Below, one piece after another: positions 1 through 64,000 of a stretch of 64,000 nt of DNA. Within the stretch, counting starts at the first letter, position 1. Each line of letters opens with the position of its first letter. The notes below the pieces were generated by a model. That model saw only the letters and a program-made list of their open reading frames with translations, did no database searches and was not told the origin of the DNA. The translations under genes and the position numbers were made by a program. This stretch comes from Eremomyces bilateralis CBS 781.70. Taxonomy: Eukaryota. Location: assembly GCA_010015585.1 (NCBI GenBank), contig ML975150.1, one strand, 5' to 3'.

Positions 1-967
1 GCTGCAAGGGTCCGTCGGTAGAGGTCCTGAAGCTCACCAGCCTCGCGCGATCGATGGCTTAGAGCAGGCATTTCTAACCATGTTAGCCACGGTCAAGCGC
101 AAGTATCATTTCGACGTACGCCCTATATCGTCCGACTCTACTTGCTCTCCTCCAACCACAATCCCAGCGATGCCGCCGAACACCTGAGCGGTTCGTAGCG
201 GGGGCCTGCTATATATTGAGCCTCAAATACCTTAAACAATCAGCGACGTTGCACTTACGCTATGAAGTTTCGATCCCCCTCAGTCTGGCGAAGGAAGATG
301 CTGATCTGGGACGGTTAGCGCCACCTGATTATGCCTCATAAGCGCCCTATTATACCCTCAATGTACTATTGATCTTGCTATCCTGCATGAGGTATCGTCT
401 TGAAATTCCGACGTCTCCTTCGGCCTCGCTTGCTTCCACGTACTCGGCCAGATTCAATTTCACAACACCCAGTATTATCCGCTCCCCTTTGCTTCCAGAA
501 GAGTATTCCTGGATTACCTCGAAATGTATCCATGACTCCTGCAAGAGACCGGATTTGTCGATCGTGAACCGTACTGCGAAATGAGCCTCATGGTTCCACG
601 TAACTTTATGCTCCTTGATATCTCGCTTCTCGGTCCGACCCTGGTGATCTCCGGCGGCGGAATGCGGGAGGTGCCATTTGACGAATGACTTTCCGGAGAC
701 GAGGGGAACGTTATTTAGGTCGAGGACCTGAGCAAGGCTCAGCAAGGTACTATGCCACGGATAATGGCGGGACAAACCTGCAAGTCAAGATCGAACTTTG
801 CCTATTCAGCAGTTAGAATGATATAGTTGAAAGCCAAAGTTCCTGGCATCGTTCCCATACCCTTCGATTCTTCGGGACTGCCAACTCGGTCAGCGAATTC
901 CGAGCCCAGTTTTGGGACCGCTTCCAAAGGGCAGTCGGCGGCATGGTTTCTCACCAAAGGCTTGCAT
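1..967 (-). CDS. NT-C2 (EEIG1/EHBP1 N-terminal C2) domain protein, multi-exon, runs off the window start
   Basis: ORF 350-775 has DLNNVPLVSGKSFVKWHL...LGVVKLNLAEYV...RRYLMQDSKINSTL, typical of fungal NT-C2 proteins; ATG at 967 followed by short GT-AG introns. Confidence 0.8.
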
Positions 968-1403
968 GTTGGGCAACTATTCCAAGAATCACTTCTTCAC
1001 GAGAAGCGGATGTGTTCGCGCATTTGTTGGTAGGGGCAGGCGCGAGAGGTGAATGATTGACTGCCGGTAGCTCGTGCTCGTGAATTGATCGCCGCGGCCT
1101 TCATGTTCATTCTCATGCTCCTATCCCGCGACTGCAGTAAGGTAGCAATTTTTCAGTGTAGATGCTCAGTGATTAATTCATAGTTATTATCCGATGAAGT
1201 TTGAAGGTTGACCGAGTATCATCAATGACCCCACGCAGCACCTGATGCTTGGCGATCATCTCAGCCCCAGGGTCAATCGCTAGTCTACTTAATTATAGCT
1301 CTATCCCACGCCAGGACTATTCGCCGTTGAAACCATTACAGGAAATTACATAAGATACCACACTCATTGAAGTACCCGTATCCATCATCATTGAGACGTT
1401 GGG

Positions 1404-2799
1404 ATGAACAATCGGGCAGATGAAGTGGCTCGTTGTGTGACATCCGCATTCGACGAATTACCTCCAAGGGCAAAGCCCAGGCGAGAAGAGGTAGTCTCAG
1501 AATGGGTTCCATTGAGTGGAATTGTCCTTATGGATGAAGGTGACTCCTCGCGATTAAAACATATCCTTTTCGTCAAGCTAATTACTATATACAGAGACCG
1601 GGGAATTAAGATGCGTTGCTTTTGCGTCAGTAGAATCTACCCTCATCTATAGATGTCACGGCCCTCACTGATATGCAGGACAGGAATGAAATGCCTCCCT
1701 CGCAATCATGTCCGCTTAGCGAAAGGCAATACTCTCCATGACTCTCATGCAGAAGTGCTAGTTCTCCGTGCGTTCAATCGCCTTCTTCTCGAAGAATGTC
1801 GTCGATTGCTTGAAGCACCAATGGAGAGCCAAAACACGATTGTTCAATGGAGGCGGGCCCCAAATACCCCAGGATCCAGTACGGACGGACCCCCGTTTAC
1901 AATCCGTCATGGTACCAGGATCATTATGTATTCCAGCGAAGCGCCTTGCGGCGACGCAAGCATGGAGTTGATCATCGAGAAGCAGGGGGATCCCACTCCA
2001 TGGATGCAGACAGCGGCGGAAACGTCGGAGTCGTCAGCCCAAGATCCGGCACTTTTCGGACGCGGGTATTTTTCACAACTCGGAGTAGTGCGTCGTAAGC
2101 CTGGTGCGTATTACAGATCAGTATCAACGTATAGAGGGGTCTAAACATCGTTCAGCCAGGCCTGATGCCCCTGAGACGTTCAGCAAGTCCTGCTCGGACA
2201 AATTGGCTATGAAGCAATGCAGCTCTGTCCTCAGCTCCATAACATCGCCGTTCATCTACCCTGGGTCTGCCTATATCCACACACTGGTAATTCCAGAATC
2301 GCAATATAGGCCCGAAGCTTGCTCCAGGGCCTTCGGTCCGGACGGAAGACTAAGGCCCATTGTCGGCGATGGTGTGTTCCTAGAGGACGGTTACAGCTTC
2401 AGCCCGTACTCCGTCCAAACAACAAGCCACGAGTTCGAGTGGTCCCGGCGATCCATCCCCACTGACTATCGACCCAGTGCGTGCAATACGGCACTAATCG
2501 CCACTGCGACCTCTCATGAAGTCATCGTTGGAGGCACTCTCCAGGGCCGCAAGCAATTTAACCCGCGCGGCGCAAGCAAGGTTTCAAGACGGAGCATGTG
2601 GACCTTGGCGGCGACTGTGGCACGCCTGCTTCACAACCCTATGATCGACGAAGCTATGGCGGGTCCAACCTATGCCAATTTGAAGTCTTCGGAGCTGCTG
2701 CTTGGGCGGCGGGAACTCTTGGACGTTGTCAAATCAAAGGCCCTTTCGGGTTGGATTCCGAATGATGGAGATGAGGATTTTTCTTTACAGGAAAAGTAG
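1404..2799 (+). CDS. TAD1: tRNA-specific adenosine deaminase (ADAT1/Tad1), multi-exon
   Basis: Motifs EWVPLSGIV, TGMKCLP, LHDSHAEVL, SEAPCGDASM, RRKP, SKSCSDKL across ORFs 1404-1652, 1653-2144 and 2104-2799. Confidence 0.9.
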
Positions 2800-3360
2800 A
2801 GGAATGCCTCTCATCCTCGTTTCATTTGAAAATCTTATCACCTGCGGGGGGATGCCCGCTTTCAGACGTTCATGAGATACTATCTAGAAATTGCTAAGAT
2901 GTCAGTTGCCGAGGAAGCTTCATCTTTGACCCAGATGGATAACTTGTTGGAAATTGCATAGGTGAATGTCATCCTATCTGCAACTGAGTCGGCTAAGATA
3001 TGTCGTTCAGAATGGATTCTCAATTCGTGAACCCAGTGCTAAATGAGCCCTAGAAAAGCTAATTTGTGACTTGTACACTTAATTGCGAGAGGCAAGACGC
3101 AATAACGACTTCAATTGACGGTATAAAAACCATGACAGTCTATAGCCTAAAGCCATGAAGGTCTAATTTTGAGTGTATCCTATCTCTAGGCAATCCCACT
3201 TCCATGTACACTATCTACGTGATGATCGGGGATAGGCACAACCCCGGCGCAGCAAGTAGCAACATAGCAAATTGTATGCTGCTCTGCTGTGCTCTGCTTG
3301 TCTCTGCTTGTTTTGTCTGAATGGCAGGAACTTTGGGGCAGACGAACTTCTCATTACCAC

Positions 3361-4921
3361 CTATTGTGCTTGGTCGGATTTAGTCCGGTCAGGTAAAGCC
3401 TCCATCTTCGCTCCGGGATATCCAGTGCCAACTTTCTTAACTTTCTTCTCCTTCTTTGGCTTCTCCTCGGGTGGGTAAGCCTTCATGGTCACCTCCTGCC
3501 ACTCCTTCGAGGCTTGGAACTTGGCTCGAATGGGATCTAGAAGATCATTGAGAGCCTTAGTGACTCCGGCTTTGAGCAGTTGGGGTGTCAACTGGATGAA
3601 GGTCAGCAACCTGGGAAGTTCTTATTTATGAGATCGATGACACAACGTACGACATCCTTTTGATAATCATCCTTTAGTTGCCCAATGCTTGAGTAGACCA
3701 ACGGCTCCAATCCATCCCGACTACGGTCCACCACAAGCTCTTGGCGGCCACGCGACAGAGATGACGCTGGGAGTAGGACAAACTCCACAAACGCGATGAG
3801 ACCATTTCCTTCCGTGACTTGGGGAGCTGATACTGCCTTGCGTATCTTTTTTGCTACAACCTCCGGAGGGTCAAGAAGATCGATTTTGCTCTCTAGTCAT
3901 AGTTAGCGGGAGGTTGTAAGAAAGATACAAATCCATACCTGGGTCGCTTGAGCTCATTTTGCCCCCCTGGCCGAGCCCAGGGATCAGGGGATTGAGGAGA
4001 TGGGCACACTGAAAGTATATGAGCTCTGCATGACAATCGGGGACGATCGTCGACCCATACCTGCTTGTAGCCAATCTTAGGAAGCCAGTCCTTAGCGGCG
4101 GTAAAAAGCTTCCGCTGGTCCTATTCCGAAGTCAGTGAAGTTCAAGTTTAAAGGTGGGGTCCACGGACCACTCCTCCGAACTGAGCGTCCACGCCAAGAT
4201 GCTTCTCATCTAGAACTTGAAGGATTGGGTAAAGGAGACCACTCAGAGGAGCATTGTCTGTCTGCTTGACGACCTCTGCCCCTGCCTTTTTCGCATCGTG
4301 CTCTGAGACCAAAGAACTGAGCTTGTAGACGTCCATGACATACTCAGGGCTCTTCTGATAGGAGCTCCCCAGGACGAACTTCAGTTTCTTGGTTGATACG
4401 CCAACTGATTCCAGCATGGCAGAGACTACTAGCTGATAAAAGTCGGCTCGCTTCTCGACAAGCTCCAAAGGAGCTTTGAGGTTGTCGAGGAAACCATGAC
4501 TGTTTCAAGTCAGTGATATGTTTGGTAGGCCAAGGGCCCATTTCAATACATGTCTGCAATAAGGCATGTCACTTCACAGCCAGCGGCGAGGTATTGTGCG
4601 ATTTTGATAGCAGGAACTAGAAACTTAGTGATTAGTTCGAGCCTCAGCGAATGTTCTCAGCGAATCCAATACCGAAGTAGCCGCAATGGGGACGGCCGGT
4701 TGTTGCGGTACCTGATCAAGGACAGCGGTTAGCATGTTTAAACTATCCCATAAACGCCTTGATATGACCACTCAATATGTGGAGCTAATAATGATCTTAC
4801 CCCAATAGATCTTCGGATCCCGTCCTTCAGCCAAGATGTTTTCTATTATCTCTGGGTTCAAAATCTCAGCGAGATTCTCCTTGATCAGATCAAACCGCTC
4901 TGCTGCCCTTGGGTCCGCCAT
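3361..4921 (-). CDS. TYS1: Cytoplasmic tyrosyl-tRNA synthetase, multi-exon
   Basis: [61 protein letters not shown] motif, Lys-rich C-terminal tail. Confidence 0.93.
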
Positions 4922-5147
4922 GATGTGGACCGAAATTCGTTCTGAAGGGTCTCGGAGAAGCACACAGAAAAGTTGTCCTTGAGAGTTTGAAGCCGGAAGG
5001 CTGTGATTGAAACTAAGACGGCCCTCGGAAACACCTAACACATCAATTGGTTCAGTTAAGATCCTTCTTACTGCATGTATGTCTACTGAACCAGAGATTT
5101 GCATGAATGGATTCTAAAATGAAGAGTCATCGCAAGTGTCGCCCGGA

Positions 5148-5156
5148 TCACGTGAC
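5148..5156. promoter_or_regulatory. TCACGTGAC E-box/Cbf1-like site upstream of TYS1
   Basis: Palindromic CACGTG core about 230 bp upstream of the TYS1 ATG; motif match only. Confidence 0.3.
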
Positions 5157-6016
5157 TAAATTCCACTCCCATAGCTCTATTGGTCCCCAACGATGCTCGA
5201 AAAAGCATTCTCGATATCAACAAGTAATCTTCCTGTCATTTCATAACTGGAACATTAGCAGGCTCTTGATATCATGTTAGTTTTGCCTGAAATATTGAGC
5301 AGAGTACGCAGTATGTCTCAGCTATCATGGAAATCCATCACACCATACATAGTACTTATCCTTTTCAGATACGGCCGTAACCTCACTTCATCCTGGAGCC
5401 CTGGACACACATTCATTGGCACGTCCTTCACAAAGTTGATATTTCAGGCGTTCCAAGCACTCCAAATGCAAAGGAGAATGAACTGTATTTATCATCAACC
5501 ATGCTGATCTCTGCCTGAGCAAGATGACTGCATGTCTATTTCAAGACCACAGAGACCTCTGCTTCAAGCTTCAACGGATGCCGCACCCAGATGCCCAAAG
5601 AGATGGATTAATCGAGTTTGATGTTTAACAAGGCAGCGAATCCCAAAGTGTAGTCCGGAAGTTGTTTTGGAATAATACTTTGCAGCGTTATGAGGATGTA
5701 AGCTAAGATCTCCTCTCCTCTCGACTTAGCCCTATTAATTATCATGTATTGCTATGGACCTATGGTATGGTCTGGCAGAAGGATATACTTACATGTGAAT
5801 GCTGGAAGGATGGATCTGCAGGACATATTTGATATTCTATCCACTTCGGGCCGAAACTTCCTGCAGTGCTTACTGATACTCCACACAATAATCTTTCAAA
5901 TTCTATTTAAGAATGCCATATCCCGCTGGTGGTTCCATGGAAGTATCCGGAACGACAGTACCACAAGTCCACGAAAATATAGGTGAATAATTTCGAAGGT
6001 CTAGTGTTTGATAGCC

Positions 6017-7007
6017 ATGAAAGTTGCAGTTGCTGGTGTACGTATCTTGATCGCAGGTGGCTAGCCTGACCTTACTTTCTTAACGGCTCATCTTACTGAC
6101 AAGTTCACCTTGTCTCTAGCCCAATGGGACACTCGGCCAAGCCGTGATCTCCAATCTAATCAAGTCGAACATCTCTGTCACAGTCCTTACGCGGGATGCG
6201 AAGAAAACTGCTGGCGTGTTCCCAGCTGTGTCAACTGAGAACATCGTCGAGACCGACTACTCGTCCGTGGACGCTCTCGCCCCTAAGCTCCAGGGCCATG
6301 ACGCGATCGTTATCCTCATCGAGCGCAATGCGTACACACCGCAGATCGTCGCTATAGATGCCGCCATTGCTGCAGGGGTGCGCCGTATCATTCCCTCCAG
6401 CTGGGGTTTAGATATGTCCGACCCATACTTACGCACCATTCCAACCCTCAAAGAGAAATTGGACATGGAGACCTACCTAGCGGAGCGGGCACGCTCTCAT
6501 AAAGGTTTCGTGTGGACGGGGATCTTGACCGGCGTGTTCTGGGATTGGGCGCTTCCGTTGGGGCTTCTCGTGGATCCAACCGGGGAGGGTATGACCTATA
6601 TCATGGATGGAGGGGGACATGTGATATGTGGTACGTTGCTCGATGATGTTGGAAGGGCGGTGGTCAGCGCATTGAAAGCACCGGAGGAAGCCGTGGGGAA
6701 CAAATTCTTGCAAATCCGAAGCGTTGTTGCCACGCAGTCGAAGCTGCTTGAGTGGGCAAAGGCGGTGAAACCTGAAGCTCCTTGGAAATCTATGAACGTC
6801 GATACAGAAAAGATGGAGAAGGCAGCCCGGGAGGCTTGGGGCAGAGGCGAGCGTGATCCTCGAGCGCTGAGGGGCTTCTTATTGCGTGCGTACGCTTTAG
6901 GGGCTTCTGATTTCAAGCACCTGGATAACGAGTTGCTTGGTGTTGCTGATGGTGGTGAGGAACTCGCACGGAAGACACTGGAGCAACTCATTCGGCCGAA
7001 AAGCTAA
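6017..7007 (+). CDS. NmrA-like / isoflavone reductase-like NAD(P)-binding oxidoreductase
   Basis: MKVAVAG + intron + ANGTLG Rossmann motif; IDAAIAAGVRRIIPSSWG; DVGRAVV. Confidence 0.85.
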
Positions 7008-8503
7008 GTAGTATCGAAAATGCAAGCGAAGACAGGTGCGGTAGTACTACTACTTAGTTACCATTAGTCCCTCTATGTCAACCTGCGGCTACTAAACCAA
7101 CCCCGGCCCCCCCTTTAGTTTGTGGGAGCTATGAGAATGTTCTGTAATGACCTCAAGCGGAATCATTTTATGTATAGCCTTAGACACACTTTTTGAGCAT
7201 CTACTCACAATCTGGTCGCTGAAGAACCTAGTTCAGCCGCTGAGAATCCCTTCTGATGCCTTCAAATCCTTATTTCGCTACCATCGCTGTTTGTGGACTG
7301 GCAATAACACATCGACCCTGTGACCTAAAGCTAGATATGCGGAAACGCAATGCCGGCCAGGCCCTCCAAATGAACTTTGCCTAGCTGCTATCAATTTAGC
7401 CGTAATATAAATAGGTAGTATCGACCTTTTACTTCACCCCTACTAAAGCTCGCTGATTCCTCCCCAGTGTTCTCTTTATAGTCATTTCAGTGGTGTATTA
7501 CTGTGAGCATAGCATAGCATACATTAATAATGTGGCTATCATGAGTCAGTAAGCGGGACCTGCCTGTGACTTACGCCTCCAGGAAGGGTTGAAGGATACA
7601 GCAACTATATATTTCTTAGCAAGAATCTTTTCCTTAAGGCCACCATGGCTATTATTCTAGATCATGAAGGAAATTGGTTCTCTTCACTCATGGGGGGCCA
7701 TCGATTATCTTATCAGTCATGACAGTGCAGTTTAGCCTTCACCAGGTCTTGTTCTGCACCCTCGATGCCGGGATTCGAATGATACTGAAGCAGGCGATCC
7801 TTTGATGTTCCCAGAGACTGCACTCTTGTATAGTAGGTCTGACACAAGCAAACGCAGAATGTCACGAACGCTATAAAGTTGAATAAAATATAAGGTAGGG
7901 AAGCAAAGCTCTATGGGCAGAGCAGACCCCCCTGAATAGAATCGTTGAGGCCTGATCGAGGACTGCATGGCGTGCCACACTTCCGCGGTAGATGGATTGA
8001 GTGAAGTCAAAAATATCGTTTTCGAATGGGTATGAGCCATAACCATACATTCAGCTTATCGTTCCAGGCGCCAGCATATGGGAATGCTTCGAATCGGAGG
8101 CTACGTATCGCTTGTACGTTATTAAATTTCCAACTTAGTGGTACTAGTGGAAGATCCTGGAGAGTTGTGCCCCTGACTCCACGAGAAATCACTAGGTATC
8201 CACGGATCCAACTGGAGATGATCTTGATTAAGGAAATACGACCTGCATTGTTTCTGTGACTGGGGCTAAGTGCACTCTAATGTAGAAGAAAAATAGTCCG
8301 CAGAGGCCGTCAACCTGAGCATAGGCACCATCCTAACCAGCAGATGGCATTATCGAAAGTCAAGATATTGGATACAGAATAAGAACACAGAACATGATAG
8401 CTAGAGAGCATTTCCAGAGTTAAACACGGACTATTGGCTTCGCTTGCATTTAATCTTGTAAGGGAGCGAGTGGGTAAGACGGGGAGCCATCCAATGGCCT
8501 CGT

Positions 8504-9613
8504 TCACAAAGAGGGTATCTTTTCGAGTATGTCTTCCCCAGTGCTGGACAGATGACGATTTTCGCTAGATTGGGGTGTCGGTGATGTTTTAAGTGAGTTG
8601 AGGTCTTCCATTGTAGGAATCCTAACCTTTTTCTGTTCCGATCCAGCAGTATCTGAAGTAGATACACGAACATCTTCCAACCACCGCTTCATTCGCGTGG
8701 CTTGAAGTTTTTGGATTTGGAATTCGGCTTCGGCGGCGGTCCCAATGTTGAGAACTTGTTGCGGTGTTCTTGTTTCCGGTGTTGATTGTTCCGGCCCAGG
8801 CCGATGGGAATGGTCCGAGCCACCAGGGAGCAGATAATCGAACATGTCCATATCCTCCAGCTCACTAATATCAAACCCCTGGACGACGCAACGCTCTTTC
8901 AGAACATTAATTTCCTCTCTTGTTGCTAAAATTTCTTCAGTTAGCTTCGCCCGCTCCAAGAATAAGCCCTTGAAGTTATCAGTGTCGGCGAGGGATTCGG
9001 CATCTTCGAGCACATGTACCGGGAGTTTTTGAGTTTTCGCCTTGATATACTGATCGGCATTCAAGTTATAAAGTCTCATCATAAGATTCTTATAATCTCC
9101 AGCACGGTCGTACAGAGCGCTGACATCAGGATTATCTGACTCTTTAGAGGACCTCCTAGCATCGCCCTTTGAAAGAGCGCTTTGCGAAGCCGTCGGAGAA
9201 TTCGAATGAGAGTATGAAACTGGAGTGTTTGATCTCTCTAAGGATGCCTTCTCCAAACTCCACAGCTTGTACTCCGCTTGACTGAGTTTCTCCCGAATTG
9301 ATTCAGTGCGCTGTTCGCCTTCAGTTAGAATGCTCGACTCATGCACCAGGTCATTGCTGAGGCGGGTGATCTGAGAAATGCTTTGCTCCAGAGTCCTTTG
9401 TGCCACAGCAACTTCGATAAACTGCACAATATCCGCCTGGAGTCTTACAAAGGCGACGCGCTGCCGCACGAATTGGGCGTCGGCGTGCTCGAATTGCTCT
9501 CTTAGCACCAGTATCTTCGGTATCCTTTTTAGCATTTGGTTTTGGGTCCTTCTCAAGCTCCTACTTGAGGGCAACTTGGTATTCCCGATCTCGTCAAAGG
9601 GACCAGATTCCAT
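8504..9613 (-). CDS. Hypothetical protein with coiled-coil character
   Basis: 369-aa open frame with heptad-like E/L/Q/R-rich segments; no recognisable motif. Confidence 0.55.
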   Translation of the reverse strand: MESGPFDEIGNTKLPSSRSLRRTQNQMLKRIPKILVLREQFEHADAQFVRQRVAFVRLQADIVQFIEVAVAQRTLEQSISQITRLSNDLVHESSILTEGEQRTESIREKLSQAEYKLWSLEKASLERSNTPVSYSHSNSPTASQSALSKGDARRSSKESDNPDVSALYDRAGDYKNLMMRLYNLNADQYIKAKTQKLPVHVLEDAESLADTDNFKGLFLERAKLTEEILATREEINVLKERCVVQGFDISELEDMDMFDYLLPGGSDHSHRPGPEQSTPETRTPQQVLNIGTAAEAEFQIQKLQATRMKRWLEDVRVSTSDTAGSEQKKVRIPTMEDLNSLKTSPTPQSSENRHLSSTGEDILEKIPSL

Positions 9614-11549
9614 TCAGTATGGATGCGGCGGCTCGTTTGGATAGAAAAATCAGACTTGAGGAAAGTTTGATGAACGCCCCCGCGAGAGGAGACGCCAAAG
9701 CCCCGAAACCAAGAAGGATGTCGATCCTCAAGCAGGCTGACTATGTGATCAAGGTGACCCTAGTCGTATTTCGACTTGTCTCTGTGGTTTCGCAGGAACA
9801 CGATCCTTTCGAGAGGTGCTGAAGTGGTGTCAAGACACCCTCGGCCATTACATATGCCGAGTTGTCTTTTTCTGCGCAGCCTTTTCATGAGTCAGCTAAG
9901 GCAATAATTCTTCCATCTCCTGATAAACCGTTGCTGACCTGTTTCGTTGTCGGTAACGCCTGAGTCGTTGATAGCATGCCGCTAGAACTCGGAGACGATC
10001 CTCAAAGCAGAAAATTGGCAGGAACGGAAAGTTAACGATAGCTTTTAATCCAGCAATAACGAGGCGTTGAAGTAAAATAGGAGAGAAATAGCCCAGGCCA
10101 CCTGTCCGGGATCATGCGCGTCAAGGCATCCTCTGTAGTACAGATCTTGAGTTTTGAGACTGTATATAGTACAACCCGGTTCCCCCCATCCCCGACACTG
10201 TCGTGGACTCGTGGCACGTGGCCACGCGCAACATACGGAAAGCAAGGGCCAAGGGAACGTCAGCACCCCAATCTAGCTTGGTCTCTCGCTGATTAGTCTC
10301 ACTACAGGCAGTGGTCTTGTCGTCGGATAGAGGTGTGACAGTATCGCATCTAGGATGCGATACAGTAAATGCAAAGTGAAAGAATCTTACGGAAATGGAA
10401 CTTGGGGCAAATAACCACATTCGACGAGGCTCGCAGTCGCGCATCATGATAGGCGCAATCTACACCGGCTGGACAGCAACCTATGAACAAGACCAGTCCT
10501 GACTCAACTTCTCACACCTGAAAACTAAGGTGTTGGAGAGTTGAGGCAACTCCTATTTTCCTCTAATTACTCGCAACGGAGTTAGGTCTCCGTAGTACCA
10601 TGTGATTGGCTACGGCGGCGTACTCCGTATTACCACTCCTAACAAGAAATCATAAACATGAGATCCTCCCAAATCCCCAGCACTGTGGTAGCCGGTAGAA
10701 TGATGGCAGTGATTCGTGATCTTTATAACTTTATTGGATGGAGTTGGTGCACCAGATGATCGAAATCGTGATTGACTGACAGTCTGGTGCAACTCCGAGG
10801 AGCTTCTCCACCAGACTTGTCGGGACCGTCCGCCGATGCCCCACTTTAACTGCAGGCCCATGAAATGCAATGAAATATCATTGCACTCCTACACCGGTTC
10901 AGTCCTCCGTGTTCCACCAGCCCTGCGGGATACAACCTGTATATATCCGTCCTCTATACGAACGAAAATACATATTTGGAGAGAAATATTATCCCTCCAC
11001 CACTCAGGATCTCCAGGTAGTGGCTTCGCAGCGGATGCTCCATGGTAGCCGCCTGTCAATCAGTGTGTCGTTTCAACGGCCTTCTAATGGCCGTTGCCAC
11101 GGATTTTATATGCCCATAGACAAGGTGGCACTGACGCAGCCTCCCATGCTGTCCAGTCTGACGGTTACAAATGTTTCCAATGGCGGCGATGATATGTCTC
11201 TCCGCTTTCATGCACGCAAGGTCTGATGGTGTGCAGACATCCTGGCCGACGATGAGCTCACGAGGCCTGATAGAGCTGGGATTCCCTGATGGATGCCCAA
11301 TGCCCATCAGCGAATTGGAAGCATACAAGAGGATTCAGCTGTCAATTTTGAGCCTCATCATATTGACTTCCTCGGTCGCATTTAAAAGGAAGCAAGGTTC
11401 GGTCGCTGAAGACTCTAGCAGCCGATTGTGCTTCGTTTTGGCTGCGGCATTTACCCAAAATGTCGGGAAATCAGCCACCGCAATGGCGGTTGGACAAGGC
11501 ACGAAACTGCTACTACATCTACGACGACGTTAGCCAATGTTTTATTTAC

Positions 11550-13008
11550 ACAGATGGCACAACGATCCCTAGTGCCCCCCAAGTGCCCCCTGAGACACCG
11601 TGAGCACTGGATTGCTTCACTATAACAAGTTAAACCGATCCCAGAGCATGCTGAAGTTTTACATAGATCCCACACGAACCACCAAACAACATACGGTTCT
11701 CCTTTGAATACTCACAGTGCTTATAGCAATAGGTATGAATCTTAGAAATAGGGCTTTGAACACTATTGAATTTATTAGCAGTCCATTAGCGCCTCATGTA
11801 CCGAATGCTACAATAGCCGGCCAGTCAGGTACTCCGCTATATCTTTTATGATTTTCTATGCTTCTAGTCGCATACTCACAATCCCAATTCCCATTAATGC
11901 TGGTACCAAAGTGCGGTTGACTAAGGCGTGATGTTCAAAGGAGCGGAATCATTCTCCCAGGCTTCCCGGAAGCCCCACCCTGTAAAGCTCAATATTGAGT
12001 CGCCAAACCCATTGTACAAAGACCATTCGAGACTATTCGAGAAGGGGATACGCCCTTACAAGGTCTTAAGAGGGTCGAAAGGAAATTTTGAGAGATTTCA
12101 TTCTAGTGCGTATGAGCCCTGATCCGTCACATCCCCTGGGACTGACCCGACAGAATTTATCGTCCGGAAACGAAAATTCTACAAATTAGGGAAGGTACGG
12201 TGCCTCATCCTGAGCATTCCAACACGTATGCCAATTCTGTTTGTCTGAACAGGTCTTCCAAGTCTTATGGCCTGAGCCGCAAGGATCAGTCGTTGCAACC
12301 GAGAAGTCTTCCGGTACGACAAAGATCGCCTCCGAGGATCCTGCCAACTTTGAGGGCCACTATGCGAAGGTCCGATGGTTTGTTGTAATCCTAGAAGGAT
12401 CTTCCTTCTCCTCTTGCCTGTATGACTCACATATCCCCAACTCTACTAGATGATACTGACTGCTCACCTCCGACAGCCCCATTCAAACGTATGAGGGACG
12501 GGGCGTGAGCAAGCCCAGTGTTAACAAAAGCCACCATTGCATTGCCTTTACGAGCCAGAAGGCTCCAGAGGAACACCCTTCGGAGGCTCCAAGTGCTTGG
12601 GACACGGGCGGTATGAGGAAACCGATCCGCATCATAACTCGGAGTAAGACGGAGAGCCTAGTTATCATGTCTCGACTGAATTATGCAAAAGTGTATACTG
12701 TTGAGCATAATGTCAAGTCATACGATTTTGGTAATGTTGCCGAGGGATATCTGCATCGGTTAAGTGCCTCTTTCAAGGCGGTATCTGGTGAAATGAGGGA
12801 AGCCACGCTAGGCTCGCGGACGTTGGAGCCCAGAGATAGTGATGTGGAAGAGGAAGATGAGGAAGAGGATGATGAGGATGAGGATGAGGATGAGGATGAG
12901 GAAGAGGAAGATGAGGATGACGAAGATGAGGATAAGGATGAGGAAGATGAGGGTGAGGAAGAGTCTTTTTCTCACGCCCGAGGAGGTGTCTCTTACACAT
13001 CAGCTTGA
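11550..13008 (+). CDS. DUF6590-like domain protein with acidic tail; 5' exons uncertain
   Basis: Spliced FYKLGKVFQVLWPEP...KVRWFVVI...CLPIQTYEGRG...SRLNYAKVYTVEHNVK..FGNV matches the fungal DUF6590 pattern; start approximate. Confidence 0.65.
12841..12963 (+). repeat. GAG/GAT/GAA low-complexity repeat encoding poly-E/D
   Basis: gaggatgaggatgaggat... tract. Confidence 0.9.
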
Positions 13009-15412
13009 CCACCTGTCGTCCGCCACGCCAGACTTTGGATGTCAGTTCTGCAGTGTGTAATTGGGCAAGTTCATGAACTCTAGGCCAGTGGTCCAGAAGT
13101 TGAGTTTAGCAGGACTCTGCACCAACTTTACGGTGGGTAGCACCGCATCTATGTCTTTTTCTAGAGCCAAACTGTCCTTGGAAGAGCGTAGTCGCCCCTG
13201 AGCACGAAATTTACGACGCTACGCTTGGCGACGAGGAACCAAGGTCGATTGAAGGATTTCGGGATCTATTGCACTTACGTATACCATTTGGGACCTGCCT
13301 GGTAGCTAGGTATCACTGTATTGTGATACCAGCTGTGCATTTGGCCCAGGAAGGTCGAGAACGTGAGTCAGTGGACAGGAACCGGTCACTGAATGGTGGT
13401 GACAGGTTTTGGCCATTGACAAATTCTATTTCTTTGAATCACTTTTCTTTTTGAATGTTATTTTAGTATCATTTACTTACCCTATGTATGTATTTTCTGC
13501 AACGAACTGAAGCTCATGAAATGTGAAAGGGCACCCAGAGTCTAAGACATTGAACGAGGTGCGTGCGAAAGTCTGGCAGGCAACACTTGGCTGCATCAAG
13601 AGGAGTCAAGACAGGAAAAAACGTAATCCCCACCGAAATTGTTCCCAGGCGCCCGAAATACCGAACTGGATAGGTCTCAAACATAGATTTCTAAAATTTC
13701 TTAGCCGCATTTATGCTGGAGGTATTGGAATGCCCATCACTGCCACTGGTTGTGACTGGATGAAAATCTGATAAAGGAGTAGGAGGACGGTGGCGCTGTG
13801 GTTGGCACGAACACAAATAATGAGGCGTTTGGAAAGGAGCCACGGACAATGCTACAGTCTTGAAGGAATTTATTTCGAATATGCTTTCAGACACCCGCTT
13901 TGCTGCCATTGGCTATAGAATTCAAAAAGCATGGCGAGGCATGCAATTAAACGACATGGCGGGCTGGCGGCTGCTGCCGCATCAATAATGTTATACCACC
14001 CCTATCTCCTGAAGCTGACTGCTGTCAAATTTATAGAGGTGGAGTGGTCAGAGTCCGCTAAAATGCATCTTCGGCACTACGTTGTAATCTTTGTAGGTGC
14101 AGAATATACTATAAGGGCCTTGCTTCCGAAAACCCACAAAGACAGATTGAATAGATGCATGCTGGAGCCGATATGCACTGCATGCTGGTGAATTCAAATC
14201 TGGAGAGCTAGATCAACACAATATACCAACGGGGTTATCAGAACATGCACAGAGCTGCTAGGCTGATATGAAGAGGATCCATGGGTAGCATTTGACAGTG
14301 AATTCAGTCAGATTCATTTCAGGTTAAGGATTGGTGCCCATTACAAGGAAGTCGTAATTACGTATATTGCAATCAGCACTCCAGTGCCCGATAACACTAT
14401 GCTCAGGTACATTTTCCACAGAAGTAATTATCAACCCAATACATGACTTGTGGGGAAGAATAGTCGCAAAGACCTGTTAGATACAATTTAAAGCAATGCA
14501 AACGGCCGGTGAATCACAAGTACAAATTTCTGTAGCCACTTCGATATCAAGTCTCTTTACAACACCATCCGGGGCAGAATAAATAGTTTGGACTTCGCCT
14601 TTGACGTTCCCGTCCAGCCTACGGAAATTAAGGACCTATCGGCTTCCTCAACAATAAGAAATGCAAGGAATTTTCTTATAATGGCAATGTAAGGGGAAGG
14701 CTACCAACAACAAGACATTTCCAACATTCCTAGGCTATGCATCAAGCTCATCAATTTCCTTTTGAATGCAAAAGCACGAATCACTGATCGACGCGTATAC
14801 AAGTAAGGGGCGATATGATAGCAGTCAATGAGAATCAAAGCTAGATACTGTATCGTACGAGGGCCACTGAGAAGTATAGGTCTGCACTAAGAATTCCATT
14901 CGTAGCAGTTATTCCAGTATATTTAAAGATTCTGACAAGAAAGTACCGTAGTTAGCACAACCAGAAATCTCCCATTCTAAGCCCCCCGTCTACAGCTGAA
15001 GCATTCCGTATATTCGACTGATATGCTCGTCCCGGTGGGTCGCTGTCCTGCAACGCTAGCTAGCGTCGGCTTCTTCCTGGAGTTGCCCCCTTGCTTTATT
15101 CCAGAGATAATTCCTTAGAGATTCCCATGAGGACAGCCGCTTTCTTTGATAACTTACAGGCTACTCTTGATGCCAAGCAGGCGCTGGTCTATTCGCCCCG
15201 AATTCCCTCTCGTCATTCACTGACCAAAAATGGTGCACGGGGAATGTGGACCACCAGATTTTCATCGATTCTCCCACTTGCTATATAGAAATTCGAATGT
15301 ATTTGTGGTCTCCAGAAAATTCCTACTTTTTCATCCTTAAGACATATCTTGCTTTGATCCTTTAAAAGTTCACTAGAGCAAAAGTTCGTTAGCTGGAATC
15401 ACTACTAACACC

Positions 15413-17331
15413 ATGGAGTATATGTACAAGCTAGAGACAGTCCTTCCGAGTGTTCGAGACCTGGTAACAGCCCTTTTCATCTGCGTGACATTTTTTGGTG
15501 TGCTGCATGTGGTGTATACTCGCTATTTCAGCCCGTGTGCTCCGTTCCCTGGGCCATTCTTGGCGTCTACTACCACGCTCTGGAAAGTAGCGTCTCTGGT
15601 GAGCGGAGAGGGGGAGAAGAGACTGATGGCATTGCATAAGAAATATGGTCTGTTTGATTCCTACCATATTGAGCCAAGGGCTAATGTGACATCGTAGGAC
15701 CAATTGTGCGGATCGCGCCGAACGAGCTCTCTGTCTCTGAAGCATCAGCTATCAAGATCATCTACAAGACGTTTCCCAAGGTAGGAAATGGAGGTTAACC
15801 TGCTTATGAACGGATTGCCAATCACGGTACATAGACTGATCAATTCAAGCTTTTCAAAGCCCCGTTCGGTACGTACATTTCCGGACATCAACGCCGCCCA
15901 ATTATTCCTTTTAATGCTGACCTCAACCGTCCTCAGCGCGGCGTCCAGGACACATGGAGAACACAGACATCAAGCAGGCCGCTCAACGCCGACGAATTGT
16001 TGGCGATACGTATTCCATGTCCAAGGTGTTGTCCCTGGAGTCCTCGGTCGATCTCTGTCTGCAGCAGTTCCAGGAAAGATTTTCGCAATTCGCTGGGACG
16101 GGAACCGTGGTGAATCTTAAACTCTGGTCACATCTGTGAGCTCCCATAAGCATAACGCCCCTGAAAAATAGCTCATTTGTTTCAGGTTCACCTTCGACGT
16201 CATCGGCCAACTCATCTTCTCGCAAAGCTTCGGCTTCTTGGAGCGCGGCGGTGATCAGGGCCACATCATGCAAGCCATCGAAACGGCCATACATATTGCA
16301 ATGACGATGGTCAACTTTCCATGGTACCTACATCCGTTGGTGACGGTGTATGTCTTGATGATTCCCCGAATTGCAGCCCGCCTTGTAGCGATCCCAAAGC
16401 CGATCGGTGCCCTCGAAACACGGGTAGATCGAGCGATCCGAGGACTCTGCCACGATGCCCAGGCAAAGCCAATTGGACCAGAACGTCGAGATTTCTTAAC
16501 GCGATGGTTTGGAATCTACGCGGAAAAAGGGGCCGAGCTGGACTTTGGATTGGCCGAGATCAAACAAGAAGTCTGGACTGCGCTGTAAGCTTGACGAATG
16601 CAGCTTGAAGAATAAGAGATTTGCTGACCACCATCCAAGCTTCGCAGGGAGCGACACCACGAGCATTGCTCTCGCCGCCACGGTTTATCATTTGCTGAAG
16701 CATCCGGCTTGTTACTCCCGAGTCATCGACGAAATCGACAGCGCAGACGGTCAAGGGCTCCTGAGCCGTCCTTGCATCAGGTACGAAGAGGGATACGCAC
16801 TACAATACCTCCGTGCCTGTATCAAGGAGGCCACGAGACTCCATCCCAGTGGTTCCATTACATTCCCGCGCCGAGTGCCAAAGCAAGGGTGCATGGTCGC
16901 AGGGCAGTTCATCCCAGAAGGAACCGAGATTGGCTGCAACCCCTATGTCGTCCATAGAGACAGGAAAGTTTTCGGAGATGACGCCGACCGGTACAATCCA
17001 GACCGATGGTTGGGACCCAAGGCGGCCGAGATGGAGCGCCATTCGTTGTTGGTAAGTGGCTGATAGCTCAACGGGTATAGAAACCGACTGTGTTAACCCG
17101 TCCAAGTTCGGCTACGGCCCAAGAATCTGCATCGGGCGCAATGTATGTATTGTATATCCTCGTATCCACATCCATTACTGACACCAAAAGATCGCTCTTT
17201 GCCAGCTGTACAAGTTCATTCCGCAACTCCTTCGAGACTTCCGGTTGGAATTGGACGATCCACAGGGGGGATGGAGCTACACGCTGTACAAGACCGATAA
17301 GCTGGAAGTGCGAGTATCGAAGCGGTACTGA
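15413..17331 (+). CDS. Cytochrome P450, multi-exon
   Basis: N-terminal TM plus PFPGPFLA, I-helix AGSDTT, KEATR (ExxR), PDRW, heme motif FGYGPRICIG near 17107. Confidence 0.92.
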
Positions 17332-17498
17332 TGGCTCTTGCGGTGCCTCTTTTCCCAGAGTCCGTGGGATGACTCAAATCTCGAACTTGTCTGTTCTAGC
17401 GGGTATAAAGGCGGTCAAATACTAATACAAAATGACAACTGCACATTCGAATCCGTACTTAGAACCCAATGGGCAACGGGGAATGTCTTCAATATCGC

Positions 17499-18943
17499 TC
17501 AGGGCGCAAACCAAAGCTTATGCCCACACGTTCGATCCATCTTGTCGGCCCAGGTCTTTGCCCTCTCGAACATCCACCCGGACTTCACCTCAAGCTCTCC
17601 AGATTCGGCGGCGGTTTTCTGGCCAAGGAGGGCGTATTTTGAAACGAAACACTTGCCGTCAGTGTATTTAAACTGGAGGCAGCTCTTTTGACTTTGGCAG
17701 AGAGCGCGGCATGACTCGAAGGACTTCGGGGCATCACGCTCAATTTGGCCTTTCATCTTTCGAGGATCCTTTCCGTTGGGTATCTTGGTATCCCCAACGT
17801 ACACGACATCGTTCGCGAGATTGTCCCAGTTCTCTTTCTCGTTACGTAGCTGGGGTAGGATGTAATGACGGAAGACATCGCGATGCCGGATAGGGCCGTT
17901 GTGCTTTAGCCCCGTTAGTCTACGTATACCTAGAGAAATTGAAGAAAGGCGTCCCGTACCTCACGGAACCAATTGTTCTCAAAAGCTGCAAAGGTTAAGG
18001 CTTCCTCCGCTGGGACGTGATGATATGTTACGGCCGGAAAGCACCAAGCAACTCTGTGCGTTTTCCAGGTCGCGTGATCGAAGGTAGACGGCCGCATGTC
18101 CTGAAAATGAGGCCAAGCATATGTTAATGGGACGCCGGCGTCCATTAAAGTTTTCCCCAGCACGCAATCGCCGGCCCAATGGACCTCAATTAGATCGTTG
18201 TACTCTATCATATGGTCCGTCCAATGTTGTGTGACCATGCGCATAGCCGGGTTCGAGATCGCGAATCCTGCACCTCCGTAGCCGAATATGGTATCTCCAA
18301 TGTACATGTGCCGTCCCAGATAGTATGGTTTGGAGGCATCGAGGTGGGTGAGGTACTCGAGGAGATTCGACCAGATTATATACGTATCGGGTTCGAGAAA
18401 CACGAACCATTTGGCGTCCGGGTCGTGATTCAACGCCTTCGAGACCATTGGGAGAAATTTCCACTTGTCTAGCCTCCATCCTGGATTGTCCGTATTCCCA
18501 GCACCATTAGGAGCAGATATTCTCGACAATGCCTCTTCATCCAACCCCTGGCGTCCTTGCTCATGCAAATGCCTGTAAATTTCGAAGTCCTCGATATTGT
18601 TCTTCGTCCCATCTTCTACCTCGTCGAGCACATCGTATATATGGTACCCTTGAATGTCCTCCTCCAGGTCGGAATAGATAACGTAGTTCGGGGCGCAGCG
18701 GAGGGTCGTGTTGAAGTGGACCGGCAGCTTCTCTAAAGCTTCCGTGGCACCGGTTCGAAGGACGACGAGAACATCGTTCGCGAAGTCCGGCTCAGGACAG
18801 CGACCCTGACTGCCTGGTCGGACGAAGGAGGTCGATGGCGCGGAGGAGCTCGACCCTACCCAGCAGAGTCGTAGAATGACCACACTCAGGACGGCGGAAC
18901 AAAAAACGACGAGGCGACCGAGTCGACCTAGCATAAACGGCAT
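17499..18943 (-). CDS. Glycosyltransferase family 31 (Fringe-like), type II membrane protein
   Basis: VLRTGATEA, GWRLDKWKFLPM, KWFVFLEPDTY, YGGAGFAIS, WAGDCVLG, AVTYHHV; one intron near 17.9 kb. Confidence 0.85.
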
Positions 18944-20289
18944 AGCGGCCCTGCCATGGACATGGGATGATGGAAATAGGTGCCGTCGAGGCGATCCTCC
19001 GTGAGAACTAATGAGAACTAACGTATGAACGACAGATCCAGAAATATTCACAAGAAATAGACGATCATAAGCGCAGCTTCGGGATCAAAAGGAGTAGATT
19101 CTCGTCTGTACACAGGACCACAAATATGTTTGTAGTCGAATGGCTGTTGACGTCGGTCTTATCCAACCTCCGTCCCAGCTGCCCCTGGTCCACCCTGGAT
19201 CGGAAAAACTGATAGTAATAGTTACGGATAACTAAGTTATTGAGTCGCTAAGCTGTAAGGTATGGTTTAAACTCTACACAAAGGGGGTGAGCTATCAACA
19301 TCCATAACTACGTAACCAAATGCCACCCCGATTCCAACTCTATTTTCAGTAACCCATTGCACCCCGACATAGACCTGCCCATAAACTCTCAACGGTATCC
19401 TGCCGCGGGGTTTTTACCCTCTATATCCTCACTCCTTTGGCAAATGCATAGACTGGTTTCAGGTTATTCAAAAAGAGCTAGACGATCCTATTGTCGTGCT
19501 AGGGAACGTGTATAACATGAGCGAAACGGGAGTCCTCTTAAGTGGTGCTGGCCCAGTGCGGAGACTGTTAAGGGCATGGCCTATGGTTGGCATAGGCTGA
19601 GAGCCTAAGCCTAATCAAGCCTAGTAGCGTCGAGATGGAACCTCATCAAGATTCCTCTGTCACAGATACCTTTACTCTTTATCTCAATCAAGAATATCTT
19701 TGGCTATGTGTATGTTGTGTGCATCCAGCTACCGTGCCGTAACAGAGACAGCATAAAAGGTTAGGGGATGCATTGGAGGATGCTCGATACGAAATTAAAG
19801 TATCGGGGCGAGGCGAATATTGTTCTAGGCAACTTTGATCGCGATTCGATTGAATAGATATGGGCAACTTTTATAGAGGCTTTCTTTAGTGAATAATCGA
19901 GTTTCCAGTGGGTGTTGTGAGCAGCGGAAGCTACATGATTCTGGTGTGATGAAACTCGATGTTATTGGACAATAATCGAGACGGCTTTGCGCGAAGTGTA
20001 TCCGGCTGGGGGATGCGGCTTGCGGCTTGCGGCTGTGCATGTAGTATGTACTGACCAGTTCGTCGCAAGGCTGCACTTGAATGCTCTTTCTCTTGTTCAT
20101 ATTTGCCTTTCTAGATCCTAATGATGTCAATTGCAGTCAAAGTGATATACAATCATTTCACAGAAGACGCTCCAGGTACGGGTCAGTCCTCGTTGCGATG
20201 GTACCCTAGGTGAAGGTCGCATCCCGTCAACGCGAGAGCATGTTGATTTAGAATCATATGCTGCCTGTGGTTCGATACGATCACGCCAA

Positions 20290-21374
20290 ATGGTATACAT
20301 CAAACCAGTCTATCTAAGCATATCATTAACCTGACACAGGAACAATCTACAGCAGAGGAGGATCGGGTACAGCTCCAAACGATCAACCGTCTCAAAGAAA
20401 GTCTGAGGAACGGGTGCATAGCCATCATTGTCGGAGCCGGTATCACGATAAACGCAACAGTGCAGTCCTCAGGACATCCACTTGAGCGGATAACGTGGAA
20501 TGGGCTTGTCAAGCATGGTTTGGACTATCTAGTGACAAACCAATATGTGGATAGGAAAAATAGGCAGGTCAAGTGCGCACTAGATCTGCTCGAGAGCGAG
20601 GATACGGAAGATCTACTTCTTGCCGCCCATATACTCCGCGAAAAGTTGGACCGGTCTAGCCAACTTCCGACGTGGCTCGAATCCGTCTTTGGTGATCTCT
20701 ATGGCGACGTTCGCTACCCTGCAATACTTGACGCGCTCCGGGCACTCCATAAGAAGCGCGCTCTACTCTTGACAACGAATTACGATGACCTCTTAGAAAA
20801 GCATTGCGAACTCCCTAGAATCGGACGATCTAGTAGAAATAATGTGGCCAAGTTTCGACGAGGAGAGCTGGATGGCGTGTTCCATGTTCACGGTAGTTTC
20901 CACGACCCCGAGGAGGTCGTGTTGGGCTCAATAGACTACTTCAAAGTCAAGCAATCAGAAGCAGTACAAGATCTACTGCGAACGTATTTACAAGACAAGA
21001 CTATCCTCTTCGTTGGGTGCGGGTCTGGACTGGAAGACCCCAACTTCAACGAACTTCTGCGAAAGGCGAGCGAGCAACAGAGAGACCTACCGAACCGTCA
21101 TTGTTTACTTATTCGAGACGGTGATTCTATCAGATATAATCCTTTGGTGTCTGTCAAATACGGTTCGAGTTACGGTGGTTTGGCACCATTTCTCCATAGA
21201 TTGGCAAGTGAAACCCCAGATGAGTCTATGACAGGAGAGGTTGTCTCGCTTAGTGACCACCAGAAAGAGATCCTGTTGAAGTCTCTGAGGTTTGACCAAA
21301 TGGATGCTCGCCAGATGCAATCTGGAACCCCATCACGATGGACGACCGTTAACACTCTCGTTGTTGTGCCGTAA
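20290..21374 (+). CDS. SIR2-like (SIR2_2-type) domain protein ending in a truncated pre-NACHT linker
   Basis: IIVGAGITI, LLTTNYDDLLE, VFHVHGS, LFVGCGSGLEDPNF; inferred ATG exon plus intron 20293-20339 is in frame with ORF 20460-21374. Confidence 0.8.
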
Positions 21375-22088
21375 TCCTTGTACAGTATGATTAGGAATGC
21401 GATGCAATTTCCAGACCTGAATTTCTACTTTACTAGTAATTCTCTCTTGTCATAGCGATAACTGCATTATTGCGATACAATTTCCAACCGGAACTCCTAA
21501 TTTACTCGTACTTCTCGCTTGCTATAGTGATAACCGCGTGTCAACGCTTGAATTCGACTGTCGGAATGGGCTCGCGCTATCGAGAGTTAACAGTAGTACT
21601 CAACGTTTCTCGACCACTAACTACAGGAACCGTTTACATCATAGACGCATTACAAAGCACTCGTTTCCGAGATGTCCGCTACGAGATCGGTTAACCTACG
21701 AATAAGACCTCCAAACTATCCAAAGACAAGATAGCGAAGCTTTCCGCCCAGCGGCTCGGCTCGGCCCGCCCCGCTGATTGCCAGAACGCAGCACCCAAGG
21801 CGGGTGATTTGAATTCCCGGTCTAGGATTCGGATCAAGTCACGGTTGGTCAAAGCATAGGCTGGAAGTAGAATCACGAGCGGCGAATCGGAAGACGTCCC
21901 TATGGAGGTATCGGATATCTATCGACTAGCGAAGGAGATCATGCAAAAGCCGTGGCGAATCCGCCCCAAAGAATGATAAAATACGTCTTTCGCCTGCTGT
22001 ACTTTCATTCATTGTTGTTCCTTTATTCCTCACAACGCTCTTTTAGGTTTTCTTATATTTTTCCTTGTTAGGGTGTTGCCTGGATACA

Positions 22089-23126
22089 ATGACACTCCGC
22101 TGGATCAGGACAGCCATAGGGGGCATATGCCTCTTACTGTCTGTCGATGTCGCCCCTGCGACGCCAGGAACGCCAAGGCTCAGAAAACCCGCCAGTCCTG
22201 ACTACCACGGTAGAGACGCGTGTCCCGTGGCTTGCAACATAGCAGGACCCAACCCTCGAATTGGTCTGCCTGCCACAATTTCGAATAGGTTCAGTCCTGG
22301 TAGCACACCGTATTTTACGAGTTCTCGCTATATCATCCTGTGGATGATGCAGATACTCTTCATCGCATCTATACTTGCATTTCTTATGGCGCGGACTGGT
22401 ATAACCTCCCACACTTGGAAGCAAACACTACGGTTGCCGTCGAGTCTATGAACTCTACCTACAATTTGGGCTGGTGGGCCGATGGCGCACTCGCCGCCGC
22501 CGACATCAGGAACGTATCCAGGTAGATGTCCTATTATCTAAAGCGTGAGCATACCGATACCAAGAGCAACACAGTGTTGGCCCAGTCAGGCTCGGCCTCG
22601 GTCGGTCTTTACATCGGCAAGGGTCTATAGGACGAAGGCGTCGGCTCCTTCGCTCTCGAGTACATGGAAGACCATATTCGCAGCCTCGGAGTCACCCCCG
22701 GAAATGTGGCTATGCAGTTACCATATGCGAGCCAAACTGGAGCGGTGCCCGCACTTCGGGGGTGTTCGCTTCGGGTAATGTCACCTTTACCCCCGTGCAG
22801 GATGCAATGAAACTTGGCCCATGGGAAGCTGCCTCTCATTTCACGAGGCCAAGAACATTACCAGTCCGGCCGTCCTCGCCACTCATTTACAGTCAAAGAC
22901 GGTTCATCCGAGCTCTACAGCAGCCACCAGCTCTCTGCCAACCTTACGAGCCCAATTAGGAGCTCAGGACGAATGTAGAACTGTCCAGGTGGAACTGAGT
23001 GATAGTTGCGCTGCTTTGGTCGCAGAGTGCCGCATTTCCCCAGCAGACTTCACCAGAGACAATTCCGATCCTAGCTTCTGTCCAACTCTTAAGCTAGGAC
23101 ATTTCGGAGATCGGATGTATGGCTGA
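22089..23126 (+). pseudogene. Decayed N-terminus of a LysM-containing subgroup C chitinase (killer-toxin alpha-like) gene
   Basis: Signal peptide, CPVACNIAGPNP, RIYTC, LysM-like CRTVQVELSDSCAALVAECRISPADF..N...FCPTL; split across frames with stops and no GH18 domain follows. Confidence 0.7.
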
Positions 23127-24152
23127 ACCGCCGAAGTGCTGATGGCTGAATCACCTGCACAATGAATTTGCCTGGAACATGCAGTCCGGATTATCACCCA
23201 TCTTAGGCGGTCTTTGAATATCAAAACTCAACAAGGGGTCAAGGTTCTCCCGGTCCCGCGATCTAGCCTAAATGGATCAACGGAAGATAGCCGAACTGAT
23301 CCATTTTCGCGGAGCGGGAGCCGCTGTTGCTCTTGAGACTCGGTGGCTCGTGCTGATAAAGCCATGAATGATGAAACTCATGAAGGTGATGAAGCCATGA
23401 AGGGGATGATCTGAATATCTGATTGCTCATAGCATGTGCTGCAAGGACGGTATGTGTTAAACATGGATGGTTTATTGATCATAACAGACTTCATACTGCA
23501 ATCTGAATTCTGGTTTATATTGCAAACGAAACTTGGAAGCATCATCACTTCATCGCCATGCCACATCAGTTGGTTCCTTTTCTCTCCCCCTACAAATCGA
23601 ACATCCGAGTGGACAGACAATATCTAAATCTGAAAATAACTGTACACCAACGCTCAGCAAACACCCTAGGGACTAGTCCTCGGTGTTGGCGGATCGGCTT
23701 AGTTCCTGGACTAACGGTTTAAGCTTCACGATCTGATACCATAACCAACCCACAGTTATAATTGGCTCCAGTTGGAGCAAACTATTAACTGTAACTGGTA
23801 ACCGCTAACAACGAGGATTGCAATCCTTCCATTCGGAGCCGCCAGTGTCATCCGTGTATTTGCCAGTTTGGGCATGATCAAGAACGGTAAACTGAGGCTG
23901 TGGTTGTCGGTGAGACAGACTCATGAGTCCCAGCATCATCTACCAATATCCCGCTGCGGCATCCTTAACTTCTTCAAAGACCTCAAAGTTTTTTGACTCA
24001 TATCCAATGTGTCCCTTCTTCCATCCTCTTCAGTTTGTGCGAATATCATGCGTCACTGTTAAATCAGTCCCGTTAACTTGATCGTGAAATTCACGGCATC
24101 TAATATGCCTCCTTATTCCTCATAGTCGTCTTGGTACTTCGTACGGCCTCTA

Positions 24153-24201
24153 TCCTCCTCCTCCTTCTCCTCCTCCTCCTCCTCCTTCTCCTCCTCCTCC
24201 T
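24153..24201 (+). repeat. (CCT)n microsatellite
   Basis: About 16 CCT/CTT units upstream of the ATG at 24248. Confidence 0.9.
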
Positions 24202-24247
24202 CATTGACTTGCTATCCGAAACAAATTCCTTCCTGTCAACCGACGCG

Positions 24248-25179
24248 ATGCGGTCTCTATTGTTCTCAATAGCCTCTCTTATTCTATTCACATCCTCCTG
24301 CTGTGCGCAGGAACAAGTACCCTATATCCTCCATACTACCCCTTACGACAATATCAACGGATCATTCGTCTACCCTCGCGACTGGCCATCAAACTTCTCG
24401 ATCGGTTCGCAGATCAATATCACTTGGACGACGCAATTCCCATCTGTCCACCTATATTATTACCAGAATCGCAAGATCGCCGAGATCGTAAATATAGGAA
24501 GTGAGTGCCCTCTTTCAAATCCGTATCTTGGACTCTATTAATGCTGATACAGAGGCCCTCGTTCAACCCTGGTGCCTATGGGAAGTCCAGACCACCGTGA
24601 AAAATCTCACTGACCCCTGGGTCTTCCGCATCGTCAACGCCAAGGGCACGCTGTATGACCGGACAAACCTTGGCTTCACCAGTGCCGGATTCTACATCGA
24701 CCGAGATACCAACCCAGCCCCGTCTTCTTCCTTCACCCAATCCGAAACAACCGCCCCAACCAGACTCAATCGCCCATCATACCTCCCTAGCCGAACTCCC
24801 TGCCCAAGATCCCGAGCCACCTAGCAAGGACGGCCTATCCGAAGGCGCGAAGATTGGCATCGGCGTAGGTGCCGGCGTCGGCGTCCTCACCCTCACTATT
24901 GCTGGCATCGCACTCTTGTACTTCCGGAGGCAAAAGGGAGCGAACAAGGAGCATCTGAACGAGACGTATACGCCGGTCTAGCAGCTGTCGTCCGACTCGA
25001 AGGGGCCGGATTCAACACAACTGGCGAGTCATTACTCTCCTCACGATGGCCCTCACAAGGGACCTCAAAACTCACCTCGCACCTCACCGCCCAGTGTGCC
25101 TCTCCACGTCCCTATCAAGACAGATTCAAACCCAACGTATGAGTTGCCTGGGGACCTTATACAGCCACTGAAACCGTAG
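24248..25179 (+). pseudogene. Single-pass membrane protein (Mid2-like layout), apparently disrupted
   Basis: Signal peptide, S/T-rich linker, GLSEGAKIGIGVGAGVG TM helix, C-terminal YELPG; frame change near 24770 and in-frame TAG at 24979. Confidence 0.6.
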
Positions 25180-25644
25180 CGAGTCTTTGAAATGGCTGCT
25201 TTCCTTCACTAGTACCCGCTCATAGCGTAATACCATCTCCGTGGAAACCTCAAGTTGCACTAATAGACGACCGAAGACACAGGTCTTAATCTTTTTCATG
25301 TCCATGTAAATAGCCTGGCAAGCGAGTTTAACGATCGATGGGGTTTATGTTCGGCGCGGATTGCAGATTGTGGGTTGCGGGTCCTCGCATAAGTTATCAC
25401 AGCATCCAACACTGTCAGCGTTATCGAACATTCAGACATTGCATATGGTAGCCGAACGACATGCTCCATTGATTTCCGCTAGCTGCATAGTGTCTGCATA
25501 TGCCAAAGTGAGTTGAGACCTACGTGCAACAATTCAATGCCCAATCCGCAATTTCCGTAGATTCCCAAGCATGCGGACTGGCGCAGCAAGCCAACCATGG
25601 CCATCATCGCAGGACGCCAGTTCATAAATCCACATTACCCACCC

Positions 25645-28600
25645 TCAGAACAACACCTCCCCCACCTCCTCGCTCCCCGCCCTCGTCCTCCCCTTCCCAT
25701 CCCCCCCCGGCGCATTCAACAACCCCTCCTTCCCCATCGTCGAACTCACATCCTCCGTCTCCGCCCCCTCCAGTAAATCCCGATCCGCCGCCCGCACGCT
25801 CCGCTGATCCGCATCCCCACCGTACGCTCCGCCCGGCGTCCGCTCGTCCGGCTCCGCCTCGTCCTCCTCATCCTCCTCCTGCGCAGCCCCTCGATCCAGC
25901 TCCTTCTGCGCCTCGTCCATTCGCCGCCGAATGTCCGTCGCCACGCGCATCCCGTCGGTGACGATGTTATCCAGCACGCCACGCAGGCCCTTTCCAGGCG
26001 GAACGACGCCGGCGGTGGAGGGGAGCGGGCTGCTTGGGCCGGCGCCGACGCCCGGGGTGAAGCGGCCTAGGTTGGCGAAGGTGGTGAGGGTGGAAGAGGC
26101 GGTGGCGGCGGGGGCGTCGGAGAGGCGGAAGGAGTTGGCGAGAGCGCGGTCGAAGAAGTGCTCGAGGGTTTCGTCGGCGAGGACGAGCATGCGGAAGGTG
26201 GGGAGGGTGATGGAGAGAGGGTTGGAGGGGTCGAGGGCCGCGTTGGCGGCGGCGGGGTCGCGGCGGGGGAGGGAGGAGGCCGAGTCGCTGGGGGTTTCGG
26301 AGGTGGACGCGCCGTTTGGCGGGGAAGAGGCGTGCTCGGGCTTGGGGGTTGAGGTGGAGGTACCGTCAATCTCGATGAGGGCTTCGTCTTCGTCTTCCTC
26401 TTCCTCTTCGTCTTCACCAATGCCGAAGTTGCTCAGTGCCGACGTAGAGTCATCGATTTGCTTGGAAGGATGGTCGGCGTCTGCATATTCGAAGCAGCGT
26501 CTGATAAAGGCGGAGACACTCGACAGGAATTGTTCATCCCGATTCTCAATGCGAAGTTCGTCCGCTTCTATGCTGCTTCCCATCCTTGCGTCCGATTGCG
26601 GACTCGCTGCGGGGAATGGAGTCTCAAACCCTCTTCTTGACAGGAACAGCAATGCTTCAGACATGCTAAGGATGCCTTCGCGGTCTATCTTCCCATCTCC
26701 ATCATCGTCGTACAAATCGAAGAAATAGCTGATGTTGGCCATGATGTCTTTCGTGCCTTTCATATGGGCGAGACCGGTGACAACATTTTGCAGGGTGAGC
26801 GTGTCGACCGAATCGACATCCCATTTCCGGAAAAGCCGCTTCATGAAATCGTGATCGGCTGGCTCGGGGCCGGCGCCCCACGGAGAAATGGTAAGGCTCC
26901 GAGATCTCATACTATTCCCGAAATATGATGCCTTTTCACCATCGACATGGGACGAGGGTGACGAAGGCGAGTCGGTGACTGCCCATTTTGCAATACCTGG
27001 CACCAAATTAGCAGCTGAAGGCCGCTAGGAAGATCGCGGAGATAGACTCACCAGCAAGGAACTCTCTGAAAGCAGCGTAGTCCATTTGTGTCGGACTTGG
27101 ACCAAGAGCAACCCTACCCATCTCCGGCTCGTCGCCAGATACACCTGACACAACTTCTGTTGCTTTTATTCGGCCACTCTTCTTTTTCCTATCCATCTCT
27201 TGCTGGATCATTTGCGTTCGCTGCTGGCGTTCATAGAGGACACCATAGAAACGGTCGTAGAGGAATCCGAGATCGTTTAGACTTAGTCGCTTACTATCCG
27301 GCCCAAGGTTCCGTATTGACGTCCGCTTTGCGAAGTTCTCGATGTTTTCTAGGACCGCGTCTTTATGTTTCGCTCGCTGTTCGGATATGGTTCCCTGTGT
27401 GATGCCGGAGAATTCTTTGAACGCCACCACCATTAACTCCTGAAACCGCGTAACCGCTCGTAATTTCGGGTTCTCTGATTTCGGATGCGCCGACTCGTCA
27501 AGGCGTGAGAAGTACGTCTTGAGAACGGATATGAACGTTCCGTCGTCGGCCGCGTCGAGCAGCTCTTCGCCGTTTATGCGGAGAATGGCCAATCCAATCT
27601 GAAACAAGACTTTCGGCCCTTCCAGGAAGAATACGTCGAGGACACGGTATGCAAAAATGAGAGGCATGGAGTTGATATACAGTGACAAAAACCAGGGTAG
27701 GGAAACCACCGAAAGCTGCACGTCAGACTTCACCAAATGATCCCACAGGATGGGCATCGTCCCCTCGACCAGTGATTCGAAGACTTTCTGATCGAGAAGG
27801 GTGCCATACATGGTCATCGAATAGTATCCCGGGAGCATTCGATCGCAGAGCACGGACAAAACGAAAAATGCCTGTGCTTCGGACATGTATATCAGAAGTG
27901 CCGCCACGACGATGTTCATTGCCTGGCAATAGCCAACTTCCGGGTTCAACCAGCTGTACGCAACGAGAACACGGCGCAATCGGCCAATTCCTTCCTCGCT
28001 CTGGAATCCCGGGTACTCCGGCAAACTCCTGTTCAGGTCTTTCTCAATCTCATCGATTGCAAGGGACTGTTTCCCCTCGTGCTCCTTGAGCATCTCCGCA
28101 TATAGATCCGGATTCTGGAATCGAAGAAACAGAGAGCCGGACGTGAGTTCCCAGATCTCGCCTCGAAGTCGGTTCGGCAATCCCACGCGAATCAGCTTAT
28201 GAAATGTCGGTTGGCGGACTATGGTGGCATTCCGCCCATTTTCACGCATGTACTCCTTCCAAAGACGCATCTTCGCTTTGTCCCTCAGCTTCCGTGCATC
28301 GCCAGGATAGCGATATATCGCACCGAGGCCGGTGTCCGGGGGATCCCGCTGTGTTGTGGTAGACCCCTCCTTGTCAGACGTGGCTGTATCCGCTAAATGA
28401 TACTCCGAGTACAATTCTCCCACCACCTTATTCAGGTTCTGAGTATCCTTGTATGCTGCCCGGAGCCCTTTCTTCAACCCATCGCAGAATCGTTCGCATT
28501 GCTGTCGGCTGCCGGCAAGCTGCACGATCAATCTCTGTGGGTTCGGATTCGTCGATTGCTTTTTATCCACGTCCCGGTAGCCGTTTGATGTGGTGATGGC

Positions 28601-29047
28601 GAGGGAGAACTGGAAGCTCTGGCTATTCAATCGCTCGACCCTTCGAACGGCACACAGGGGCAACGTGAATCCATTCCCAGAAGGTCCCGTGCCGTGCGTC
28701 TGACCTGTAAAACTACTCGAAGAACTGGTGGTTGCCGTGCTCAGGAAGCTGGACCCTTGCGTCGAAAAACAGATATAGTGTTCGCTGAGGTGCAACCGTC
28801 CGACATAATGGTTCCCTCTCAGCTGACTGCTAACGTCGTTGGCGTCTTGTGGTTGTCGGCCGCTTCGGGGTAACGGCAGCGTGAGCTCCGATGTGATCTC
28901 ATACAAAGGGGATTCGCTGTCCGGCAGGCGGAATTGATGCTGGAACAAGGTGGATTTCGAGGGTGACTTGGACGGGGAGGCAGTAAGACCGGCGGTATCG
29001 ATCAAGGTCTGGGCCTTCTGGACGAGGGAGGTGAAGTTGTTGAACAT
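25645..29047 (-). CDS. GYP2: Rab GTPase-activating protein (GRAM-TBC-EF-hand), Gyp2/Mdr1-like
   Basis: IRVGLPNRLRGEIW, IEKDLNRSLP, GYCQAMN TBC motifs; EF-hand DDDGDGKIDRE; intron near 27.0 kb. Confidence 0.9.
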
Positions 29048-29733
29048 GGTGGAAGGTCGAGTCCAAGACGCGAGGTCCGGAACATGTTATATGCTGTACT
29101 TAACGACTAGCTGGCGGGCTCTTCAAAAGGTGGTTGATACATGGAAAAAGGGTAATTGTGAGTGCGGCTATGTGACGTTGGACATCGGAAACAATGGAGA
29201 AGAGGTGGGAAACGTTTTAACGGTACGTGACGCTCAGCAAGCTCCAAGCTGCTAGAAGCTTAAACGGTTAAATCTCCCGCCTCCCCGCGCTTTAAGGCTT
29301 TCTGCAGCCACACATGGTACGGAGTAATAATGTACCATCTTACGGCGCTTCATCCTCCCTGGCGTTAACACTTCCAACCTCCAGTTATGAGAACACCCAA
29401 GTTATGTCCACGGGTATTGTAGCCCATGGTGTTCAAGCGGATCTCATCATTCAATGTATGCATTGCAGGTAGGTCTCCTTCCTGAAGCTGTGCAGTGCAT
29501 GCTCTATCCACGACCATACCAAACCTCACAGTCCTCCATCCGATTGGGGGCCATCCCTGGCTGCATGATCACCTTCACAGCCGCCGGAGGAGGCTCAGCG
29601 GTTGCTGCGTTGCTGGACTAGTCTTTTAGCGATGGTGCAACAGACGAGGTATGAACCTCCGACGTCTTCGACGGGGCTGTCCTTCGTAGTAGATTTTGAA
29701 GTCTCCCTTCTCTGTTTTCCACGGTATGTTTCC

Positions 29734-31686
29734 ATGGATGATTGAGAGCACGTTACTGGTATGGATCCATTATCAATAGCCGCGGGCGCAACCGGGCTCG
29801 TCACTGCCTGTGTAAAGGTAGGCGACCGCATTGGCATTTCCCGTTGTATGTATATCGTTTGAATTGACCGGATGTGCAGATCTCTGCCGCCCTTTATACA
29901 TTCATCGACGACACTCGACATGTAGATGACAACCTAGTTGCGCTAAACGACGAAGTCCTCGGACTGTCGCGAGTACTGGGCGCAATATGCAAGAGTTGGA
30001 AACAAAGTCCGCTAACAGCGATAGCCCAAGCTGATCCAGATGGGTCGCTCTGGTCTAGTGTCAAGGCCTCACTTGATGACTGTGGGAGGACTTTGGGGAG
30101 ACTCGAGAAGAACGTGAATGATATCCAACAAAAGGATAGCTTTTTCGGGCGCCTGAAGGTCACAAGGTCTATCCGATTCAATCTGAAGGCAAAGGATGTT
30201 ATGGTCTTTCGTCAGCAGATCCAAACCTACAACGGCGCCATGCAAAGCTCCCTACAAATGATAAATGTGTTCGTAATGTCTCCGATCATCTGCATTCATG
30301 TACTAACTTGGACTCCCAAGGTGCCTACTCATATATGGACAATCTTCCCAAGACATGGTTATTCGTGGCCTTGACGGTCTCAAGGACCAACTTGGACGGC
30401 TCGAGTCCGAAATCGGGACCATGAATGCTCTGCAGGTTCCTGATGCATCCGGCCAAGAGATCCAATTCAACAGAAAAGTTACAGATACTTTACGACGCCT
30501 CGCAAGGGCAGCAGAAACCTTTCACTCAAGTGCTAGCACAGTAGCAGGTGGATCAACTGTTTGGGGAGGAAGCGTTTCCGGAGAACCTCTCCATCCTGAC
30601 CAATACCGCAGTATCGAAGAATGGATCCCTCCTCCTATTGAAGAAGAGTCTCCCGTGGAAACAGTATCGGAGACATCGAGGGTGACGTCGCCGTCTGCCA
30701 ACTCGTCGATAAACTATACCCTGTCGAAAACCATGAGGGCGACGACGCCATCTACAAATGTGTCGACCAATGTCCCAACAGCCCCTTCTACTATCCTGCC
30801 GGATGAGCATCCCGCAAATGAATCCGAGGACTCAGAATTAGATGTGGAAGCGGAACTGGCCAAGAAATTCGAAGAACTCGCATTGAGCAATTTTCGTCGG
30901 GAAGATTACTCGAAAGCAGAGCTGTTCCTAAGAAAGCTCGCTGCTCGATATAAAAACGACCAAGAATCGCCGGCAGCCATCGCCTCGATCGATTTGAAGA
31001 TTGCGTTCGCATGCTGTATGCAGTGGCGATGGGATGAGGCGGAGGCCATCGCATTCCCGTTGACGACGGGGAAAAGTCGCATTGATATCGCGCCTTTCCA
31101 CCTCCTTCATGCCATCGCATTGCAACGAATGAACGATGGAGGTGATGAGGGGCTCGGAAAAGCAATGAAGCTCTGCAAGAGAGCGCTGGGGGGTAAAAAG
31201 AAGCTTCTTGGGAAAAACAGCGAGTCGTTTCGCCAGACTACCGAACTGCTGGGCCGTATTTATGAAGCACAAGGAAACCACATCGAAGCGGAAGCCTGTC
31301 GTGAGCTCTACCCGGCCCCGGCTTATGCGGATGACAGCCCGGCTCGACTCGACGCTCGCAATTACTTGACGGAAAACGTAGACTTGCAGGTTAAGTCTCT
31401 CCCTCCGCCCGAGAACCCGAAAGGACCGTTATTAGGAGATATTCAAAGTTCCGGAGGATTATCCCCTCAGCGCGTCCCCCTTGAAGGAGAAACGTCGAGT
31501 CCATCAGCCCTGTTGCCCTCGAGAGACGAACCTCGTGACACCAATGAGGGCGCTACTACTTTGTTCGATCGGGAACGACTAGCTAGCTCAACCCAGAGTA
31601 GAAGCCCCTTCGGCCGCCATCCCCCCGCGCCCCGCGCCCTCTCGCCCCCTGGCCCCCCTTCCGCCCAGCTGTCTCGGACTAGGTGA
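29734..31686 (+). CDS. HeLo-like (fungal STAND N-terminal) domain plus TPR-like helical protein, multi-exon
   Basis: MDPLSIAAGATGLVTACVKIS N-terminal helix, L.DC..TL..LE; later AMKLCKRALGGKKKLLGK...LLGRIYEAQG TPR-like helices; no P-loop seen. Confidence 0.7.
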
Positions 31687-32904
31687 GATCATATCGAACA
31701 CATTAGAGCTACCCGAGACCCCAAGGCGAGCATTGATCCAAGCGCAGTGGCGACCAGCGCGGATTGGGTCCAGAGAGCCAATACACCATAACGAATAACG
31801 GAGGCTTGTCCTACTCTAGGGTGGCCAGCTCGCTTTTCCTTACAACCAGACTACGGATGATAGGAAGTTAGGAATTCGGCAGCCGCCAACCAGGAATACC
31901 CATCCAAAAAGGGCTACGCTTGAGGACTTCATCGTTGTGCAGGGCCTGTCGGTGGTTAAGGCGCCGCCATCGTCAACAAGCCCAGCAGCGACAATATCAA
32001 GACGACCTCCGGTTTTAGCGCTTTTTGCTTGCCTACGATGTCTCGGTTTCCTTCTACATCGGGCATTGGAAAGCTCTAAATAAAGGACGAAGCTAGGACG
32101 CTGCCATCGTTCCTACTGGATACCCCCATCGCCCGATTCAAGTGAAGCAATAAATTAACATTCATAAGCATCAGTGCATGACAGTCTATTGGCATTTGAC
32201 AGGCCCGTCATCCGACGTACCTGCGTATCCACGTGTTTCATAGCCTCCCAACTCCCTAATCCCAACGGCCCAGGCCCCAACCCCATGAATTGCAACCTTT
32301 TTTTGGCCATGGCTAGACGGAAATTGGCTTCGGCGGCAAGGGTCGATGGCTGACACATCGCGGGGAACTGGGGGTTTGACGGTCTCCCGCTGCATAAATT
32401 GCATTCCTCTAAGCGAGTGCAACGAGGTCGAGACAAGCCCCTTCGTGGAATTCGATGCGACTGGGCCACCTCGGTAGGGCTCCCATGTCGGATAATTTCC
32501 GTCCCCCGAGCCAGGAACTAGCCACCCGCTACCAATCGGCACCACTGCTCCACACCACGATCCAGGTCACGATCCAATGTCCCTCCATCTCGATATGAAC
32601 TCTGGGCCTCTCGTCTCTCTTCACCTTGTCGTCGACCAGCCTCACCAATCTTTGTCTGCATCCCCCGCCCTGCGGTTTGTCGGTCATTACCAACACAATC
32701 ACTTAGAATCGTCGAACTCGTTCGACTTGTCACTCGTTTTCTTCAATTTTTTGAAGTTCCACCGGCTTCGAGCCTTGCACGATCTTTAGTTATATCCGAG
32801 GAACCACGCTACAGGCAACCCGCTCTGCTGGAAAACCGCGTATCGCGACGTCCATTATTATTTTTATATCAATTCATATTTACTTGTGAATATCTATACC
32901 CAAG

Positions 32905-33716
32905 ATGCGATTCTCCACCGTTTTCGCCCCGTTCATAGCGTTGACTGTCACGGTCTTGGGACCCTTCGCTTTTGCGACCATGCAACCCCTCGACATGCAG
33001 AACTCCGGAAACTCCCTCGCGCGCATGGCGTTCGACTTAAAGGACCTTATCGCTACAATCAACGAGTCGCAGAATGGAGGTGCCATGAGTGTACGGACAT
33101 CCGGACGTCTTGAGTGTATGGATTGGTCCCGCTAACTCGAATTGTCTCGAACTAGGACGTCTTCGACGAATTCGACGACATCTTCGACAGCGTCCTGTCG
33201 AACATCTCCCTGCTGACCGGCACCGCTGTCGTCACCGATCCCCTCGACGTACAACTCGTTTACGAGGCATACTCCAACGTGAGTCGTAGTGCTTGAGAAA
33301 CCATCGGATCCATTCGTTCTGACCCTATTCAGTTCGTCCAAGGCGTCTTCGAGCTCATGGACGGCGTCGCCGACAGCGCCCCCACATTCATCCAACTCGA
33401 CAAGCAGAACGAGTTCCGTATCCCCGCCGCCGTGCGTGAACTCAGCGGCGTCGTCGATGTAAGTATCCTGATTGGAAACCTAAGTCGCTGCCATCCCTCA
33501 AAGCTGACAATTTCCCAGGCATACTTGTTCAACATGATCGGCATCTTCCCGTCGAACAGCAGCTACGCCTACCAGAGCGCCAACCAGAAGTCCCAGGTCG
33601 ACACGCACCTTCGCCGCGCCGTCCATTCGTACCATCTTGCGACCGCGAGGACACCCACCCCATACTCGAATACCTCAGCGCTTCCGGAGCGCCGACGACA
33701 TAGGCTGGGGGCGTAA
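32905..33716 (+). CDS. Small secreted helical protein, 4 exons
   Basis: Signal peptide MRFSTVFAPFIALTVTVLG; introns near 33090-33155, 33280-33332 and 33459-33518 restore one frame. Confidence 0.65.
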
Positions 33717-33906
33717 TGTCCGACGCTGTAATCCCAAACAGGATCGGTCCCTGTAATTTCTTGGCCATATATTCGGAGGAATCGGCGTTGATCTATACGG
33801 TTCGAGAATATAGACACGCCCATTTCGTTGTGCTTTGCTTCTATGTAATTATTAGTTGGGTCACCATTTCGGAGGAGGATATAATGTCCATAAAATTTGG
33901 CTCACC

Positions 33907-34575
33907 TCAGTTCTGCCGCGGCTTGACGATCCCGTCGTGCGTGATGTAGAACACGATAGTGCTGTCGTCGTCCACCGTCGCCAGCAGCACGCGTTTCGTC
34001 GTCCTCCATTTGTTCTTCAGGACAGGTTCGCCACTGCTCGTTTCTCGAGCCGAACCACTGCCAGCGTTCGCCGGCTGCCCCTCTTGAGGGAACAGTTCCG
34101 TCCCTGCCTGCGGATCGTCTACCTCTGGCGGCTCATGCGATACCTCATCGAACACCGCCGCCATCTGCTTCAAGCTCCACCGCTCCCTCAAATGTGTCGG
34201 CAAGATCCACTCGCGCTCCGGCTCCGGCTCCTCATCATCCTCATCCTCATCCGCAGCATCTCCACCGCCGTTTTTCCTCGCCTCCCGCCGCTGATCCCCC
34301 AGCTTCACCTGTTCGATCTGCTCGTCGGGATGCACATAGATCCGCCGCGGCGGCAGCCCTGAGATCAGCGGACGCGGGAGCGGCGCAAAGGGAGTGGTCG
34401 GGGAGGTGTGGTGGATGGTGATCTGCTCCCATTGGTGCTGGTAGCGGAGGTTATGGGCCACTTGGAGCGCGAGGTGGAGGTATGGATCGGGGGCAGGAGA
34501 TCGGTCGGCGAGGCGGTAGGATGAGATGAAGGTTTGCAGAGGGCTCGCGGCGGGCGGGGAGGTGGGTTTTGACAT
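33907..34575 (-). CDS. SEN15: tRNA-splicing endonuclease subunit Sen15
   Basis: HNLRYQHQW, LISGLPPRRIYVHPDEQ, EWILPTHL.E.WSL, C-terminal LATVDDDSTIVFYITHDGIVKPRQN. Confidence 0.9.
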   Translation of the reverse strand: MSKPTSPPAASPLQTFISSYRLADRSPAPDPYLHLALQVAHNLRYQHQWEQITIHHTSPTTPFAPLPRPLISGLPPRRIYVHPDEQIEQVKLGDQRREARKNGGGDAADEDEDDEEPEPEREWILPTHLRERWSLKQMAAVFDEVSHEPPEVDDPQAGTELFPQEGQPANAGSGSARETSSGEPVLKNKWRTTKRVLLATVDDDSTIVFYITHDGIVKPRQN

Positions 34576-35389
34576 GTTGGAATCTAGGTCTTTAGGCGTC
34601 CACGGAGGTTCATTGCGGAACAGATCGAGAGGTTGATCGTGCAGTCATAAGCACAAAATTCACGGGCTTCCGCTGGGAAATTTCCAGATGGGATTCAACG
34701 CGGGCGATGATTGGCTGAAATTGGAAGTCTGGAGTAGTGAGCCGGCGAATCTGCAGCTAGCTCTTTATGGAATAGTGTAATATTAGCGCACTAATGGTTG
34801 CAAGGCTAACCAAATAGGGAAGAATTTTATTCGATAATTACCAGTAACGGCCGTAATATTTGACCATGGTCGCGATTTGGGGGAATGTTGAGCAGTTCGT
34901 CATCTTTCCGCCCCCAACTGAACTTCCTAGAGACAGGCCCAGATAGGATCGGCAGGATTCGTGTTCAACGAAATGTATTAATATTGCTTGATTTATATGT
35001 AGTGCAGTCGGCAGTGCCATCTTCCACTCCTCATCTCTGCTTCTTCTCCTTACAATCGGGTTTTGGATATCTCATAGGGCCTAGCATCCAAAACCGGTTT
35101 ATACAGTCGTCAACAAGGGTCTCAAGACCATTGCTGGGGTGATCGCATTCGCGTTCAACTGAACAATCATTGTGCTACTACCTACGTCAATTGCCACTGC
35201 CGCAAACTTGGAATCGCTTTCTAGCCGATTGGAGAATTAAGGGCACGTTGAGGACCTCGTCTACGATCAAAATTAAGCCGTCTCGCCAGACCGCCTGGGA
35301 AGCATGCCCTTCCATCTCAAAGACAACCACAGTGTTCACTGAACATTCATACGGAGGCTAGGAGCATCGACAAGTCCGTTATAGCGGAG

Positions 35390-36931
35390 ATGACGTCCAA
35401 CGACGCTTCGCAATCCTCTTCCTCCCGTTCTCCGCCGCAAGATGCTCTTCCCCAGACATCGCACCCCCTACCGCCGACCATGCCTTCCGCTCCCTCGCCC
35501 TCGCGGCCTCATTTCCCAGCCCCTGGACGCACCACCACCGCATCATCATCCACATCCAGGACATCTATTGCTACAGCGGGCACCCGATTACGATCCGCAT
35601 CGCAGAAACTGCTGGACGCCGACGTGCCGCTCGGATTCATGTCGGCGAGCGGCGCCGTCGTATCGAAGGCCCCGACGTTGGCGGATATCCGCACGGGAGG
35701 TTTTGGGTTGAATGGATGGACCGGGGAGGGACAGGATCGCTCACCGAGGAGGAGAGGTAGTGGAAGCGGTGGAGTACTGGGGCCGCCGTCAAGAAAGGCG
35801 ACGGGAGGACTTGAGTCGGAGCCGTTCCCCGTTGTGAAGGAGGAGTCGCATGTGGCCAACCCAGAGAAACCCGCACACAATCATCCCGAGCACGCACAAT
35901 TCGAGCCACAAGAGGGGAAGAACAAAGACTTTGGCGTTCAGTCCATTACCAAATCCACCACCACCTCCACCGAACCCCCTCCCGGCCTCCCTCGACGAGT
36001 CACATACGGCTACGTCCCCCCTCCCCACGTCCCCTGGACGACCAGCACCGCCATCGCCCTAAAAGCCTTCCTCCACTGGTTCATCACCCCCTTCGGCTTC
36101 CTCATCACCCTCTACGGCCTCAACATCGTCGCCTGGGGCGGCATGCTCTTCCTCCTCCTCTGCAACGCCGCCCCCGCCATGTGCCACCCCTCCTGCAACG
36201 ACATCAACTCCCCCCGCCGCATCTGGATCGAAATCGACTCGCAGATCCTGAACGGTCTATTTTGCGTCACCGGCTTCGGCCTGATCCCGTGGCGCTTCCG
36301 CGATCTCTACTGGTGGGCCGTGTGGCGGCTGGGGATCCGTGGTGGAGCGCGCGAGAAGCGCATGGGCGGCATCCGCCGGCTGGCGGGCATTCATCGCGGT
36401 TGGTATCGATTGGCCGGCAGCGAAAAGCGGCCGTTGACTGCGTCGGCTGCGCCGACCAAGTCAGAACAGGGAGTCGACACGCCGGACGATCTGAACGAGG
36501 CATTGCCGATCCCTCCGTCCAAACAGCCGGATGATCCGCTCACCGGCGTACGTGCCACGCCGACCCGTCCGTGGAAGATGGACTTCGTGGTCTTGATGAA
36601 TGTCGCGAACACGTTCCTGCAAGCGTGCCTCGCAGGGTTCATGTGGGGATTGAACCGGTACGATCGGCCGTCGTGGTCGACAGGATTCTTCGTGGCGTTG
36701 GCGTGCATCGCGGCCGCTGCGGGGGGGTTGATGATATTTCATGAGGGTAAGCGAGCAATGTATCTTGATGTTCGAGACAATGGCTGATGGTGAATAGGCA
36801 AATGCGTGAAGAAAGTTGAGGGGCTGGCGCCGAAACTTGATCCGAAACCCAAAGATGTCGAGAGGGCCGAAGTCTCGAATGATGAGAAACCCGCCATCGA
36901 CGACCGGAAGTCGCATGCTACAAGCAGATAG
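35390..36931 (+). CDS. DUF2985-like integral membrane protein
   Basis: ITLYGLNIVAWGGMLFLLL, SPRRIWIEIDSQILNGLFCVTGFG, MWGLNRYDRPSW; late intron near 36748-36798. Confidence 0.75.
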
Positions 36932-38003
36932 CGATCCTTTTGACTAGTCCAATCCATTTTCAATATTTCTATGAGCCGTTTTTAATGTTGCTTTTGTCTA
37001 TCCCTTGAGCCTGGTCTACTTTCCGTAGTCCATTAAAGATATAGACCTTACTGCTTGAGCCGCCATTGTACCATTAAGCCTGCACTGGTTCATGACGCTC
37101 TCATTCACTCTCGATGTCTTACTAACCAGTATGTCGACCTTCTTCAGCCACTTAAGACAGGCGAACTAATTACTACATCGATGAATTTCGGGTCTAAGGA
37201 GGCATATTCACGTCTAAGGCACTATCTCACTGCAGGAAAGCGCATGCATGGCTGCGGCAAGGATGGAGGCCGCCACTGAAATCACTCCACTGCCACCGGA
37301 TTTGACACCGGCAATTCCTTTCATATCCTTGGGAATATAAATGGACTATTTCATTGAGTTTCTGGACGGGGACAGACTACCACAAAGGCATTGGATCGGA
37401 ATAGGCACCCTTGGATGGGATTGACGGACGTGAGGGAGCGGGTGGGAGATTTTGTATCTGGAAAAATCCCCACCTTAAGGGTGAAACTCAAGGGCGAAAA
37501 GATGGCGTTCTGCCGCTAATATGGACATTTAAATGTCTAACTGCCCGATCAAGTTACCATGGCATTAACAATTAACCATCTAAGAAATCTAGTAAGATGG
37601 CGGTCGAGGCCGGTCTACAGACTTGTACTTCGTTGGGCGTGCAGCTTGCTGGTCCTCTCCACATTTATGAATACGCACATGCGAGGCTGTTGGAGGATTG
37701 AGAGCTTGGATTGATATAAATCCCAATACATACCTCCAATATCAATTTCGTGAGAATCAAACTCAAGACTTTCCTGTCATTATTCTCAATTCCTAATCGT
37801 TGATGTGGAAGCGATCATTCAACGTTTTAAGCCCGTTGGAAATTGACACATTCGCAGTCACATCCCGTGCAATACCGCGATTAAAGTCGCTCTCTTCAGC
37901 GACCTTCACCAGGACGACTCCTAATCAGCAAACCAGTACACCCGAACTTTCCTCCTTTAATATCAAGGTCCCCCTTCTGACTCTCTCCTCCCAGCCGACC
38001 AAC

Positions 38004-39038
38004 ATGTCCGCCCCTCCCAAAGAAGACATCCAAACGATGCACCACCACATCGTGGGCCTCGAAGAGATCCATACCCCCTACCCCACCCCCTCCTTTCCCC
38101 ACCCGTACACCCAAACCAACCACCACACCACCTCCCCCTCCGAACTCCGCTCCCGCATTGCCGATGCCACCATTCTTATCGCCACCACCGTCAAACTCAC
38201 CGCCGACATCCTCCGCCCCTCCGTCACCCCGCGCCTCCGCCACATCGCCGTCATGGCCAGCGGCACTGACCACGTCGACCTCACGGCCGCCCAGGCGCGA
38301 GGGATCCGCGTCACCAACACGCCCGGCGTGATGATGGAGGCGGTGGCGGAGCACGCGGTGGGGCTGTACTTCGCGGCGCGGCGGCGGATCGTGCGGACGA
38401 TGGACCTGAGCGTGGGGCGGGCGACTGAGTGGAAGACGCGGGAGAGCGTGGCGGGGCGGATGCACATGGCGGATGGGGGTGCGCCATTGACGTGTCGGGA
38501 GGAGGTGGTGGGGGTGGTGGGGTGGGGGAAGATTGGGCGGGAGATTGGGCGGTTGATGAGCGCGTTGGGAATGAGGGTGGTGGTGGCGGGGAGAAAGGGC
38601 GCGACCGGGGGGGAGGTGGGGGAGGGGAGGGTGGAGTTTGAGGAAGTGTTGAGGACGTGTACAGTAGTGGTGTTGGTGGTGCCGAGGAAGAAGGAGACGA
38701 CGGGGTTGATTGGGGAGAGAGAATTGGGGATGATGAGGAAGGAGGCGGTGATTGTGAATGTTGCGAGAGGTGGGATCGTCGATGAGGAGGCCATGGTGAA
38801 AGCGTTAAGAGATGGGACCATTAGTGGATACGCTACGGATGTTTTTCGAGTCGAGCCGGCCGACGAAGAGGATACGCCGATCTTGAGCGAAGAGATCATT
38901 CGAAACGAGGGGTTGAATATCACGGCCACTCCACATGTTGCCTGGTATGGCGACAGTACGCAAAAGAACCTCAACAGGGTTCTAAAGGAGAACATAGAGA
39001 AATGGGTACGCGGGGAGGACCAGAACATCATTGTATAA
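38004..39038 (+). CDS. D-isomer-specific 2-hydroxyacid dehydrogenase (glycerate dehydrogenase-like)
   Basis: GTDHVDL, AVAEHA, GVVGWGKIG, VNVARGGIVDE, DVFRVEP, TPHVAW. Confidence 0.9.
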   Translation: MSAPPKEDIQTMHHHIVGLEEIHTPYPTPSFPHPYTQTNHHTTSPSELRSRIADATILIATTVKLTADILRPSVTPRLRHIAVMASGTDHVDLTAAQARGIRVTNTPGVMMEAVAEHAVGLYFAARRRIVRTMDLSVGRATEWKTRESVAGRMHMADGGAPLTCREEVVGVVGWGKIGREIGRLMSALGMRVVVAGRKGATGGEVGEGRVEFEEVLRTCTVVVLVVPRKKETTGLIGERELGMMRKEAVIVNVARGGIVDEEAMVKALRDGTISGYATDVFRVEPADEEDTPILSEEIIRNEGLNITATPHVAWYGDSTQKNLNRVLKENIEKWVRGEDQNIIV

Positions 39039-39146
39039 TGCATTCGTAATTAGATATTAGTCAGATAGCTAACCCCATATCAAGCGTTTATTGACATGGA
39101 TCCAGAAGGTTGCTCTGCAAGAGGTGAAGTATAGGTGACGCAGAGA

Positions 39147-39816
39147 TTAGGACGACTTCCCATGGATGAACACTCTCTCTTCCAGGGGTTTGAACGTCTT
39201 CTCCCCAGGTTCGCCCGCCCGTCCACCAAAAACGAGCTGTGCCTTCATCATCCAGTCCGTCGGAATATTCCATTCCTGCTTCGCACGCGCGTCGACGATC
39301 GGGTTATAGTGCTGGAGATTGCAACCCAATCCCTCCTGCTCCAATGCGGTCCATAACACGTATTGGTGCATGGCGTTGGTATGCTCGCTCCACTGCGTGA
39401 ACTTATCCGCGTACATGGCAAACTTCGTCTCGAACTCGTGGATGACGGATGCGTCTTCGAAGAAGAGGATCTGGAAGTGCGTTAGCCCGTGCTTCATTGC
39501 TGGATATGAGGGGATGATGTACCGATCCGCATCCGCCTTGGAAGCCGTTCAATCTCGCTTCAGACCCTTTCCATGCCTCGGGAGTTGGCACATGGGGTTT
39601 CACGACCTCCTTGACAAGCTCCCAGAATTTCTCATGCTCTTTGCCGAGTAGGACGACTAATCGCGTGCTCTGGGAATTGAAGCTGCTAGGGATGTGGAGA
39701 ACGGCGTGATGGACGATCTCTTCGATCCGTGAATCGGGGATGGGGGATTTCTTGTTGAGCCCATAGATGGTGCGGCGGGCCTTGACGGCCTCGAGGAACG
39801 TGTCCGAGTTACCCAT
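39147..39816 (-). CDS. Nitroreductase family protein (Hbn1/Frm2-like)
   Basis: RRTIYGL, PSSFNSQSTR, WTALEQEGLGCNLQHYNP, AQLVFG; one intron near 39473-39520. Confidence 0.9.
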
Positions 39817-40486
39817 CTTGGTGAAAGTGATCGAGAAAGCTCGAGGACGGGAGAAGATCTTCGGACTCGGAGTGTATGGTACTTTGGGAACTGATGATCG
39901 GATAGAGACTCAGAGAATTGAAGGAGATGCCAATGACTTTACAGACAACAGACATCCGGCTCCACTAACCGCAGTATGCCGATATGACATGACAGAAGCA
40001 ATGGAAATTTAAGAAGCTGGTAGACTACCGGTTGAGAGTCCGATAGACGAGGTCATGCTAAAGTACTAACTTAACTAGTAAACTTACCTTAGCGGAGGGA
40101 ACAGGGGCATAGCACCAGTGTCGATACCGTGGTAGCACCGTAGTGTCGTTTCCCTGTATAGATCATCCACACGGAGTGGTTTTAGTGTCGTTCGTCACTC
40201 GTGTTAGTAGGAGTTACGGAGATCCTGGACATTATGGAGTATATATGCCGCAGTGTCAAGTTTTGACACCATGTCCTCGAAGACCTGTATCGTGCGAAGT
40301 TCACGTGCTAGTCGTCGTACGGTGTCAAATTCCTCGTCGTGTCAAGTGGCGGTCCGTGTCAAACGGTCCGCCGTGTCAATCTCTCTTCGGTATCAGGGAC
40401 GTCCCGTGTCTGCCTCATTCTCCGTATAGAGATCACATGACCTTGAAATTGCTCAATTCACCAGCTGTTACGGTTATTGTCTATAT

Positions 40487-43400
40487 CTAGGCTCCACTAT
40501 GTAGCCTCCATAGTAATCATCATCTTCTTCGTCTACTACTGTCGCCAATTGCAACACCAGCTAGCTCCTATCCACCGATCCACCTGCCCACGCCGCCAGA
40601 ATATCCCGTCGTCCATCACCGAATCGATCTAATCCTGCAACCTGTGTCCACCGCCTTGGGTGCGATGTAATGTTGATACTAGAGTCGTCTGGTCGGGCTG
40701 CAAGAAGGGAGCGTTGGTTTGAGACTAAGTGATGGGGATAGAACAAGATACCTGCACAGGTATCGATCGGTTCGGGGGAGCAGCGCTGTGATATGGAGCG
40801 ATCAGCTTGGGAATACTAGAAACGGGTACGGTGCTTACTTGTAGTGATTGTTTCGGTTAACTACCATAGAGCTGTGATGAGGGAGCGATCAGCTTAAGAG
40901 ATATAATAGAAGATGGGGACACTAACTCGTATGGACTGATTGACAGTAGGAACTATATTCGTGGAACGATCGGTTTAGTTAGTACCGGTATGATAATATG
41001 GGGAGGGAATAATTACATGTATCGTACCTCTTGGGAGTTATTAGAGCCATAGCAGTGCCTTCTTAACCCAGATATACTCGTCCGTCTCTTTCGAATTCGA
41101 TAAGGTGACGAATCTATTATCATCCTTCTTGATTAGAACAAAGTAGAGCTGATCCGTCGATGACAGGGAGGCCAAGGATAAACGGAGCCATTGCCTCGTT
41201 TTGACCATCTTCTGAAGGAACTATGCGCACCCGGCGGTAACCTATACCGAGTCGGTCGTCGACGATAGCTGTATCCGGGTTCGCACAGGGACCACCGATA
41301 ACGAAGAGACGCCGGACGCGATCGAATGTATGGATAAAGATATGGTCGATGCGAATGATAGACCTGCCAGTATCGACCACTCCTCGAGTCCTAATATAGA
41401 TAAAGTCTCCCAGCTTGAACGTAAAACGCTTCTCTTGCTTGGGGTCAGTGAACGAAAGCTTCTTACACCACTGGAAAGTGCTACCATAAAACTGGACAAT
41501 GTTAGGCAGGCCGTAGTCTGCGTAAGCGGTGATAAGAGCACGTAGGAAAACTGTATCCATATGCGTCCATCGGGTTGGAAGCCCAAGTTGCTCACGGCAA
41601 TGCTTCGCCTGGATACAACCGATAGCTGTTGGTCGCTCATGGGTATCGTCGGGGCGGACGCGGCAGTCATCATCGTCGTCGTCTATAGCTCTATCAAGGG
41701 CTATTAGCTCAGATCGAGGGAGAATTGAAGTAAATAGTGTCGGGAACTGGCGAAGGAGATCCTGAGTAGCTATAGTCAAGTTGCGGTAGGCCTCAGAATC
41801 GCTATAGGCGAAGGCGTTGAGTAGTAATAGTCGAATGGTTTACCGTAAGTCCTCCTGGATAAGGGTTCTCGCTCAACCTTTTGATGGTTCGTCTGGTAGA
41901 TGACCTTCTTAAAGAAGCGATGCTTGTCCTCGCCGACGAGGACGTTACAGTTGCTCGGCATAGCATACTCTTCTGCGAGTTGAGGATAATGAAGAGCAGT
42001 ATGCATGTTCGGCTTTTTGATGTCGCTTAGATATAGCACGGCCTTTGCTGCCGATTCCTTAGGGACGTCTACCGTATGCTCGACGCCGGGCCTAGGGCCT
42101 TGAGTACGCTGAGATTGGGTCGTCCCGGTTGGCTGAGATTCCCGAGAAAGCGATCGACGACGGCGGGGATTCTCTGTCAACGAATCAGCTGCTTGTTGGA
42201 GGAGAGATTGGAGCTGATTGCGGTGTCTTGAAACAATCTCGGTCATTCGTTGACGGTCAGCTGCATCGATGTGATCTCCCATCAGAACACAATTACTCTG
42301 CGCGGCGGCTGCGTAGCAGTTGATAATCACCTTAACCGGACTCTCTCCGGTTCTCCTCAACGACGCCAAGAAATATGGCTAGATATGAGTCTCCCGTAAC
42401 CAACAGCGTAATAGGACTGGGATTACTAGCGACCACCGGGCATGCTCAGACAAGGAGTAGCTCTTCAAGTGGCGAAGTGGGCCTTGGACATGCGGCCAAT
42501 TCGGGGGGAAGGGGAACGATCGGAGCGTTTCGGCGTAGCTCTGGCAGCCCTTCGTCGTAAGGATCGCATCGAGGAGGAGGCTATGCATCATCCGACTAAG
42601 TCCCAGATACTCTGAGTGAGCAGGATCTCCCGGTCTTGACATGATAAGATCGAGGGCAGGGGATATCTTTATAAGGGAAGGGGCAGCCAGGTTGAGACCC
42701 CATCTTGTAGCATACCTCTCCCGTGCGGCCTGCGTAATACAGGCGTTCATAACCTCGCGCATCGCGAGGGTTTGATGATGATATCGCCCGTTTCGGAACG
42801 TATCGTAGAAGAGGTCTCCGCGGGATTCGTTGTCTATGAAGCAATTGCGACAGCCAAGCTTTGCACGCTGAGACTTCATACCTGCATTTTCCTGCTGCTG
42901 TGGCATATCACCAAGGTATGCCATAGTAAACGCACAGAGGAGGACCTTCTCCCCTCCTTGAAGGGTGACTTCTTGCCCTCGGTCAAGCCGTTTCATAAAC
43001 GGCTCGAGGGCAGAGATAACGTCGTCGAAGTTGCTGCCATGGGGACCAAGCGTAATTGGGAAGACGTTCGCTCGACGAGCTCTCTCCTTAAAGGATAGTC
43101 CCGCAGGGATGATATACATCCCCATTAACGTTCGGTACGTTGTCCGGTATAGACCAAAGCCGTCAATGAATATATTTAGGGCGATTGAGACGGTACGCCC
43201 GACAGATGATACTCTGTATCAAATCCAGTAAGGTGGTCGCCTCCAAATTCGGCCAACTCTAGCTTGCCACGGAGGGGATTGCTAAGGCAGAGCGGAGTAA
43301 CAGTCGGTTGATAGATCTCGGAACCCTGATCGTCGTAGATACGCCGGATGAGGAGGCTCGGTCGAATTGTTAAAAGGCGAATACTTTCCCCTTCCCAGAT

Positions 43401-44719
43401 CGATCATCTCCAAAGTTGTAGTCTAGCTGGACGTCTGGGATATAGGAAATGATCTGACACTCGGAGACAAAGTAGTAGAAGTTCCATGAGAGGAGCCCCT
43501 CATAATCAAGGACCGGAGGATCTAGCTGTACCGTAATATCGGATTTCAAGAGCACTAGCTCGATCTCAATCACGATATGGCCTGTCTGACCGGATCTGAA
43601 ATCCCGTCCAACGCCGTAGACCCGGCCAGTATGTAGCTTCTGGTTCTCGGCGCCCTGGGAGCAGTGGCAGGGCGCTTCACCACAAATGAAAGTGACAAAG
43701 TCGGATGGAAAAATCGGCATCCCCGACTGGTAATGCGCGAATGCCCCAGACGTCGCGCGAATCGATGATGCCCAGGCGTGAGAATGCCATAGCTCAGAGG
43801 GCTCGTCGTGATACTCCGCCATTCCAGTATGGATCTTATCCATCAAATCAGAGCTAGCAATGTTGCAGAAGAGGGAGAAAGGATTGATAAAATAGAGGTC
43901 ATCCGTAAGCTTATCCAATGCCGCGTGATGCTGCTGCTCCCGGGCAACCTTCTCGGGAACCAGTGGAACTGGCTTCCTTCGGAGGTCCATTAGCGGAAGC
44001 TGGCCACGAACCTGACGTTTCAACGTTGAGAGGCCCGTAGGTAGGCTGCGAATTGCCCGAGGTAGATCGTTGCCGGCCATAGTCAGTGCTTCGAGTAAGG
44101 CGGTATATTGTGGGCGAGAAATCCCGGCATCGATACACCAGAGTCCGATAGCAAGATGGAAACCAGACTGGAACTCCGTACGGGGGTAGTCAAAGGGAAT
44201 AGACTTATCCTCGGGGATATCGGTAGCTTTGGGATTTCCCCCTGATGTCGTAACGGGTGAGGGTGCTTCCTCGGTCTCGTTGAAGGATTGAGTCGGGATG
44301 CTTTCGTACCTAACAGACTCGACCACGTCATCGTATTGATCGGCTTGTTGGAGCTCCTGGAGGTCAAGATCGATTGGTAGAGTTGCGGTCGTGGTAGGAG
44401 TATCGTCCTCCTCGGTATCGAGACGGGATACGATATCGCGTAGGTCAACAACACTCCCGCGTTCATCCGGCTAGTTGATGTCATGAAGCTGGAGGCCACC
44501 GATATCGTTGTCGTCACTCCCACTGTCGATATTAGCCCGCTTGCTGCTGCTTTCGACTGGGTTTGGATCCTGGTTGACGGCTGCCATACGGCGGATCCTA
44601 GAACGGCGGAATTGTTGGCGGTTCTGCCCCGATATCACGACTCGTGGAGCCATGAAACCGGTATCTGAAGCACCCTGAGCGTAGCAAATCGAGTCAGGGG
44701 GGATTAGGGGTTTGAACAT
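40487..44719 (-). pseudogene. CMC (EnSpm/Plavaka-like) transposase, disrupted
   Basis: ELWHSHAW, IFIDGFG, YLGDMPQQQENAG..GCRNC, DPAHSEYLG, GEDKHRFFK; stop at about 42380 and frameshifts near 43200 and 41865; ends approximate. Confidence 0.7.
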
Positions 44720-45321
44720 AAACGGAGTACTAATCCGAGAGAGAGTCCGGGAGACGATAAGACTTGAGGATAGTGGGTAGAAGGAAAATAGACTGAGTGA
44801 GTGCGCTTGAAAACGAGTAGGCGCCTACCCATGTGACTTCGATGGAGGAGTAAGACAGACTCGTATCAACCGTACGGTACGCTTCTATCACCTTGCCTCG
44901 ATTTCTCGCTCTTCCTCCCTCCCTCTCTCTTCTCCTCCTTCTTTACGCGATAACATCATCACCGTTTGTCCGTTTGTTCCTCTCTGGATCTAGGACATCA
45001 AGATCGGTCTCATCGGTTCAAAACCAGCACGGCAGTGCTCAGCTTCAACGCGAATTTCCCCGCAGAAAATGGCCACCCCGAGAGGGGGTCGTGGAAGGCG
45101 GCGTAGTACGAGGGGTAGGGATGAAGTCTCTATAGAGGTAGTTAAGGGCAAGAAATTAACTGCTTGGTTCCCTCCCAGTTTTATACTAACCTAGTGGTTA
45201 TACCTAGGGTCCCCGAGGACGCGGTATTGGACCAAGTGGCCTTAGCGCTTCTACTGGTTCCGGAACTTACACTCCAACTCTCAGCGGTTCTAGGAGAGGT
45301 CAGCAGGCTCGAACCGACCCG

Positions 45322-46545
45322 ATGCCGATAGAACCTCTCCTCCGGTTTTTCGGGACTACCGATAGCGGCGATACCGCTGTCGGTAGTCCCCTTCCCGGAA
45401 GTGTGGTTCATTCGGTCAGCCTCGACGATGATACCGAGCTTCCTGCGACCCCTGAGTCTCAGGGGTCGGCCGGTACGCCTCCTGTGAAGAGCTTCCTTAT
45501 CCTGATCTCGAAGGAAACTCGGATGAAGATGCGTTCCCGCCTCATCGATGGTGAGCGACTCGACCACGTCACCCGGGCTTCAGAGGCCGTAAGTGGATTC
45601 GTTCCGAAGGAGGAACTCAGCGAGTATATCCGTCGCCTCGACCGCGTCATCCGCTGGAATACCTTCTTGACGCACAGTAACATCAATGCCTATAACATGA
45701 TCGACTTCGTTACCGACGGAAAGGTTGCTGTAGATGCCTCCGAGTTTTGGATCCTTCGTACAAAGATCCTCGACAATGTCCGCACCTATAAGAACAAGAT
45801 GCTGGCACGCTTCGAGGTAGGCTTACTCTATTCTACTAGTCTAGATACTAACATTACCGTGAGATCCATATCAAGAGCCTTATCGAGATCGAACCCTGGA
45901 TCAAGAACATGAACGAGGATGGTCTCCGCAAGCGTCTAGAATCGAAGTTCAACGCCCAGAACTTCCTGTTCGTCTGGTACTACATGAAGGACTACATAGA
46001 CGTCGACAACTCTGCCCCTCTTGGGAAATGGTTTATGAAGAGTATATTACTTCCTAAAACCTCGCTTTCCCGCGACTTAGACTCACCAGTGTTGCTTCTA
46101 GATATGTACGTCAATATGGGCGTGTACGTCAAGTCCTGGATGGACGAGAACGAGAGTAAGGATATCCGGGAGCGGCTTCTTCAAGCCTATGACCTATGGG
46201 CCCTCAACGAAGCGTTCGATGACGTCGATAAGGGCGACTTTATGGAGTTGTCTCAGAAGTTCCGCAATGAGCGTAAGAAGAAGAAACGCGACTTTGCCAC
46301 TATCAACAAAAATGTTCATCGTTATAGGCGATCGTCCTGCGAAACAGTCTCCGCTTCGTTCTCGCCATGATGGAGATTCTGAGCCGGAGCAGGCCGCGAG
46401 CCTGACGTCGCGTAGTGGTGAGGACCCATTCGGTGACGACGGCATCAACCGGGCTAGCGGTACGGGAGATGGCGATACCGAGTCCCAGTTTGGTGGGGAT
46501 GCCACTCAGGACGATGAATACGAGTTCGCTTATCGAACCATTTGA
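45322..46545 (+). CDS. Second, divergently oriented ORF of the transposon, unknown function, multi-exon
   Basis: Consecutive coding-like ORFs 45322-45912, 45909-46370 and 46189-46545 inside the TIRs; basic RNERKKKKR segment and acidic tail. Confidence 0.55.
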
Positions 46546-47119
46546 CCGCCGACTCATCGCCCCTAAGGTGGGATAGTGCCGCCGAAGGTGAGGTCGTGTG
46601 TAAGGTCGGTCGTGGGTGAGGTCGTGGGTTAGGAACCGCCTGTTAACTAAGAAACGTCAGTCAGGTAGTCGAAAGCAGTATACCAAGCAACGCATGTGGA
46701 TTCCGTGACCGGTTTGATGCTATGGCCTATGGGAGATGCAGATGCAGGGAAATGTGGGGTGGGAAACGGGGGGGGAAATCCCCTGTGGGGGGCCCTGTGG
46801 GAGCCCCTCCCCTCCAGATACCGTGTCGACACAGTGTCAGAAACCTTCCCGTGTCAACAGTATTCCCGTGTCGATAATGCACCGTGTCGTAGAACATGAA
46901 CAGTGTATCTCCTGCGGCATTAGGAGTATCCGTGACGATAGAGTATTAAGATGGGTACGCTTCGCGGACCAATTACGAGAAGATATAGCTACTAAGAAAT
47001 ATATTGGCACTGTATCACCACAGCGGAACCCCCCACATGGAGTCGACACAGTTGCATTCCCCCTGTTCCCTCCGCTAAGGTAGTTACTACTAACTGCTAA
47101 GTAACCAAGTTACCAATAA

Positions 47120-48388
47120 CCAAGCCAAAAGTCTGCGCACAGACCCCTTACTTTGACAATCAATAACTTTACCAAAATGAGGTCTTTTGGCACAAAAATA
47201 AGTGATAATCGAGGGCCTAATAAGGAGCTATCAGTTGCTCAAAGAGCTGGGGTTGTTCAGGCTGCTGAAGATGGGAAACCAAAGACTGAAATCGCGCGCA
47301 ACTTTCGCGTCTCTCGAAGCGCGGTGTATGGGACCCTAGAGAGGTGGGAAGAACACCAAACCACCGTATCTTTACCCCGTAAAGGGAGTCCCCATAAGCT
47401 ATCACGCTCTGGCGAACGGCATATCGTTCAAATCGCGCGTCGATTTCCTGAAATGGAATATGGAGAGCTCCTCGCAGGTATTTCGTACCTCCGCGTTTCT
47501 AGGAAGACTATCTACCGAATCCTTAAGAAATATCACCTTACGAAATGGCGAGCGAAGAAGGGACCTTACCTAAAACCCTACCACGTAAAAGGCCGCCTCC
47601 GATTTGCCCACGAATTCCTTGAATTCGACTTCTTCAGGACCCACTCTACAGACGAGTGCTCGTATGAGAAGGGGACAGGCGGTAAGCAGGTATGGGTATG
47701 GCGCCTGTACCACGAAGCGTATGAGTCGCGAATGGTAGAGCCAAAGACGTCAGGGAAGGTGATTTCGTAGATGATTTGAGGCTTAATTTCGCGTGATGGG
47801 CGATCAGATCTGGTGATTATGGACCGCGACGAAACCTCCGCAAGACAGGGCTATTCCGCAAAATCCTACATCGCTGCATTAGAGGAGAGACTCCTCTCTA
47901 CGTACGAACCCGGAAATGTTGTTATCCAGGATAATGTAAAGATCTATACGGCTAAAATTACCTAAGAATGGCTGGAGACGCACGGTATCTGGGTCACCGA
48001 TTGGCCGGCCAATTCCCCAGATATTAACCCTATCGAGCATATATGGCATCTATTGAAAACCAAGGTCCTAGAGCTCCACCCTGAATTAAAGCCGATAGGC
48101 ACCTCAGAGGAGGCACGGGAGGCTATGAATGCGGCGTTAGAGGAGGTATAGTGGGCGATCCCTTAGGAGACGATCCGAGAGCTGATCGACTCAATTCCGC
48201 GACGTCTACAGGCGGTAATCAAGGCAAAAGGGTGGCATACGAAATATTAGATATTTCCCAATTAAGAAATCAAAAAAGTAGACTGAATTTGCATTTGTAT
48301 GTGTTTTGCAGCGTATCTAAAGATACGGTGTATAGCGATTAGATTTGGTGATTTTCGGGGGTGTGTGCAGACATTTGTCTACTTAGTG
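47120..48388 (+). mobile_element. Tc1/mariner (Tc1-type DDE) transposon relic with RIP-type stops
   Basis: ORF 47177-48250 with HTH, TDECS, QDN, SPDINPIEHIW, GWHTKY; internal TAG/TGA/TAA; imperfect TIRs at 47125-47147 and 48357-48388 followed by TA. Confidence 0.9.
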
Positions 48389-48533
48389 TACTCTATGATG
48401 TTGGTCACTAGAGTAACTATACGGGATAATTAACTTACCCTAGGAGTTCCGCGACGATCAACACAAATATCAAGGCTTGTAAACATTCCTAAGTAAGAGG
48501 CGACTAACCTTCACTTACAAGCCGTGATAGTAA

Positions 48534-49496
48534 CTATTGCTTGAAAAAATCATTCATGTCAACGTCTTTATCGAACACTCCCACAGCTGCAGAAGAGTTT
48601 CTTTGTGTTGTTACATCCCTGATCCGCAGGTTGACCTTTCCGACAACACTCTCAGGTAATCCTACCAAAGCTCTCGAATCGTCGGACGTTATGATGTTGG
48701 AAATATCATGGCCTGTCCGTTTGGAGCGCACTTGTGAGAAAAGAGCAGCAGAAGCCACCTGATCAGCCTCGAAGAGGCGTGACTGTTCTTCAACTTCCTG
48801 AATGGCTAGGGTTCGCTGTGCACCACCATCTTCTTCGTCGTCTAGCCCTTCCTGTAGCCCTTGCACACGCTTTTGTGCGTCACCTTGCTGCTTCTTGGTA
48901 AGATCTATATGCTCTTGGATCTTGGCCTCGAGAGCCTGCAACTGTGCCTTCAGTTTCTTGCGATCAGTCTCCGACGTTTGTTCGGAGCGGAGTTGAACGA
49001 TTCTTTCTAGAGAGTCAGCATACATCCGCGGAAGTGATATAAGATAGCTGACCTACAATTGGGTACTTGTGACGGCAAAATGGACCGTAGTCTGGCAAGA
49101 CTGGACCTGCATTCTGAACGTCCGGAATTTTTCTCTATTCCACACGCCGACTGAAAGGCGATCTCTAAGGGAGAGTTGTGTGCCGCCGGAATGTTTCGTC
49201 CATCGCTTTAAATTGTCCGTAAATTTGGCGCATGCCTGGCCGCAGTTGTTCACGGCTTCGACGACACCGGTCTTCTCCAGATCCACTTTGGCTGCGGTAT
49301 ACATTGCTGCGTCTGAAATGATGAGATCCTCCAGGGCGGCCAACGGGCGCTGCACACCCTCTAAGTTTGAAGCAATATCTTGTACTACATCTTTAGCCTC
49401 AGCAAGATTGTCAATGAAGTTATGAAGTTGGACGATGCTGGAGATAGCAAACGTCGTAATGCCTAGAGTGCTTGCAGTAATACTAAGAGGATCCAT
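48534..49496 (-). CDS. HeLo-like domain effector with C-terminal two-repeat HET-s-like amyloid motif
   Basis: MDPLSITASTLGITTFAISSI N-terminal helix; inferred intron 49003-49056; C-terminal HDISNIITSDDSRALVG and LRIRDVTTQRNSSAAVG followed by an aromatic FF tail. Confidence 0.8.
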
Positions 49497-49911
49497 GGGT
49501 TCTGGTTCGAGGACGTGAGAATTAATGAATGGAACCCGTATGAAATCAGAAGAATCGTAATAGAAGAACGGAGATGTTTCTCTGATAGATACCTACGGAT
49601 GGATGGATTTTCGTAAGCATAAAATGGACGAGGCTGTTGAGAAAGGCGAACGGGCTGTATTTCTGTTGGGACTGAAGGCTGCTGTTCAGATGAGGTGATG
49701 CTGCACGGCTCCAACAAATCATTGTGCATGGCTGAACGCTGCCGTTAAGCGAGCCAGACGAAGCATTTAATTAGAACCGCTTCGAATTGGGAATAACAGT
49801 TTTGTTGCTGGACATCCCATGCTGTCTTGATGCATCACAAATGATAATAGTGCTGATCCTCAAAGCACTAGTTAGCAAAGGCTTGTGTTATTATCGCCAC
49901 TGTGAAGCCGT

Positions 49912-52900
49912 ATGGCGGGCAGCACTCAACACATCAGCAGCGTGTCCATCGACAACCACTCCCAGGCTGCAGTGGGTACCTTCCAAGCACCAGTGTATAT
50001 AGGGAACAAAGAAAGCGAGTATTATAGCTGTACACTAGATGACGAGGCTAATCGGTCGTCTAGATCTGAACGATGCGCTCAATTCCCTCCCTATTGCTAA
50101 GGACGCGGCGTTCGACACCTATTACCGACATGAGCCGACCTGCCTTCCCAATACCCGCGTCGATCTCCTCAAAGATATATACAACTGGGCAGATGGAGAC
50201 AATTCGCCGACCATCTTCTGGCTGAGCGGTTTGGCCGGCACCGGCAAGTCCACAATCGCGCGAACGCTGGCTGCTAAGTACTTGGACACCGGCGGTATTG
50301 CAGCTAGCTTCTTCTTCTCAAGAAATGGTGGAGAAGGTGGATATTTACGTCATGGTGAAAGATTCGTTACAAGCATTGCAGTGCAGCTGGCCAGCAATGT
50401 ACCGCCTGCAAAACAGGCCATATGCGGTGCTATTTTTGCGCAGAGTAACATCGCCAGCCGGGCTCTCCGCGAACAATGGCGGCATCTCATTCATAGGCCA
50501 CTATCGGAGCTACCAGACAGAAACTGCCAGTCTCGATATATCCTTGTCGTTGACGCGCTTGATGAGTGCGAGAACGAGAACGACATCCAGACCATTTTAC
50601 AACTATTAGCGGAGACTCGGTCCTTAGAGACGGTCCAGCTTCGAGTGTTCCTAACCAGCCGGCGTGAGATTCCGATCCGGAACAGCTTCGTCCAGATCCC
50701 CGATGATGTGTACCAGGATGCTATCCTCCACGAAATATCGTCGTCGATTGTCGATCATGATATCCGAATTTTCTTGCGGCACGAGCTCGAACAAATTGCT
50801 CGTACGCACGGTCTCCCTGTTAGTTGGCCTGGCGACCAAGTCGTTGATCAACTAGTTGGCAGTTCATGTGGGCTATTCATCTGGGCGGCAACTACATGTC
50901 TCTTTATCAACGAAGCCAGAATGTATGCTCCAGATCGCCTATCTATAATCCTCAAGGCCGACTCTGCGGATGACTCGGCAGACGGGTTGTCTTCAGATAG
51001 CTCCACGACAGATGATAAGAATGACGATCCCGTAATGGCTCCACAACAGCACCTAGACAAACTCTACATCACAGTTCTCCGGAGTTCTGTCCAGAAATAC
51101 AAGAAGCCGGAAAGAAAGAAATGTCGCAAGCTACTAGGAACAACCATGGAGACCATTGCTGTCCTATCTTCACCTCTATCTACCCACTCATTAAGCAAAC
51201 TGCTTGACACTACGCAAGAAGGAATACACCAAATACTGAACGATCTTCATTCGATCGTGGACGTTCCAAAGAATTCGACTCATCCACTGCGTTTACATCA
51301 TCCATCATTCCGCGACTTCATCCTTAACCCAAAGCGATGTGAGGATTTAAAGTTTAGAATTGACAATAAGCAAGTGCATCGGACCCTTGCCATGCAATGC
51401 ATACAGCTTATGTCCAAAACTTTTAAACAGGACGACATATGCTGTATAGGCCATCCAGGTACGCTTATAACCCAAGTTAAACACAGCCAAATAGAACAAC
51501 ATCTTCCTCCTGAGATTCAATATGCTTGCCTCCACTGGATCCAACATCTCCAGAGGGGTGGGTCACAGCTTAAAGACACCGACCAAGTACATACGTTTTT
51601 GCAGAAGAATCTCCTTCGTTGGCTTGAGGCTCTCGGATGGATGAAGAATGTTTCTAAGGGGATTCATGCCATTGTTTCTTTGGAGTCTATGGCAGCGGTA
51701 AGCCAGGGTCAAATAAGATACGAATACTTGGCTAACTTACGCTTAGTCGCATAAATGTCTACGACTATTCGAGTTTGTTCATGATATAAAGCGATTCGTT
51801 TTATATAACCGGTCAGCGATCGAGCAAGCTCCTCTCCAGACATATTGTTCTGCACTTATATTTGCGCCAGAGGCGAGTATTGTACGGATACAGTTTAAGG
51901 GCAGCATGCCCCAATGGATGCGAAGATTACCAAAGGTAGATTATGATTGGAATGCGTTGCTGCAGACGCTCGAGGGCCATTCGGCGGGGGTCCACGCCGT
52001 GGCCTTCTCGCCGGACGGCAAGACGCTGGCGTCGGCATCGAACGACAAGACGGTCAAACTGTGGAACGCCGTGTCGGGCGCACTGCTGCAGACGCTCGAG
52101 GGCCATTCGACCGGGGCGATGGCCATGGCTTTCTCACCGGACGGCAAGACGCTGGCGTCGGCATCGTGGAACGGGATGGTCAAGCTGTGGGACGCCAGGT
52201 CGGGCGCTCTGCAGCAGACGCTCGAAAGCCACTCGAGCGGAGTCATGGCCATAGCCTTCTCGCAAGACGGCAAGACGCTGGCGTCGGCATACGGGGACGG
52301 GATGGCCAAGCTATGGGACGCCGAGTCGGGTGTGCTGCAGCAGACGCTCGAGCGCTATTCAATCCCAGACATAGCTCTGGTCTTCTCATGGGACAGTAAG
52401 ACGCTAGCGTCAGCATCATGGGACGGGACGGTTAAGCTATGGGACGCCAGGTCAGGCGCGTTGCTGCAGACGCTCGAGGACCATTCGAGCCAGGTTAATA
52501 CCGTGGCCTTCTCGCGAGACGGCAAGACGCTGGCGTCGGCATATGGGGACGGGACGATCAAGCTGTGGGACGCCGGGTTGGGTACGCTGCAGCAGACGAT
52601 CGAGGGCCATTCGAGCGGAGTCCCGGCTATAGACTTCTCGCGGAACGGCAAGACGCTGGCGTCGGCATCGGCGGATATGACTATCAAGCTGTGGGACGCC
52701 AGGTCGGGGGCGCTGCAGCAGACGCTCGAGGGCCATTCAAGCCTGGTCATGGCCGTGACCTTCTCACGGGACAGTAAGACGCTGGCGTCGGCATCGGTGG
52801 ATAGGACGATCAAGCTATGGGACACTGGGTCAGGCACACTGCAGCAGACGCTCAAGCGCCATTCGAGCCCGGTTAATACCGTGGCCTTCTCGCGAGACGG

Positions 52901-53897
52901 CAAGACGCTGGTGTCGGCATACGGGAACGGGACGATCAAGCTGTGGGACGCCGGGTCGGGCGTCGTGCAGCAGACGCTCGAGTGCTATTCGAGCCCGGTT
53001 AATACCGTGGCCTTCTCGCGGGACGGCAAGATGCTGGCGTCGGCATACGGGAACGGGACGATCAAGCTGTGGGACGCCGGGTCGGGCGCCGTGCAGCAGA
53101 CGCTCGAGTGCTATTCGAGCCCGGTTAATACCGTGGCCTTCTCGCGAGACGGCAAGACGCTGGTGTCGGCATACGGGAACGGGACGATCAAGCTATGGGA
53201 CGCCGGGTCAGGCGCGCTGCAGCAGACGCTCCAGGGCCATTCGAGCGTAGTTAAGGTTATAGCCTTCTCGCCGGACGGCAAGACGCTGGCATCGGCATCG
53301 AACGACAAGACGGTCAAACTGTGGAACACCGGGTCGGGCGTGCTGCTGCAGACGCTCGAGGGCCATTCGTTCGGGGTCGTGGCCGTGGCTTTCTCACCGG
53401 ACGGCAAGACGCTGGCGTCGGCACCGTGGGACAAGACGATCAAGCTATGGGACGTTGGATCGGGCGTGCTACAATTGATACTCGAGGGCCATTCCCACCG
53501 GGTTAACGCCGTGGTCTTCTCGCGGGACAGCAAGACGCTGGCGTCTGCATCGGCCGACAGGACGGTTAAACTGTGGGACGTCGGATCGGGCGCAGTGCTA
53601 CAGACACACGATGTTGGGAATATCTGCTACGATCTCTCTTTCTCCGATAACGGCACTTCTATCCAGACGGACCGTGGATCCTGGCCTATTTTATCGCCTT
53701 TCTCTGATGGTACAGGTGTGACCAGTCCACAATATCTATTTTCTATCTTTGTTCATGACCAATGGGTAAGTAGCCATACCGAGCGGATCCTTTGGCTTCC
53801 TTCCGAGTATCGGCCAAGCGCGATTGCTGTTTATGAGGGTATTGTTGCTTTCGGTTATATATCTGGAAGAGTTATAACCATGGAACTTGCTTTGTAG
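49912..53897 (+). CDS. NACHT-WD40 NLR (NWD/HET-E-like) with short N-terminal amyloid-like motif
   Basis: CLPNTRVDLL, P-loop GLAGTGKST, Walker B VVDALDEC, HHPSFRDF, APLQTYCSALIFAP, 13 WD40 repeats; inferred introns 50015-50063 and 51698-51746. Confidence 0.92.
51957..53605 (+). repeat. Tandem 126-nt (42-aa) WD40 repeats, 13 copies, high internal conservation
   Basis: Recurrent gcagacgctcgag...ttctc...acggcaagacgctggcgtcggcat...aagctgtgggac with 126-nt period. Confidence 0.93.
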
Positions 53898-54161
53898 TGT
53901 TCACCCAAGTTTTCTTGACCTCCTACCTACCTACCTCCTTTGTAAATAGTGTCTGTACCGCGTGAATAGCACGAGTATCAACAGCCAGGGAGTAATATTT
54001 GATTAGGAACCCAAAGGCTTTGAATGTCAGCAATGATGATTTTGAGTTGCTTGATTTGAGGGCTGAGTCTGTGGGAGGTGCTTACGAAGAAGTACATTGG
54101 TCGATTCTGTGAGCCAACTGTCCGAAGAGCATCTTGATTCTTTACAAAACACGCGCTAGCC

Positions 54162-55732
54162 AGAGTATCCAAATGGCTGGTGAGATTTTACATTCCGTTT
54201 TTGAGATTTCACATACGGCTGGTGAGATGTCTCCCTCCGTATTTGAGATTTCTCCCACGCGCTAGTAATTGTAGAAATTAATCGCTCAACTGGACCTAGT
54301 GCGCAATTTCCTTTATTTTCGCCTAAGGGACAACTTCAATTAGTTATCAATGTTCAATCTATTCCTTCTCTCACAGACCTCAGCATGGAGGATATCATCA
54401 TGGAGGATATCACCCCTCCTCCAGATGGTCTTCACGCGTCTTATGAAGAAGCCTACAATGCTCTCAAAATTCATGGTATGCAGCATGGTTACGGCTTCGT
54501 TCTCAAACGGAGCAAACCTTACGGTTCTGATATAAAGACGCGATATTACTATCAATGTGATCGATCCGGAAACTATCAGTCAAGAGCAAGGATTCTAAGC
54601 ACAAGTACACGCACAATAGGGTGTAATTTTAGGCTTGTCATATTCAAAAACAAAAATGACGACCAGTGGAAGCTAGAGGTGCTACACGAGTATCACAACC
54701 ACCCCCGATCACTTAACCCTAGTGCGCATAATGTCTATCGCAGGCGTACATCAGCACAGAAAGACATAATTGAATCAATGACACATGCCGGGGTACGGCC
54801 GATGCAGATAATGGCTGCTATTCAAAAGGAGGACTCGGAAACGCTAGTCTCTGCCACCGATATCCGCAGCGAGAGGAAGGCAATTAGAGAAAAGCACTTA
54901 GATGGGAGGAGTCCGATTGAGACATTACTAGATGACTTATCTACGCCGGAATGGGTCTTTTCTGTTAAGAAGGACGCGGATAATCACGTACAAGGTCTCT
55001 TCTTTGCCCACCAGAAGCAGATCGAGCTACTGCTTGCGAATCCCGATATCCTATTAATAGACTGTACGTACCGAACCAAGTACAAGCTCCCGCTGTTGCA
55101 CATACTCGGCTGTACCAATCTATAGACCTTCTTCTCTGCCGGGTTCTGCTTCCTCCACAGCGAGAAAGAAGTAGATTACCATTGGGCAATCTCAAACTTC
55201 CTCCTCAAGACAGGGACACCGCAGCCACGCGTGTATATTAGCGATCAAGAGGATGCGGCGAAACTAGCAGCTCGCACTCTGTTTCCAAGTGTTCTATAAC
55301 TCCTGTGCGTATGGCATATCAACAAGAATGTGCAGACAAAGGCTCAAAAGACCTGGCGAGACGCTGATGGCGTGACAAAAGAGGAGAAGGGGAGAATCGC
55401 TGAGAAACGGGCTCAATTCATGAAACGTTGGAGTCAAGTATGCTCCCCGCTAATGGCCTCTTATAAGTCTTTTATAGAACTAACTAGAGCAGCTTGTCTA
55501 CGCAAAAGGACTACTTATATGTAAGCTGAAGTGGGACGAGTTACTCAAAGACTATGCTGACCAGCAAGAGCTTTGCCAATACTTACGCAAAATCAATGGC
55601 ATACACGCACTAAGTGGGCAGCTGCTTGGACGTCTCGGCATCGACATTACAATACAATTACCACTTCTCCTGTTGAAGGAATGCACAAGGTTTTAAAAGA
55701 CTACCTTATGACTTCAACAGGCGACTTCCTAT
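54162..55732 (+). mobile_element. Mutator-like (MULE) transposon, 3'-truncated, RIP-type stops
   Basis: FAR1-like YYQCDRSG...GCNFRL..HNHP; DCTYRTKYKLPLL; ISDQE; LCVWHINKN; TTSPVEGMH; in-frame TAG/TAA; 42-bp tandem unit at 54175-54257. Confidence 0.88.
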
Positions 55733-55739
55733 GTCGGGA

Positions 55740-56290
55740 TTGACGCGTCCGTAGTATCATCGGCAACGCGTTGTAGCCACATCTCCTATGCTGTCCGAAT
55801 CGCCTCCGCTATGAAGTAGCTGTCAATCTTGGAGGCAGTCTCGTCGTATATGGCGGCGCCGGCAGAGTAGAAAAGGTCCTCTATTGAAAGTGGAACCTTG
55901 CGGTGCAGCATCGACTTCCTCAATCCACCTGGGGGAATGTCGGCGCCTCTGAAAACTTTCTCCGTTGTCATAGAGCGCATTTCTGCATGGTTTAAGACAA
56001 CATAGGCATCCAGCAGCTGGCCGTATCGACGGACCGTCCCCCACATACGGTCAGTCGATGTCCATTCCGAGAGCCGGTGAGGATGTCTTTGTTTGTTCTA
56101 CCACAGTTTCGAGATGCCTGTGGACCCCCCTGTAGCCTTCACAAATCCTAAACTGGTGAAGAAGATCGAGGACACGCCGTTTAACGCCATTGGAGTGTAG
56201 AAAGGCACCAAATATGCGGGGAAACTTGTTGCTTCCTTCCGAGGCTCGAGAATAACAGAAAAATAAACTACAGTACATCTATATCCGTTG
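55740..56290 (-). pseudogene. Fragment of a DUF6589-like (transposon-associated) protein
   Basis: GAFLHSNGVKRRVLDLLHQFRICEGY and GLRKSML..PLSIEDL..SYFIAEAIR resemble fungal DUF6589-type proteins; abuts the MULE truncation. Confidence 0.5.
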
Positions 56291-56294
56291 ACCC

Positions 56295-57740
56295 TCAAGT
56301 CTGGCCGAGCTTTTGCAATCGAGTGATGAATCTCTCTAACCGTTCCCAAAGTGCTTCATTCTCTCCTGAATATTTTGCCCATGTCAAATCATCATATACT
56401 TTCCAAAAAGTCTCACTTTGTGATATTTGATCGCGAATTTCGCTTCTAGTGCGTCTGATATGTTTTGCCACTTCAAACGGTAGGCGGTGGTATTGATCCT
56501 CTGGTGCCAGAGTAAATCGAGATCTGATCTGATAAATCCGATCAAGGGAAATCTGAATCCGAGAAATGTCGTCCAAAGTAAGCTTTGCTTGCTGAAATGT
56601 TTCGTATATGATAGCCTCATTCTCAACCAGTAAAGCGGAGACACATGTAGGTAAAATATGCGGTTCAATCTCGGGAAGGATGCGCTTGTACATTGGCAAG
56701 TGGTGTAGCTCTTGAAGTAACATGCACTCAACCTGTAGACCATGGGGTTAGAGCTTACATATCGTTAGGTATATGATCCGCACCTTTTGGCAATACTCAA
56801 CTGGCCCACAGCTTCCAAGCAGCTGTTTAGATTCCGTCAAATAAAGGTCCCTTTTATTATCTAGTAGCTTCCTCTGCAAATTCGCTCGATATGGTAAAAT
56901 CCAAACCAAATCATTTGTCGCGTCCTGAAAAGGTTTGAGTGATTCCGCAAATCGCTCCAGCCAAGACCCAGAGGAAGTAAGAGGTAGACCATCTGCCGTC
57001 TCGTCGCCCTTGTGAGTGAGACCCTCTCTCGAGGCCGTCAGAGGCATTCCTGCGGCCAATGTTGGGTCATCGACCTGAGACTTACAGGCAGCTTGCACGA
57101 CTTGGAAGAAAAGGTCGGCTATGCCTCGTTTTTCATCGAGGAAAGTCGATGTCCAGACAAAAAGCAGGAGCTTTTCATAACCTAACGGATATTCGACAGG
57201 ATGTTTATATTCCTCTTCATATTGAAAGAAGCTTCTCTGTTCCCTTTTGACCCAGTGCCTATCCACGTATCGGAAGCTCTAAGATATACGTTTGGCGACA
57301 AGTTGGTATCGGTACCACTCACGGGTGTAAAATTCCAGGTTTTCTGGCCAGTTCAAATGTTTCACAGCGGCACACACTTCAGCTAGCTGTTGCTTGAAAT
57401 GATCCTCAAGACAGTAGTACAGCAGTTCTGTGGTCCAATTCACGATGTCCCCACGGAAGGTATGAAGGTATCGCGCTGGTGATAATTTGATGTAATCAGT
57501 TTCCGTGATTTCTATATGGCTTATTTGTGCAATTGAGGGTCGAACACCTACGTCTCAGACGGGTGCAATAGGAATACACCGCACAGCTAGAGCATTAGAA
57601 TTAGCATCTGCATAGAATCCACAGTGTGAAAATGGGTTCCCACATACTACGCTTCCATGTAATTATGAATATCCTCTGGCTCCCTGTCCCTGCTCCACAT
57701 GGCCTTGATGAGCACAGAAAACACAGTCCTCGACTCAACC
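56295..57740 (-). pseudogene. Divergent cullin (Cul1/Cdc53-like) N-terminal repeat region, truncated with internal stop
   Basis: Manual translation gives YMEA..AVYSYCT, LLYYCLEDHF, EFYTREWYRYQLVAKRIS*SFRYVDRHWVKRE, YLTESKQLL...VEYCQKV, TCVSALL...IIYETFQ in cullin order. Confidence 0.7.
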
Positions 57741-57894
57741 GCGAGATTTTCTCTATCTAAGCTTAGAAATCAATTTAGAGTGTAATACAGAATAACTTAC
57801 GCTGGTTCGAGAGCGGATGAGGTATTCTCACAACCTAAATTGTATCAATGTCCAACCTTCAACCACCCCTCTTCACTTCTCCGTCCTCCCCTCC

Positions 57895-58900
57895 TCACTG
57901 TGACTGATCGTCAAACGTTTCCTCCTCCGTATGAATAATCGTCGATTCTGGTTCCTTTGCGAGAGTATTTGTTGGCCCTGCAGCGTATGATCTCACACAC
58001 TTTGCACCATTTGGGGTTATAAATCGTCGATCAATACGGAGTAAGACATAAAGCCAAACCACCATAATCTCTACGCCGAAATTGACGATGTAAAATGCTG
58101 CTTTGTGGTAGTAAGCGGGCAATGGCTGGGTCCGCGGTACTGGGTTTATGTACGACGTTCCTGCATGGTACCACGCACCAAAAGCGAGCAGCGTGGTCGT
58201 CGAAAGCAGCACGAAAATCTTCGTCCGAAACCTGCCCGAGCCGAATTTCTCAACTCTGGTCTTCTTCTGCAATACCACCCCGATCAACACTATCGGCAGC
58301 GGGAGCGTTGCCACAAACCCTAGGTATGTCGCCGCGTATAGCTGGATGTCGCGAGCGATCCGCTTCGTATTCGGGTTCAGTGTGTAGAACGTCATCACCG
58401 TCACGGTGATGGTCATGACGAGCGTGGCCCCAACCAACACGTAGAGGCCGATCAATAAGGCCGAGAAGACGCGATGCCAGCCGAAGTGCGGGTGCTGGGC
58501 GCGGATAATATGCCATGCGAAGATGAGATTGATGATGAACAGCAGCAGCACGCCGGCGAGTACTAAGATCTGGGCGGCGATGGCGGTTGAGATGTTGCGT
58601 GGCCAGGTGATGCTCACGATGCGGAGGACAAGGGTCGTGATTCTGGCCATGCAGAAGCCTGGGGATTATATTAACAAACAGGAATCGTTCTGATTGTTGC
58701 GCTGCAATTGCGTACCAAAGAGGAGGGCGGAGAAGATGAATTTATGGCCTCTTCTTCTATTTTTCTGGAAGATGGTCATGTGTGCGGCGGCACCGGCGAC
58801 AAACAAGGCACAACAAGGCTAGGAACACAGCTGAGATGGGGATATCAGTGCTGGCCGTGGCTAGTCCCCCTAACATCCATACCTGGGGAAGATAGAGAGG
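57895..58900 (-). pseudogene. DUF3112-like multi-pass membrane protein, probable frameshift
   Basis: HMTIFQKNRRRGHKFIFSALLFGFCMARI, AAQILVLAGVLLLFIINL, RAQHPHFGWH, EKFGSG; local duplication near 58800-58820 shifts the frame. Confidence 0.65.
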
Positions 58901-59706
58901 TCCTTGTTGGGCCTGAAGATCCGATGGATTAGCTGGTTGAGGTACGCAAAGAGCATTTGGATGGCCATACCTGAGGATTTAGTTGCTGCAACATCTCTTC
59001 CTTAGAGGGAAAAGTTATCAGATTTGTTGCGAAGTCAGGTTCGTGATGAGCTCAAAAGTTGGCTGTTTGTTACTAGGAGCCTTTGGAGGCTTGCGAATAT
59101 CATGAAGAACGTCTCGTCCCCATGACAGTAGGGCTGAACCATCATATATATATGTACATGATGATACGAACGTCGAATTCGTACGTACAAGTAGAGTAGG
59201 TGATACCATTGCATATCTGTGAAATTCTGCTCGCTGAAGCAACTCCAATCGAAATATGGTTGAATGGCATCGGCGTGTCGTAGGGTTTGTCCGGAACAGA
59301 GATATCATTCTAATGCCAGACAGCGATCTATTGCCTCCACCGTTTCACTCCGCAAGTTTTGGGTATTACATTTGCTCACTCATAGTCTCATACGTAAGTC
59401 TTTGTCATTGACTCGAGCGGAGAGGCATTAAACTTCTTATTACCGTATATCGGCAACTCGGCATCTGGCACACCCGGCGATCACCATGTCGGCCATGCTG
59501 TGTCGCCGACAAGTGTTGCTAAATGAACACGTCTCGTCGACTCTCCGTTCATGTCGCTGACGAGCAAATGTGAGGCCCTCGATGATGGACTGGCCATAGG
59601 AAAGTAGGTGACTCACCCTCCCAAACTTTAGAGACTGTAAGAGCAGGCCTGTCCTAGGCGCTGGGAGCCAATAGAGGGATTCTGCTGGGGTTCAAAAAGC
59701 TCAAAG

Positions 59707-59905
59707 GGTGGTGAGATTTTCCCACCAGCGCTTGTATGGTGGAAATTAATCGCTCAACTATGCCTAGCGCTCGATCCCCTTCGTCTTCGCCTGGGGATGA
59801 CTTCAAATTTCAATGTTCAATCTGTTCCTTCTCTTACAAATTACAAACCTCAGCATGGAGGATATCGCCCCTCCTCCAGATCATCTTTACGCGTTCAATG
59901 AAGGC
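59707..59905 (+). mobile_element. Diverged 5' fragment of the same MULE family as 54162
   Basis: Shares ggtgagattt, gaaattaatcgctcaact, caatgttcaatct.ttccttctct and cctcagcatggaggatatc..ccctcctccagat with 54180-54430. Confidence 0.85.
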
Positions 59906-60367
59906 GTAGGAACGGGCGCAATTGGACGTAGGGCGGTCGAGAACGGCGGCGCAAGAAATGGCCGGAGCCCATATCGGGCGATACGATACGGGGTAGAATA
60001 ACTAGATCCCACGGTGAAGCTTCCGGGGACGGCAGGCGAGGTCCGGAGATAACAGGATGAACCCGAAATGAGACATGACTCGTGGTTAATGGCGTTCGCC
60101 ATCACTTCTTCATCTACTCCACCATTGCAGAACTTCAACCTTCATCAGCAGCAGCAATAGAACTACTCTTCCATCTCGCTCGCAGAAGACTCATTACCAA
60201 AGGCGCTTCCTCTGGCTCTCATAGTGGCCACCAGCAGCACACAAGTCCCACAATACTTCCGCCTTTGCAATCCCAGGGGTTGACGCTGATATTGATGTGC
60301 CACAGCGCCATCACCTAACGTTATTCTTTAGCAGAGGTCTTATCTCCCTATATCTCACTCTCTGGCC

Positions 60368-61917
60368 ATGAGTTTCCAATTTATCGAGAACGGCAGTACT
60401 GATCCAGCCACTCGCAAGTTGATACGCAGTCATGTTATGAAAGGCAAAAACACCAGCAAAAACACCGGCAAGACACGGCTGCGATCGACTCAAAAAGAAG
60501 AGGCCGACTTTAACTTCTTTAACGAGATTTCTAGTCCAGGAATTGAGTCGTCAGTAACCAATCGAAGCAACTATAATGTCCCCAAGAAGATGGATGTACT
60601 GTCTCCATCTCTGGGAAACAGCTTCTCTGGTGTCGAATTCGCATGGGAGGTGAGACCGTTCATGATAGATCTTATACATCAATGTGGGTACAGAGATAGC
60701 CATTTAAAGCTGCTTCTATTTGCTAACGTTTTTAGTCGTACATATCTCCAATCAGGCTGTTTATCCTATCGAATTCTGTAACCCTGTTGATACCAGAAGG
60801 CAGCTTTGGTTTCAATGTTTGTTAACTGACGAAGCTTGTAAGTGATCCAAGTTTGTTAGTGACAGACTGCTAATACCGAACAGTCTTTTACAGCGTGCTT
60901 GCTATGTCCGAGTTGTGTAAAGACTCGTGGACAGGGAAACAAGACACCTCGCCACGTGCCCTTCAGTATCTGTCGAACACCTATCGCTGTATAGCCCGAA
61001 ATATACGGCATTATGAGACTGTACCAGACTCTACAGTCGCTGCAGTCATGTCTATGGCCCTCCATGATGATTTTCGAGGACAGCTGAGTCGTAGTAAGGT
61101 CCATATAGATGCATTAGAGCACTTAATCGAGCTTCGTGGTGGCATCGCTACGCTGGAACCCAATTTCATTTTCGCCCAAAAGGTCTGCAGGTGAGTCCGT
61201 ACCTGCTCCAGCTGTTCGTTGTATCTCTGGCTAAATATGGATAGAGCAGATATTGAGTTCGCACTCCACGATGGATCACGGCCACGCTTCTATAGAGACG
61301 AGTTTCCTCGGAAGATCTTCACAATGATGTTAGAGCCCTCGAACACGTGGGGTAATTACACTTATCCGGCTGCAGAGAGGTGCCATCGCGATATAGCACA
61401 TGTCTACGCGGACATCATGGCTGTCTCAGGTCTCCTTAATAGTGACCGTGCCTGCTTCAAACTTGAGCCTGATATATACCAAGAGATTTTAATCTCTGTC
61501 TGCTATCGTCTGCTATACTCCTACCCGCTAGCTGGTAAAAGACCAGAAAGCAATAAAGAGTGTGCAATTCAGCTTGGACTACTGGCACTAATGACTACTA
61601 TGCTTTTCCAGCATGGCAGGTCTCAGCGACTCTCATATAAGCTCCTCGCGATGCTTCTCAGAAACATCTTCCTTAGCCCTACTGGCGAGCTACTGTTAGA
61701 GGAAAAGACACGTCTCTGGCTCCTTTTCATTGGTGGTATTTCCGTGTTTGAAATTAAGGATAGAGACTGGCTTGTCCCTCGCATCAAAACTTCTCTCCGT
61801 AACCTAGATGTGAGCAGCTGGGATGATGCTCTTACCGAAATCAAAAAATTTCCTTGGATCGATGCATTTCATCACGGGCCAGGTCAAGAGCTATGGAAAG
61901 TTGTAATCTGGGAATAA
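60368..61917 (+). CDS. Fungal transcription-factor-like protein (Fungal_trans_2-like), no Zn cluster seen
   Basis: FQFI...RKLIRSHVMKGKN, HIDALEHLIELRGG, KVCRADI, LWLLFIGG; several introns. Confidence 0.7.
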
Positions 61918-61994
61918 GTTGTGGCTATAAACGTGTTCTCGCTAACTGCGCACGCGCATACATGACCCGCGAACAACTTCCGAACACACAACAA

Positions 61995-63130
61995 TTAGAC
62001 GCACCCCGAATAGATAGTGTTCAACTTTTTGCGCAGACTTTCCCAAACACGTTGCTGTATTCGCCTGCCCACTACATTCGTCGCCCACGATGCTACGTGG
62101 TCTCTGGCAATCCAAATTAGCAGAGTCATAGATATATGACGGGAGATGGATGGCTTACTCTTTGACCTCGCAGGCGGATATGTATTTTCCATTGCTATAT
62201 TTCCCTGCCACAGCCGCGTAAAGCAGATTCCGGCTACCCACCTCTGCAGATCTTGCCAGCAGTGTTCGCACGATAGCAATAATTAACCACTGTACCCATC
62301 CCGCATTTCTACTCAGCTCGGTGTTGCAAAGTCCAGGATTGACGTAGTTGATGGCGACTCCAGTTTCGCGATATGGATGAAGGGATGCGAACTCTCGCAT
62401 GGCATATAGGAGGAGCAGCTTAGAGATTTCGTACCTGTGTGTTCATCAGCGAGTCGCTCTCTTTATTTGAACACTCACATTCTAACAAACCTCTTTCCTG
62501 GCATCGGGCTTTGGCTCACCCCATCAATTAGGTCTCCGTCTATCTTCTCGAGTTCGCCTTTAGCCTGGAATGCTACCTCACTCCCAACTAGTACCAAATG
62601 TGGCACGATCCCAAACTTCCTAGCGCTCTCTTGCAATTTTGGAAGTACCAGGACGGCCAAAAGCATCGTGCTCACGACATTCACCGTCAAAGTAGACTCC
62701 AGTCCTTCCGCGATTATGCTCTCTGCCATTGCGATACCGGCATTCTCGATGATGGCGTCGACCCGATCAAGTGTTTCCACCTTCTTTACGAACTCTTTGA
62801 CAGAGTCGTAAGAACTGAGGTCGAGATGCCACACCTCTATAACACCTTTTCGACCTGTTTCAGCCTCAATTTTGGCCTTTGCTGCATCACCTCTGCTGAG
62901 AAATCGGACGGCGATGATGACTTTATTTGCGGACAAGGCGATGAGGTGTTTTGCGCATTCGTAGCCGAGACCTTGGTTGGACCCTGTAATCTGCTGGTAG
63001 TCAGGGAGATGTGATGCTTGTTGATCAATGGGAAACCAACAATATACGTCCCACCTGTGCAGTCCTGAGTCGTCGGAATGAGAGGAAGCTTTTTATGCTG
63101 CTCTCGGACGAAAGTAGTGAAGCTGGCCAT
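61995..63130 (-). CDS. Short-chain dehydrogenase/reductase, multi-exon
   Basis: TG.NQGLGYECA, LDLSSYDSV, IENAGIA, YEISKL (YxxxK), VNPGLCNTEL. Confidence 0.9.
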
Positions 63131-64000
63131 TGTAATGGTGGGATTTTATTTTTCTTTAGTTTCGTTTTGTGGTGTAGATGGCGAATGAATTGGTTAATGG
63201 TTCCCGCAACTGATGGGTTTTCCGGACACGATAGAAGCAGGTTCTTTATACAGTTTAACTACGGACATAATCTCTACACCGCTCTACTTACGACCTTTAA
63301 AGCCGCTTAAACTCCATGTTACATTATAAAGCATATAAAAAGAAATTTGAAGGCTGAGGATTATGGACTGGAACGGGATATAGGAAAATTTGAACTTTGA
63401 AAATCACCTTTGATTGTTTTCCACTTTTGGAATCGCGGGGTGGTAATTAGTGCAGATGCAATTCAAGGTTCGGGCCTAGTCGCAACAAGGATTGTTATAG
63501 GGACGGTTACGAGGACTCCGATTGGCCCTCATCCATCTTTGCAGAGAACAAGCTGTGATGTGACGGCTACGAAGCACTGCCTCGTACTAAAGCTTATCCC
63601 TATTCTTTCCCTTTTTAGGGGATAGATCACCATTGTAAACTATATAAAGTAGCTGCAGGAACAGCCTGTGTCGCAGGCCAAAGGGACCGTGATTACTGAT
63701 TACTCTGTATTCTAATCTTGCCTTTCTATAGTTATCCCAACAGAAGGAGTTTGATTCAGAGAAGCTTATGGTCCGTTTGTTCAATAGGAATTCTACGAAA
63801 ATAGGCTGTTCCTGCAGGCCTTTCCAACAATTCCTGCTCTTCAGGATCAAGGCAAATCTTTCTACACTCTTTTGGAATCTAATGGTGTTTTCCCACTGTA
63901 TCGCTGCACCAATCAACAGATTGAGCGAAACCGCTATTTATCTCACAAAATGCATGGGATAGGATCTGTTAATTCTCATCTCTACAAGGATGATGGGCCA

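What the first reader, a model, noticed from the sequence alone, without database searches (positions are those of the whole stretch)
20290..21374. SIR2-type putative NADase domain ending exactly where a NACHT domain should begin
Seen: SIR2_2-like motifs (GAG, TTNYD, HVHGS, FVGCG) without an evident sirtuin zinc-finger insert, followed by SLSDHQKEILLKSLRFDQMDARQ and then an abrupt end. Established: L.SL.F..MDAR is the linker that precedes NACHT in many fungal NLRs, and SIR2 domains of this type act as NAD-depleting effectors in bacterial defence (ThsA, DSR). Inference: a truncated or stand-alone effector derived from a SIR2-NACHT NLR, suggesting NAD-depletion immunity in fungi.
Basis: partly seen in the sequence, partly recalled or inferred. 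Interest (0 to 1): 0.7.

Follow-up and report, generated by a model that had tools for sequence, protein, structure and literature searches.

The report
Sensor-less fungal SIR2 immune-receptor fragment
This is a real, spliced fungal gene for an NAD-cleaving-type SIR2 domain related to human FAM118B, most likely the front end of an immune-receptor gene that lost its switch and sensor; the full-length design is already described, and whether this leftover still does anything is open.

Summary
ATG 20290, a 47-nt intron and an open frame to 21374 give a 345-aa protein: a SIR2_2 domain (Pfam E 2.8e-21, no zinc site), a short linker and a stop. The closest solved relative by sequence and fold is human FAM118B, ahead of ThsA and DSR2, and all five FAM118B active-site residues are kept. 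Residues 312-324 match the block that precedes NACHT in related NLRs, and no NACHT trace follows. Two DNA contigs confirm the junction; one RNA-derived contig is spliced and runs 305 nt past the stop with no further joint. The genome has 8 such domains, 5 of them on NACHT-WD40 or NACHT-ankyrin genes. Fungal SIR2-NACHT receptors are already in print (bioRxiv 2024.09.18.613514; supplement of PMC9815663), and this scan noted the full-length paralogues earlier. Best reading: a truncated, still transcribed NLR head with little activity of its own (0.55). Main rival: a free partner that works in trans with the SIR2-headed NLRs (0.25). NADase activity is inferred, not shown.

The parts
20118..20289 (+). 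Transcribed leader (lower bound of the transcript is not known); holds 5 upstream ATGs, one of whose frames overlaps the main start out of frame
   Evidence: X3 contig 20 covers 20118-20291 without a gap; ATGs at 20121, 20124, 20198, 20240, 20258
20290..20292 (+). Start codon, end of exon 1
   Evidence: Only ATG that opens the 345-aa frame in the spliced sequence
20293..20339 (+). 47-nt GT..AG intron
   Evidence: Skipped in one contig of run X3, present in DNA runs X1 and X2
20340..21212 (+). SIR2_2 / SIRim domain (P0001 residues 1-291), FAM118-like, with W53, N147, H184, D233, Y278
   Evidence: Pfam PF13289 E 2.8e-21; FAM118B E 7.8e-17 over residues 27-289; model pLDDT 83.9; Foldseek top hit FAM118B, TM 0.64
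21213..21317 (+). Linker ending in a pre-NACHT block (block 21273-21311, residues 312-324); predicted helix 306-323
   Evidence: Score-matrix test; codon positions; model
21318..21374 (+). 18-residue tail with no homology found, then the stop codon; approximate place of the inferred break
   Evidence: pLDDT under 50 from residue 318; no Pfam hit; no NACHT trace downstream
21375..21679 (+). Transcribed 3' region, unspliced, single-copy DNA (true transcript end not known)
   Evidence: X3 contig 20 runs 20339-21679 with no joint; one match in the genome
19566..19744 (.). Solo-LTR-like dispersed repeat 374 bp upstream of the RNA contig; link to the gene not shown
   Evidence: 179 bp, TG..CA ends, 5-bp direct repeat on both flanks; 17 other near-full-length copies among 50 matches

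Best explanation
The gene is the 5' part of a former SIRim-NACHT-repeat NLR, probably of the ankyrin class, that lost everything from the start of NACHT through a deletion or rearrangement. Promoter, first intron and SIR2 exon survived, so it is still transcribed as a short mRNA for a 345-aa protein. In intact relatives the sensor and NACHT are inferred to oligomerise on a non-self cue and cluster the SIR2 heads, which then cleave NAD+ into nicotinamide and ADP-ribose and trigger cell death or a signal. The orphan head probably still folds and binds NAD+, but has lost the device that clusters it. It is therefore a tolerated, mostly silent enzyme, a by-product of NLR turnover. Shown: gene structure, splicing, family, retained catalytic residues, missing NACHT. 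Inferred: the truncation (about 0.8), the clustering mechanism, low activity, lack of a selected role.
For: Pre-NACHT block retained just before the end. 5 of 8 genomic copies carry NACHT; the two others without one (L004, L008) also end near the domain boundary. Of 10 fungal-type metagenome loci, 8 have enough downstream DNA and 7 of these have a fused partner: 5 NACHT and 1 PNP by tblastn, 1 NB-ARC start read by eye. Most database proteins of about 300 aa are therefore probably first-exon gene calls and no proof of a stand-alone family. Three non-conservative changes at columns at least 97% conserved (G140R, D196G, W242K); only 1 of 144 fungal-type homologues has as many. FAM118B alone has no or very low activity and needs head-to-tail contacts (PMC12700824 section 22), so an unclustered head can be harmless. 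NLR genes are often broken and domain-shuffled in fungi (PMC13449251 passages). Five upstream ATGs may lower translation.
Against: The frame is fully open, with no stop or frameshift, on a terminal branch of about 0.4 changes per site, and all five active-site residues are kept. The three odd residues lie outside the active site. G196 is the usual state in the distant, bacterial-type rows (14 of 17), position 140 varies there, and FAM118B also lacks W at 242. The gene is spliced and present as one clean RNA-derived contig. No RIP-like dinucleotide skew in the coding region (TpA/ApT 0.80). No close orthologue or second strain was found, so the break cannot be dated.
Confidence: 0.55

Rival explanations
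1. The shortened gene has been kept as a free SIRim partner that acts in trans. It joins the SIR2 heads clustered by the five SIR2-NACHT receptors and amplifies NAD+ cleavage, as FAM118A does with FAM118B, or it dampens them as a decoy.
For: Open frame, intact active site, spliced transcript. Five SIR2-headed NLRs in the same genome. FAM118A plus FAM118B are far more active together than alone. The window copy lies outside the clade of the seven other copies (100/100), so it is a distinct paralogue.
Against: No interaction evidence. The FAM118 filament surfaces are reported as not conserved outside vertebrates (PMC12700824 section 8). The leftover linker has no evident use. No orthologue with the same end was found.
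Confidence: 0.25
2. It was never an NLR: an old stand-alone FAM118-like sirtuin whose tail resembles the pre-NACHT block by chance.
For: Vertebrate FAM118 proteins are stand-alone and are the nearest clusters by language-model features (0.96-0.97). The block scores below all seven training members (23.0 against 27.2-42.5). Whole-library and Atlas searches with the tail alone gave no NACHT protein.
Against: Top score among 78,748 13-mers and 0 of 20,000 shuffles. The protein sits inside the fungal clade (99/98), whose assessable members are nearly all fusions.
Confidence: 0.12
3. The gene is longer than it seems: a rare splice joins it to a downstream NACHT, for example the NACHT-WD40 gene at 50039.
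For: Other copies have an intron right after the SIR2 exon. Contigs drop rare variants.
Against: The RNA-derived contig passes the stop unspliced. No NACHT within 8.7 kb. The gene at 50039 is 28.7 kb away, behind other genes, and belongs to the WD40 class with another pre-NACHT block.
Confidence: 0.04
4. Assembly artefact, or a canonical deacetylase sirtuin.
For: The two DNA runs come from one sample that may be the source of the assembly.
Against: A contig from a second sample and study (X3) spans the same junction without differences. No CxxC, no PF02146 match here, and three canonical sirtuins of this genome branch apart (99).
Confidence: 0.02

Closest known systems
Clade A SIRim (SIRanc lineage) fungal and animal proteins with SIRim-NACHT/NB-ARC-repeat architecture (bioRxiv 10.1101/2024.09.18.613514, section 8 and passages read)
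   Same: N-terminal SIR2_2 domain without zinc site; GxG and xxNxD motifs; homologues and five paralogues with NACHT or NB-ARC plus ankyrin, WD40 or TPR repeats.
   Different: This copy has no NACHT and no repeats. Clade A membership is inferred from likeness to FAM118B and was not tested on that paper's tree.
Human FAM118B / FAM118A (PMC12700824, sections 8, 21, 22 and passages read; PDB 9r0p, 9r3e)
   Same: Best PDB match by sequence (E 7.8e-17) and fold (TM 0.64, 25% identity); W65, N163, H206, D255, Y307 align with W53, N147, H184, D233, Y278; also a single-domain protein.
   Different: 25% identity is below the 41% that defines the vertebrate FAM118 clade; filament formation untested here; carries an NLR-type linker.
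Bacterial antiphage SIR2 NADases ThsA and DSR2
   Same: Same fold (TM 0.51-0.59) and catalytic N and H; PADLOC ThsA E 5.3e-15, Dsr1 E 4.6e-10.
   Different: Sequence matches mostly cover only the central 120 residues; no SLOG/Macro or DSR sensor region; more distant than FAM118B.
Fungal NLRs with SIR2 as N-terminal annotation in the supplementary table of PMC9815663 (file 2, rows seen)
   Same: 8 of 9 rows found list SIR2 at the N-terminus, among them a 938-aa Cladophialophora immunda SIR2-NB-ARC protein of the same length and species name as P0018.
   Different: Those are multi-domain proteins; the main text never mentions SIR; the file was cut when stored.

Membership tests
SIR2_2 / SIRim subfamily | Pfam PF13289 over its cut-off | tested here: met
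   76.6 bits against 24.5
SIR2_2 / SIRim subfamily | No cysteine tetrad for zinc | tested here: met
   No CxxC; cysteines at 26, 79, 156, 227, 255; criterion
SIR2_2 / SIRim subfamily | GxG and xxNxD motifs, catalytic N and H | tested here: met
   G32, G34, N147, H184
SIR2_2 / SIRim subfamily | Sirtuin-type Rossmann fold matching SIRim structures | tested here: met
   All 35 listed Foldseek rows are FAM118B, DSR2, ThsA or KomC
SIR2_2 / SIRim subfamily | NAD+ hydrolysis | not testable with these tools
   Inferred from residues only
SIRim clade A (SIRanc lineage) | Groups with FAM118 in a SIRim-wide tree | tested here: inconclusive
   FAM118 is nearest by phmmer, Foldseek and Atlas features, but no FAM118 sequence was in my trees
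Vertebrate FAM118 clade | At least 41% identity to human FAM118 | tested here: not met
   25%; threshold
Vertebrate FAM118 clade | Head-to-tail filaments | not tested
Fungal NLR | N-terminal effector domain | tested here: met
   Same domain heads 5 NACHT genes in the genome
Fungal NLR | Central NACHT or NB-ARC domain | tested here: not met
   None in the protein or in 21315-30000
Fungal NLR | C-terminal repeat sensor | tested here: not met
   None
Canonical deacetylase sirtuin (PF02146) | PF02146 match, zinc module, clustering with Sir2/Hst | tested here: not met

The most novel reading that the evidence does not exclude
A sensor-less SIRim released from an NLR has been retained as a trans-acting partner that co-assembles with the SIR2 heads of the fungus's five SIR2-NACHT receptors and switches on or tunes NAD+ destruction, a fungal parallel to the FAM118A-FAM118B pair. 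It would also show how stand-alone FAM118-like proteins can arise from NLRs.
Probability: 0.15. Interest if true: 0.7.

Novelty: new member of a known kind. Interest (0 to 1): 0.3.

Why it matters
My seven literature searches (plus term look-ups inside seven papers) turned up no experimental test of a fungal SIRim. This genome offers eight copies, five on NLRs and three without NACHT, so NAD-based fungal immunity is testable here. The window copy is a natural, transcribed, single-domain version that is easy to express. On its own it most likely records ordinary NLR turnover; it would matter if it proved to be an active partner of the intact receptors.

Tried and rejected
Search for the lost half: the linker peptide and the junction DNA match only this locus in the genome. 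Pre-NACHT regions of 50 of the 68 NPHP3_N matches were fetched for that purpose and none was a recognisable partner; the other 18 were not fetched for it. Tail searches: the 59-aa tail against 1.84 billion proteins gave only the locus's own protein and a spurious repeat protein, P0164. The Atlas search on residues 296-330 scored 0.80 or less, with no NACHT cluster. A search with the P0013 linker-NACHT region returned only itself. NCBIfam gave no hit. The database gene model P0045 (413 aa) adds 68 N-terminal residues and needs a 34-nt intron at 20176-20209 (read off); the X3 contig is continuous there, so I prefer the ATG at 20290. RNA depth (312.8 against 26-44 for downstream neighbours) was not used to rank expression. 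Runs X4 and X5 hold next to none of the words and X4 laid nothing: no evidence either way. A basal position of the window copy in the quick tree was not supported in the careful tree, and a single clade with the seven paralogues is not rejected (p-AU 0.555). The 120 listed short homologues (of 236) were not taken as evidence of a stand-alone family. Look-ups of earlier findings by sequence, by words and near the locus were empty.

Full report
WHAT IS THERE. The window is fungal DNA; the database protein identical to this locus (P0045) is named Eremomyces bilateralis, and UniRef calls it 'Protein FAM118B'. A stop-to-stop frame runs 20247-21374 on the + strand. The ATG at 20290 is followed by a 47-nt GT..AG intron (20293-20339), which one contig of run X3 skips and the DNA runs X1 and X2 keep. 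The spliced frame gives 345 aa. I number residues on P0001, which starts at 20340 without the Met. The X3 contig covers 20118-21679, passes the stop and shows no other joint. It is one run from one study, its RNA label is a guess supported by the splice, and contigs show neither true ends nor levels. X1 and X2 (one sample, possibly the source of the assembly) cover 19718-24000 with no differences, so the end of the gene is real.

THE DOMAIN. Pfam finds only SIR2_2 (E 2.8e-21). PADLOC gives ThsA (5.3e-15), LmuA (1.1e-10) and Dsr1 (4.6e-10). Among solved structures the best match is human FAM118B (E 7.8e-17, residues 27-289), far ahead of ThsA and DSR2 (about 1e-6, central part only). An AlphaFold2 model (pLDDT 83.9, 96 sequences) ranks FAM118B first (TM 0.64, 25% identity), then DSR2, ThsA and KomC. 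The three nearest Atlas clusters shown are FAM118A/B (0.96-0.97). Reading the alignment by hand with the 20-residue offset of chain 9r0p_B, FAM118B W65, N163, H206, D255 and Y307 (PMC12700824 section 21) fall on W53, N147, H184, D233 and Y278, which are also the near-fixed states in 144 fungal-type homologues. There is no CxxC pair, PF02146 does not match here, and three canonical sirtuins of this genome branch apart. It is a SIRim-type domain; NAD+ cleavage is inferred.

THE END OF THE GENE. After the domain come about 35 linker residues and an 18-residue tail of low confidence. I collected 48 distinct regions upstream of NACHT Walker A motifs from this genome, metagenome loci and homologues; 7 share a block 56-61 residues before the end of that motif. 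A matrix from these 7 scores residues 312-324 at 23.0 (members left out in turn 27.2-42.5); 0 of 20,000 shuffles reach it, and it is the best of 78,748 six-frame 13-mers in the window. The blocks were chosen with a pattern written after I had seen the window sequence, so the test is partly circular. Searches with the tail alone found no NACHT protein. No NACHT trace lies in 21315-30000 (best E 0.55), the downstream DNA is single-copy, and I found no orphan other half among the NACHT loci fetched. The next NACHT gene starts at about 50039 and is of the WD40 class.

THE FAMILY. A search for longer relatives gave 43 hits among 8,000 candidates. Of the best 26 (34-61% identity), 15 carry NACHT or NPHP3_N, 1 NB-ARC, 6 PNP_UDP, 3 ankyrins only and 1 TPR only. 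The genome holds 8 SIR2_2 copies: 3 on NACHT-WD40 genes, 2 on NACHT-ankyrin genes, and 3 without NACHT, this one included. The seven others form one clade (100/100); the window copy is inside the wider fungal clade (99/98) but outside that one, though holding all eight together is not rejected (p-AU 0.555). A near-length search gave 236 hits, 120 listed, mostly about 300 aa. These do not prove a stand-alone family: of 10 fungal-type metagenome loci (of 53 found), 2 end at the contig edge, 1 is a partial domain, and 7 have a fused partner, often behind an intron.

RELIC OR WORKING GENE. For decay: three non-conservative changes at columns at least 97% conserved (G140R, D196G, W242K), matched by 1 of 144 homologues, and five upstream ATGs in the RNA contig. 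Against decay: an open frame on a branch of about 0.4 changes per site, an intact active site, no RIP-like skew, and the fact that the three positions vary in the wider family (G196 is the state in 14 of 17 distant rows). Without an orthologue the break cannot be dated. FAM118B alone has no or very low activity and needs head-to-tail contacts and FAM118A. An unclustered head could thus be both harmless and available as a partner. The FAM118 filament surfaces are reported as vertebrate-specific.

MECHANISM. Most likely (0.55): a SIRim-NACHT-repeat receptor lost its switch and sensor, and the head is still transcribed but is no longer clustered by a signal, so it has little activity and no selected role. 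Next (0.25): it acts in trans with, or against, the five SIR2-headed NLRs. Less likely: an old stand-alone gene with a chance linker (0.12), a hidden long splice form (0.04), an artefact or a deacetylase (0.02). The clustering model for intact receptors is inferred from general NLR behaviour (own knowledge) and from FAM118.

WHAT IS KNOWN. bioRxiv 10.1101/2024.09.18.613514 (section 8 and passages read) states that clade A holds fungal and animal SIRim proteins with NACHT or NB-ARC and ankyrin or TPR repeats, and predicts an immune role; its supplementary tables were not seen and may list this very protein. The supplementary table of PMC9815663 lists SIR2 at the N-terminus in 8 of 9 rows found (file cut when stored), and that of PMC12258605 lists one NLR with SIR2 (5 files not searched). 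The main texts of PMC9815663, PMC12258605, PMC12881547 and PMC13449251 have no word starting with SIR (term look-ups only). Bacterial SIR2-NACHT proteins are noted in bioRxiv 10.1101/2022.07.19.500537 (passages). Searches showed no experimental study of a fungal SIRim and no description of truncated copies; most subscription papers are outside that library. Earlier notes of this scan cover the full-length paralogues in this genome and reach the same literature; they are leads and not support.

VERDICT. A real, spliced, sensor-less member of a described family. The claim about NAD-depletion immunity in fungi is neither new nor shown by this locus. Novelty: new member of a known kind. Interest 0.3; 0.7 if the trans-partner reading (probability 0.15) were true.

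Noticed in passing
window 19566-19744: 179-bp solo-LTR-like element with TG..CA ends and a 5-bp target duplication; 17 other near-full-length copies among 50 matches in the genome; very high summed depth in the DNA and RNA-type runs. It lies 374 bp upstream of the SIR2 RNA contig and might affect its transcription (not tested).
   Followed up: partly
window 50039-53897 (+): NACHT-WD40 NLR gene with a long WD40 array and only a very short N-terminus before NACHT.
   Followed up: partly
window 48534-49592 (-): PigL_N (HeLo-like, recalled label) gene, E 1.5e-17, head-to-head with the NACHT-WD40 gene: looks like a two-gene receptor-effector pair; a short amyloid-type motif was not looked for.
   Followed up: no
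window 47120-48250 and 54247-55125: Tc1/mariner-type transposase remains and a FAR1/MULE-type transposase remnant on either side of the NLR pair.
   Followed up: no
window 22048-23853: Broken, cysteine-containing reading frames, covered by RNA-type contigs with a 53-nt GT..AG joint; they look like a decayed secreted LysM/chitinase-type gene (recalled likeness; Pfam and PDB searches gave nothing).
   Followed up: partly
L004 (G000:C23:10787-11659) and L008 (G000:C6:585595-586374): Two more SIR2_2 copies with no NACHT behind them; L008 loses similarity after residue 262; L004 faces an NB-ARC-TPR gene on the opposite strand.
   Followed up: partly
P0002, P0004, P0007, P0009, P0010, P0012: SIR2_2 fused to PNP_UDP_1, a tandem of a putative NAD-cleaving and a putative ATP-cleaving effector (6 of the best 26 longer hits).
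   Followed up: no
P0122, P0135, P0150, P0151, P0163: HMG-box plus SIR2_2 proteins in Pseudogymnoascus and Bisporella.
   Followed up: no
P0003, P0014, P0016, P0006: SIR2_2 joined directly to ankyrin or TPR repeats with no NACHT called.
   Followed up: no
window 17930-18946 (-): Fringe-like glycosyltransferase gene, divergent from the SIR2 gene.
   Followed up: no

Follow-up and report, generated by a model that had tools for sequence, protein, structure and literature searches.

The window analysed here is a 64,000-nucleotide stretch of contig ML975150.1 from Eremomyces bilateralis CBS 781.70. It contains a 7-kb element that is bounded by terminal inverted repeats (TIRs), carries two divergent genes and adjoins a relic of the Tc1/mariner type. 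This element is very probably a dead cut-and-paste DNA transposon related to the CMCT group, with intact ends and decayed genes. The following features were located (window coordinates; a dot means that no strand applies):

40085..40086 (.), TA adjoining the left TIR; putative target-site duplication (TSD) of 2 bp, or the first two positions of a 23-bp TIR
40087..40107 (+), left TIR, 21 bp, perfect; matched twice in the window against a chance expectation of none
40108..40420 (+), left subterminal region, in which GTGTC(G/A) motifs recur
41120..44653 (−), transposase pseudogene with a RAG1-like DDE core, delimited by tblastn with intact homologues
41159..41818 (−), C-terminal beta-rich domain, possibly BAH-like; BAH-domain chains match the model
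41917..41934 (−), GEDKHR, probable catalytic Glu, 20 residues past the second His
41989..42006 (−), MHTALH, H(3)H zinc motif, from the family alignment
42610..42627 (−), DPAHSE, nearly invariant D(2)H-x-E, inside the insertion that separates the second Asp from the catalytic Glu
42841..42855 (−), GCRNC, C(2)C zinc motif, 19 residues past the second Asp
42898..42912 (−), GDMPQ, predicted second catalytic Asp, from the family alignment of 93 sequences
43153..43170 (−), FIDGFG, predicted first catalytic Asp, nearly invariant across 93 sequences
44654..45068 (.), 415-bp spacer between the transposase gene and the second gene
45069..46370 (+), second gene, four exons, divergent from the transposase gene
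46489..46539 (+), possible displaced C-terminal tail of the second gene (FGGD..EYE), in another frame; 10/17 identities, E 5.2
46817..47059 (+), right subterminal region, likewise carrying GTGTC(G/A) motifs
47060..47080 (−), right TIR, 21 bp, perfect
47081..47082 (.), right flanking TA, common to the element and the left edge of the adjoining Tc1/mariner relic
47083..48417 (+), degenerate Tc1/mariner-type relic, 1335 bp, outside the 7-kb transposon

Ends, genes and neighbourhood of the element

The left TIR (CCTTAGCGGAGGGAACAGGGG, 40087-40107) starts with CCTTAG, and the right TIR (47060-47080) is its exact reverse complement over the full 21 bp. These were the only two matches in the window when up to three mismatches were allowed, and none of 100 shuffles yielded two. 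Beyond the 21 bp, a weaker inverted similarity runs inward (47 nt at 83%, on the left to 40131), and a TA dinucleotide lies directly outside each TIR. No direct duplication longer than TA fits the flanks (TTA vs. TAG, CTTA vs. TAGT), and the inverted repeat is not extended by the outer flanks, whose score was reached in 182 of 1000 shuffles. The initial annotation had proposed a complete transposon with perfect 21-bp TIRs, TA on both sides, a long transposase-like gene and a divergent second gene. The repeats, the TA dinucleotides and both genes (44653 to 41120 on the − strand; 45069 to 46370 on the + strand) were found as described, and the ends are complete, but the transposase frame is broken.

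Both subterminal regions are densely populated by GTGTC(G/A) motifs. On the left they include an array with a 17-bp period (40322, 40339, 40356 and 40373), and on the right they occur at 46823, 46834, 46851, 46868 and 46884 (+ strand) and at 46827 and 47044 (− strand). The two terminal 400-bp stretches hold 17 GTGTC/GACAC sites, 10 of them in the left one, a number reached in none of 2000 shuffles; only 5 are present in the 6198-bp interior and 76 in the remaining 57 kb, that is, 21 sites per kb at the ends versus about one per kb elsewhere. When 636 windows of 400 bp were scanned, the only ones with at least six sites were those overlapping the element ends (starts 40001-40301 and 46501-46801). 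The motifs lie mostly on the + strand at both ends and lack mirror symmetry.

The transposase frame is split into four pieces (44632-43400, 43358-43191, 43215-41860 and 41818-41159), across which the matches of the intact homologues P0002, P0003, P0005 and P0006 are collinear in tblastn. It contains two in-frame TAG stops (44471-44473 and 42379-42381) and three frameshifts; the gene is therefore a pseudogene, and this copy is unable to move itself. Because its ends are perfect, an intact relative could mobilise it in trans. The intact protein would be about 1100-1200 aa long.

The second gene consists of four exons (45069-45137, 45208-45816, 45864-46041 and 46102-46370), which are supported by homologues, and three introns, two of them (45138-45207 and 45817-45863) with a TACTAAC branch site; the third spans 46042-46101. 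Its spliced product of 374 aa is identical letter for letter to P0221 and combines an N-terminus rich in Arg and Gly with a helical core after it; it matched no Pfam family and no fold, and its structure model was poor. The possible tail at 46489-46539 would be consistent with one frameshift near 46300-46330, which we propose tentatively. The spacer between the two genes is presumably a promoter region common to both.

Directly to the right, the relic at 47083-48417 encodes a Tc1-type helix-turn-helix (HTH) transposase fragment (47120-47770; HTH_Tnp_Tc3_2, E 5.5e-13) with stops in frame. Its own TIRs are roughly 65 bp long and gapped, and begin with GTTACT (45 matches in 82 columns, a score reached by 3 of 1000 shuffles), and TA flanks it on both sides (47081-47082 and 48418-48419).

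Catalytic site and fold of the transposase

The alignment of the family revealed the layout D...D-19-C(2)C...H(3)H-20-E, all elements of which are present in the window copy. In the numbering of P0005, the residues D444, D528, C547, C550, H832, H836 and E856 are each found in at least 90% of the 93 sequences. Every motif listed in the initial annotation (D(GF), GDMPQ, CxxC, DPAH and E) was located, and MHTALH and GEDKHR were added downstream. We infer that the D of FIDGFG, the D of GDMPQ and the E of GEDKHR would form the DDE catalytic triad of an RNase-H fold. A long insertion interrupts this site, and its ends would form a C2H2 zinc module from C(2)C and H(3)H. In mouse RAG1 the corresponding residues are D708, C727 and C730, and H937, H942 and E962, which gives the same D-19-C(2)C and H(x)H-20-E as in the transposase family. 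The family layout (D/D/C(2)C/H(3)H/E) is the one that Kojima 2025 (PMC12730594) gives for the entire CMCT clade.

An AlphaFold2 model of an intact homologue, 54% identical to the window copy, reached a pLDDT of 87.4 and a pTM of 0.87. In this model the Asp of FIDGFG sits on strand 433-447, GDMPQ comes immediately after strand 514-526, and GEDKHR maps to helix 853-868. When the model was compared with the PDB using Foldseek, all 30 of the rows listed at E ≤ 0.001 were RAG1 core chains; the best match (6.7e-06) and its companions covered about 530-570 aligned columns, with a modest TM score by target of 0.35-0.48. The next structural matches were ProtoRAG (BbRAGL, 1.4e-03) and HzTransib (3.8e-03). 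A search of PDB sequences with the family profile returned no match at E ≤ 10.

The same model was matched over about 150-190 columns by BAH-domain chains, a similarity that possibly falls in the C-terminal domain at 41159-41818. If real, it would represent a chromatin-reading module within a RAG1-like transposase; a literature search combining BAH domain, transposase, fungi and DDE found no report.

Size and distribution of the transposase family

The transposase has 83 long homologues (best E 3.5e-178), and the profile search retrieved 4561 representatives of 50%-identity clusters at E ≤ 0.001, with 1088 at E ≤ 1e-30. An organism name accompanied 30 homologues, and all 30 belong to ascomycete genera that we take to be Pezizomycotina. 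Several of the named genomes contain two or three distinct paralogues (three each in Xylaria longipes and Chaenotheca gracillima), as fits a mobile element. All of the named homologues are annotated as "hypothetical protein", except one mislabelled "Glutathione reductase". At the curated thresholds, Pfam transposase models matched none of the seven window pieces and none of the 42 homologues searched. The family is very large and unnamed, and the EnSpm, Plavaka and Transib-RAG1 group is its distant kin.

In a survey of fungal cut-and-paste transposons (PMC5751038), CMC elements were identified through the Pfam family Transposase_21, RepBase CMC elements are listed for Basidiomycota and Mucorales only, and Transib is reported as missing from fungi. 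The approach based on Transposase_21 would have missed the present family. A copy with definable ends provides a handle for its curation, that is, for a consensus, a profile and masking in ascomycete annotations, and a curated family would let fungal RAG1-like transposases join the CMCT tree beside ESTA and Plavaka.

Placement among known transposons

The CMC/EnSpm-like assignment of the initial annotation is backed by three independent lines, namely the RAG1-like fold, the D/D/C(2)C/H(3)H/E motifs and weak leads to Plavaka and Transposase_21. According to PMC12730594, CMCT elements have 2-5 bp TSDs and "in most cases" 5'-CA..TG-3' termini. The 7-kb element shares with them the RAG1/Transib structural similarity and the motif layout but not the termini, which are CC..GG, or TA..TA if the TA is counted in. 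We tentatively suggest that it may belong to an unnamed CMCT lineage spread across Pezizomycotina and distinct from ESTA, Plavaka and EnSpm, with a Pfam-invisible RAG1-like transposase, TA specificity, CCTTAG termini and an added BAH-like domain. If this were true, the BAH-like chromatin reader could steer integration, and thousands of ascomycete "hypothetical proteins" would be transposases that surveys reliant on Transposase_21 have missed.

The element could instead be an ascomycete member of ESTA ("EnSpm-like with TA TSDs"), which seems unlikely. Since the publication of ESTA in December 2025, it is no longer up to date to regard CACTA-like elements as lacking TA specificity, as the initial annotation did. 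ESTA consensus sequences measure about 7-14 kb and have RAG1 similarity by HHpred (Kojima 2025, PMC12730594), so that the TA on both flanks, the size and the large transposase with RAG1 as its best structural relative (by Foldseek here) are all points of likeness. By contrast, in that source all ESTA consensus starts are CAC(C/G/A) in the 58 of 89 occurrences inspected (Puccinia, Melampsora and Agaricus), whereas the present element starts with CCTTAG. ESTA is also described there from rusts and Agaricus (Basidiomycota) only, while the 30 named homologues come from ascomycete genera; a TET/JBP gene occurs in part of the ESTA families and is lacking from the 7-kb element.

Membership in Plavaka (Iyer et al. 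2014, as cited in Kojima 2025, PMC12730594), a fungal CMCT lineage, would make the element a divergent representative of that group, and we regard it as doubtful. Plavaka (PF18759) was the sole Pfam family that recurred, in 4 of the 42 homologues at E ≤ 0.1, and the match spans the region of the second D, the C(2)C and the D(2)H; DPAHSE falls in the matching segment of P0059, which gave the best score (23.2 bits, E 4.8e-05). PlavakaA has 2-bp TSDs and does not start with CA, and PMC12581995 reports Plavaka-group elements with 2-bp TSDs in the ascomycete Tuber. Against this, every match lies below the gathering score of 26.3 bits, the family was absent from 38 of the 42 homologues and from all seven window pieces, and the described termini (TGT..ACA, CATCA..TGATG and CATAC) differ from CCTTAG. 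The nearest 30 named clusters in the language-model Atlas (score 0.93) were evenly divided, with Transposase_21 in 14 and Plavaka in 13; Transposase_21 (PF02992) itself matched none of the 42 homologues at E ≤ 0.1.

The TA specificity included in the proposed separate lineage depends on reading the TA as the TSD of the 7-kb element, which is putative and ambiguous, as it comes from a single copy, the right-hand TA also borders the Tc1/mariner relic, and 2-bp flanks match by chance in about one case in 16. In a quite improbable alternative, already raised in the initial annotation, the TA would be part of a 23-bp TIR (TACCTTAG...), with the duplication absent or invisible here. Because TA is palindromic, it lengthens the repeat just as readily as it resembles a TSD, and a Tc1 element inserted into the last TA would account equally well for TA-[7 kb]-TA-[Tc1]-TA, with no duplication by the 7-kb element. 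The CMCT lineages are described with 2-5 bp TSDs, and ESTA with TA, in PMC12730594, which speaks against this alternative. The next flanks (CT vs. GT, ACT vs. GTT) would moreover imply zero duplication, which is unusual for a DDE transposase. TA duplication is also a hallmark of Tc1/mariner, and the flanks and the adjoining HTH fragment could suggest that the 7-kb element is itself of the Tc1/mariner type, or is a composite that its neighbour's transposase moved, but this is extremely improbable, given that the protein between the TIRs is RAG1-like, the Tc1-type HTH (47120-47770) lies outside the element, and the relic has its own TA flanks and TIRs, unrelated to the 7-kb ends.

We propose that the transposase, perhaps assisted by the second gene's product, would bind the 21-bp TIRs as well as the GTGTC(G/A) clusters next to them. 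The element would be excised through DDE-catalysed cleavage and would reinsert into a TA site through cuts staggered by 2 bp, by which the TA would be duplicated.

This organization resembles that of CACTA/EnSpm elements in the TIRs with clustered subterminal repeats, the two genes and the order of the catalytic motifs. It differs in that those elements have CACTA termini and a 3-bp TSD, whereas this one lacks CACTA and its putative TSD is 2 bp (TA); no similarity to a named sequence could be detected for the second gene, and its equivalence to TnpA is only an analogy. Among PDB structures, Transib, ProtoRAG and RAG1 match best, yet their identity to the transposase is about 9-12%, and the 5-bp TSDs and CAC termini of Transib/RAG are unlike those of the 7-kb element. 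RAG2 supplies a histone-reading PHD finger to RAG1, to which the BAH-like domain of the transposase would be a loose analogy.

Ends, flanks and subterminal repeats

The left terminal repeat of the 7-kb element, CCTTAGCGGAGGGAACAGGGG, was located at 40087-40107 and its exact reverse complement at 47060-47080, confirming the perfect 21-bp inverted repeats proposed in the initial annotation. This pair is unique in the 64-kb window: the repeat gave two matches when up to three mismatches were allowed, and two matches were obtained in 0 of 100 shuffles. Inward of the repeats, the inverted similarity goes on to 47 nt at 83%; outward, the similarity of the outer flanks was not above chance (score reached by 182 of 1000 shuffles). 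A TA directly abuts each repeat on its outer side, as had also been claimed, and a duplication of any other length was absent from the flanks (TTA versus TAG; CTTA versus TAGT). The element measures 6998 bp with both TAs and 6994 bp without them. A self-BLAST of 39501-48600 against the window revealed the element's own inverted repeat and no further copies. When the bacterial and archaeal genome collection was scanned, the exact 21-mer gave 0 matches and the protein pattern 52, 0 of which were confirmed.

The element and a degenerate Tc1/mariner-type relic lie between a nitroreductase-family gene and NLR-like genes. The genes resembling fungal NLR adjoin the elements at 48534-53897 of the window.

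Features flanking the 7-kb element
39403-39909, minus strand: nitroreductase-family gene
47083-48417: degenerate Tc1/mariner-type relic (1335 bp), directly right of the 7-kb element
49053-49592, minus strand: PigL_N, NLR-like neighbour
50039-51754, plus strand: NACHT, NLR-like neighbour
51747-53897, plus strand: long array of WD40 repeats, NLR-like neighbour

The relic was recognized by a match to HTH_Tnp_Tc3_2 (E 5.5e-13), and its transposase frame carries many stops. Its inverted repeats, about 65 bp long and gapped, start with GTTACT and show 45 matches in 82 columns, a score reached by 3 of 1000 shuffles. The TAs that flank it are found at 47081-82 and 48418-19, the former being also the right-hand TA of the 7-kb element; therefore, the local order is TA, 7-kb element, TA, Tc1 relic, TA. 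This arrangement would arise if both elements, in either order, had inserted at a single ancestral TA and each had duplicated it. It would be explained equally well if the 7-kb element had a 23-bp repeat and made no duplication, and a Tc1-type element was later inserted into its last TA. The precedent of the clade moderately favours a TA duplication. Nesting of the 7-kb element within a Tc1-type inverted repeat was rejected in favour of abutment at the shared TA, because the left flank resembled the Tc1 right end no more than expected by chance (score reached in 362 of 500 shuffles).

A pentamer, GTGTC, usually present as GTGTC(G/A) and often as CCGTGTC(G/A)A, is crowded at both ends of the element. 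Counting either strand, 10 copies were found in the left 400 bp and seven in the right 400 bp, compared with five in the 6198-bp interior and 76 in the other 57 kb of the window; when the end regions were shuffled 2000 times, the total of 17 at the ends was never reached. Among 636 sliding windows of 400 bp across the 64 kb, at least six sites were present only in those overlapping the end regions of the element.

GTGTC clusters
Window starts 40001-40301 and 46501-46801, either strand: 400-bp windows with at least six sites
40322/339/356/373: left array, period about 17 bp
46834/851/868/884: right array, period about 17 bp

Most copies are on the plus strand at the left and right ends alike, so the two arrays lack mirror symmetry. 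CACTA/EnSpm elements classically carry subterminal repeats in clusters, and the GTGTC(G/A) repeats are likely protein-binding sites. G-rich short tandem repeats (periods 12-16) were also observed in the right subterminal region, at 46592-46633 and 46747-46808, between gene 2 and the right array.

A transposase pseudogene and a divergent second gene

The long transposase-like gene of the initial annotation is present on the minus strand, as a pseudogene. In a tblastn search of the window, four intact homologues (P0002, P0003, P0005 and P0006) were each collinear with the minus strand from approximately 44632 to 41123, in four frame pieces.

Transposase pseudogene
44632-43400, minus strand: frame piece
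43358-43191, minus strand: frame piece
43215-41860, minus strand: frame piece
41818-41159, minus strand: frame piece
44471-73, minus strand: in-frame TAG, well-conserved context
42379-81, minus strand: in-frame TAG, well-conserved context, aligned with an Arg of the homologue

The gaps between pieces agree in size with what is lacking from the query (for example, a gap of 41 nt where it skips 14 residues), which rules out introns and identifies the breaks as frameshifts. Given these frameshifts and the two TAG codons, the transposase gene is dead. The element had been described as complete; this holds for its ends, with their perfect repeats, but not for its genes, since the transposase frame is broken.

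The second, divergent gene was also verified, on the plus strand and with four exons.

Gene 2
45069-45137, plus strand: exon 1
45208-45816, plus strand: exon 2
45864-46041, plus strand: exon 3
46102-46370, plus strand: exon 4

Its introns are 70, 47 and 60 nt long, the first two with TACTAAC branch sites, and the spliced product of 374 aa is identical letter for letter to P0221, a 'hypothetical protein' of Eremomyces bilateralis CBS 781.70 (Dothideomycetes). Exon 2 contains a near-perfect palindrome at 45352-45390 (17-nt arms, 94% complementary, 5-nt loop). The search recovered just seven homologues besides P0221; these are environmental proteins without names and have the C-terminal ~220 residues in common. 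In the region 46300-46545, the FGGD..EYEY tail of these homologues is matched weakly, in a different frame, at 46489-46539 (E 5.2). This hints at one frameshift in gene 2, of which the annotated C-terminus (P0221 ends at 46370) may be the result. The product matched no Pfam family. Its AlphaFold model, built with eight sequences, was poor and largely helical (pLDDT 55.1, pTM 0.46), and gave 0 Foldseek matches at E≤0.001. Its neighbours in the Atlas are hypothetical proteins of fungi, some of which carry DUF6532 or DUF6698; their scores are 0.90-0.93, with few shared features, and their structure TM scores are at most 0.35. By analogy with TnpA of EnSpm, one could speculate that it is a DNA-binding accessory protein. 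Gene 2 has far fewer homologues than the transposase and may therefore be specific to this sublineage, or a passenger.

The transposase family and its similarity to RAG1

A search with P0001, the central 480 residues of the window transposase with the stop read through as X, recovered 83 proteins of 841-2400 aa (E 3.5e-178 to 5.4e-43). An organism was named for 30 of them, all from genera that we take to be Pezizomycotina; these include Flavoplaca, Chaenotheca, Trichoderma, Thermomyces, Colletotrichum, Xylaria, Coccidioides, Chaetomium, Zymoseptoria, Penicillium, Morchella and Geopyxis. In several of the genomes there are two or three different paralogues. When 1.84 billion representatives were searched with a profile built from 42 members, 4561 proteins matched at E≤0.001, of which 2703 passed E≤1e-10 and 1088 passed E≤1e-30; every one of the best 150 of these 4561 was a strong family member. 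Precomputed Pfam domains were found in 0 of the transposase homologues. The named members are all recorded as 'hypothetical protein', except P0039 (Chaenotheca gracillima, 1068 aa, a full-length member), whose source record reads 'Glutathione reductase', apparently a mis-annotation. A description of this ascomycete family or of its termini was not found in the literature searched.

The Pfam scan of seven ORF pieces encoded by the element detected no transposase family; matches to Trans_reg_dom (E 0.033) and AAA (E 0.064) were weak and judged spurious. No Pfam family exceeded the threshold for the transposase family either. The only recurring weak match was Plavaka, in 4 of 42 members (best 23.2 bits, cut-off 26.3), spanning the second Asp to DP.HSE, while Transposase_21 matched 0 of 42. 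The family profile had 0 matches at E≤10 among PDB sequences. In the ESM Atlas, the 30 nearest named clusters included 14 of Transposase_21 and 13 of Plavaka (top score 0.93), a neighbourhood that we regard as a lead only.

The strongest evidence for the superfamily came from a predicted structure. P0005, a homologue of 1147 aa that is 54% identical to the window protein, was modelled with AlphaFold2 using a 93-sequence alignment (pLDDT 87.4, pTM 0.87). In a Foldseek search of the PDB with this model, 42 matches had E≤0.001, and the best 30 of these were all RAG1 core chains (best E 6.7e-06; ~530-570 aligned columns, TM by target 0.35-0.48). The ProtoRAG transposase BbRAGL (1.4e-03) and HzTransib (3.8e-03) came just beyond that cut-off. 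The transposase layout is D ... D-19-C(2)C ... H(3)H-20-E. Its residues in P0005 numbering, D444, D528, C547, C550, H832, H836 and E856, are each kept in at least 90% of the aligned sequences and are retained in the window copy; both spacings, D-19-C(2)C and H(3)H-20-E, presumably equal those of mouse RAG1. In the model, D444 lies on a strand, D528 directly after a strand and E856 in a helix, positions that would fit an RNase-H fold, as expected. DPAHSE, which lies within the insertion, is a conserved motif of the D(2)H type. Its E629 was considered as the catalytic Glu, but E856 is the preferred candidate, given the H(3)H-20-E spacing. The proposed CMC/EnSpm-like assignment is therefore supported by the fold match, the residue layout and the weak Plavaka matches.

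The P0005 model also matched BAH-domain histone readers, EBS (5z8n_B, E 1.8e-03), SHL (5znp_B) and AIPP3 (7cce_A, TM by target 0.58), over ~150-190 columns. Pfam BAH had no match in the transposase; by the model, its beta-rich domain may be BAH-like, a stretch probably at 41159-41818 (minus strand).

Comparison with described CMCT lineages

The 7-kb element has perfect ends but is dead. It is a copy of a transposon of the CMCT clade (EnSpm/Plavaka/Transib-RAG1), and its family, found in ascomycetes, is very large and lacks curated annotation. In Kojima 2025 (PMC12730594), ESTA ("EnSpm-like with TA TSDs") is a lineage distinct from fungal EnSpm, with a transposase matching RAG1 by HHpred. The ESTA consensus sequences inspected (58 of 89 occurrences in the text) all start with CAC(C/G/A), and their hosts are Puccinia, Melampsora or Agaricus bisporus in every case. 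PlavakaA has 2-bp duplications and TGT..ACA ends, and PlavakaB has CATCA..TGATG ends; Plavaka-group elements of Tuber are reported to have 2-bp duplications and CATAC ends (PMC12581995). The 7-kb element differs from these described lineages in its CCTTAG ends, the ascomycete host range of its family and the lack of a family-level match, whereas it resembles them in its clade-level features and TA flanks. TA-flanked EnSpm-like elements as such have already been published, under the name ESTA.

Follow-up and report, generated by a model that had tools for sequence, protein, structure and literature searches.

A divergent HeLo-like effector and NACHT-WD40 NLR gene pair of Eremomyces bilateralis as a probable amyloid-signalling module of the HRAM2 subclass

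Do two divergent genes of Eremomyces bilateralis CBS 781.70, one for a small HeLo-like protein and the other for an NLR, make up an amyloid-signalling cell-death system in which a motif near the N-terminus of the NLR (R0) matches two repeats at the C-terminus of its neighbor (R1 and R2)? An earlier reading of the DNA (the original prediction) had proposed so, with nwd2/het-S of Podospora anserina as the paradigm. The question was examined in a 64,000-nucleotide stretch of contig ML975150.1, hereafter called the window. Very probably, the two genes form a cell-death module that signals by amyloid through a HET-s-related amyloid motif (HRAM), and its subclass is deduced to be HRAM2. The bioinformatic checks proposed along with that prediction all spoke in its favor. 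Support for a HeLo-like effector and a NACHT-WD40 NLR with a common motif came from the domains, the fit to the HRAM pattern, conserved pairs, splicing, and the strands of an AlphaFold2 (AF2) model. The system is not new, as orthologous pairs of the same family were included by Daskalov et al. in 2015 (PMC4518210).

The gene pair spans positions 48534 to 53897, from the stop codon of the effector to that of the NLR. The effector is encoded on the minus strand (ATG at 49496-49494, stop at 48534-48536) and has 302 aa (P0001); the NLR is on the plus strand (ATG at 49912-49914, stop at 53895-53897) and has 1295 aa (P0031). The frames are uninterrupted over all 302 and 1295 codons. The divergent orientation and the ATG-to-ATG distance of about 415 bp were as predicted, and the intergenic region is presumed to act as a shared promoter. 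The features are listed below.

48534 to 49002, minus strand: effector exon 2 including the stop codon, encoding a coiled-coil/helical linker and the predicted prion-forming region; the translation is P0001
48573 to 48635, minus strand: R2 pseudo-repeat VNLRIRDVTTQRNSSAAVGVF, 21 aa, P0001 residues 270-290
48654 to 48716, minus strand: R1 pseudo-repeat TGHDISNIITSDDSRALVGLP, 21 aa, P0001 residues 243-263
49003 to 49056, minus strand: effector intron, 54 nt, GT..AG
49057 to 49496, minus strand: effector exon 1, encoding the helical HeLo-like domain (PF17111), hydrophobic at its N-terminus
49497 to 49911, no strand: intergenic region between the divergent ATGs, 415 bp
49912 to 50014, plus strand: NLR exon 1 with R0, 34 codons plus 1 nt
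49921 to 49983, plus strand: R0 motif STQHISSVSIDNHSQAAVGTF, 21 aa, P0031 residues 4-24
50015 to 50063, plus strand: NLR intron 1, 49 nt, GC..AG, with a branch-like CTAAT
50064 to 51697, plus strand: NLR exon 2, encoding an NTPase of the NACHT type at about 50177-50662 (NPHP3_N/NACHT) and a winged-helix region
about 51698 to 51746, plus strand: NLR intron 2, 49 nt, GT..AG (joint in the RNA contig, 51696>51746)
51747 to 53897, plus strand: NLR exon 3, encoding the WD40 sensor domain

Spliced transcript contigs (RNA run X1) cover both genes. For the effector intron, the loose contig ends at 49002 and 49057 each run on into sequence from the far side, and the annotated protein reads TSTQL before and IVQLRS after the junction. 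The NLR contig, which starts at 49859 or further upstream, joins 50014 to 50064 and skips the 49 nt with GC..AG borders; the R0 exon is thus spliced to the NACHT exon. A lack of such splicing had been named in advance as evidence against the original prediction, and the contigs therefore remove that objection. The description of R0 as lying on a separate short exon was borne out, but the junction had to be moved to the GC-AG intron at 50015-50063, so that exon 1 also encodes APVYIGNKE after R0. The warning that automated annotation could miss this exon does not apply here: the public model P0031 begins with R0, and both genes are present in the public annotation, labelled as hypothetical proteins only. 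Retention of intron 1 would place a stop in the frame at 50098-50100 and give a 62-aa product. In a bolder variant of the mobile-cassette reading given below, likewise a slim possibility, the intron with its weak GC donor would be retained, and the free 62-aa R0 peptide could tune or trigger the effector.

P0001 was matched in Pfam by PF17111 (E = 5.5e-18; score 65.6 bits, cut-off 27.2), which we take to be the former Helo_like_N family; in the Pfam copy used, it is named PigL_N. Neither PF11558 (HET-s_218-289) nor the HeLo domain was matched by P0001 at E <= 1, and because PF11558 does not match, the effector is not of the canonical HET-s subclass. The Pfam name, along with the UniRef name of the homologues ('Azaphilone pigments biosynthesis cluster protein'), would fit a PigL-like accessory of a pigment or secondary-metabolite pathway rather than a cell-death executioner. 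We consider this highly improbable. The ORFs of 150 aa or more that were scanned from 37.8 to 63.1 kb included neither a polyketide synthase nor a biosynthetic core gene of another kind; the neighbors found there were only DUF3112, a short-chain dehydrogenase, and a 2-hydroxyacid dehydrogenase. Moreover, a pigment function leaves the double C-terminal HRAM repeat and the paired NLR unexplained, and in the literature PF17111 is treated as HeLo-like (PMC9815663). Transposon remnants were observed on both sides of the locus.

In the NLR, exon 2 matched PF24883 (E = 1e-28) and PF25521 (E = 1.9e-6), while the NACHT profile PF05729 (E = 8.7e-6, 26.1 bits) fell slightly below its cut-off of 26.7. The WD40 family PF00400 was found in 13 stretches (E = 3.5e-151), and TRF reported a tandem array at 51954-53593 with a 126-nt unit, 13.0 copies, and 79% matches. 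A NACHT-type P-loop NTPase followed by WD40 repeats conforms to the definition of the NACHT-WD40 (NWD) type. The Walker A match (G....GK[ST]) begins already at index 89 of P0031, in agreement with the prediction that the NLR has no N-terminal effector domain. Of the profile matches that had been anticipated, Helo_like_N/PF17111 and the NACHT-type NTPase with 13 WD40 repeats were thus recovered and HET-s_218-289 was not.

R0, R1, and R2 occur as originally quoted and align without gaps over 17 columns, having in common I in column 3, V or I in column 6, S in column 12, A in column 14, and VG in columns 16-17. When the 64-kb window was scanned in six frames, R0 and R2 were reciprocal best matches with a BLOSUM62 score of 33 over 21 residues (runners-up scored 25 for R0 and 30 for R2); R0 and R1 scored only 24, which is not above chance in this window. 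The stronger test is a motif profile, for which the R1 and R2 repeats of 25 homologues in other genomes were used, without the two proteins of this genome and without one homologue that has no motif. When all 1995 six-frame ORFs of the window were searched with it, the one holding R0 was the top match outside the effector (E = 0.042), aligned in register over profile positions 2-19, and the next-best ORF had an E-value of 0.38. These modest pairwise scores and this E-value are what might be expected if the likeness of R0 were fortuitous; the NLR leader would then be a low-complexity segment without relation to the repeats, and something else would trigger the HeLo-like protein.

Other genomes bear on that reading. 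Both repeats are kept in 27 of 28 aligned homologues of the effector and cluster by repeat order. A divergent upstream R0-like motif (profile E-values from 0.00035 to 0.51) was detected in five of 14 metagenome loci having at least 600 nt upstream of the effector homologue (L001, L003, L009, L011, and L013), and by profile no R0 was found in the other nine; linkage of R0 to the effector is therefore common but not universal. Supplementary file 2 of PMC4518210 already lists orthologous pairs with r0 motifs from Capronia epimyces, three Cochliobolus species, and Westerdykella; rows 34, 55, 78, 79, 83, 105, and 156 bear r0 motifs, making seven pairs. In one of these, with the r0 motif SNQDISGVSITDHSRAAVGTF, the last 80 residues of the protein match the aligned C-terminus of P0005 from Capronia epimyces. 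A chance likeness is very unlikely given that the divergent neighbor again has the motif at its N-terminus in five independent metagenome loci, that seven published pairs have it too, that it persists where the sensor domain of the NLR differs, and that the R0 exon of L001 is 77% identical to that of the window against 56% for the NACHT part of the same gene. The syntenic pairs for which the original prediction had called were thus found, with R0, R1, and R2 conserved.

The change of sensor concerns L011 and L013, in which R0 is carried by a NACHT-ankyrin NLR rather than a NACHT-WD40 NLR: the motif has remained with the effector, and the sensor is another one. Further, the effector tree intermixes Dothideomycetes, Eurotiomycetes, Leotiomycetes, and Sordariomycetes. 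These two observations, together with the transposon remnants that bracket the copy in the window, have led us to entertain a mobile signalling cassette of effector plus R0 that may be connected to one sensor or another and perhaps passes from one fungal class to the next, although we regard this as a rather slim possibility.

The HRAM rule asks for G at repeat position 19 and a hydrophobic residue (or T at 10) at positions 5, 8, 10, 16, and 18 (PMC4518210). At positions 5, 8, 10, 16, 18, and 19, R1 has I, I, T, A, V, and G; R2 has I, V, T, A, V, and G; and R0 has I, V, I, A, V, and G, so that all three follow the pattern. HRAM effectors are defined as HeLo, HeLo-like, or sesA proteins of less than 310 aa whose last 80 residues hold two 21-aa repeats, separated by a loop of 6-18 aa (PMC4518210). 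P0001 lies within these limits, with its 302 aa, two 21-aa repeats, and 6-aa loop (residues 264-269); the 12-aa tail after R2, with its aromatic residues (FF), also accords with the HRAM rules. Motifs on the NLR side are described as poor in charges and rich in S and H (PMC4518210), and R0 has one charged residue in 21, five S, and two H. Charges at repeat positions 4 and 12 are anti-correlated in the published set (PMC4518210), and R1 and R2 carry opposite charges at both (D/R in each case). R or K at position 15 is a preference rather than a rule (PMC4518210); R1 has R, R2 has S, and R0 has Q, so that only R1 is positively charged there. The HET-s-like amyloid motif proposed as common to the pair was thus upheld as an HRAM motif, but not as one of the canonical HET-s subclass; PF11558 is matched by only 38 of 155 HRAM proteins (PMC4518210).

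HRAM2 is characterized by Q at position 3, together with the lack of Q at position 16 (HRAM5) or at position 18 (HRAM4); Q at 16 or 18 is absent from these repeats. The subclass was deduced to be HRAM2 from Table 1 of PMC4518210, read together with rows 83/84 and 155/156, in which the label is not given row by row. The C. sativus and W. ornata orthologues would be the sole HRAM2 entry of their species in that table because in each species the other row shows the H at position 3 that marks HRAM3. By this deduction, the effector probably combines an HRAM2 motif with a HeLo-like rather than a HeLo domain.

Position 3 itself is Q in R0, H in R1, and L in R2, whereas the family consensus is Q (25 of 27 in R1 and 25 of 27 in R2). 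The donor of intron 1 is GC here, and the orthologous intron of L001 and L003 has GT at the same position. If the pair were a relic of an HRAM module that no longer signals, maintained through linkage after R0 or the effector had decayed in function, both departures would be signs of that decay, and the bracketing transposon remnants would agree with it. Yet the frames are intact, both genes appear in spliced transcript contigs from which the GC intron has been removed, the core positions are kept in all three repeats, and the R1 of Westerdykella also has H at position 3 (PMC4518210, supplementary file 2). Decay is accordingly judged improbable.

Structure prediction of the effector C-terminus was in keeping with a β-solenoid fold. 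The AF2 model of P0001 (mean pLDDT 83.2) is helical over residues 8-243 and has four strands, at 245-252 and 257-263 in R1 and at 272-279 and 284-290 in R2; these correspond to repeat positions 3-10 and 15-21 and are in register, with block-mean pLDDT values of 64-82 over residues 241-290. Fold searches with the whole model returned generic helical bundles only. The top PDB match to the sequence profile of the family was 6eka_A, gapless over R1-loop-R2 (E = 0.069), which we take to be the HELLF prion domain on account of its QxFG and QG sub-motifs. Such sub-motifs are described for HELLF in a preprint (10.1101/2020.07.06.188508). In the HRAM literature, HRAM2 has sequence and co-variance support, and no HRAM2 fibril structure or in vivo test was found there.

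For the pair, the formation of amyloid, its templating, an attack on the membrane, and the death of the cell may be envisaged as follows, by analogy with nwd2/het-S and hellf/fnt1 of Podospora anserina. The WD40 propeller of the NLR would, judging from its homologues, sense a ligand. The NLR would then oligomerize via its NACHT domain, gathering R0 segments into a β-solenoid-like amyloid nucleus. With this nucleus as template, R1-loop-R2 of the neighboring HeLo-like protein, presumably a natively unfolded region, would fold into a two-rung β-solenoid. Such folding would free the hydrophobic N-terminal helix of the HeLo-like domain, and the protein would target the plasma membrane and kill the cell.

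The logic, the motif family, and orthologous pairs were in print before, and the locus opens no new question. It is a clean, expressed example of a probable HRAM2 module, on which one could examine whether this subclass takes up the solenoid of HET-s/HELLF, whether there is insulation between it and the other HRAM classes, and how NLRs with different sensors share one effector.

Among known systems, hellp/pnt1 (PP motif) and the sigma-motif systems are alike in logic, pairing an amyloid motif at the N-terminus of an NLR with one at the C-terminus of an effector; their motifs differ in being single-copy, in having other signatures (NxGxQxG), and in not being built from 21-aa pseudo-repeats. Several NLR homologues have N-termini, such as SFGDNNSAFQAGIING, that are presumably PP-like. 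The HRAM1 paradigm, nwd2/het-S, resembles the window pair in its divergent/adjacent NACHT-WD40 NLR with a single N-terminal R0 and in its effector with R1-loop-R2 and a helical membrane-targeting domain (that of the window effector being assigned by homology). The window effector differs in having PF17111 (HeLo-like) in place of HeLo, in lacking a PF11558 match, in having Q/H/L rather than N at position 3, and in its loop of 6 aa; the loop of HET-s is longer. The HELLF system of Podospora anserina has a HeLo-like domain and a pair of 21-aa repeats in common with the window pair, as well as an adjacent NLR that bears one repeat within its first 35 residues. Its HRAM5 hallmarks, QxFG at positions 1-4 and QG at 16-18, are absent from the window repeats. 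For HELLF, prion behavior, membrane relocation, and cell death have been demonstrated, and HELLF and HET-s do not cross-seed, according to the preprint (10.1101/2020.07.06.188508); the specificity of the window pair therefore probably differs as well. Closest are the HRAM2 pairs of Daskalov, Dyrka & Saupe 2015 (PMC4518210), e.g., those of Capronia epimyces, Cochliobolus sativus (181401), and Westerdykella ornata (504224). Eremomyces bilateralis was not found in that set, which is older than the 2020 genome paper that mentions the species. Apart from the species, the window pair differs in the H of R1 and L of R2 at position 3 and in the GC donor of intron 1. The proteins belong to the same family (the window effector is 74% identical to P0005 from Capronia and 61% to P0020 from Westerdykella), the repeat boundaries and the ESVVGK-type 6-aa loop are the same, and the published R0 and that of the window are of the same kind.

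The original prediction of a HeLo-like effector and an NLR that carry a common amyloid motif was confirmed by the gene models, the domain assignments and the motifs themselves: R0, a single copy at the NLR N-terminus, and R1 and R2, 21-aa pseudo-repeats at the effector C-terminus. A stop-to-stop ORF scan and direct reading of the sequence yielded two divergent genes. X1 denotes a public run available as contigs.

Gene models of the effector and the NLR
49496, minus strand: effector start (ORF scan, sequence)
49057-49496, minus strand: effector exon 1 (ORF scan, sequence)
49003-49056, minus strand: effector intron, 54 nt, GT-AG (sequence, X1 loose ends)
48534-49002, minus strand: effector exon 2, stop at 48534-48536 (ORF scan, sequence)
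49912, plus strand: NLR start (ORF scan, sequence)
49912-50014, plus strand: NLR exon 1, carrying R0 (sequence, X1 joint)
50015-50063, plus strand: NLR intron 1, 49 nt, GC-AG (annotated protein, X1 joint)
50064-51697, plus strand: NLR exon 2 (ORF scan, sequence)
51698-51746, plus strand: NLR intron 2, 49 nt, GT-AG (sequence, X1 joint)
51747-53897, plus strand: NLR exon 3 (ORF scan, sequence)

The products comprise 302 and 1295 codons, respectively, and the distance between the ATGs measured from these models was 415 bp, in agreement with the ca. 415 bp predicted. In protein searches, the models corresponded to P0001 (302 aa) and P0031 (1295 aa), with 100% identity across exon 2 in both cases; in the sources, both are labelled hypothetical protein, from E. 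bilateralis CBS 781.70. P0031 opens with MAGSTQHISSVSIDNHSQAAVGTFQAPVYIGNKE followed by NLNDAL, and R0 is therefore already in the public annotation. A version of NLR intron 1 with a GT donor at 49993 (46 nt) was ruled out by P0031 and by the contig joint in X1, both of which give GC-AG at 50015-50063.

X1 is a single data set whose kind was guessed (label “RNA?”); its joints were used, not its depth, and it was taken as transcript-derived solely because the three introns are absent from its contigs. Of the sampled words of 48400-54000, 81% were present. The contig joint 50014>50064 (“skips 49, GC..AG”) removes NLR intron 1, 51696>51746 matches NLR intron 2 (GT..AG once shifted by 1), and at both 49002 and 49057 a loose contig end runs on into sequence from across the effector intron. 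These joints and loose ends therefore represent spliced transcripts of both genes, with the R0 exon joined to the NACHT exon. That junction, on which the prediction had been staked beforehand, was thus found in the X1 contigs as the joint 50014>50064. The donor of NLR intron 1 is GCGAGT in the window vs. GTGAGT at the same position in two metagenome loci, L001 (878-926, minus strand) and L003 (148-196, minus strand). Were this intron retained, translation would stop at 50098-50100 and yield a 62-aa peptide with R0 only.

Of the three Pfam profiles that the two proteins had been expected to match, the HeLo-like one was found clearly, the NACHT region was matched more strongly by NPHP3_N than by NACHT itself, and HET-s_218-289 (PF11558) was not listed at E ≤ 1 in the search of the pair. 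Effector exon 1 matched PF17111 (E 5.5e-18), named PigL_N in the Pfam copy used and formerly Helo_like_N. PF17111 is termed “HeLo-like” in PMC9815663. NLR exon 2 matched NPHP3_N (PF24883) with E 1e-28; its match to NACHT PF05729 (E 8.7e-6, 26.1 bits) fell slightly below the 26.7 cut-off. Thirteen WD40 stretches were matched in NLR exon 3, and the WD40 region is encoded by a tandem array at 51954-53593 (13 copies of 126 nt, 79% nucleotide matches). High internal similarity of WD40 repeats is a usual trait of those NWD-type NLRs that diversify through shuffling of their repeats. A backward joint in an X1 contig, 53246>51988, lies inside this array and probably reflects how the repeats were assembled.

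The motifs were located by alignment as follows.

Amyloid motifs of the pair
Effector residues 243-263, minus strand: R1, TGHDISNIITSDDSRALVGLP
Effector residues 270-290, minus strand: R2, VNLRIRDVTTQRNSSAAVGVF
NLR residues 4-24, plus strand: R0, STQHISSVSIDNHSQAAVGTF

In PMC4518210 (Daskalov, Dyrka & Saupe 2015), the HET-s-related amyloid motif (HRAM) is defined by G at position 19 and by hydrophobic residues at five further positions, 5, 8, 10, 16 and 18 (10 may also be T), with R/K preferred at 15, a 6-18-residue loop between the repeats and a tail with aromatics after R2; R0 motifs are described there as having few charges and many S and H residues. The window pair has all of these features save the position-15 preference, which is seen in R1 alone. 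Charges at positions 4 and 12 are opposite between R1 and R2, and both positions are among those with charge anticorrelation in the same source. In the six-frame translation of the window, the best reciprocal 21-mer match was R0-R2 (score 33; runners-up 25 and 30); the R0-R1 score, 24, was unremarkable. The R1 and R2 repeats of 25 homologues were combined into a motif profile; P0001 and P0002 were excluded as coming from E. bilateralis itself, and P0030 because it has no motif. Among 1995 six-frame ORFs, the R0 ORF was the top match of this profile outside the effector (E 0.042, profile positions 2-19), and the next-best ORF had E 0.38. Taken alone, the profile support for R0 within the window is modest; the main weight of the argument is its recurrence in other loci.

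Metagenome contigs were scanned with the effector alignment, and 20 loci were obtained, 14 of which extend 600 nt or more beyond the effector start on its upstream side. In five of the 14, the motif profile detected an R0-like segment in reverse orientation, some hundreds of bases upstream of the effector.

R0-like segments upstream of effector homologues (motif profile)
L001: E 0.013
L003: E 0.0014
L009: E 0.51
L011: E 0.00035
L013: E 0.014

The profile revealed nothing comparable to R0 in the other nine. Syntenic pairs in other fungi, which had been proposed as a check, are thus represented by these five loci and by the R0-bearing pairs in supplementary file 2 of PMC4518210. The partner in L001 and L003 is a close NACHT homologue, with ATG-ATG distances of 400 and 310 bp, respectively, and NLR intron 1 in the corresponding place. 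Identity is 77% for the R0 exon; for the NACHT part it is 56% in L001 and, across the 46 residues available, 70% in L003. In L011 (976-4243, minus strand) and L013 (2745-5978, minus strand), the partner is a NACHT-ankyrin NLR, not a NACHT-WD40 one, with an R0 of the same kind, HHQHISGVSTQNHSQAFVG. The amyloid adaptor is constant between the window and these two loci, and the sensor is exchanged. Complete R0/R1/R2 triplets were found in the scan just in L011 and L013, because the effectors of L001 and L003 are truncated at the C-terminus. With NLR residues 1-400 as query, tblastn against the 20 loci hit only L001 and L003; the NACHT-ankyrin partners were missed and were recovered by the motif profile alone.

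Homologues of the NLR were examined among the 120 matches listed of 1170 at E ≤ 1e-20. The Walker A motif lies within 140 residues of the start in 47 of these 120, and the N-termini of four (P0049, P0074, P0066 and P0051) were judged by eye to be R0 of the same kind. The R1/R2 profile matched NLR N-termini weakly (P0074, E 0.39; P0066, E 1.2; P0049, E 4.8), and P0051 gave no match at E ≤ 10. Other short N-terminal motifs occupy the place of R0 in close NACHT-WD40 homologues (P0039, P0057, P0088, P0113 and others). Examples are SFGDNNSAFQAGIINGTV, read as PP-like, and the HRAM-like NQYRNIRINEGAKAQLGDIYHI. Such varied N-termini show motif swapping on one NLR scaffold.

Thirty proteins matched effector exon 2. 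Of these, 28 were aligned, leaving out the Talaromyces proteins P0028 and P0029 (the latter a 1383-aa multidomain protein). R1 and R2 are kept in 27 of the 28, each repeat conserved in its own way. The same effector family, with the r0 of the adjoining NLR, appears in PMC4518210 supplementary file 2 (rows 34, 55, 78, 79, 83, 105 and 156). The r0 of row 34 is given as SNQDISGVSITDHSRAAVGTF, and the last 80 residues of that row agree with the C-terminal end of Capronia epimyces P0005 in the alignment; the repeat boundaries drawn for the window effector agree with those in this source. Table 1 of the same paper assigns one HRAM2 and one HRAM3 each to Cochliobolus sativus and Westerdykella ornata. 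The HRAM3 mark, H at position 3, is seen in both repeats of each species' other row; those rows are thus HRAM3, and the family of the window effector is therefore the HRAM2 entry, a deduction, as the PMC4518210 rows carry no class label. By eye, position 17 of R0/R2 is A/A in the window and in Capronia, and F with F/Y/V in Pleosporales pairs; this co-variation was not counted as evidence, because the ca. 10 pairs are related and confounded by phylogeny. Among 13 papers mentioning E. bilateralis, no title contained amyloid, NLR or HET-s; the supplements of PMC9815663 may list the protein.

Maximum-likelihood analysis of the 28 aligned effectors placed both copies from E. bilateralis as sister proteins (support 100/99). 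These copies branch with Mollisia and three Chaetothyriales (Leotiomycetes and Eurotiomycetes; 99/99), and the Pleosporales, of the same class as E. bilateralis, form a separate clade. Fungal classes are thus mixed in the gene tree, for which either transfer or old paralogy may account. The second effector, P0002, and a second NACHT-WD40 NLR, P0049 (1519 aa), were identified through protein searches; P0002 is 87% identical to P0001, and P0049 has the R0-like N-terminus NNQHISGLSASDHSQLFAG; the two are apparently on separate contigs. With these present besides the window pair, several NLRs may feed two effectors in E. bilateralis.

Transposon remnants flank the pair on both sides, and no biosynthetic core gene was found among the scanned neighbours.

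Transposon remnants beside the pair
47120-48151, plus strand: Tc1/mariner-like pieces, three ORF fragments (HTH_Tnp_Tc3_2, E 5.5e-13; DDE_3, E 3.4e-7)
54247-55125, plus strand: FAR1/ZSWIM (MULE-like) ORF (FAR1, E 8.7e-5, below the Pfam cut-off)

The AlphaFold2 model of the effector, made from its alignment (A1), had a mean pLDDT of 83.2 and a pTM of 0.74. Helices were predicted within residues 8-243 and strands at 245-252, 257-263, 272-279 and 284-290, i.e. positions 3-10 and 15-21 of both R1 and R2; block-mean pLDDT was 64-82 for residues 241-290. This predicted layout is that expected of two stacked rungs. Foldseek returned no PDB match to the whole model at E ≤ 0.001. A wide VIA-align search gave a best Z of 9.1, under the tool's own meaningful level for helical proteins, with generic helical bundles and channels throughout; entries for HeLo, MLKL or HET-s were absent from the matches listed in these whole-model searches. 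A complex prediction for P0001(236-302) with P0031(1-34) scored 0.04 vs. a mark of 0.34, a result given no weight in either direction. When the A1 profile was compared to PDB sequences, the best match (E 0.069, 15.6 bits) was 6eka_A, a 78-residue Podospora anserina chain that aligned without gaps over R1, the loop and R2. Entry 6EKA is the HELLF(209-277) fibril structure. The chain contains QxFG and QG, which are HRAM5 sub-motifs in the HELLF preprint (10.1101/2020.07.06.188508).

Together, these results support the amyloid-signaling reading of the pair, for which we infer a mechanism from het-S/nwd2 and hellf/fnt1. Oligomerization of the NLR, driven by a ligand, would serve to nucleate R0, which in turn would template R1/R2; membrane attack would then come from the HeLo-like domain. 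According to the preprint, the HELLF prion-forming domain behaves as a prion, the full-length protein causes cell death and relocates to the membrane, and fnt1(1-35) was used for co-localization. The window pair, intact and expressed, is an ordinary representative of a known family of amyloid-signaling pairs, one already published since 2015.

Follow-up and report, generated by a model that had tools for sequence, protein, structure and literature searches.

Pairs of fungal genes that encode an NLR and an effector with HET-s-related motifs are already well described, and as a discovery one more such pair brings little that is new. The classes HRAM1 to HRAM5 were defined by the 2015 data set of Daskalov, Dyrka and Saupe (PMC4518210). 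According to this work, the whole superfamily is characterised by glycine as residue 19 and by hydrophobic side chains at 5, 8, 10, 16 and 18, threonine also being allowed at 10, and arginine or lysine at position 15 is a preference, not a rule. A loop of 6-18 residues was found in 154 of 155 sequences, and a neighbouring NLR bearing the corresponding r0 motif was reported for 98 of 155 effectors (PMC4518210). The occurrence of HRAMs on HeLo-like domains, beside an NLR with r0, is described in the same paper and in the HELLF work. The mark of HRAM2 is Gln at position 3, a position for which in-register co-variation was also demonstrated (PMC4518210), and in a 2017 review this class is exemplified by the Penicillium roqueforti pair W6Q0M1/W6PZN6. 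The HELLF preprint attributes control of cross-seeding to class-specific residues, including the Gln-bearing QxFG sub-motif. Signalling specificity apart from that of HET-s has been proposed in the literature for the classes other than HRAM1.

We analysed a stretch of 64,000 nucleotides from Eremomyces bilateralis CBS 781.70 (contig ML975150.1), called here the window, in which a first-pass annotation had pointed to a possible new HRAM subclass. Our main conclusion, to which we assign a probability of about 85%, is that the amyloid region in question belongs to the defined HRAM2 class, and that it is carried by a HeLo-like effector encoded beside a NACHT-WD40 NLR with an r0 motif.

The effector gene and its divergent NLR neighbour

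Gene structures were compared with contigs of two DNA-like sequencing runs and of a third run, X3. No run was recorded as RNA and this nature of X3 is only guessed; we term it RNA-like because it contains a spliced joint that is lacking in both DNA-like runs.

The effector is encoded on the minus strand by two exons. Exon 1 (49057..49496, start codon at 49496-49494) encodes the N-terminal part of the HeLo-like (HELL) domain, and exon 2 (48534..49002, stop codon at 48534-48536) encodes the end of this domain, a helical linker and the amyloid region. The intron between them (49003..49056) is 54 nt long, has GT..AG ends and contains a CTGAC branch-like site. Contigs of X3 ending at 49002 and 49057 run on into the letters of the other exon, and the junction formed in this way is that of the deposited protein P0001 (302 aa), to which the joined exons translate exactly. 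In a Pfam search PF17111 spanned aa 1-198 of P0001, and exon 1 alone matched this family with an E-value of 5.5e-18. The domain ends at aa 198 (base 48849) and the linker occupies aa 199-242 (48717-48848, minus strand), with AlphaFold2 predicting helices at aa 158-198 and 206-243. The HeLo-like domain proposed in the first-pass annotation is supported by the PF17111 match, while the coiled-coil spacer that was to follow it lies mostly inside PF17111, with only the helix 206-243 in between. The size of the effector is under the HRAM limit of 310 aa, and both repeats are placed inside the last 80 residues. Directly downstream of the effector gene, at 47120-48250, there is a Tc1/mariner remnant with in-frame stops.

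The adjacent receptor, a feature of HRAM systems, is present in the form of a NACHT-WD40 gene on the opposite strand, from whose start codon that of the effector is separated by about 415 bp (49497..49911) in a divergent arrangement; in this inter-gene region X3 gave no cover in bins 49616-49807. Exon 1 of the NLR (49912..50014, plus strand, ATG at 49912) encodes an N-terminus that reads MAGSTQHISSVSIDNHSQAAVGTF..., in which r0, STQHISSVSIDNHSQAAVGTF, corresponds to aa 4-24 (49921-49983). It is followed by an intron of 49 nt (50015..50063) with non-canonical GC..AG ends, whose joint, 50014>50064, was found in one X3 contig (side 156) and in neither DNA-like run, and fits the junction of the deposited protein P0031, where GNKE is followed by NLND. 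Exon 2 (50064..51697) encodes a NACHT-type NTPase module, recognised as NPHP3_N at 1.1e-28; the NACHT family itself reached 9.3e-06 and 26.0 bits, just below its Pfam cut-off of 26.7. The second intron (51698..51746, 49 nt, GTAAGC...CTAAC...TAG) was read from the sequence and is needed for an exact P0031 translation. Exon 3, with the stop codon (51747..53897), encodes the WD40 array (PF00400, 3.5e-151, 13 stretches), which consists of 13 tandem units of 126 bp (42 aa) at 51954-53593 and for which Tandem Repeats Finder gave a period of 126, 13.0 copies and 79% matches. The joined exons, all on the plus strand, translate exactly to P0031 (1295 aa). Spliced forms of both genes of the pair are thus represented in the RNA-like run, and both coding sequences are intact.

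Among the best 25 of the 64 Pfam families matching full-length P0031 there was no N-terminal motif family. A search with NLR residues 1-60 recovered, from 21 candidates, the query alone; as the method depends on 5-residue words in common, this result is weak evidence on a second receptor with this r0. Beyond the NLR gene, a FAR1/MULE-like remnant is located at 54247-55125.

The repeats, their class and their predicted structure

The C-terminus of the effector, encoded on the minus strand at 48534-48730, reads ...QVRSKRTGHDISNIITSDDSRALVGLPESVVGKVNLRIRDVTTQRNSSAAVGVFDKDVDMNDFFKQ and is followed by the stop codon. Under the published 21-aa numbering, with Gly as position 19 (PMC4518210), this region is divided into r1 (aa 243-263, TGHDISNIITSDDSRALVGLP, 48654..48716), the inter-repeat loop ESVVGK (48636..48653), r2 (aa 270-290, VNLRIRDVTTQRNSSAAVGVF, 48573..48635) and an aromatic C-terminal tail of 12 aa, DKDVDMNDFFKQ (48537..48572), in which a short helix is predicted at aa 296-299. 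The repeat length and hydrophobic spacing of HET-s, noticed in the first-pass annotation, were recovered here as two 21-aa HET-s-type repeats with the same spacing and Gly19. The segment LPESVVGKVN, which had been delimited between cores of 17 aa, is present as well and in the 21-aa numbering becomes the loop ESVVGK, whose 6 aa correspond to the lower end of the published range; the tail DMNDFFKQ is found at the C-terminus, as had been described. Similar tails occur in rows of the Q3 type in the 2015 data set, for example KGLDINAFFKD and DKSVDMRDFFKKTL (PMC4518210).

All three copies of the motif conform to the superfamily pattern, the residues at positions 5, 8, 10, 16, 18 and 19 being I, I, T, A, V and G in r1, I, V, T, A, V and G in r2, and I, V, I, A, V and G in r0. 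Among 28 aligned homologues Gly19, Ser14, Ile5, Ala16 and Val18 show no variation or almost none, and when 55 representative clusters were considered, Gly19 was retained in 51 of them in r1 and in 49 in r2. Position 15 is occupied by Arg in r1, Ser in r2 and Gln in r0, and the preferred Arg/Lys is thus confined to r1, a point that counts against the assignment; in the homologues, r1 has R/K at this position in 23 of 28 cases and r2 mostly A/V. As judged from the sequences, the repeat pattern is not a product of chance.

With respect to HRAM1, no match to PF11558 was obtained for P0001 in Pfam at E<=10, and no HET-s chain appeared at E<=10 in the PDB sequence search. The HRAM1 asparagines at positions 3 and 20 are absent, position 3 being H, L and Q and position 20 being L, V and T in r1, r2 and r0, respectively. 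The first-pass annotation was accordingly right in stating that the motif is not canonical HET-s, and the residues it listed two positions before the first hydrophobic one (Q/H/L) and after the glycine (T/L/V) are those seen in r0/r1/r2. HRAM3 is characterised by His3 in both repeats, and here His is found only in r1; rows of the HRAM3 type in table S2 (e.g. SGHTF...VRYGDE) share 4 of 21 positions with r1 by hand count. Gln at position 16 or 18, which distinguishes HRAM4 and HRAM5, is replaced by Ala16 and Val18 in all three copies; HRAM4 and HRAM5 are not numbered alike in the 2015 paper (PMC4518210) and in the HELLF papers. P0001 gave no Pfam match to PF17046 (sigma), and the PP pattern NxGxQxGxN is also absent from it.

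The same xSVVGK loop and repeats are, in turn, carried by seven rows of table S2 (PMC4518210), four of which are identical to homologues P0005, P0018, P0020 and P0025. Comparison with P0005 (Capronia epimyces A1O3_09761) showed 18/21 common positions in r1, 6/6 in the loop and 15/21 in r2, while for P0018 the values were 15/21 in r1 and 11/21 in r2; the loop is also identical in P0020 and P0010. Table 1 of the same paper credits Cochliobolus sativus and Westerdykella ornata each with a single protein of HRAM2 and a single one of HRAM3. As the entry outside the xSVVGK group is, in either species, of the His3, GD/GN-type form, the xSVVGK group is HRAM2. This label is a deduction from Table 1, since table S2 has no class column, and our assignment relies on shared positions together with Table 1, as opposed to the clustering on JTT distance with a PAM110 cut-off by which HRAM2 was delimited (PMC4518210). 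Gln3 is typical of HRAM2 and not obligatory, because one member that the paper counts in the group, W. ornata 504224, has His in r1.

Thus, the motif is an ordinary member of a described class and not a new class. The proposal of a new subclass does not survive the presence of seven relatives in the founding data set. A strong match to a defined class with the same effector architecture had been named in advance as the result that would speak against novelty, and P0005, with its HeLo-like domain and adjacent NLR, is such a match. E. bilateralis itself was not found in the available part of the 2015 tables (PMC4518210), and neither the species name, the locus-tag prefix nor a 10-residue r0 string occurred in 11 supplementary files of a 2022 survey.

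The structural predictions point in the same direction. When the 81-aa C-terminus was modelled by AlphaFold2 with 79 aligned sequences, pLDDT over the repeats was 84-93, and the same strand pattern was predicted in r1 and r2, at positions 3-10 and 15-21. VIA gave Z of at least 2 for three of the 31 chains ranked by Foldseek, all of them HRAM amyloid structures: HELLF 6eka (Z 5.3, a value that the tool does not yet regard as safe, with rmsd 4.8 and 51/53 residues aligned), HET-s 2lbu (Z 3.0) and HET-s 2rnm (Z 2.8). These matches are weak, with Foldseek E-values of 1.1 and 2.5 and TM-scores <=0.37. The family profile aligned to the HELLF prion domain in a colinear and ungapped manner (E 0.069, PDB sequence search). 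The best-scoring row of that search, LRRTM (5a5c, E 0.0041), was rejected as a leucine-rich-repeat artefact of the LP..V..K.. periodicity, in which no single stretch passed the threshold. Prediction of a complex between effector aa 236-302 and NLR aa 1-40 yielded scores of 0.23 and 0.19, short of the 0.34 mark, and was counted neither way. The model of the full-length effector had no Foldseek match at E<=0.001, only generic helical bundles, and its best VIA Z of 9.1 is below the noise level of the tool for helical proteins. HeLo and MLKL structures were absent from the matches of this model, which says nothing either way.

It could be argued that the strands at the C-terminus simply belong to the normal beta fold of a soluble protein and that their likeness to the N-terminus of the NLR is incidental; indeed, AlphaFold2 sets these strands with fair confidence in a monomer. 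We regard this as highly improbable, as the published HRAM pattern is common to r0, r1 and r2, the arrangement of three copies over adjacent genes recurs in most of the effectors counted in the 2015 paper (see above), and the sole structural matches with Z of at least 2 are two solved HRAM amyloids, HELLF and HET-s.

Very probably, the two genes make up an NLR/effector unit for amyloid signalling that is comparable in kind to NWD2/HET-S and FNT1/HELLF. By analogy with these systems, recognition of a ligand by the WD40 array would lead to oligomerisation of the NACHT module, and the oligomer would gather r0 segments into an amyloid-like nucleus. On such a nucleus, r1 and r2 of the effector would be converted into a beta-solenoid of two rungs, and the HeLo-like domain, a cell-death domain of the membrane-targeting kind, would be freed in this way and be expected to attack the membrane and cause cell death.

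Position 3 of the repeats and the paralogue

An unusual feature of the effector, and one that counts against its HRAM2 assignment, is found at position 3, which is His245 in r1 (codon CAT, 48708-48710), Leu272 in r2 (codon CTG, 48627-48629) and Gln6 in r0 of the adjacent NLR. Gln3 is present in r1 of 26 and in r2 of 25 of the 28 homologues, and paralogue P0002 of the same species, with the locus tag P152DRAFT_515351, has it in both repeats. The H/L pair was seen in no other sequence among the 28 homologues and the 55 representative clusters. Contigs of the two DNA-like runs and of the RNA-like run span the repeat region and agree with it letter for letter, which excludes assembly error as the source of the His and Leu codons. 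The changes are not of the RIP type either, because both are transversions (CAR to CAT and CAG to CTG); RIP as their cause was rejected, and 1-kb composition indices did not reveal a strong signature of RIP across the two genes. The H/L replacements are variation within the family and not the mark of a new class.

One explanation of this pattern would involve a nascent change of seeding specificity. After duplication of the effector, Gln3 would have been replaced (Q>H in r1 and Q>L in r2), and seeding by P0001 would have been shifted away from that of the Q/Q paralogue, towards a state with a hydrophobic residue at position 3, with r0 of the receptor keeping Gln. P0001 and P0002 differ at 4 of 42 repeat positions (r2 alone shares 19/21), and position 3 of the two repeats accounts for two of these four differences, an outcome whose probability by chance, C(40,2)/C(42,4), is ~0.007 in a post hoc hand calculation. 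Moreover, position 3 co-varies between the repeats, with Q/Q in 36 of the 55 representative clusters, a hydrophobic pair in 14 and a mixed pair in 5, in keeping with the published in-register co-variation and the role ascribed to QxFG in cross-seeding. If this explanation were true, the effector would sit between two stable states of the wider family, one with polar Q/Q at this position and one with two hydrophobic residues, and the E. bilateralis paralogues would offer a natural system in which the effect of a single in-register position on the barrier to cross-seeding could be measured. However, since r0 of the adjacent NLR is still Gln, receptor and effector are mismatched at position 3; moreover, His in r1 fits neither of the common states. 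Similar single changes are sporadic elsewhere, H/Q in P0020 and Q/L in both P0010 and P0153. We therefore consider it unlikely that P0001 records a step of this kind.

It is somewhat less likely still that P0001 is a drifting copy, in which constraint on an effector located amid transposon remains was relaxed, the loss of Gln in both repeats marks incipient decay, and function is maintained by the canonical paralogue. The Tc1/mariner and FAR1/MULE-like remnants do flank the pair, and a paralogue with the consensus motif does exist. On the other hand, neither reading frame is disrupted, the RNA-like run contains spliced forms of the two genes, and the other conserved positions of the repeats, Ile5, Ser14, Ala16, Val18 and Gly19, are all kept. 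The repeats also diverge less from those of the paralogue than does the HeLo-like domain, in which 23 of 198 positions differ. Membership of HRAM2, with variation at position 3 inside the family, remains the reading that we prefer.

Comparison with known systems

The pair described here adds an HRAM2 system from a poorly studied lineage of Dothideomycetes, in which both gene models fit the RNA-like contigs, including the GC-AG intron of the receptor. A literature search at the level of titles and abstract openings returned no experiment on the HRAM2 class and no HRAM2 structure; the H/L effector and the Q/Q paralogue of the same species constitute a natural mutant pair for position 3 and seeding specificity.

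The HELLP/PNT1 system (PP motif) and sigma-motif systems resemble this locus in that a HeLo-like effector and an NLR share an amyloid motif. The PP motif, however, is a single pseudo-palindrome, NxGxQxGxN, and sigma corresponds to PF17046, neither of which is present in the E. bilateralis effector. HET-S/NWD2 of Podospora anserina is similar in the placement of r0 on a NACHT-WD40 NLR beside a two-repeat effector, in hydrophobic spacing and in Gly19. HET-S (HRAM1, PF11558; 2rnm, 2kj3) differs in its canonical HeLo domain, in Asn at positions 3 and 20 and in a loop of 15 aa; it has no sequence match to our effector at E<=10 and only a weak structural one (Z 2.8-3.0).

HELLF/FNT1 of P. anserina is closer, with a HeLo-like effector, two repeats 6 residues apart and Gln3 in the family consensus, and HELLF (6eka, solid-state NMR) was the best real match both by sequence and by predicted structure. 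It belongs, however, to a different class (HRAM5), and its QxFG and QG sub-motifs contrast with xDIS / xRIR and VG here; its receptor partner carries another repeat type, not WD40, according to the HELLF preprint.

The closest known systems are the HRAM2 pairs of HeLo-like effectors and NLRs (PMC4518210). In these, as in the E. bilateralis pair, the effector is ~300 aa long and has two 21-aa repeats separated by an xSVVGK loop of 6 aa and followed by an aromatic tail, and the gene beside it encodes an NLR with r0. The r0 of P. roqueforti, in table S2, and the r0 described here share TQHIS.V by eye. The E. bilateralis pair departs from the others at position 3, where only r0 has kept Gln and the effector carries His (r1) and Leu (r2).

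Effector gene, NLR partner and surroundings

The stretch at 48534-48730 on the minus strand is the 3' end of a two-exon effector gene, composed of exon 1 (49496 to 49057), a GT..AG intron of 54 nt (49056 to 49003), exon 2 (49002 to 48537) and the stop codon (48536-48534). When cut by coordinates, the joined exons translate letter for letter to the deposited 302-aa protein P0001 (source label: hypothetical protein, Eremomyces bilateralis CBS 781.70), and the C-terminal sequence read in the first-pass annotation agrees exactly with this minus-strand translation. Residues 1-198 match Pfam PF17111 (formerly Helo_like_N, at present PigL_N; E 1.9e-20). In the AlphaFold2 model of the full-length protein (28 sequences, mean pLDDT 83.2, pTM 0.74), long helices are predicted at 158-198 and 206-243. 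Since PF17111 extends to residue 198, most of the previously described coiled-coil spacer falls within the HeLo-like domain; only the predicted helix 206-243 links the Pfam model to the first repeat, r1.

The partner NLR gene lies on the plus strand, its start (ATG 49912) being 415 bp from the effector gene. Its exons (49912-50014, 50064-51697 and 51747-53894) are separated by two 49-nt introns, a non-canonical GC..AG one at 50015-50063 and another at 51698-51746, and when joined they translate exactly to the deposited 1295-aa protein P0031. This protein bears a NACHT-type NTPase module (NPHP3_N, 1.1e-28) and 13 WD40 repeats, for which tandem 126-bp units (79% matches) at 51954-53593 (plus strand) code. 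In fungal NLRs, recognition domains typically contain internal repeats of high mutual similarity. The tandem array also has the highest G+C content (0.63) among the 1-kb bins examined in 40000-60000. Residues 4-24 of P0031, STQHISSVSIDNHSQAAVGTF, constitute a third motif copy, r0. Three related motif copies are distributed over an adjacent, divergent gene pair, both members of which have intact reading frames.

Contigs from three public runs were compared with 48400-50300. In X3, a run whose RNA status is only a guess, one contig contained the NLR joint 50014>50064, with 156 letters on the shorter side, and contigs ending at 49002 and at 49057 continued into the sequence of the effector's other exon; the NLR joint was absent from both DNA-like runs. 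The joint and the exon-crossing contigs indicate spliced transcripts of both genes in X3, and therefore support both gene models. Intergenic bins 49616-49807 had no cover in X3, whose contigs cannot tell transcript levels or ends. A canonical GT..AG alternative for the first NLR intron (about 49993-50038, drawn from sequence) was rejected, the observed joint being the GC..AG form. The repeat region was covered by all three runs with no differing letters, which excludes an assembly error; as the runs may stem from the assembled strain, they do not represent independent strains. Contigs of the DNA-like runs over 48598-49050 were short and fragmented, and in both of these runs a 72-letter contig had C for A at 49013, within the effector intron. 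This may reflect cross-talk, in the assembly graph, from the gene of the paralogous protein P0002.

Remnants of mobile elements surround the pair. Immediately 3' of the effector gene is a Tc1/mariner transposase remnant (47120-48250, plus strand; HTH_Tnp_Tc3_2 4.5e-13, DDE_3 3.4e-07), whose single frame is interrupted by several in-frame stop codons. Just past the NLR gene, an open frame at 54247-55125 (plus strand) weakly matches FAR1 DNA-binding (8.7e-05, below cut-off) and ZSWIM RNaseH-like families and is probably what remains of a MULE-type transposase. Several long open frames in succession, at 41120-44470 (minus strand) and 45208-46370 (plus strand), match no Pfam family at E<=0.001; these too may be degenerate genes of mobile elements. 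The hydrophobic 256-aa frame at 57895-58665 (minus strand; DUF3112, 1.8e-11) probably encodes a membrane protein unrelated to the gene pair.

Assignment of the motif to HRAM2

The HRAM classes were defined by Daskalov, Dyrka and Saupe (Sci Rep 2015; PMC4518210), in whose numbering a 21-aa repeat has Gly at 19, hydrophobic residues at 5, 8, 10, 16 and 18 (Thr being allowed at 10) and a preference for Arg or Lys at 15; the loop between repeats is 6-18 residues long in 154 of 155 proteins. The classes are marked by Asn (HRAM1), Gln (HRAM2) or His (HRAM3) at position 3, or by Gln at position 18 (HRAM4) or 16 (HRAM5). In this frame, the effector C-terminus reads r1 (aa 243-263, TGHDISNIITSDDSRALVGLP), loop ESVVGK, r2 (aa 270-290, VNLRIRDVTTQRNSSAAVGVF) and tail DKDVDMNDFFKQ. 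The required Gly and hydrophobic positions are present in r0, r1 and r2, and Arg at position 15 in r1 only. The 10-aa loop reported earlier exists as a stretch, but its length resulted from the use of 17-aa cores; the published frame gives 6 aa, the minimum of the known range. No Pfam match was obtained for the C-terminus, the HET-s prion-domain model PF11558 giving no hit at E<=10, as could be expected since it matches only 38 of the 155 HRAM proteins (PMC4518210).

A search with exon 2 yielded 30 proteins among 1246 candidates (273-2000 residues), and 28 of them were aligned; P0028 and P0029, with 59-68% query coverage and carrying the sigma-motif family PF17046, were dropped. The motif is conserved in these relatives. 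Seven rows of table S2 in PMC4518210 share the xSVVGK loop and the repeats with the effector, namely Capronia epimyces, Amniculicola lignicola, Cochliobolus carbonum, C. heterostrophus, C. sativus, Karstenula rhodostoma and Westerdykella ornata. Four of these are our homologues P0005, P0018, P0025 and P0020, identical across the last 80 residues, and P0001 shares with P0005 (C. epimyces) 18/21 positions in r1, 6/6 in the loop and 15/21 in r2. As table S2 has no class column, the HRAM2 label was deduced from Table 1 of the same paper, which credits both C. sativus and W. ornata with a single protein in HRAM2 and a single one in HRAM3. Both species have two rows in table S2, and the other row is of the His3, GD/GN type; the xSVVGK group is therefore the HRAM2 entry. 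This deduction fits the text of the 2015 paper (Gln at position 3) and the HRAM2 exemplar of a 2017 review (PMC5485727), Penicillium roqueforti W6Q0M1/W6PZN6, whose row in table S2 has Gln at 3, r0 ITQHISGV... and tail KGLDINAFFKD.

The first-pass annotation had suggested a separate HRAM subclass, a proposal which by its own terms would give way to a strong match with a defined class of the same architecture. Such a match was found: the xSVVGK rows belong to HRAM2, and an effector with an adjacent NLR is an already known architecture. Judged by its sequence, the motif is thus a new member of a defined class. Among the papers listed for the term HRAM2, those on fungi (PMC4518210, PMC5485727 and a 2022 survey, PMC9815663) show no experiment on this class in their titles or abstract openings, and in 11 of the survey's 13 supplementary files the species name, the locus-tag prefix and a 10-residue r0 string were all absent. 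The numbering of HRAM4 and HRAM5 apparently differs among papers: a Podospora protein is HRAM4, defined by Gln18, in the text and Table 1 of PMC4518210, and HRAM5 in PMC5485727 and 10.1101/2020.07.06.188508. Another E. bilateralis NLR, P0050 (1519 aa, different contig), begins with MSGNNQHISGLSASDHSQLFAGQA..., a second HRAM2-like r0 in this species, of the ...FAG type.

Variation at position 3

P0001 carries His at position 3 of r1 and Leu at position 3 of r2. In the alignment of 28 homologues, this position of r1 is occupied by Gln in 26 proteins and by His in two (P0001 and P0020 of W. ornata); in r2 it is Gln in 25, Leu in two (P0001 and Monosporascus P0010) and Trp in P0030, which is truncated and badly aligned there. 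The His/Leu pair occurs in no other sequence examined. Searched exhaustively by HMMER with the 81-aa C-terminus as query, a set of 1.84 billion representatives yielded 59 proteins at E<=0.001 (28 at E<=1e-10), and the pair was readable in 55 of 60 aligned rows, which are representative clusters (P0151-P0209). Q/Q was found in 36, hydrophobic residues in both repeats in 14 (I/L 4, V/L 3, L/A 3, and A/L, V/A, I/A and L/L once each) and mixed pairs in five (R/Q 2; Q/L, Q/C and Q/E once each). There are thus two common states, with the repeats changing together, and in-register co-variation at this position is reported in PMC4518210. The hydrophobic forms (e.g. SG[IV]DIG... / VNLRVGEVTTQGG...) seem to form a coherent sub-group, and the H/L pair sits between the two states. 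Because all other conserved positions are kept, we read it as variation inside a known family and not as a new class.

The paralogue P0002, encoded on a different contig, has Gln at position 3 of both repeats. Of its 38 differences from P0001 over 302 positions, 23 lie in the HeLo-like domain (198 positions), eight in the linker (44), two in each repeat (21 each), one in the loop (6) and two in the tail (12). Position 3 accounts for two of the four changes within the repeats, and both of these (codons CAT and CTG) are single transversions, hence not RIP-type. Relative to this Q/Q paralogue, the changes might represent a nascent shift of specificity, as class-specific residues, including a sub-motif with this Gln, govern cross-seeding (10.1101/2020.07.06.188508); however, r0 of the linked receptor retains Gln, and single changes of like kind are scattered through the family. 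Alternatively, they might mark early decay within a transposon-rich stretch, but neither gene is disrupted, spliced forms occur, and conservation is higher in the repeats than in the remaining protein.

Predicted fold and possible mechanism

The AlphaFold2 model of the 81-aa C-terminus (79 aligned sequences; the fragmentary or divergent P0028-P0030, P0188, P0199-P0203 and P0209 omitted) had a mean pLDDT of 79.4, with 84-93 across residues 21-70, and strands were predicted at positions 3-10 and 15-21, alike in r1 and r2. Foldseek found nothing at E<=0.001 among 350,542 PDB chains, its top two rows being the amyloids of HET-s (2rnm; E 1.1, TM 0.24) and HELLF (6eka; E 2.5, TM 0.29/0.37). When 31 ranked chains were aligned with VIA-align, only three reached Z>=2, each an HRAM amyloid: 6eka (Z 5.3, rmsd 4.8, 51/53 residues aligned, 28% identity), 2lbu (Z 3.0) and 2rnm (Z 2.8). 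In PDB sequence searches, the family profile aligned with the HELLF prion domain colinearly and without gaps (E 0.069), as did the single sequence (E 1.1), and neither retrieved a HET-s chain at E<=10. A globular non-solenoid fold, the other alternative named in the first-pass annotation, is weakly contradicted by the repeat-wise strands and by the HRAM-amyloid matches; these weak structure and sequence signals speak against it, even though a monomer prediction cannot show amyloid.

By analogy, the gene pair most likely operates through amyloid-triggered cell death, as in NWD2/HET-S and FNT1/HELLF. A ligand would be bound by the WD40 array, leading to oligomerisation of the NACHT module and stacking of r0 segments into an amyloid-like seed. 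On this seed, the effector's r1 and r2 would then be templated to fold as a two-rung beta-solenoid, and the freed HeLo-like domain would act on the membrane and cause cell death. On the weak signals described, HELLF appears to be the nearest solved relative, and HELLF of Podospora likewise combines a HeLo-like domain and an HRAM prion domain (10.1101/2020.07.06.188508).
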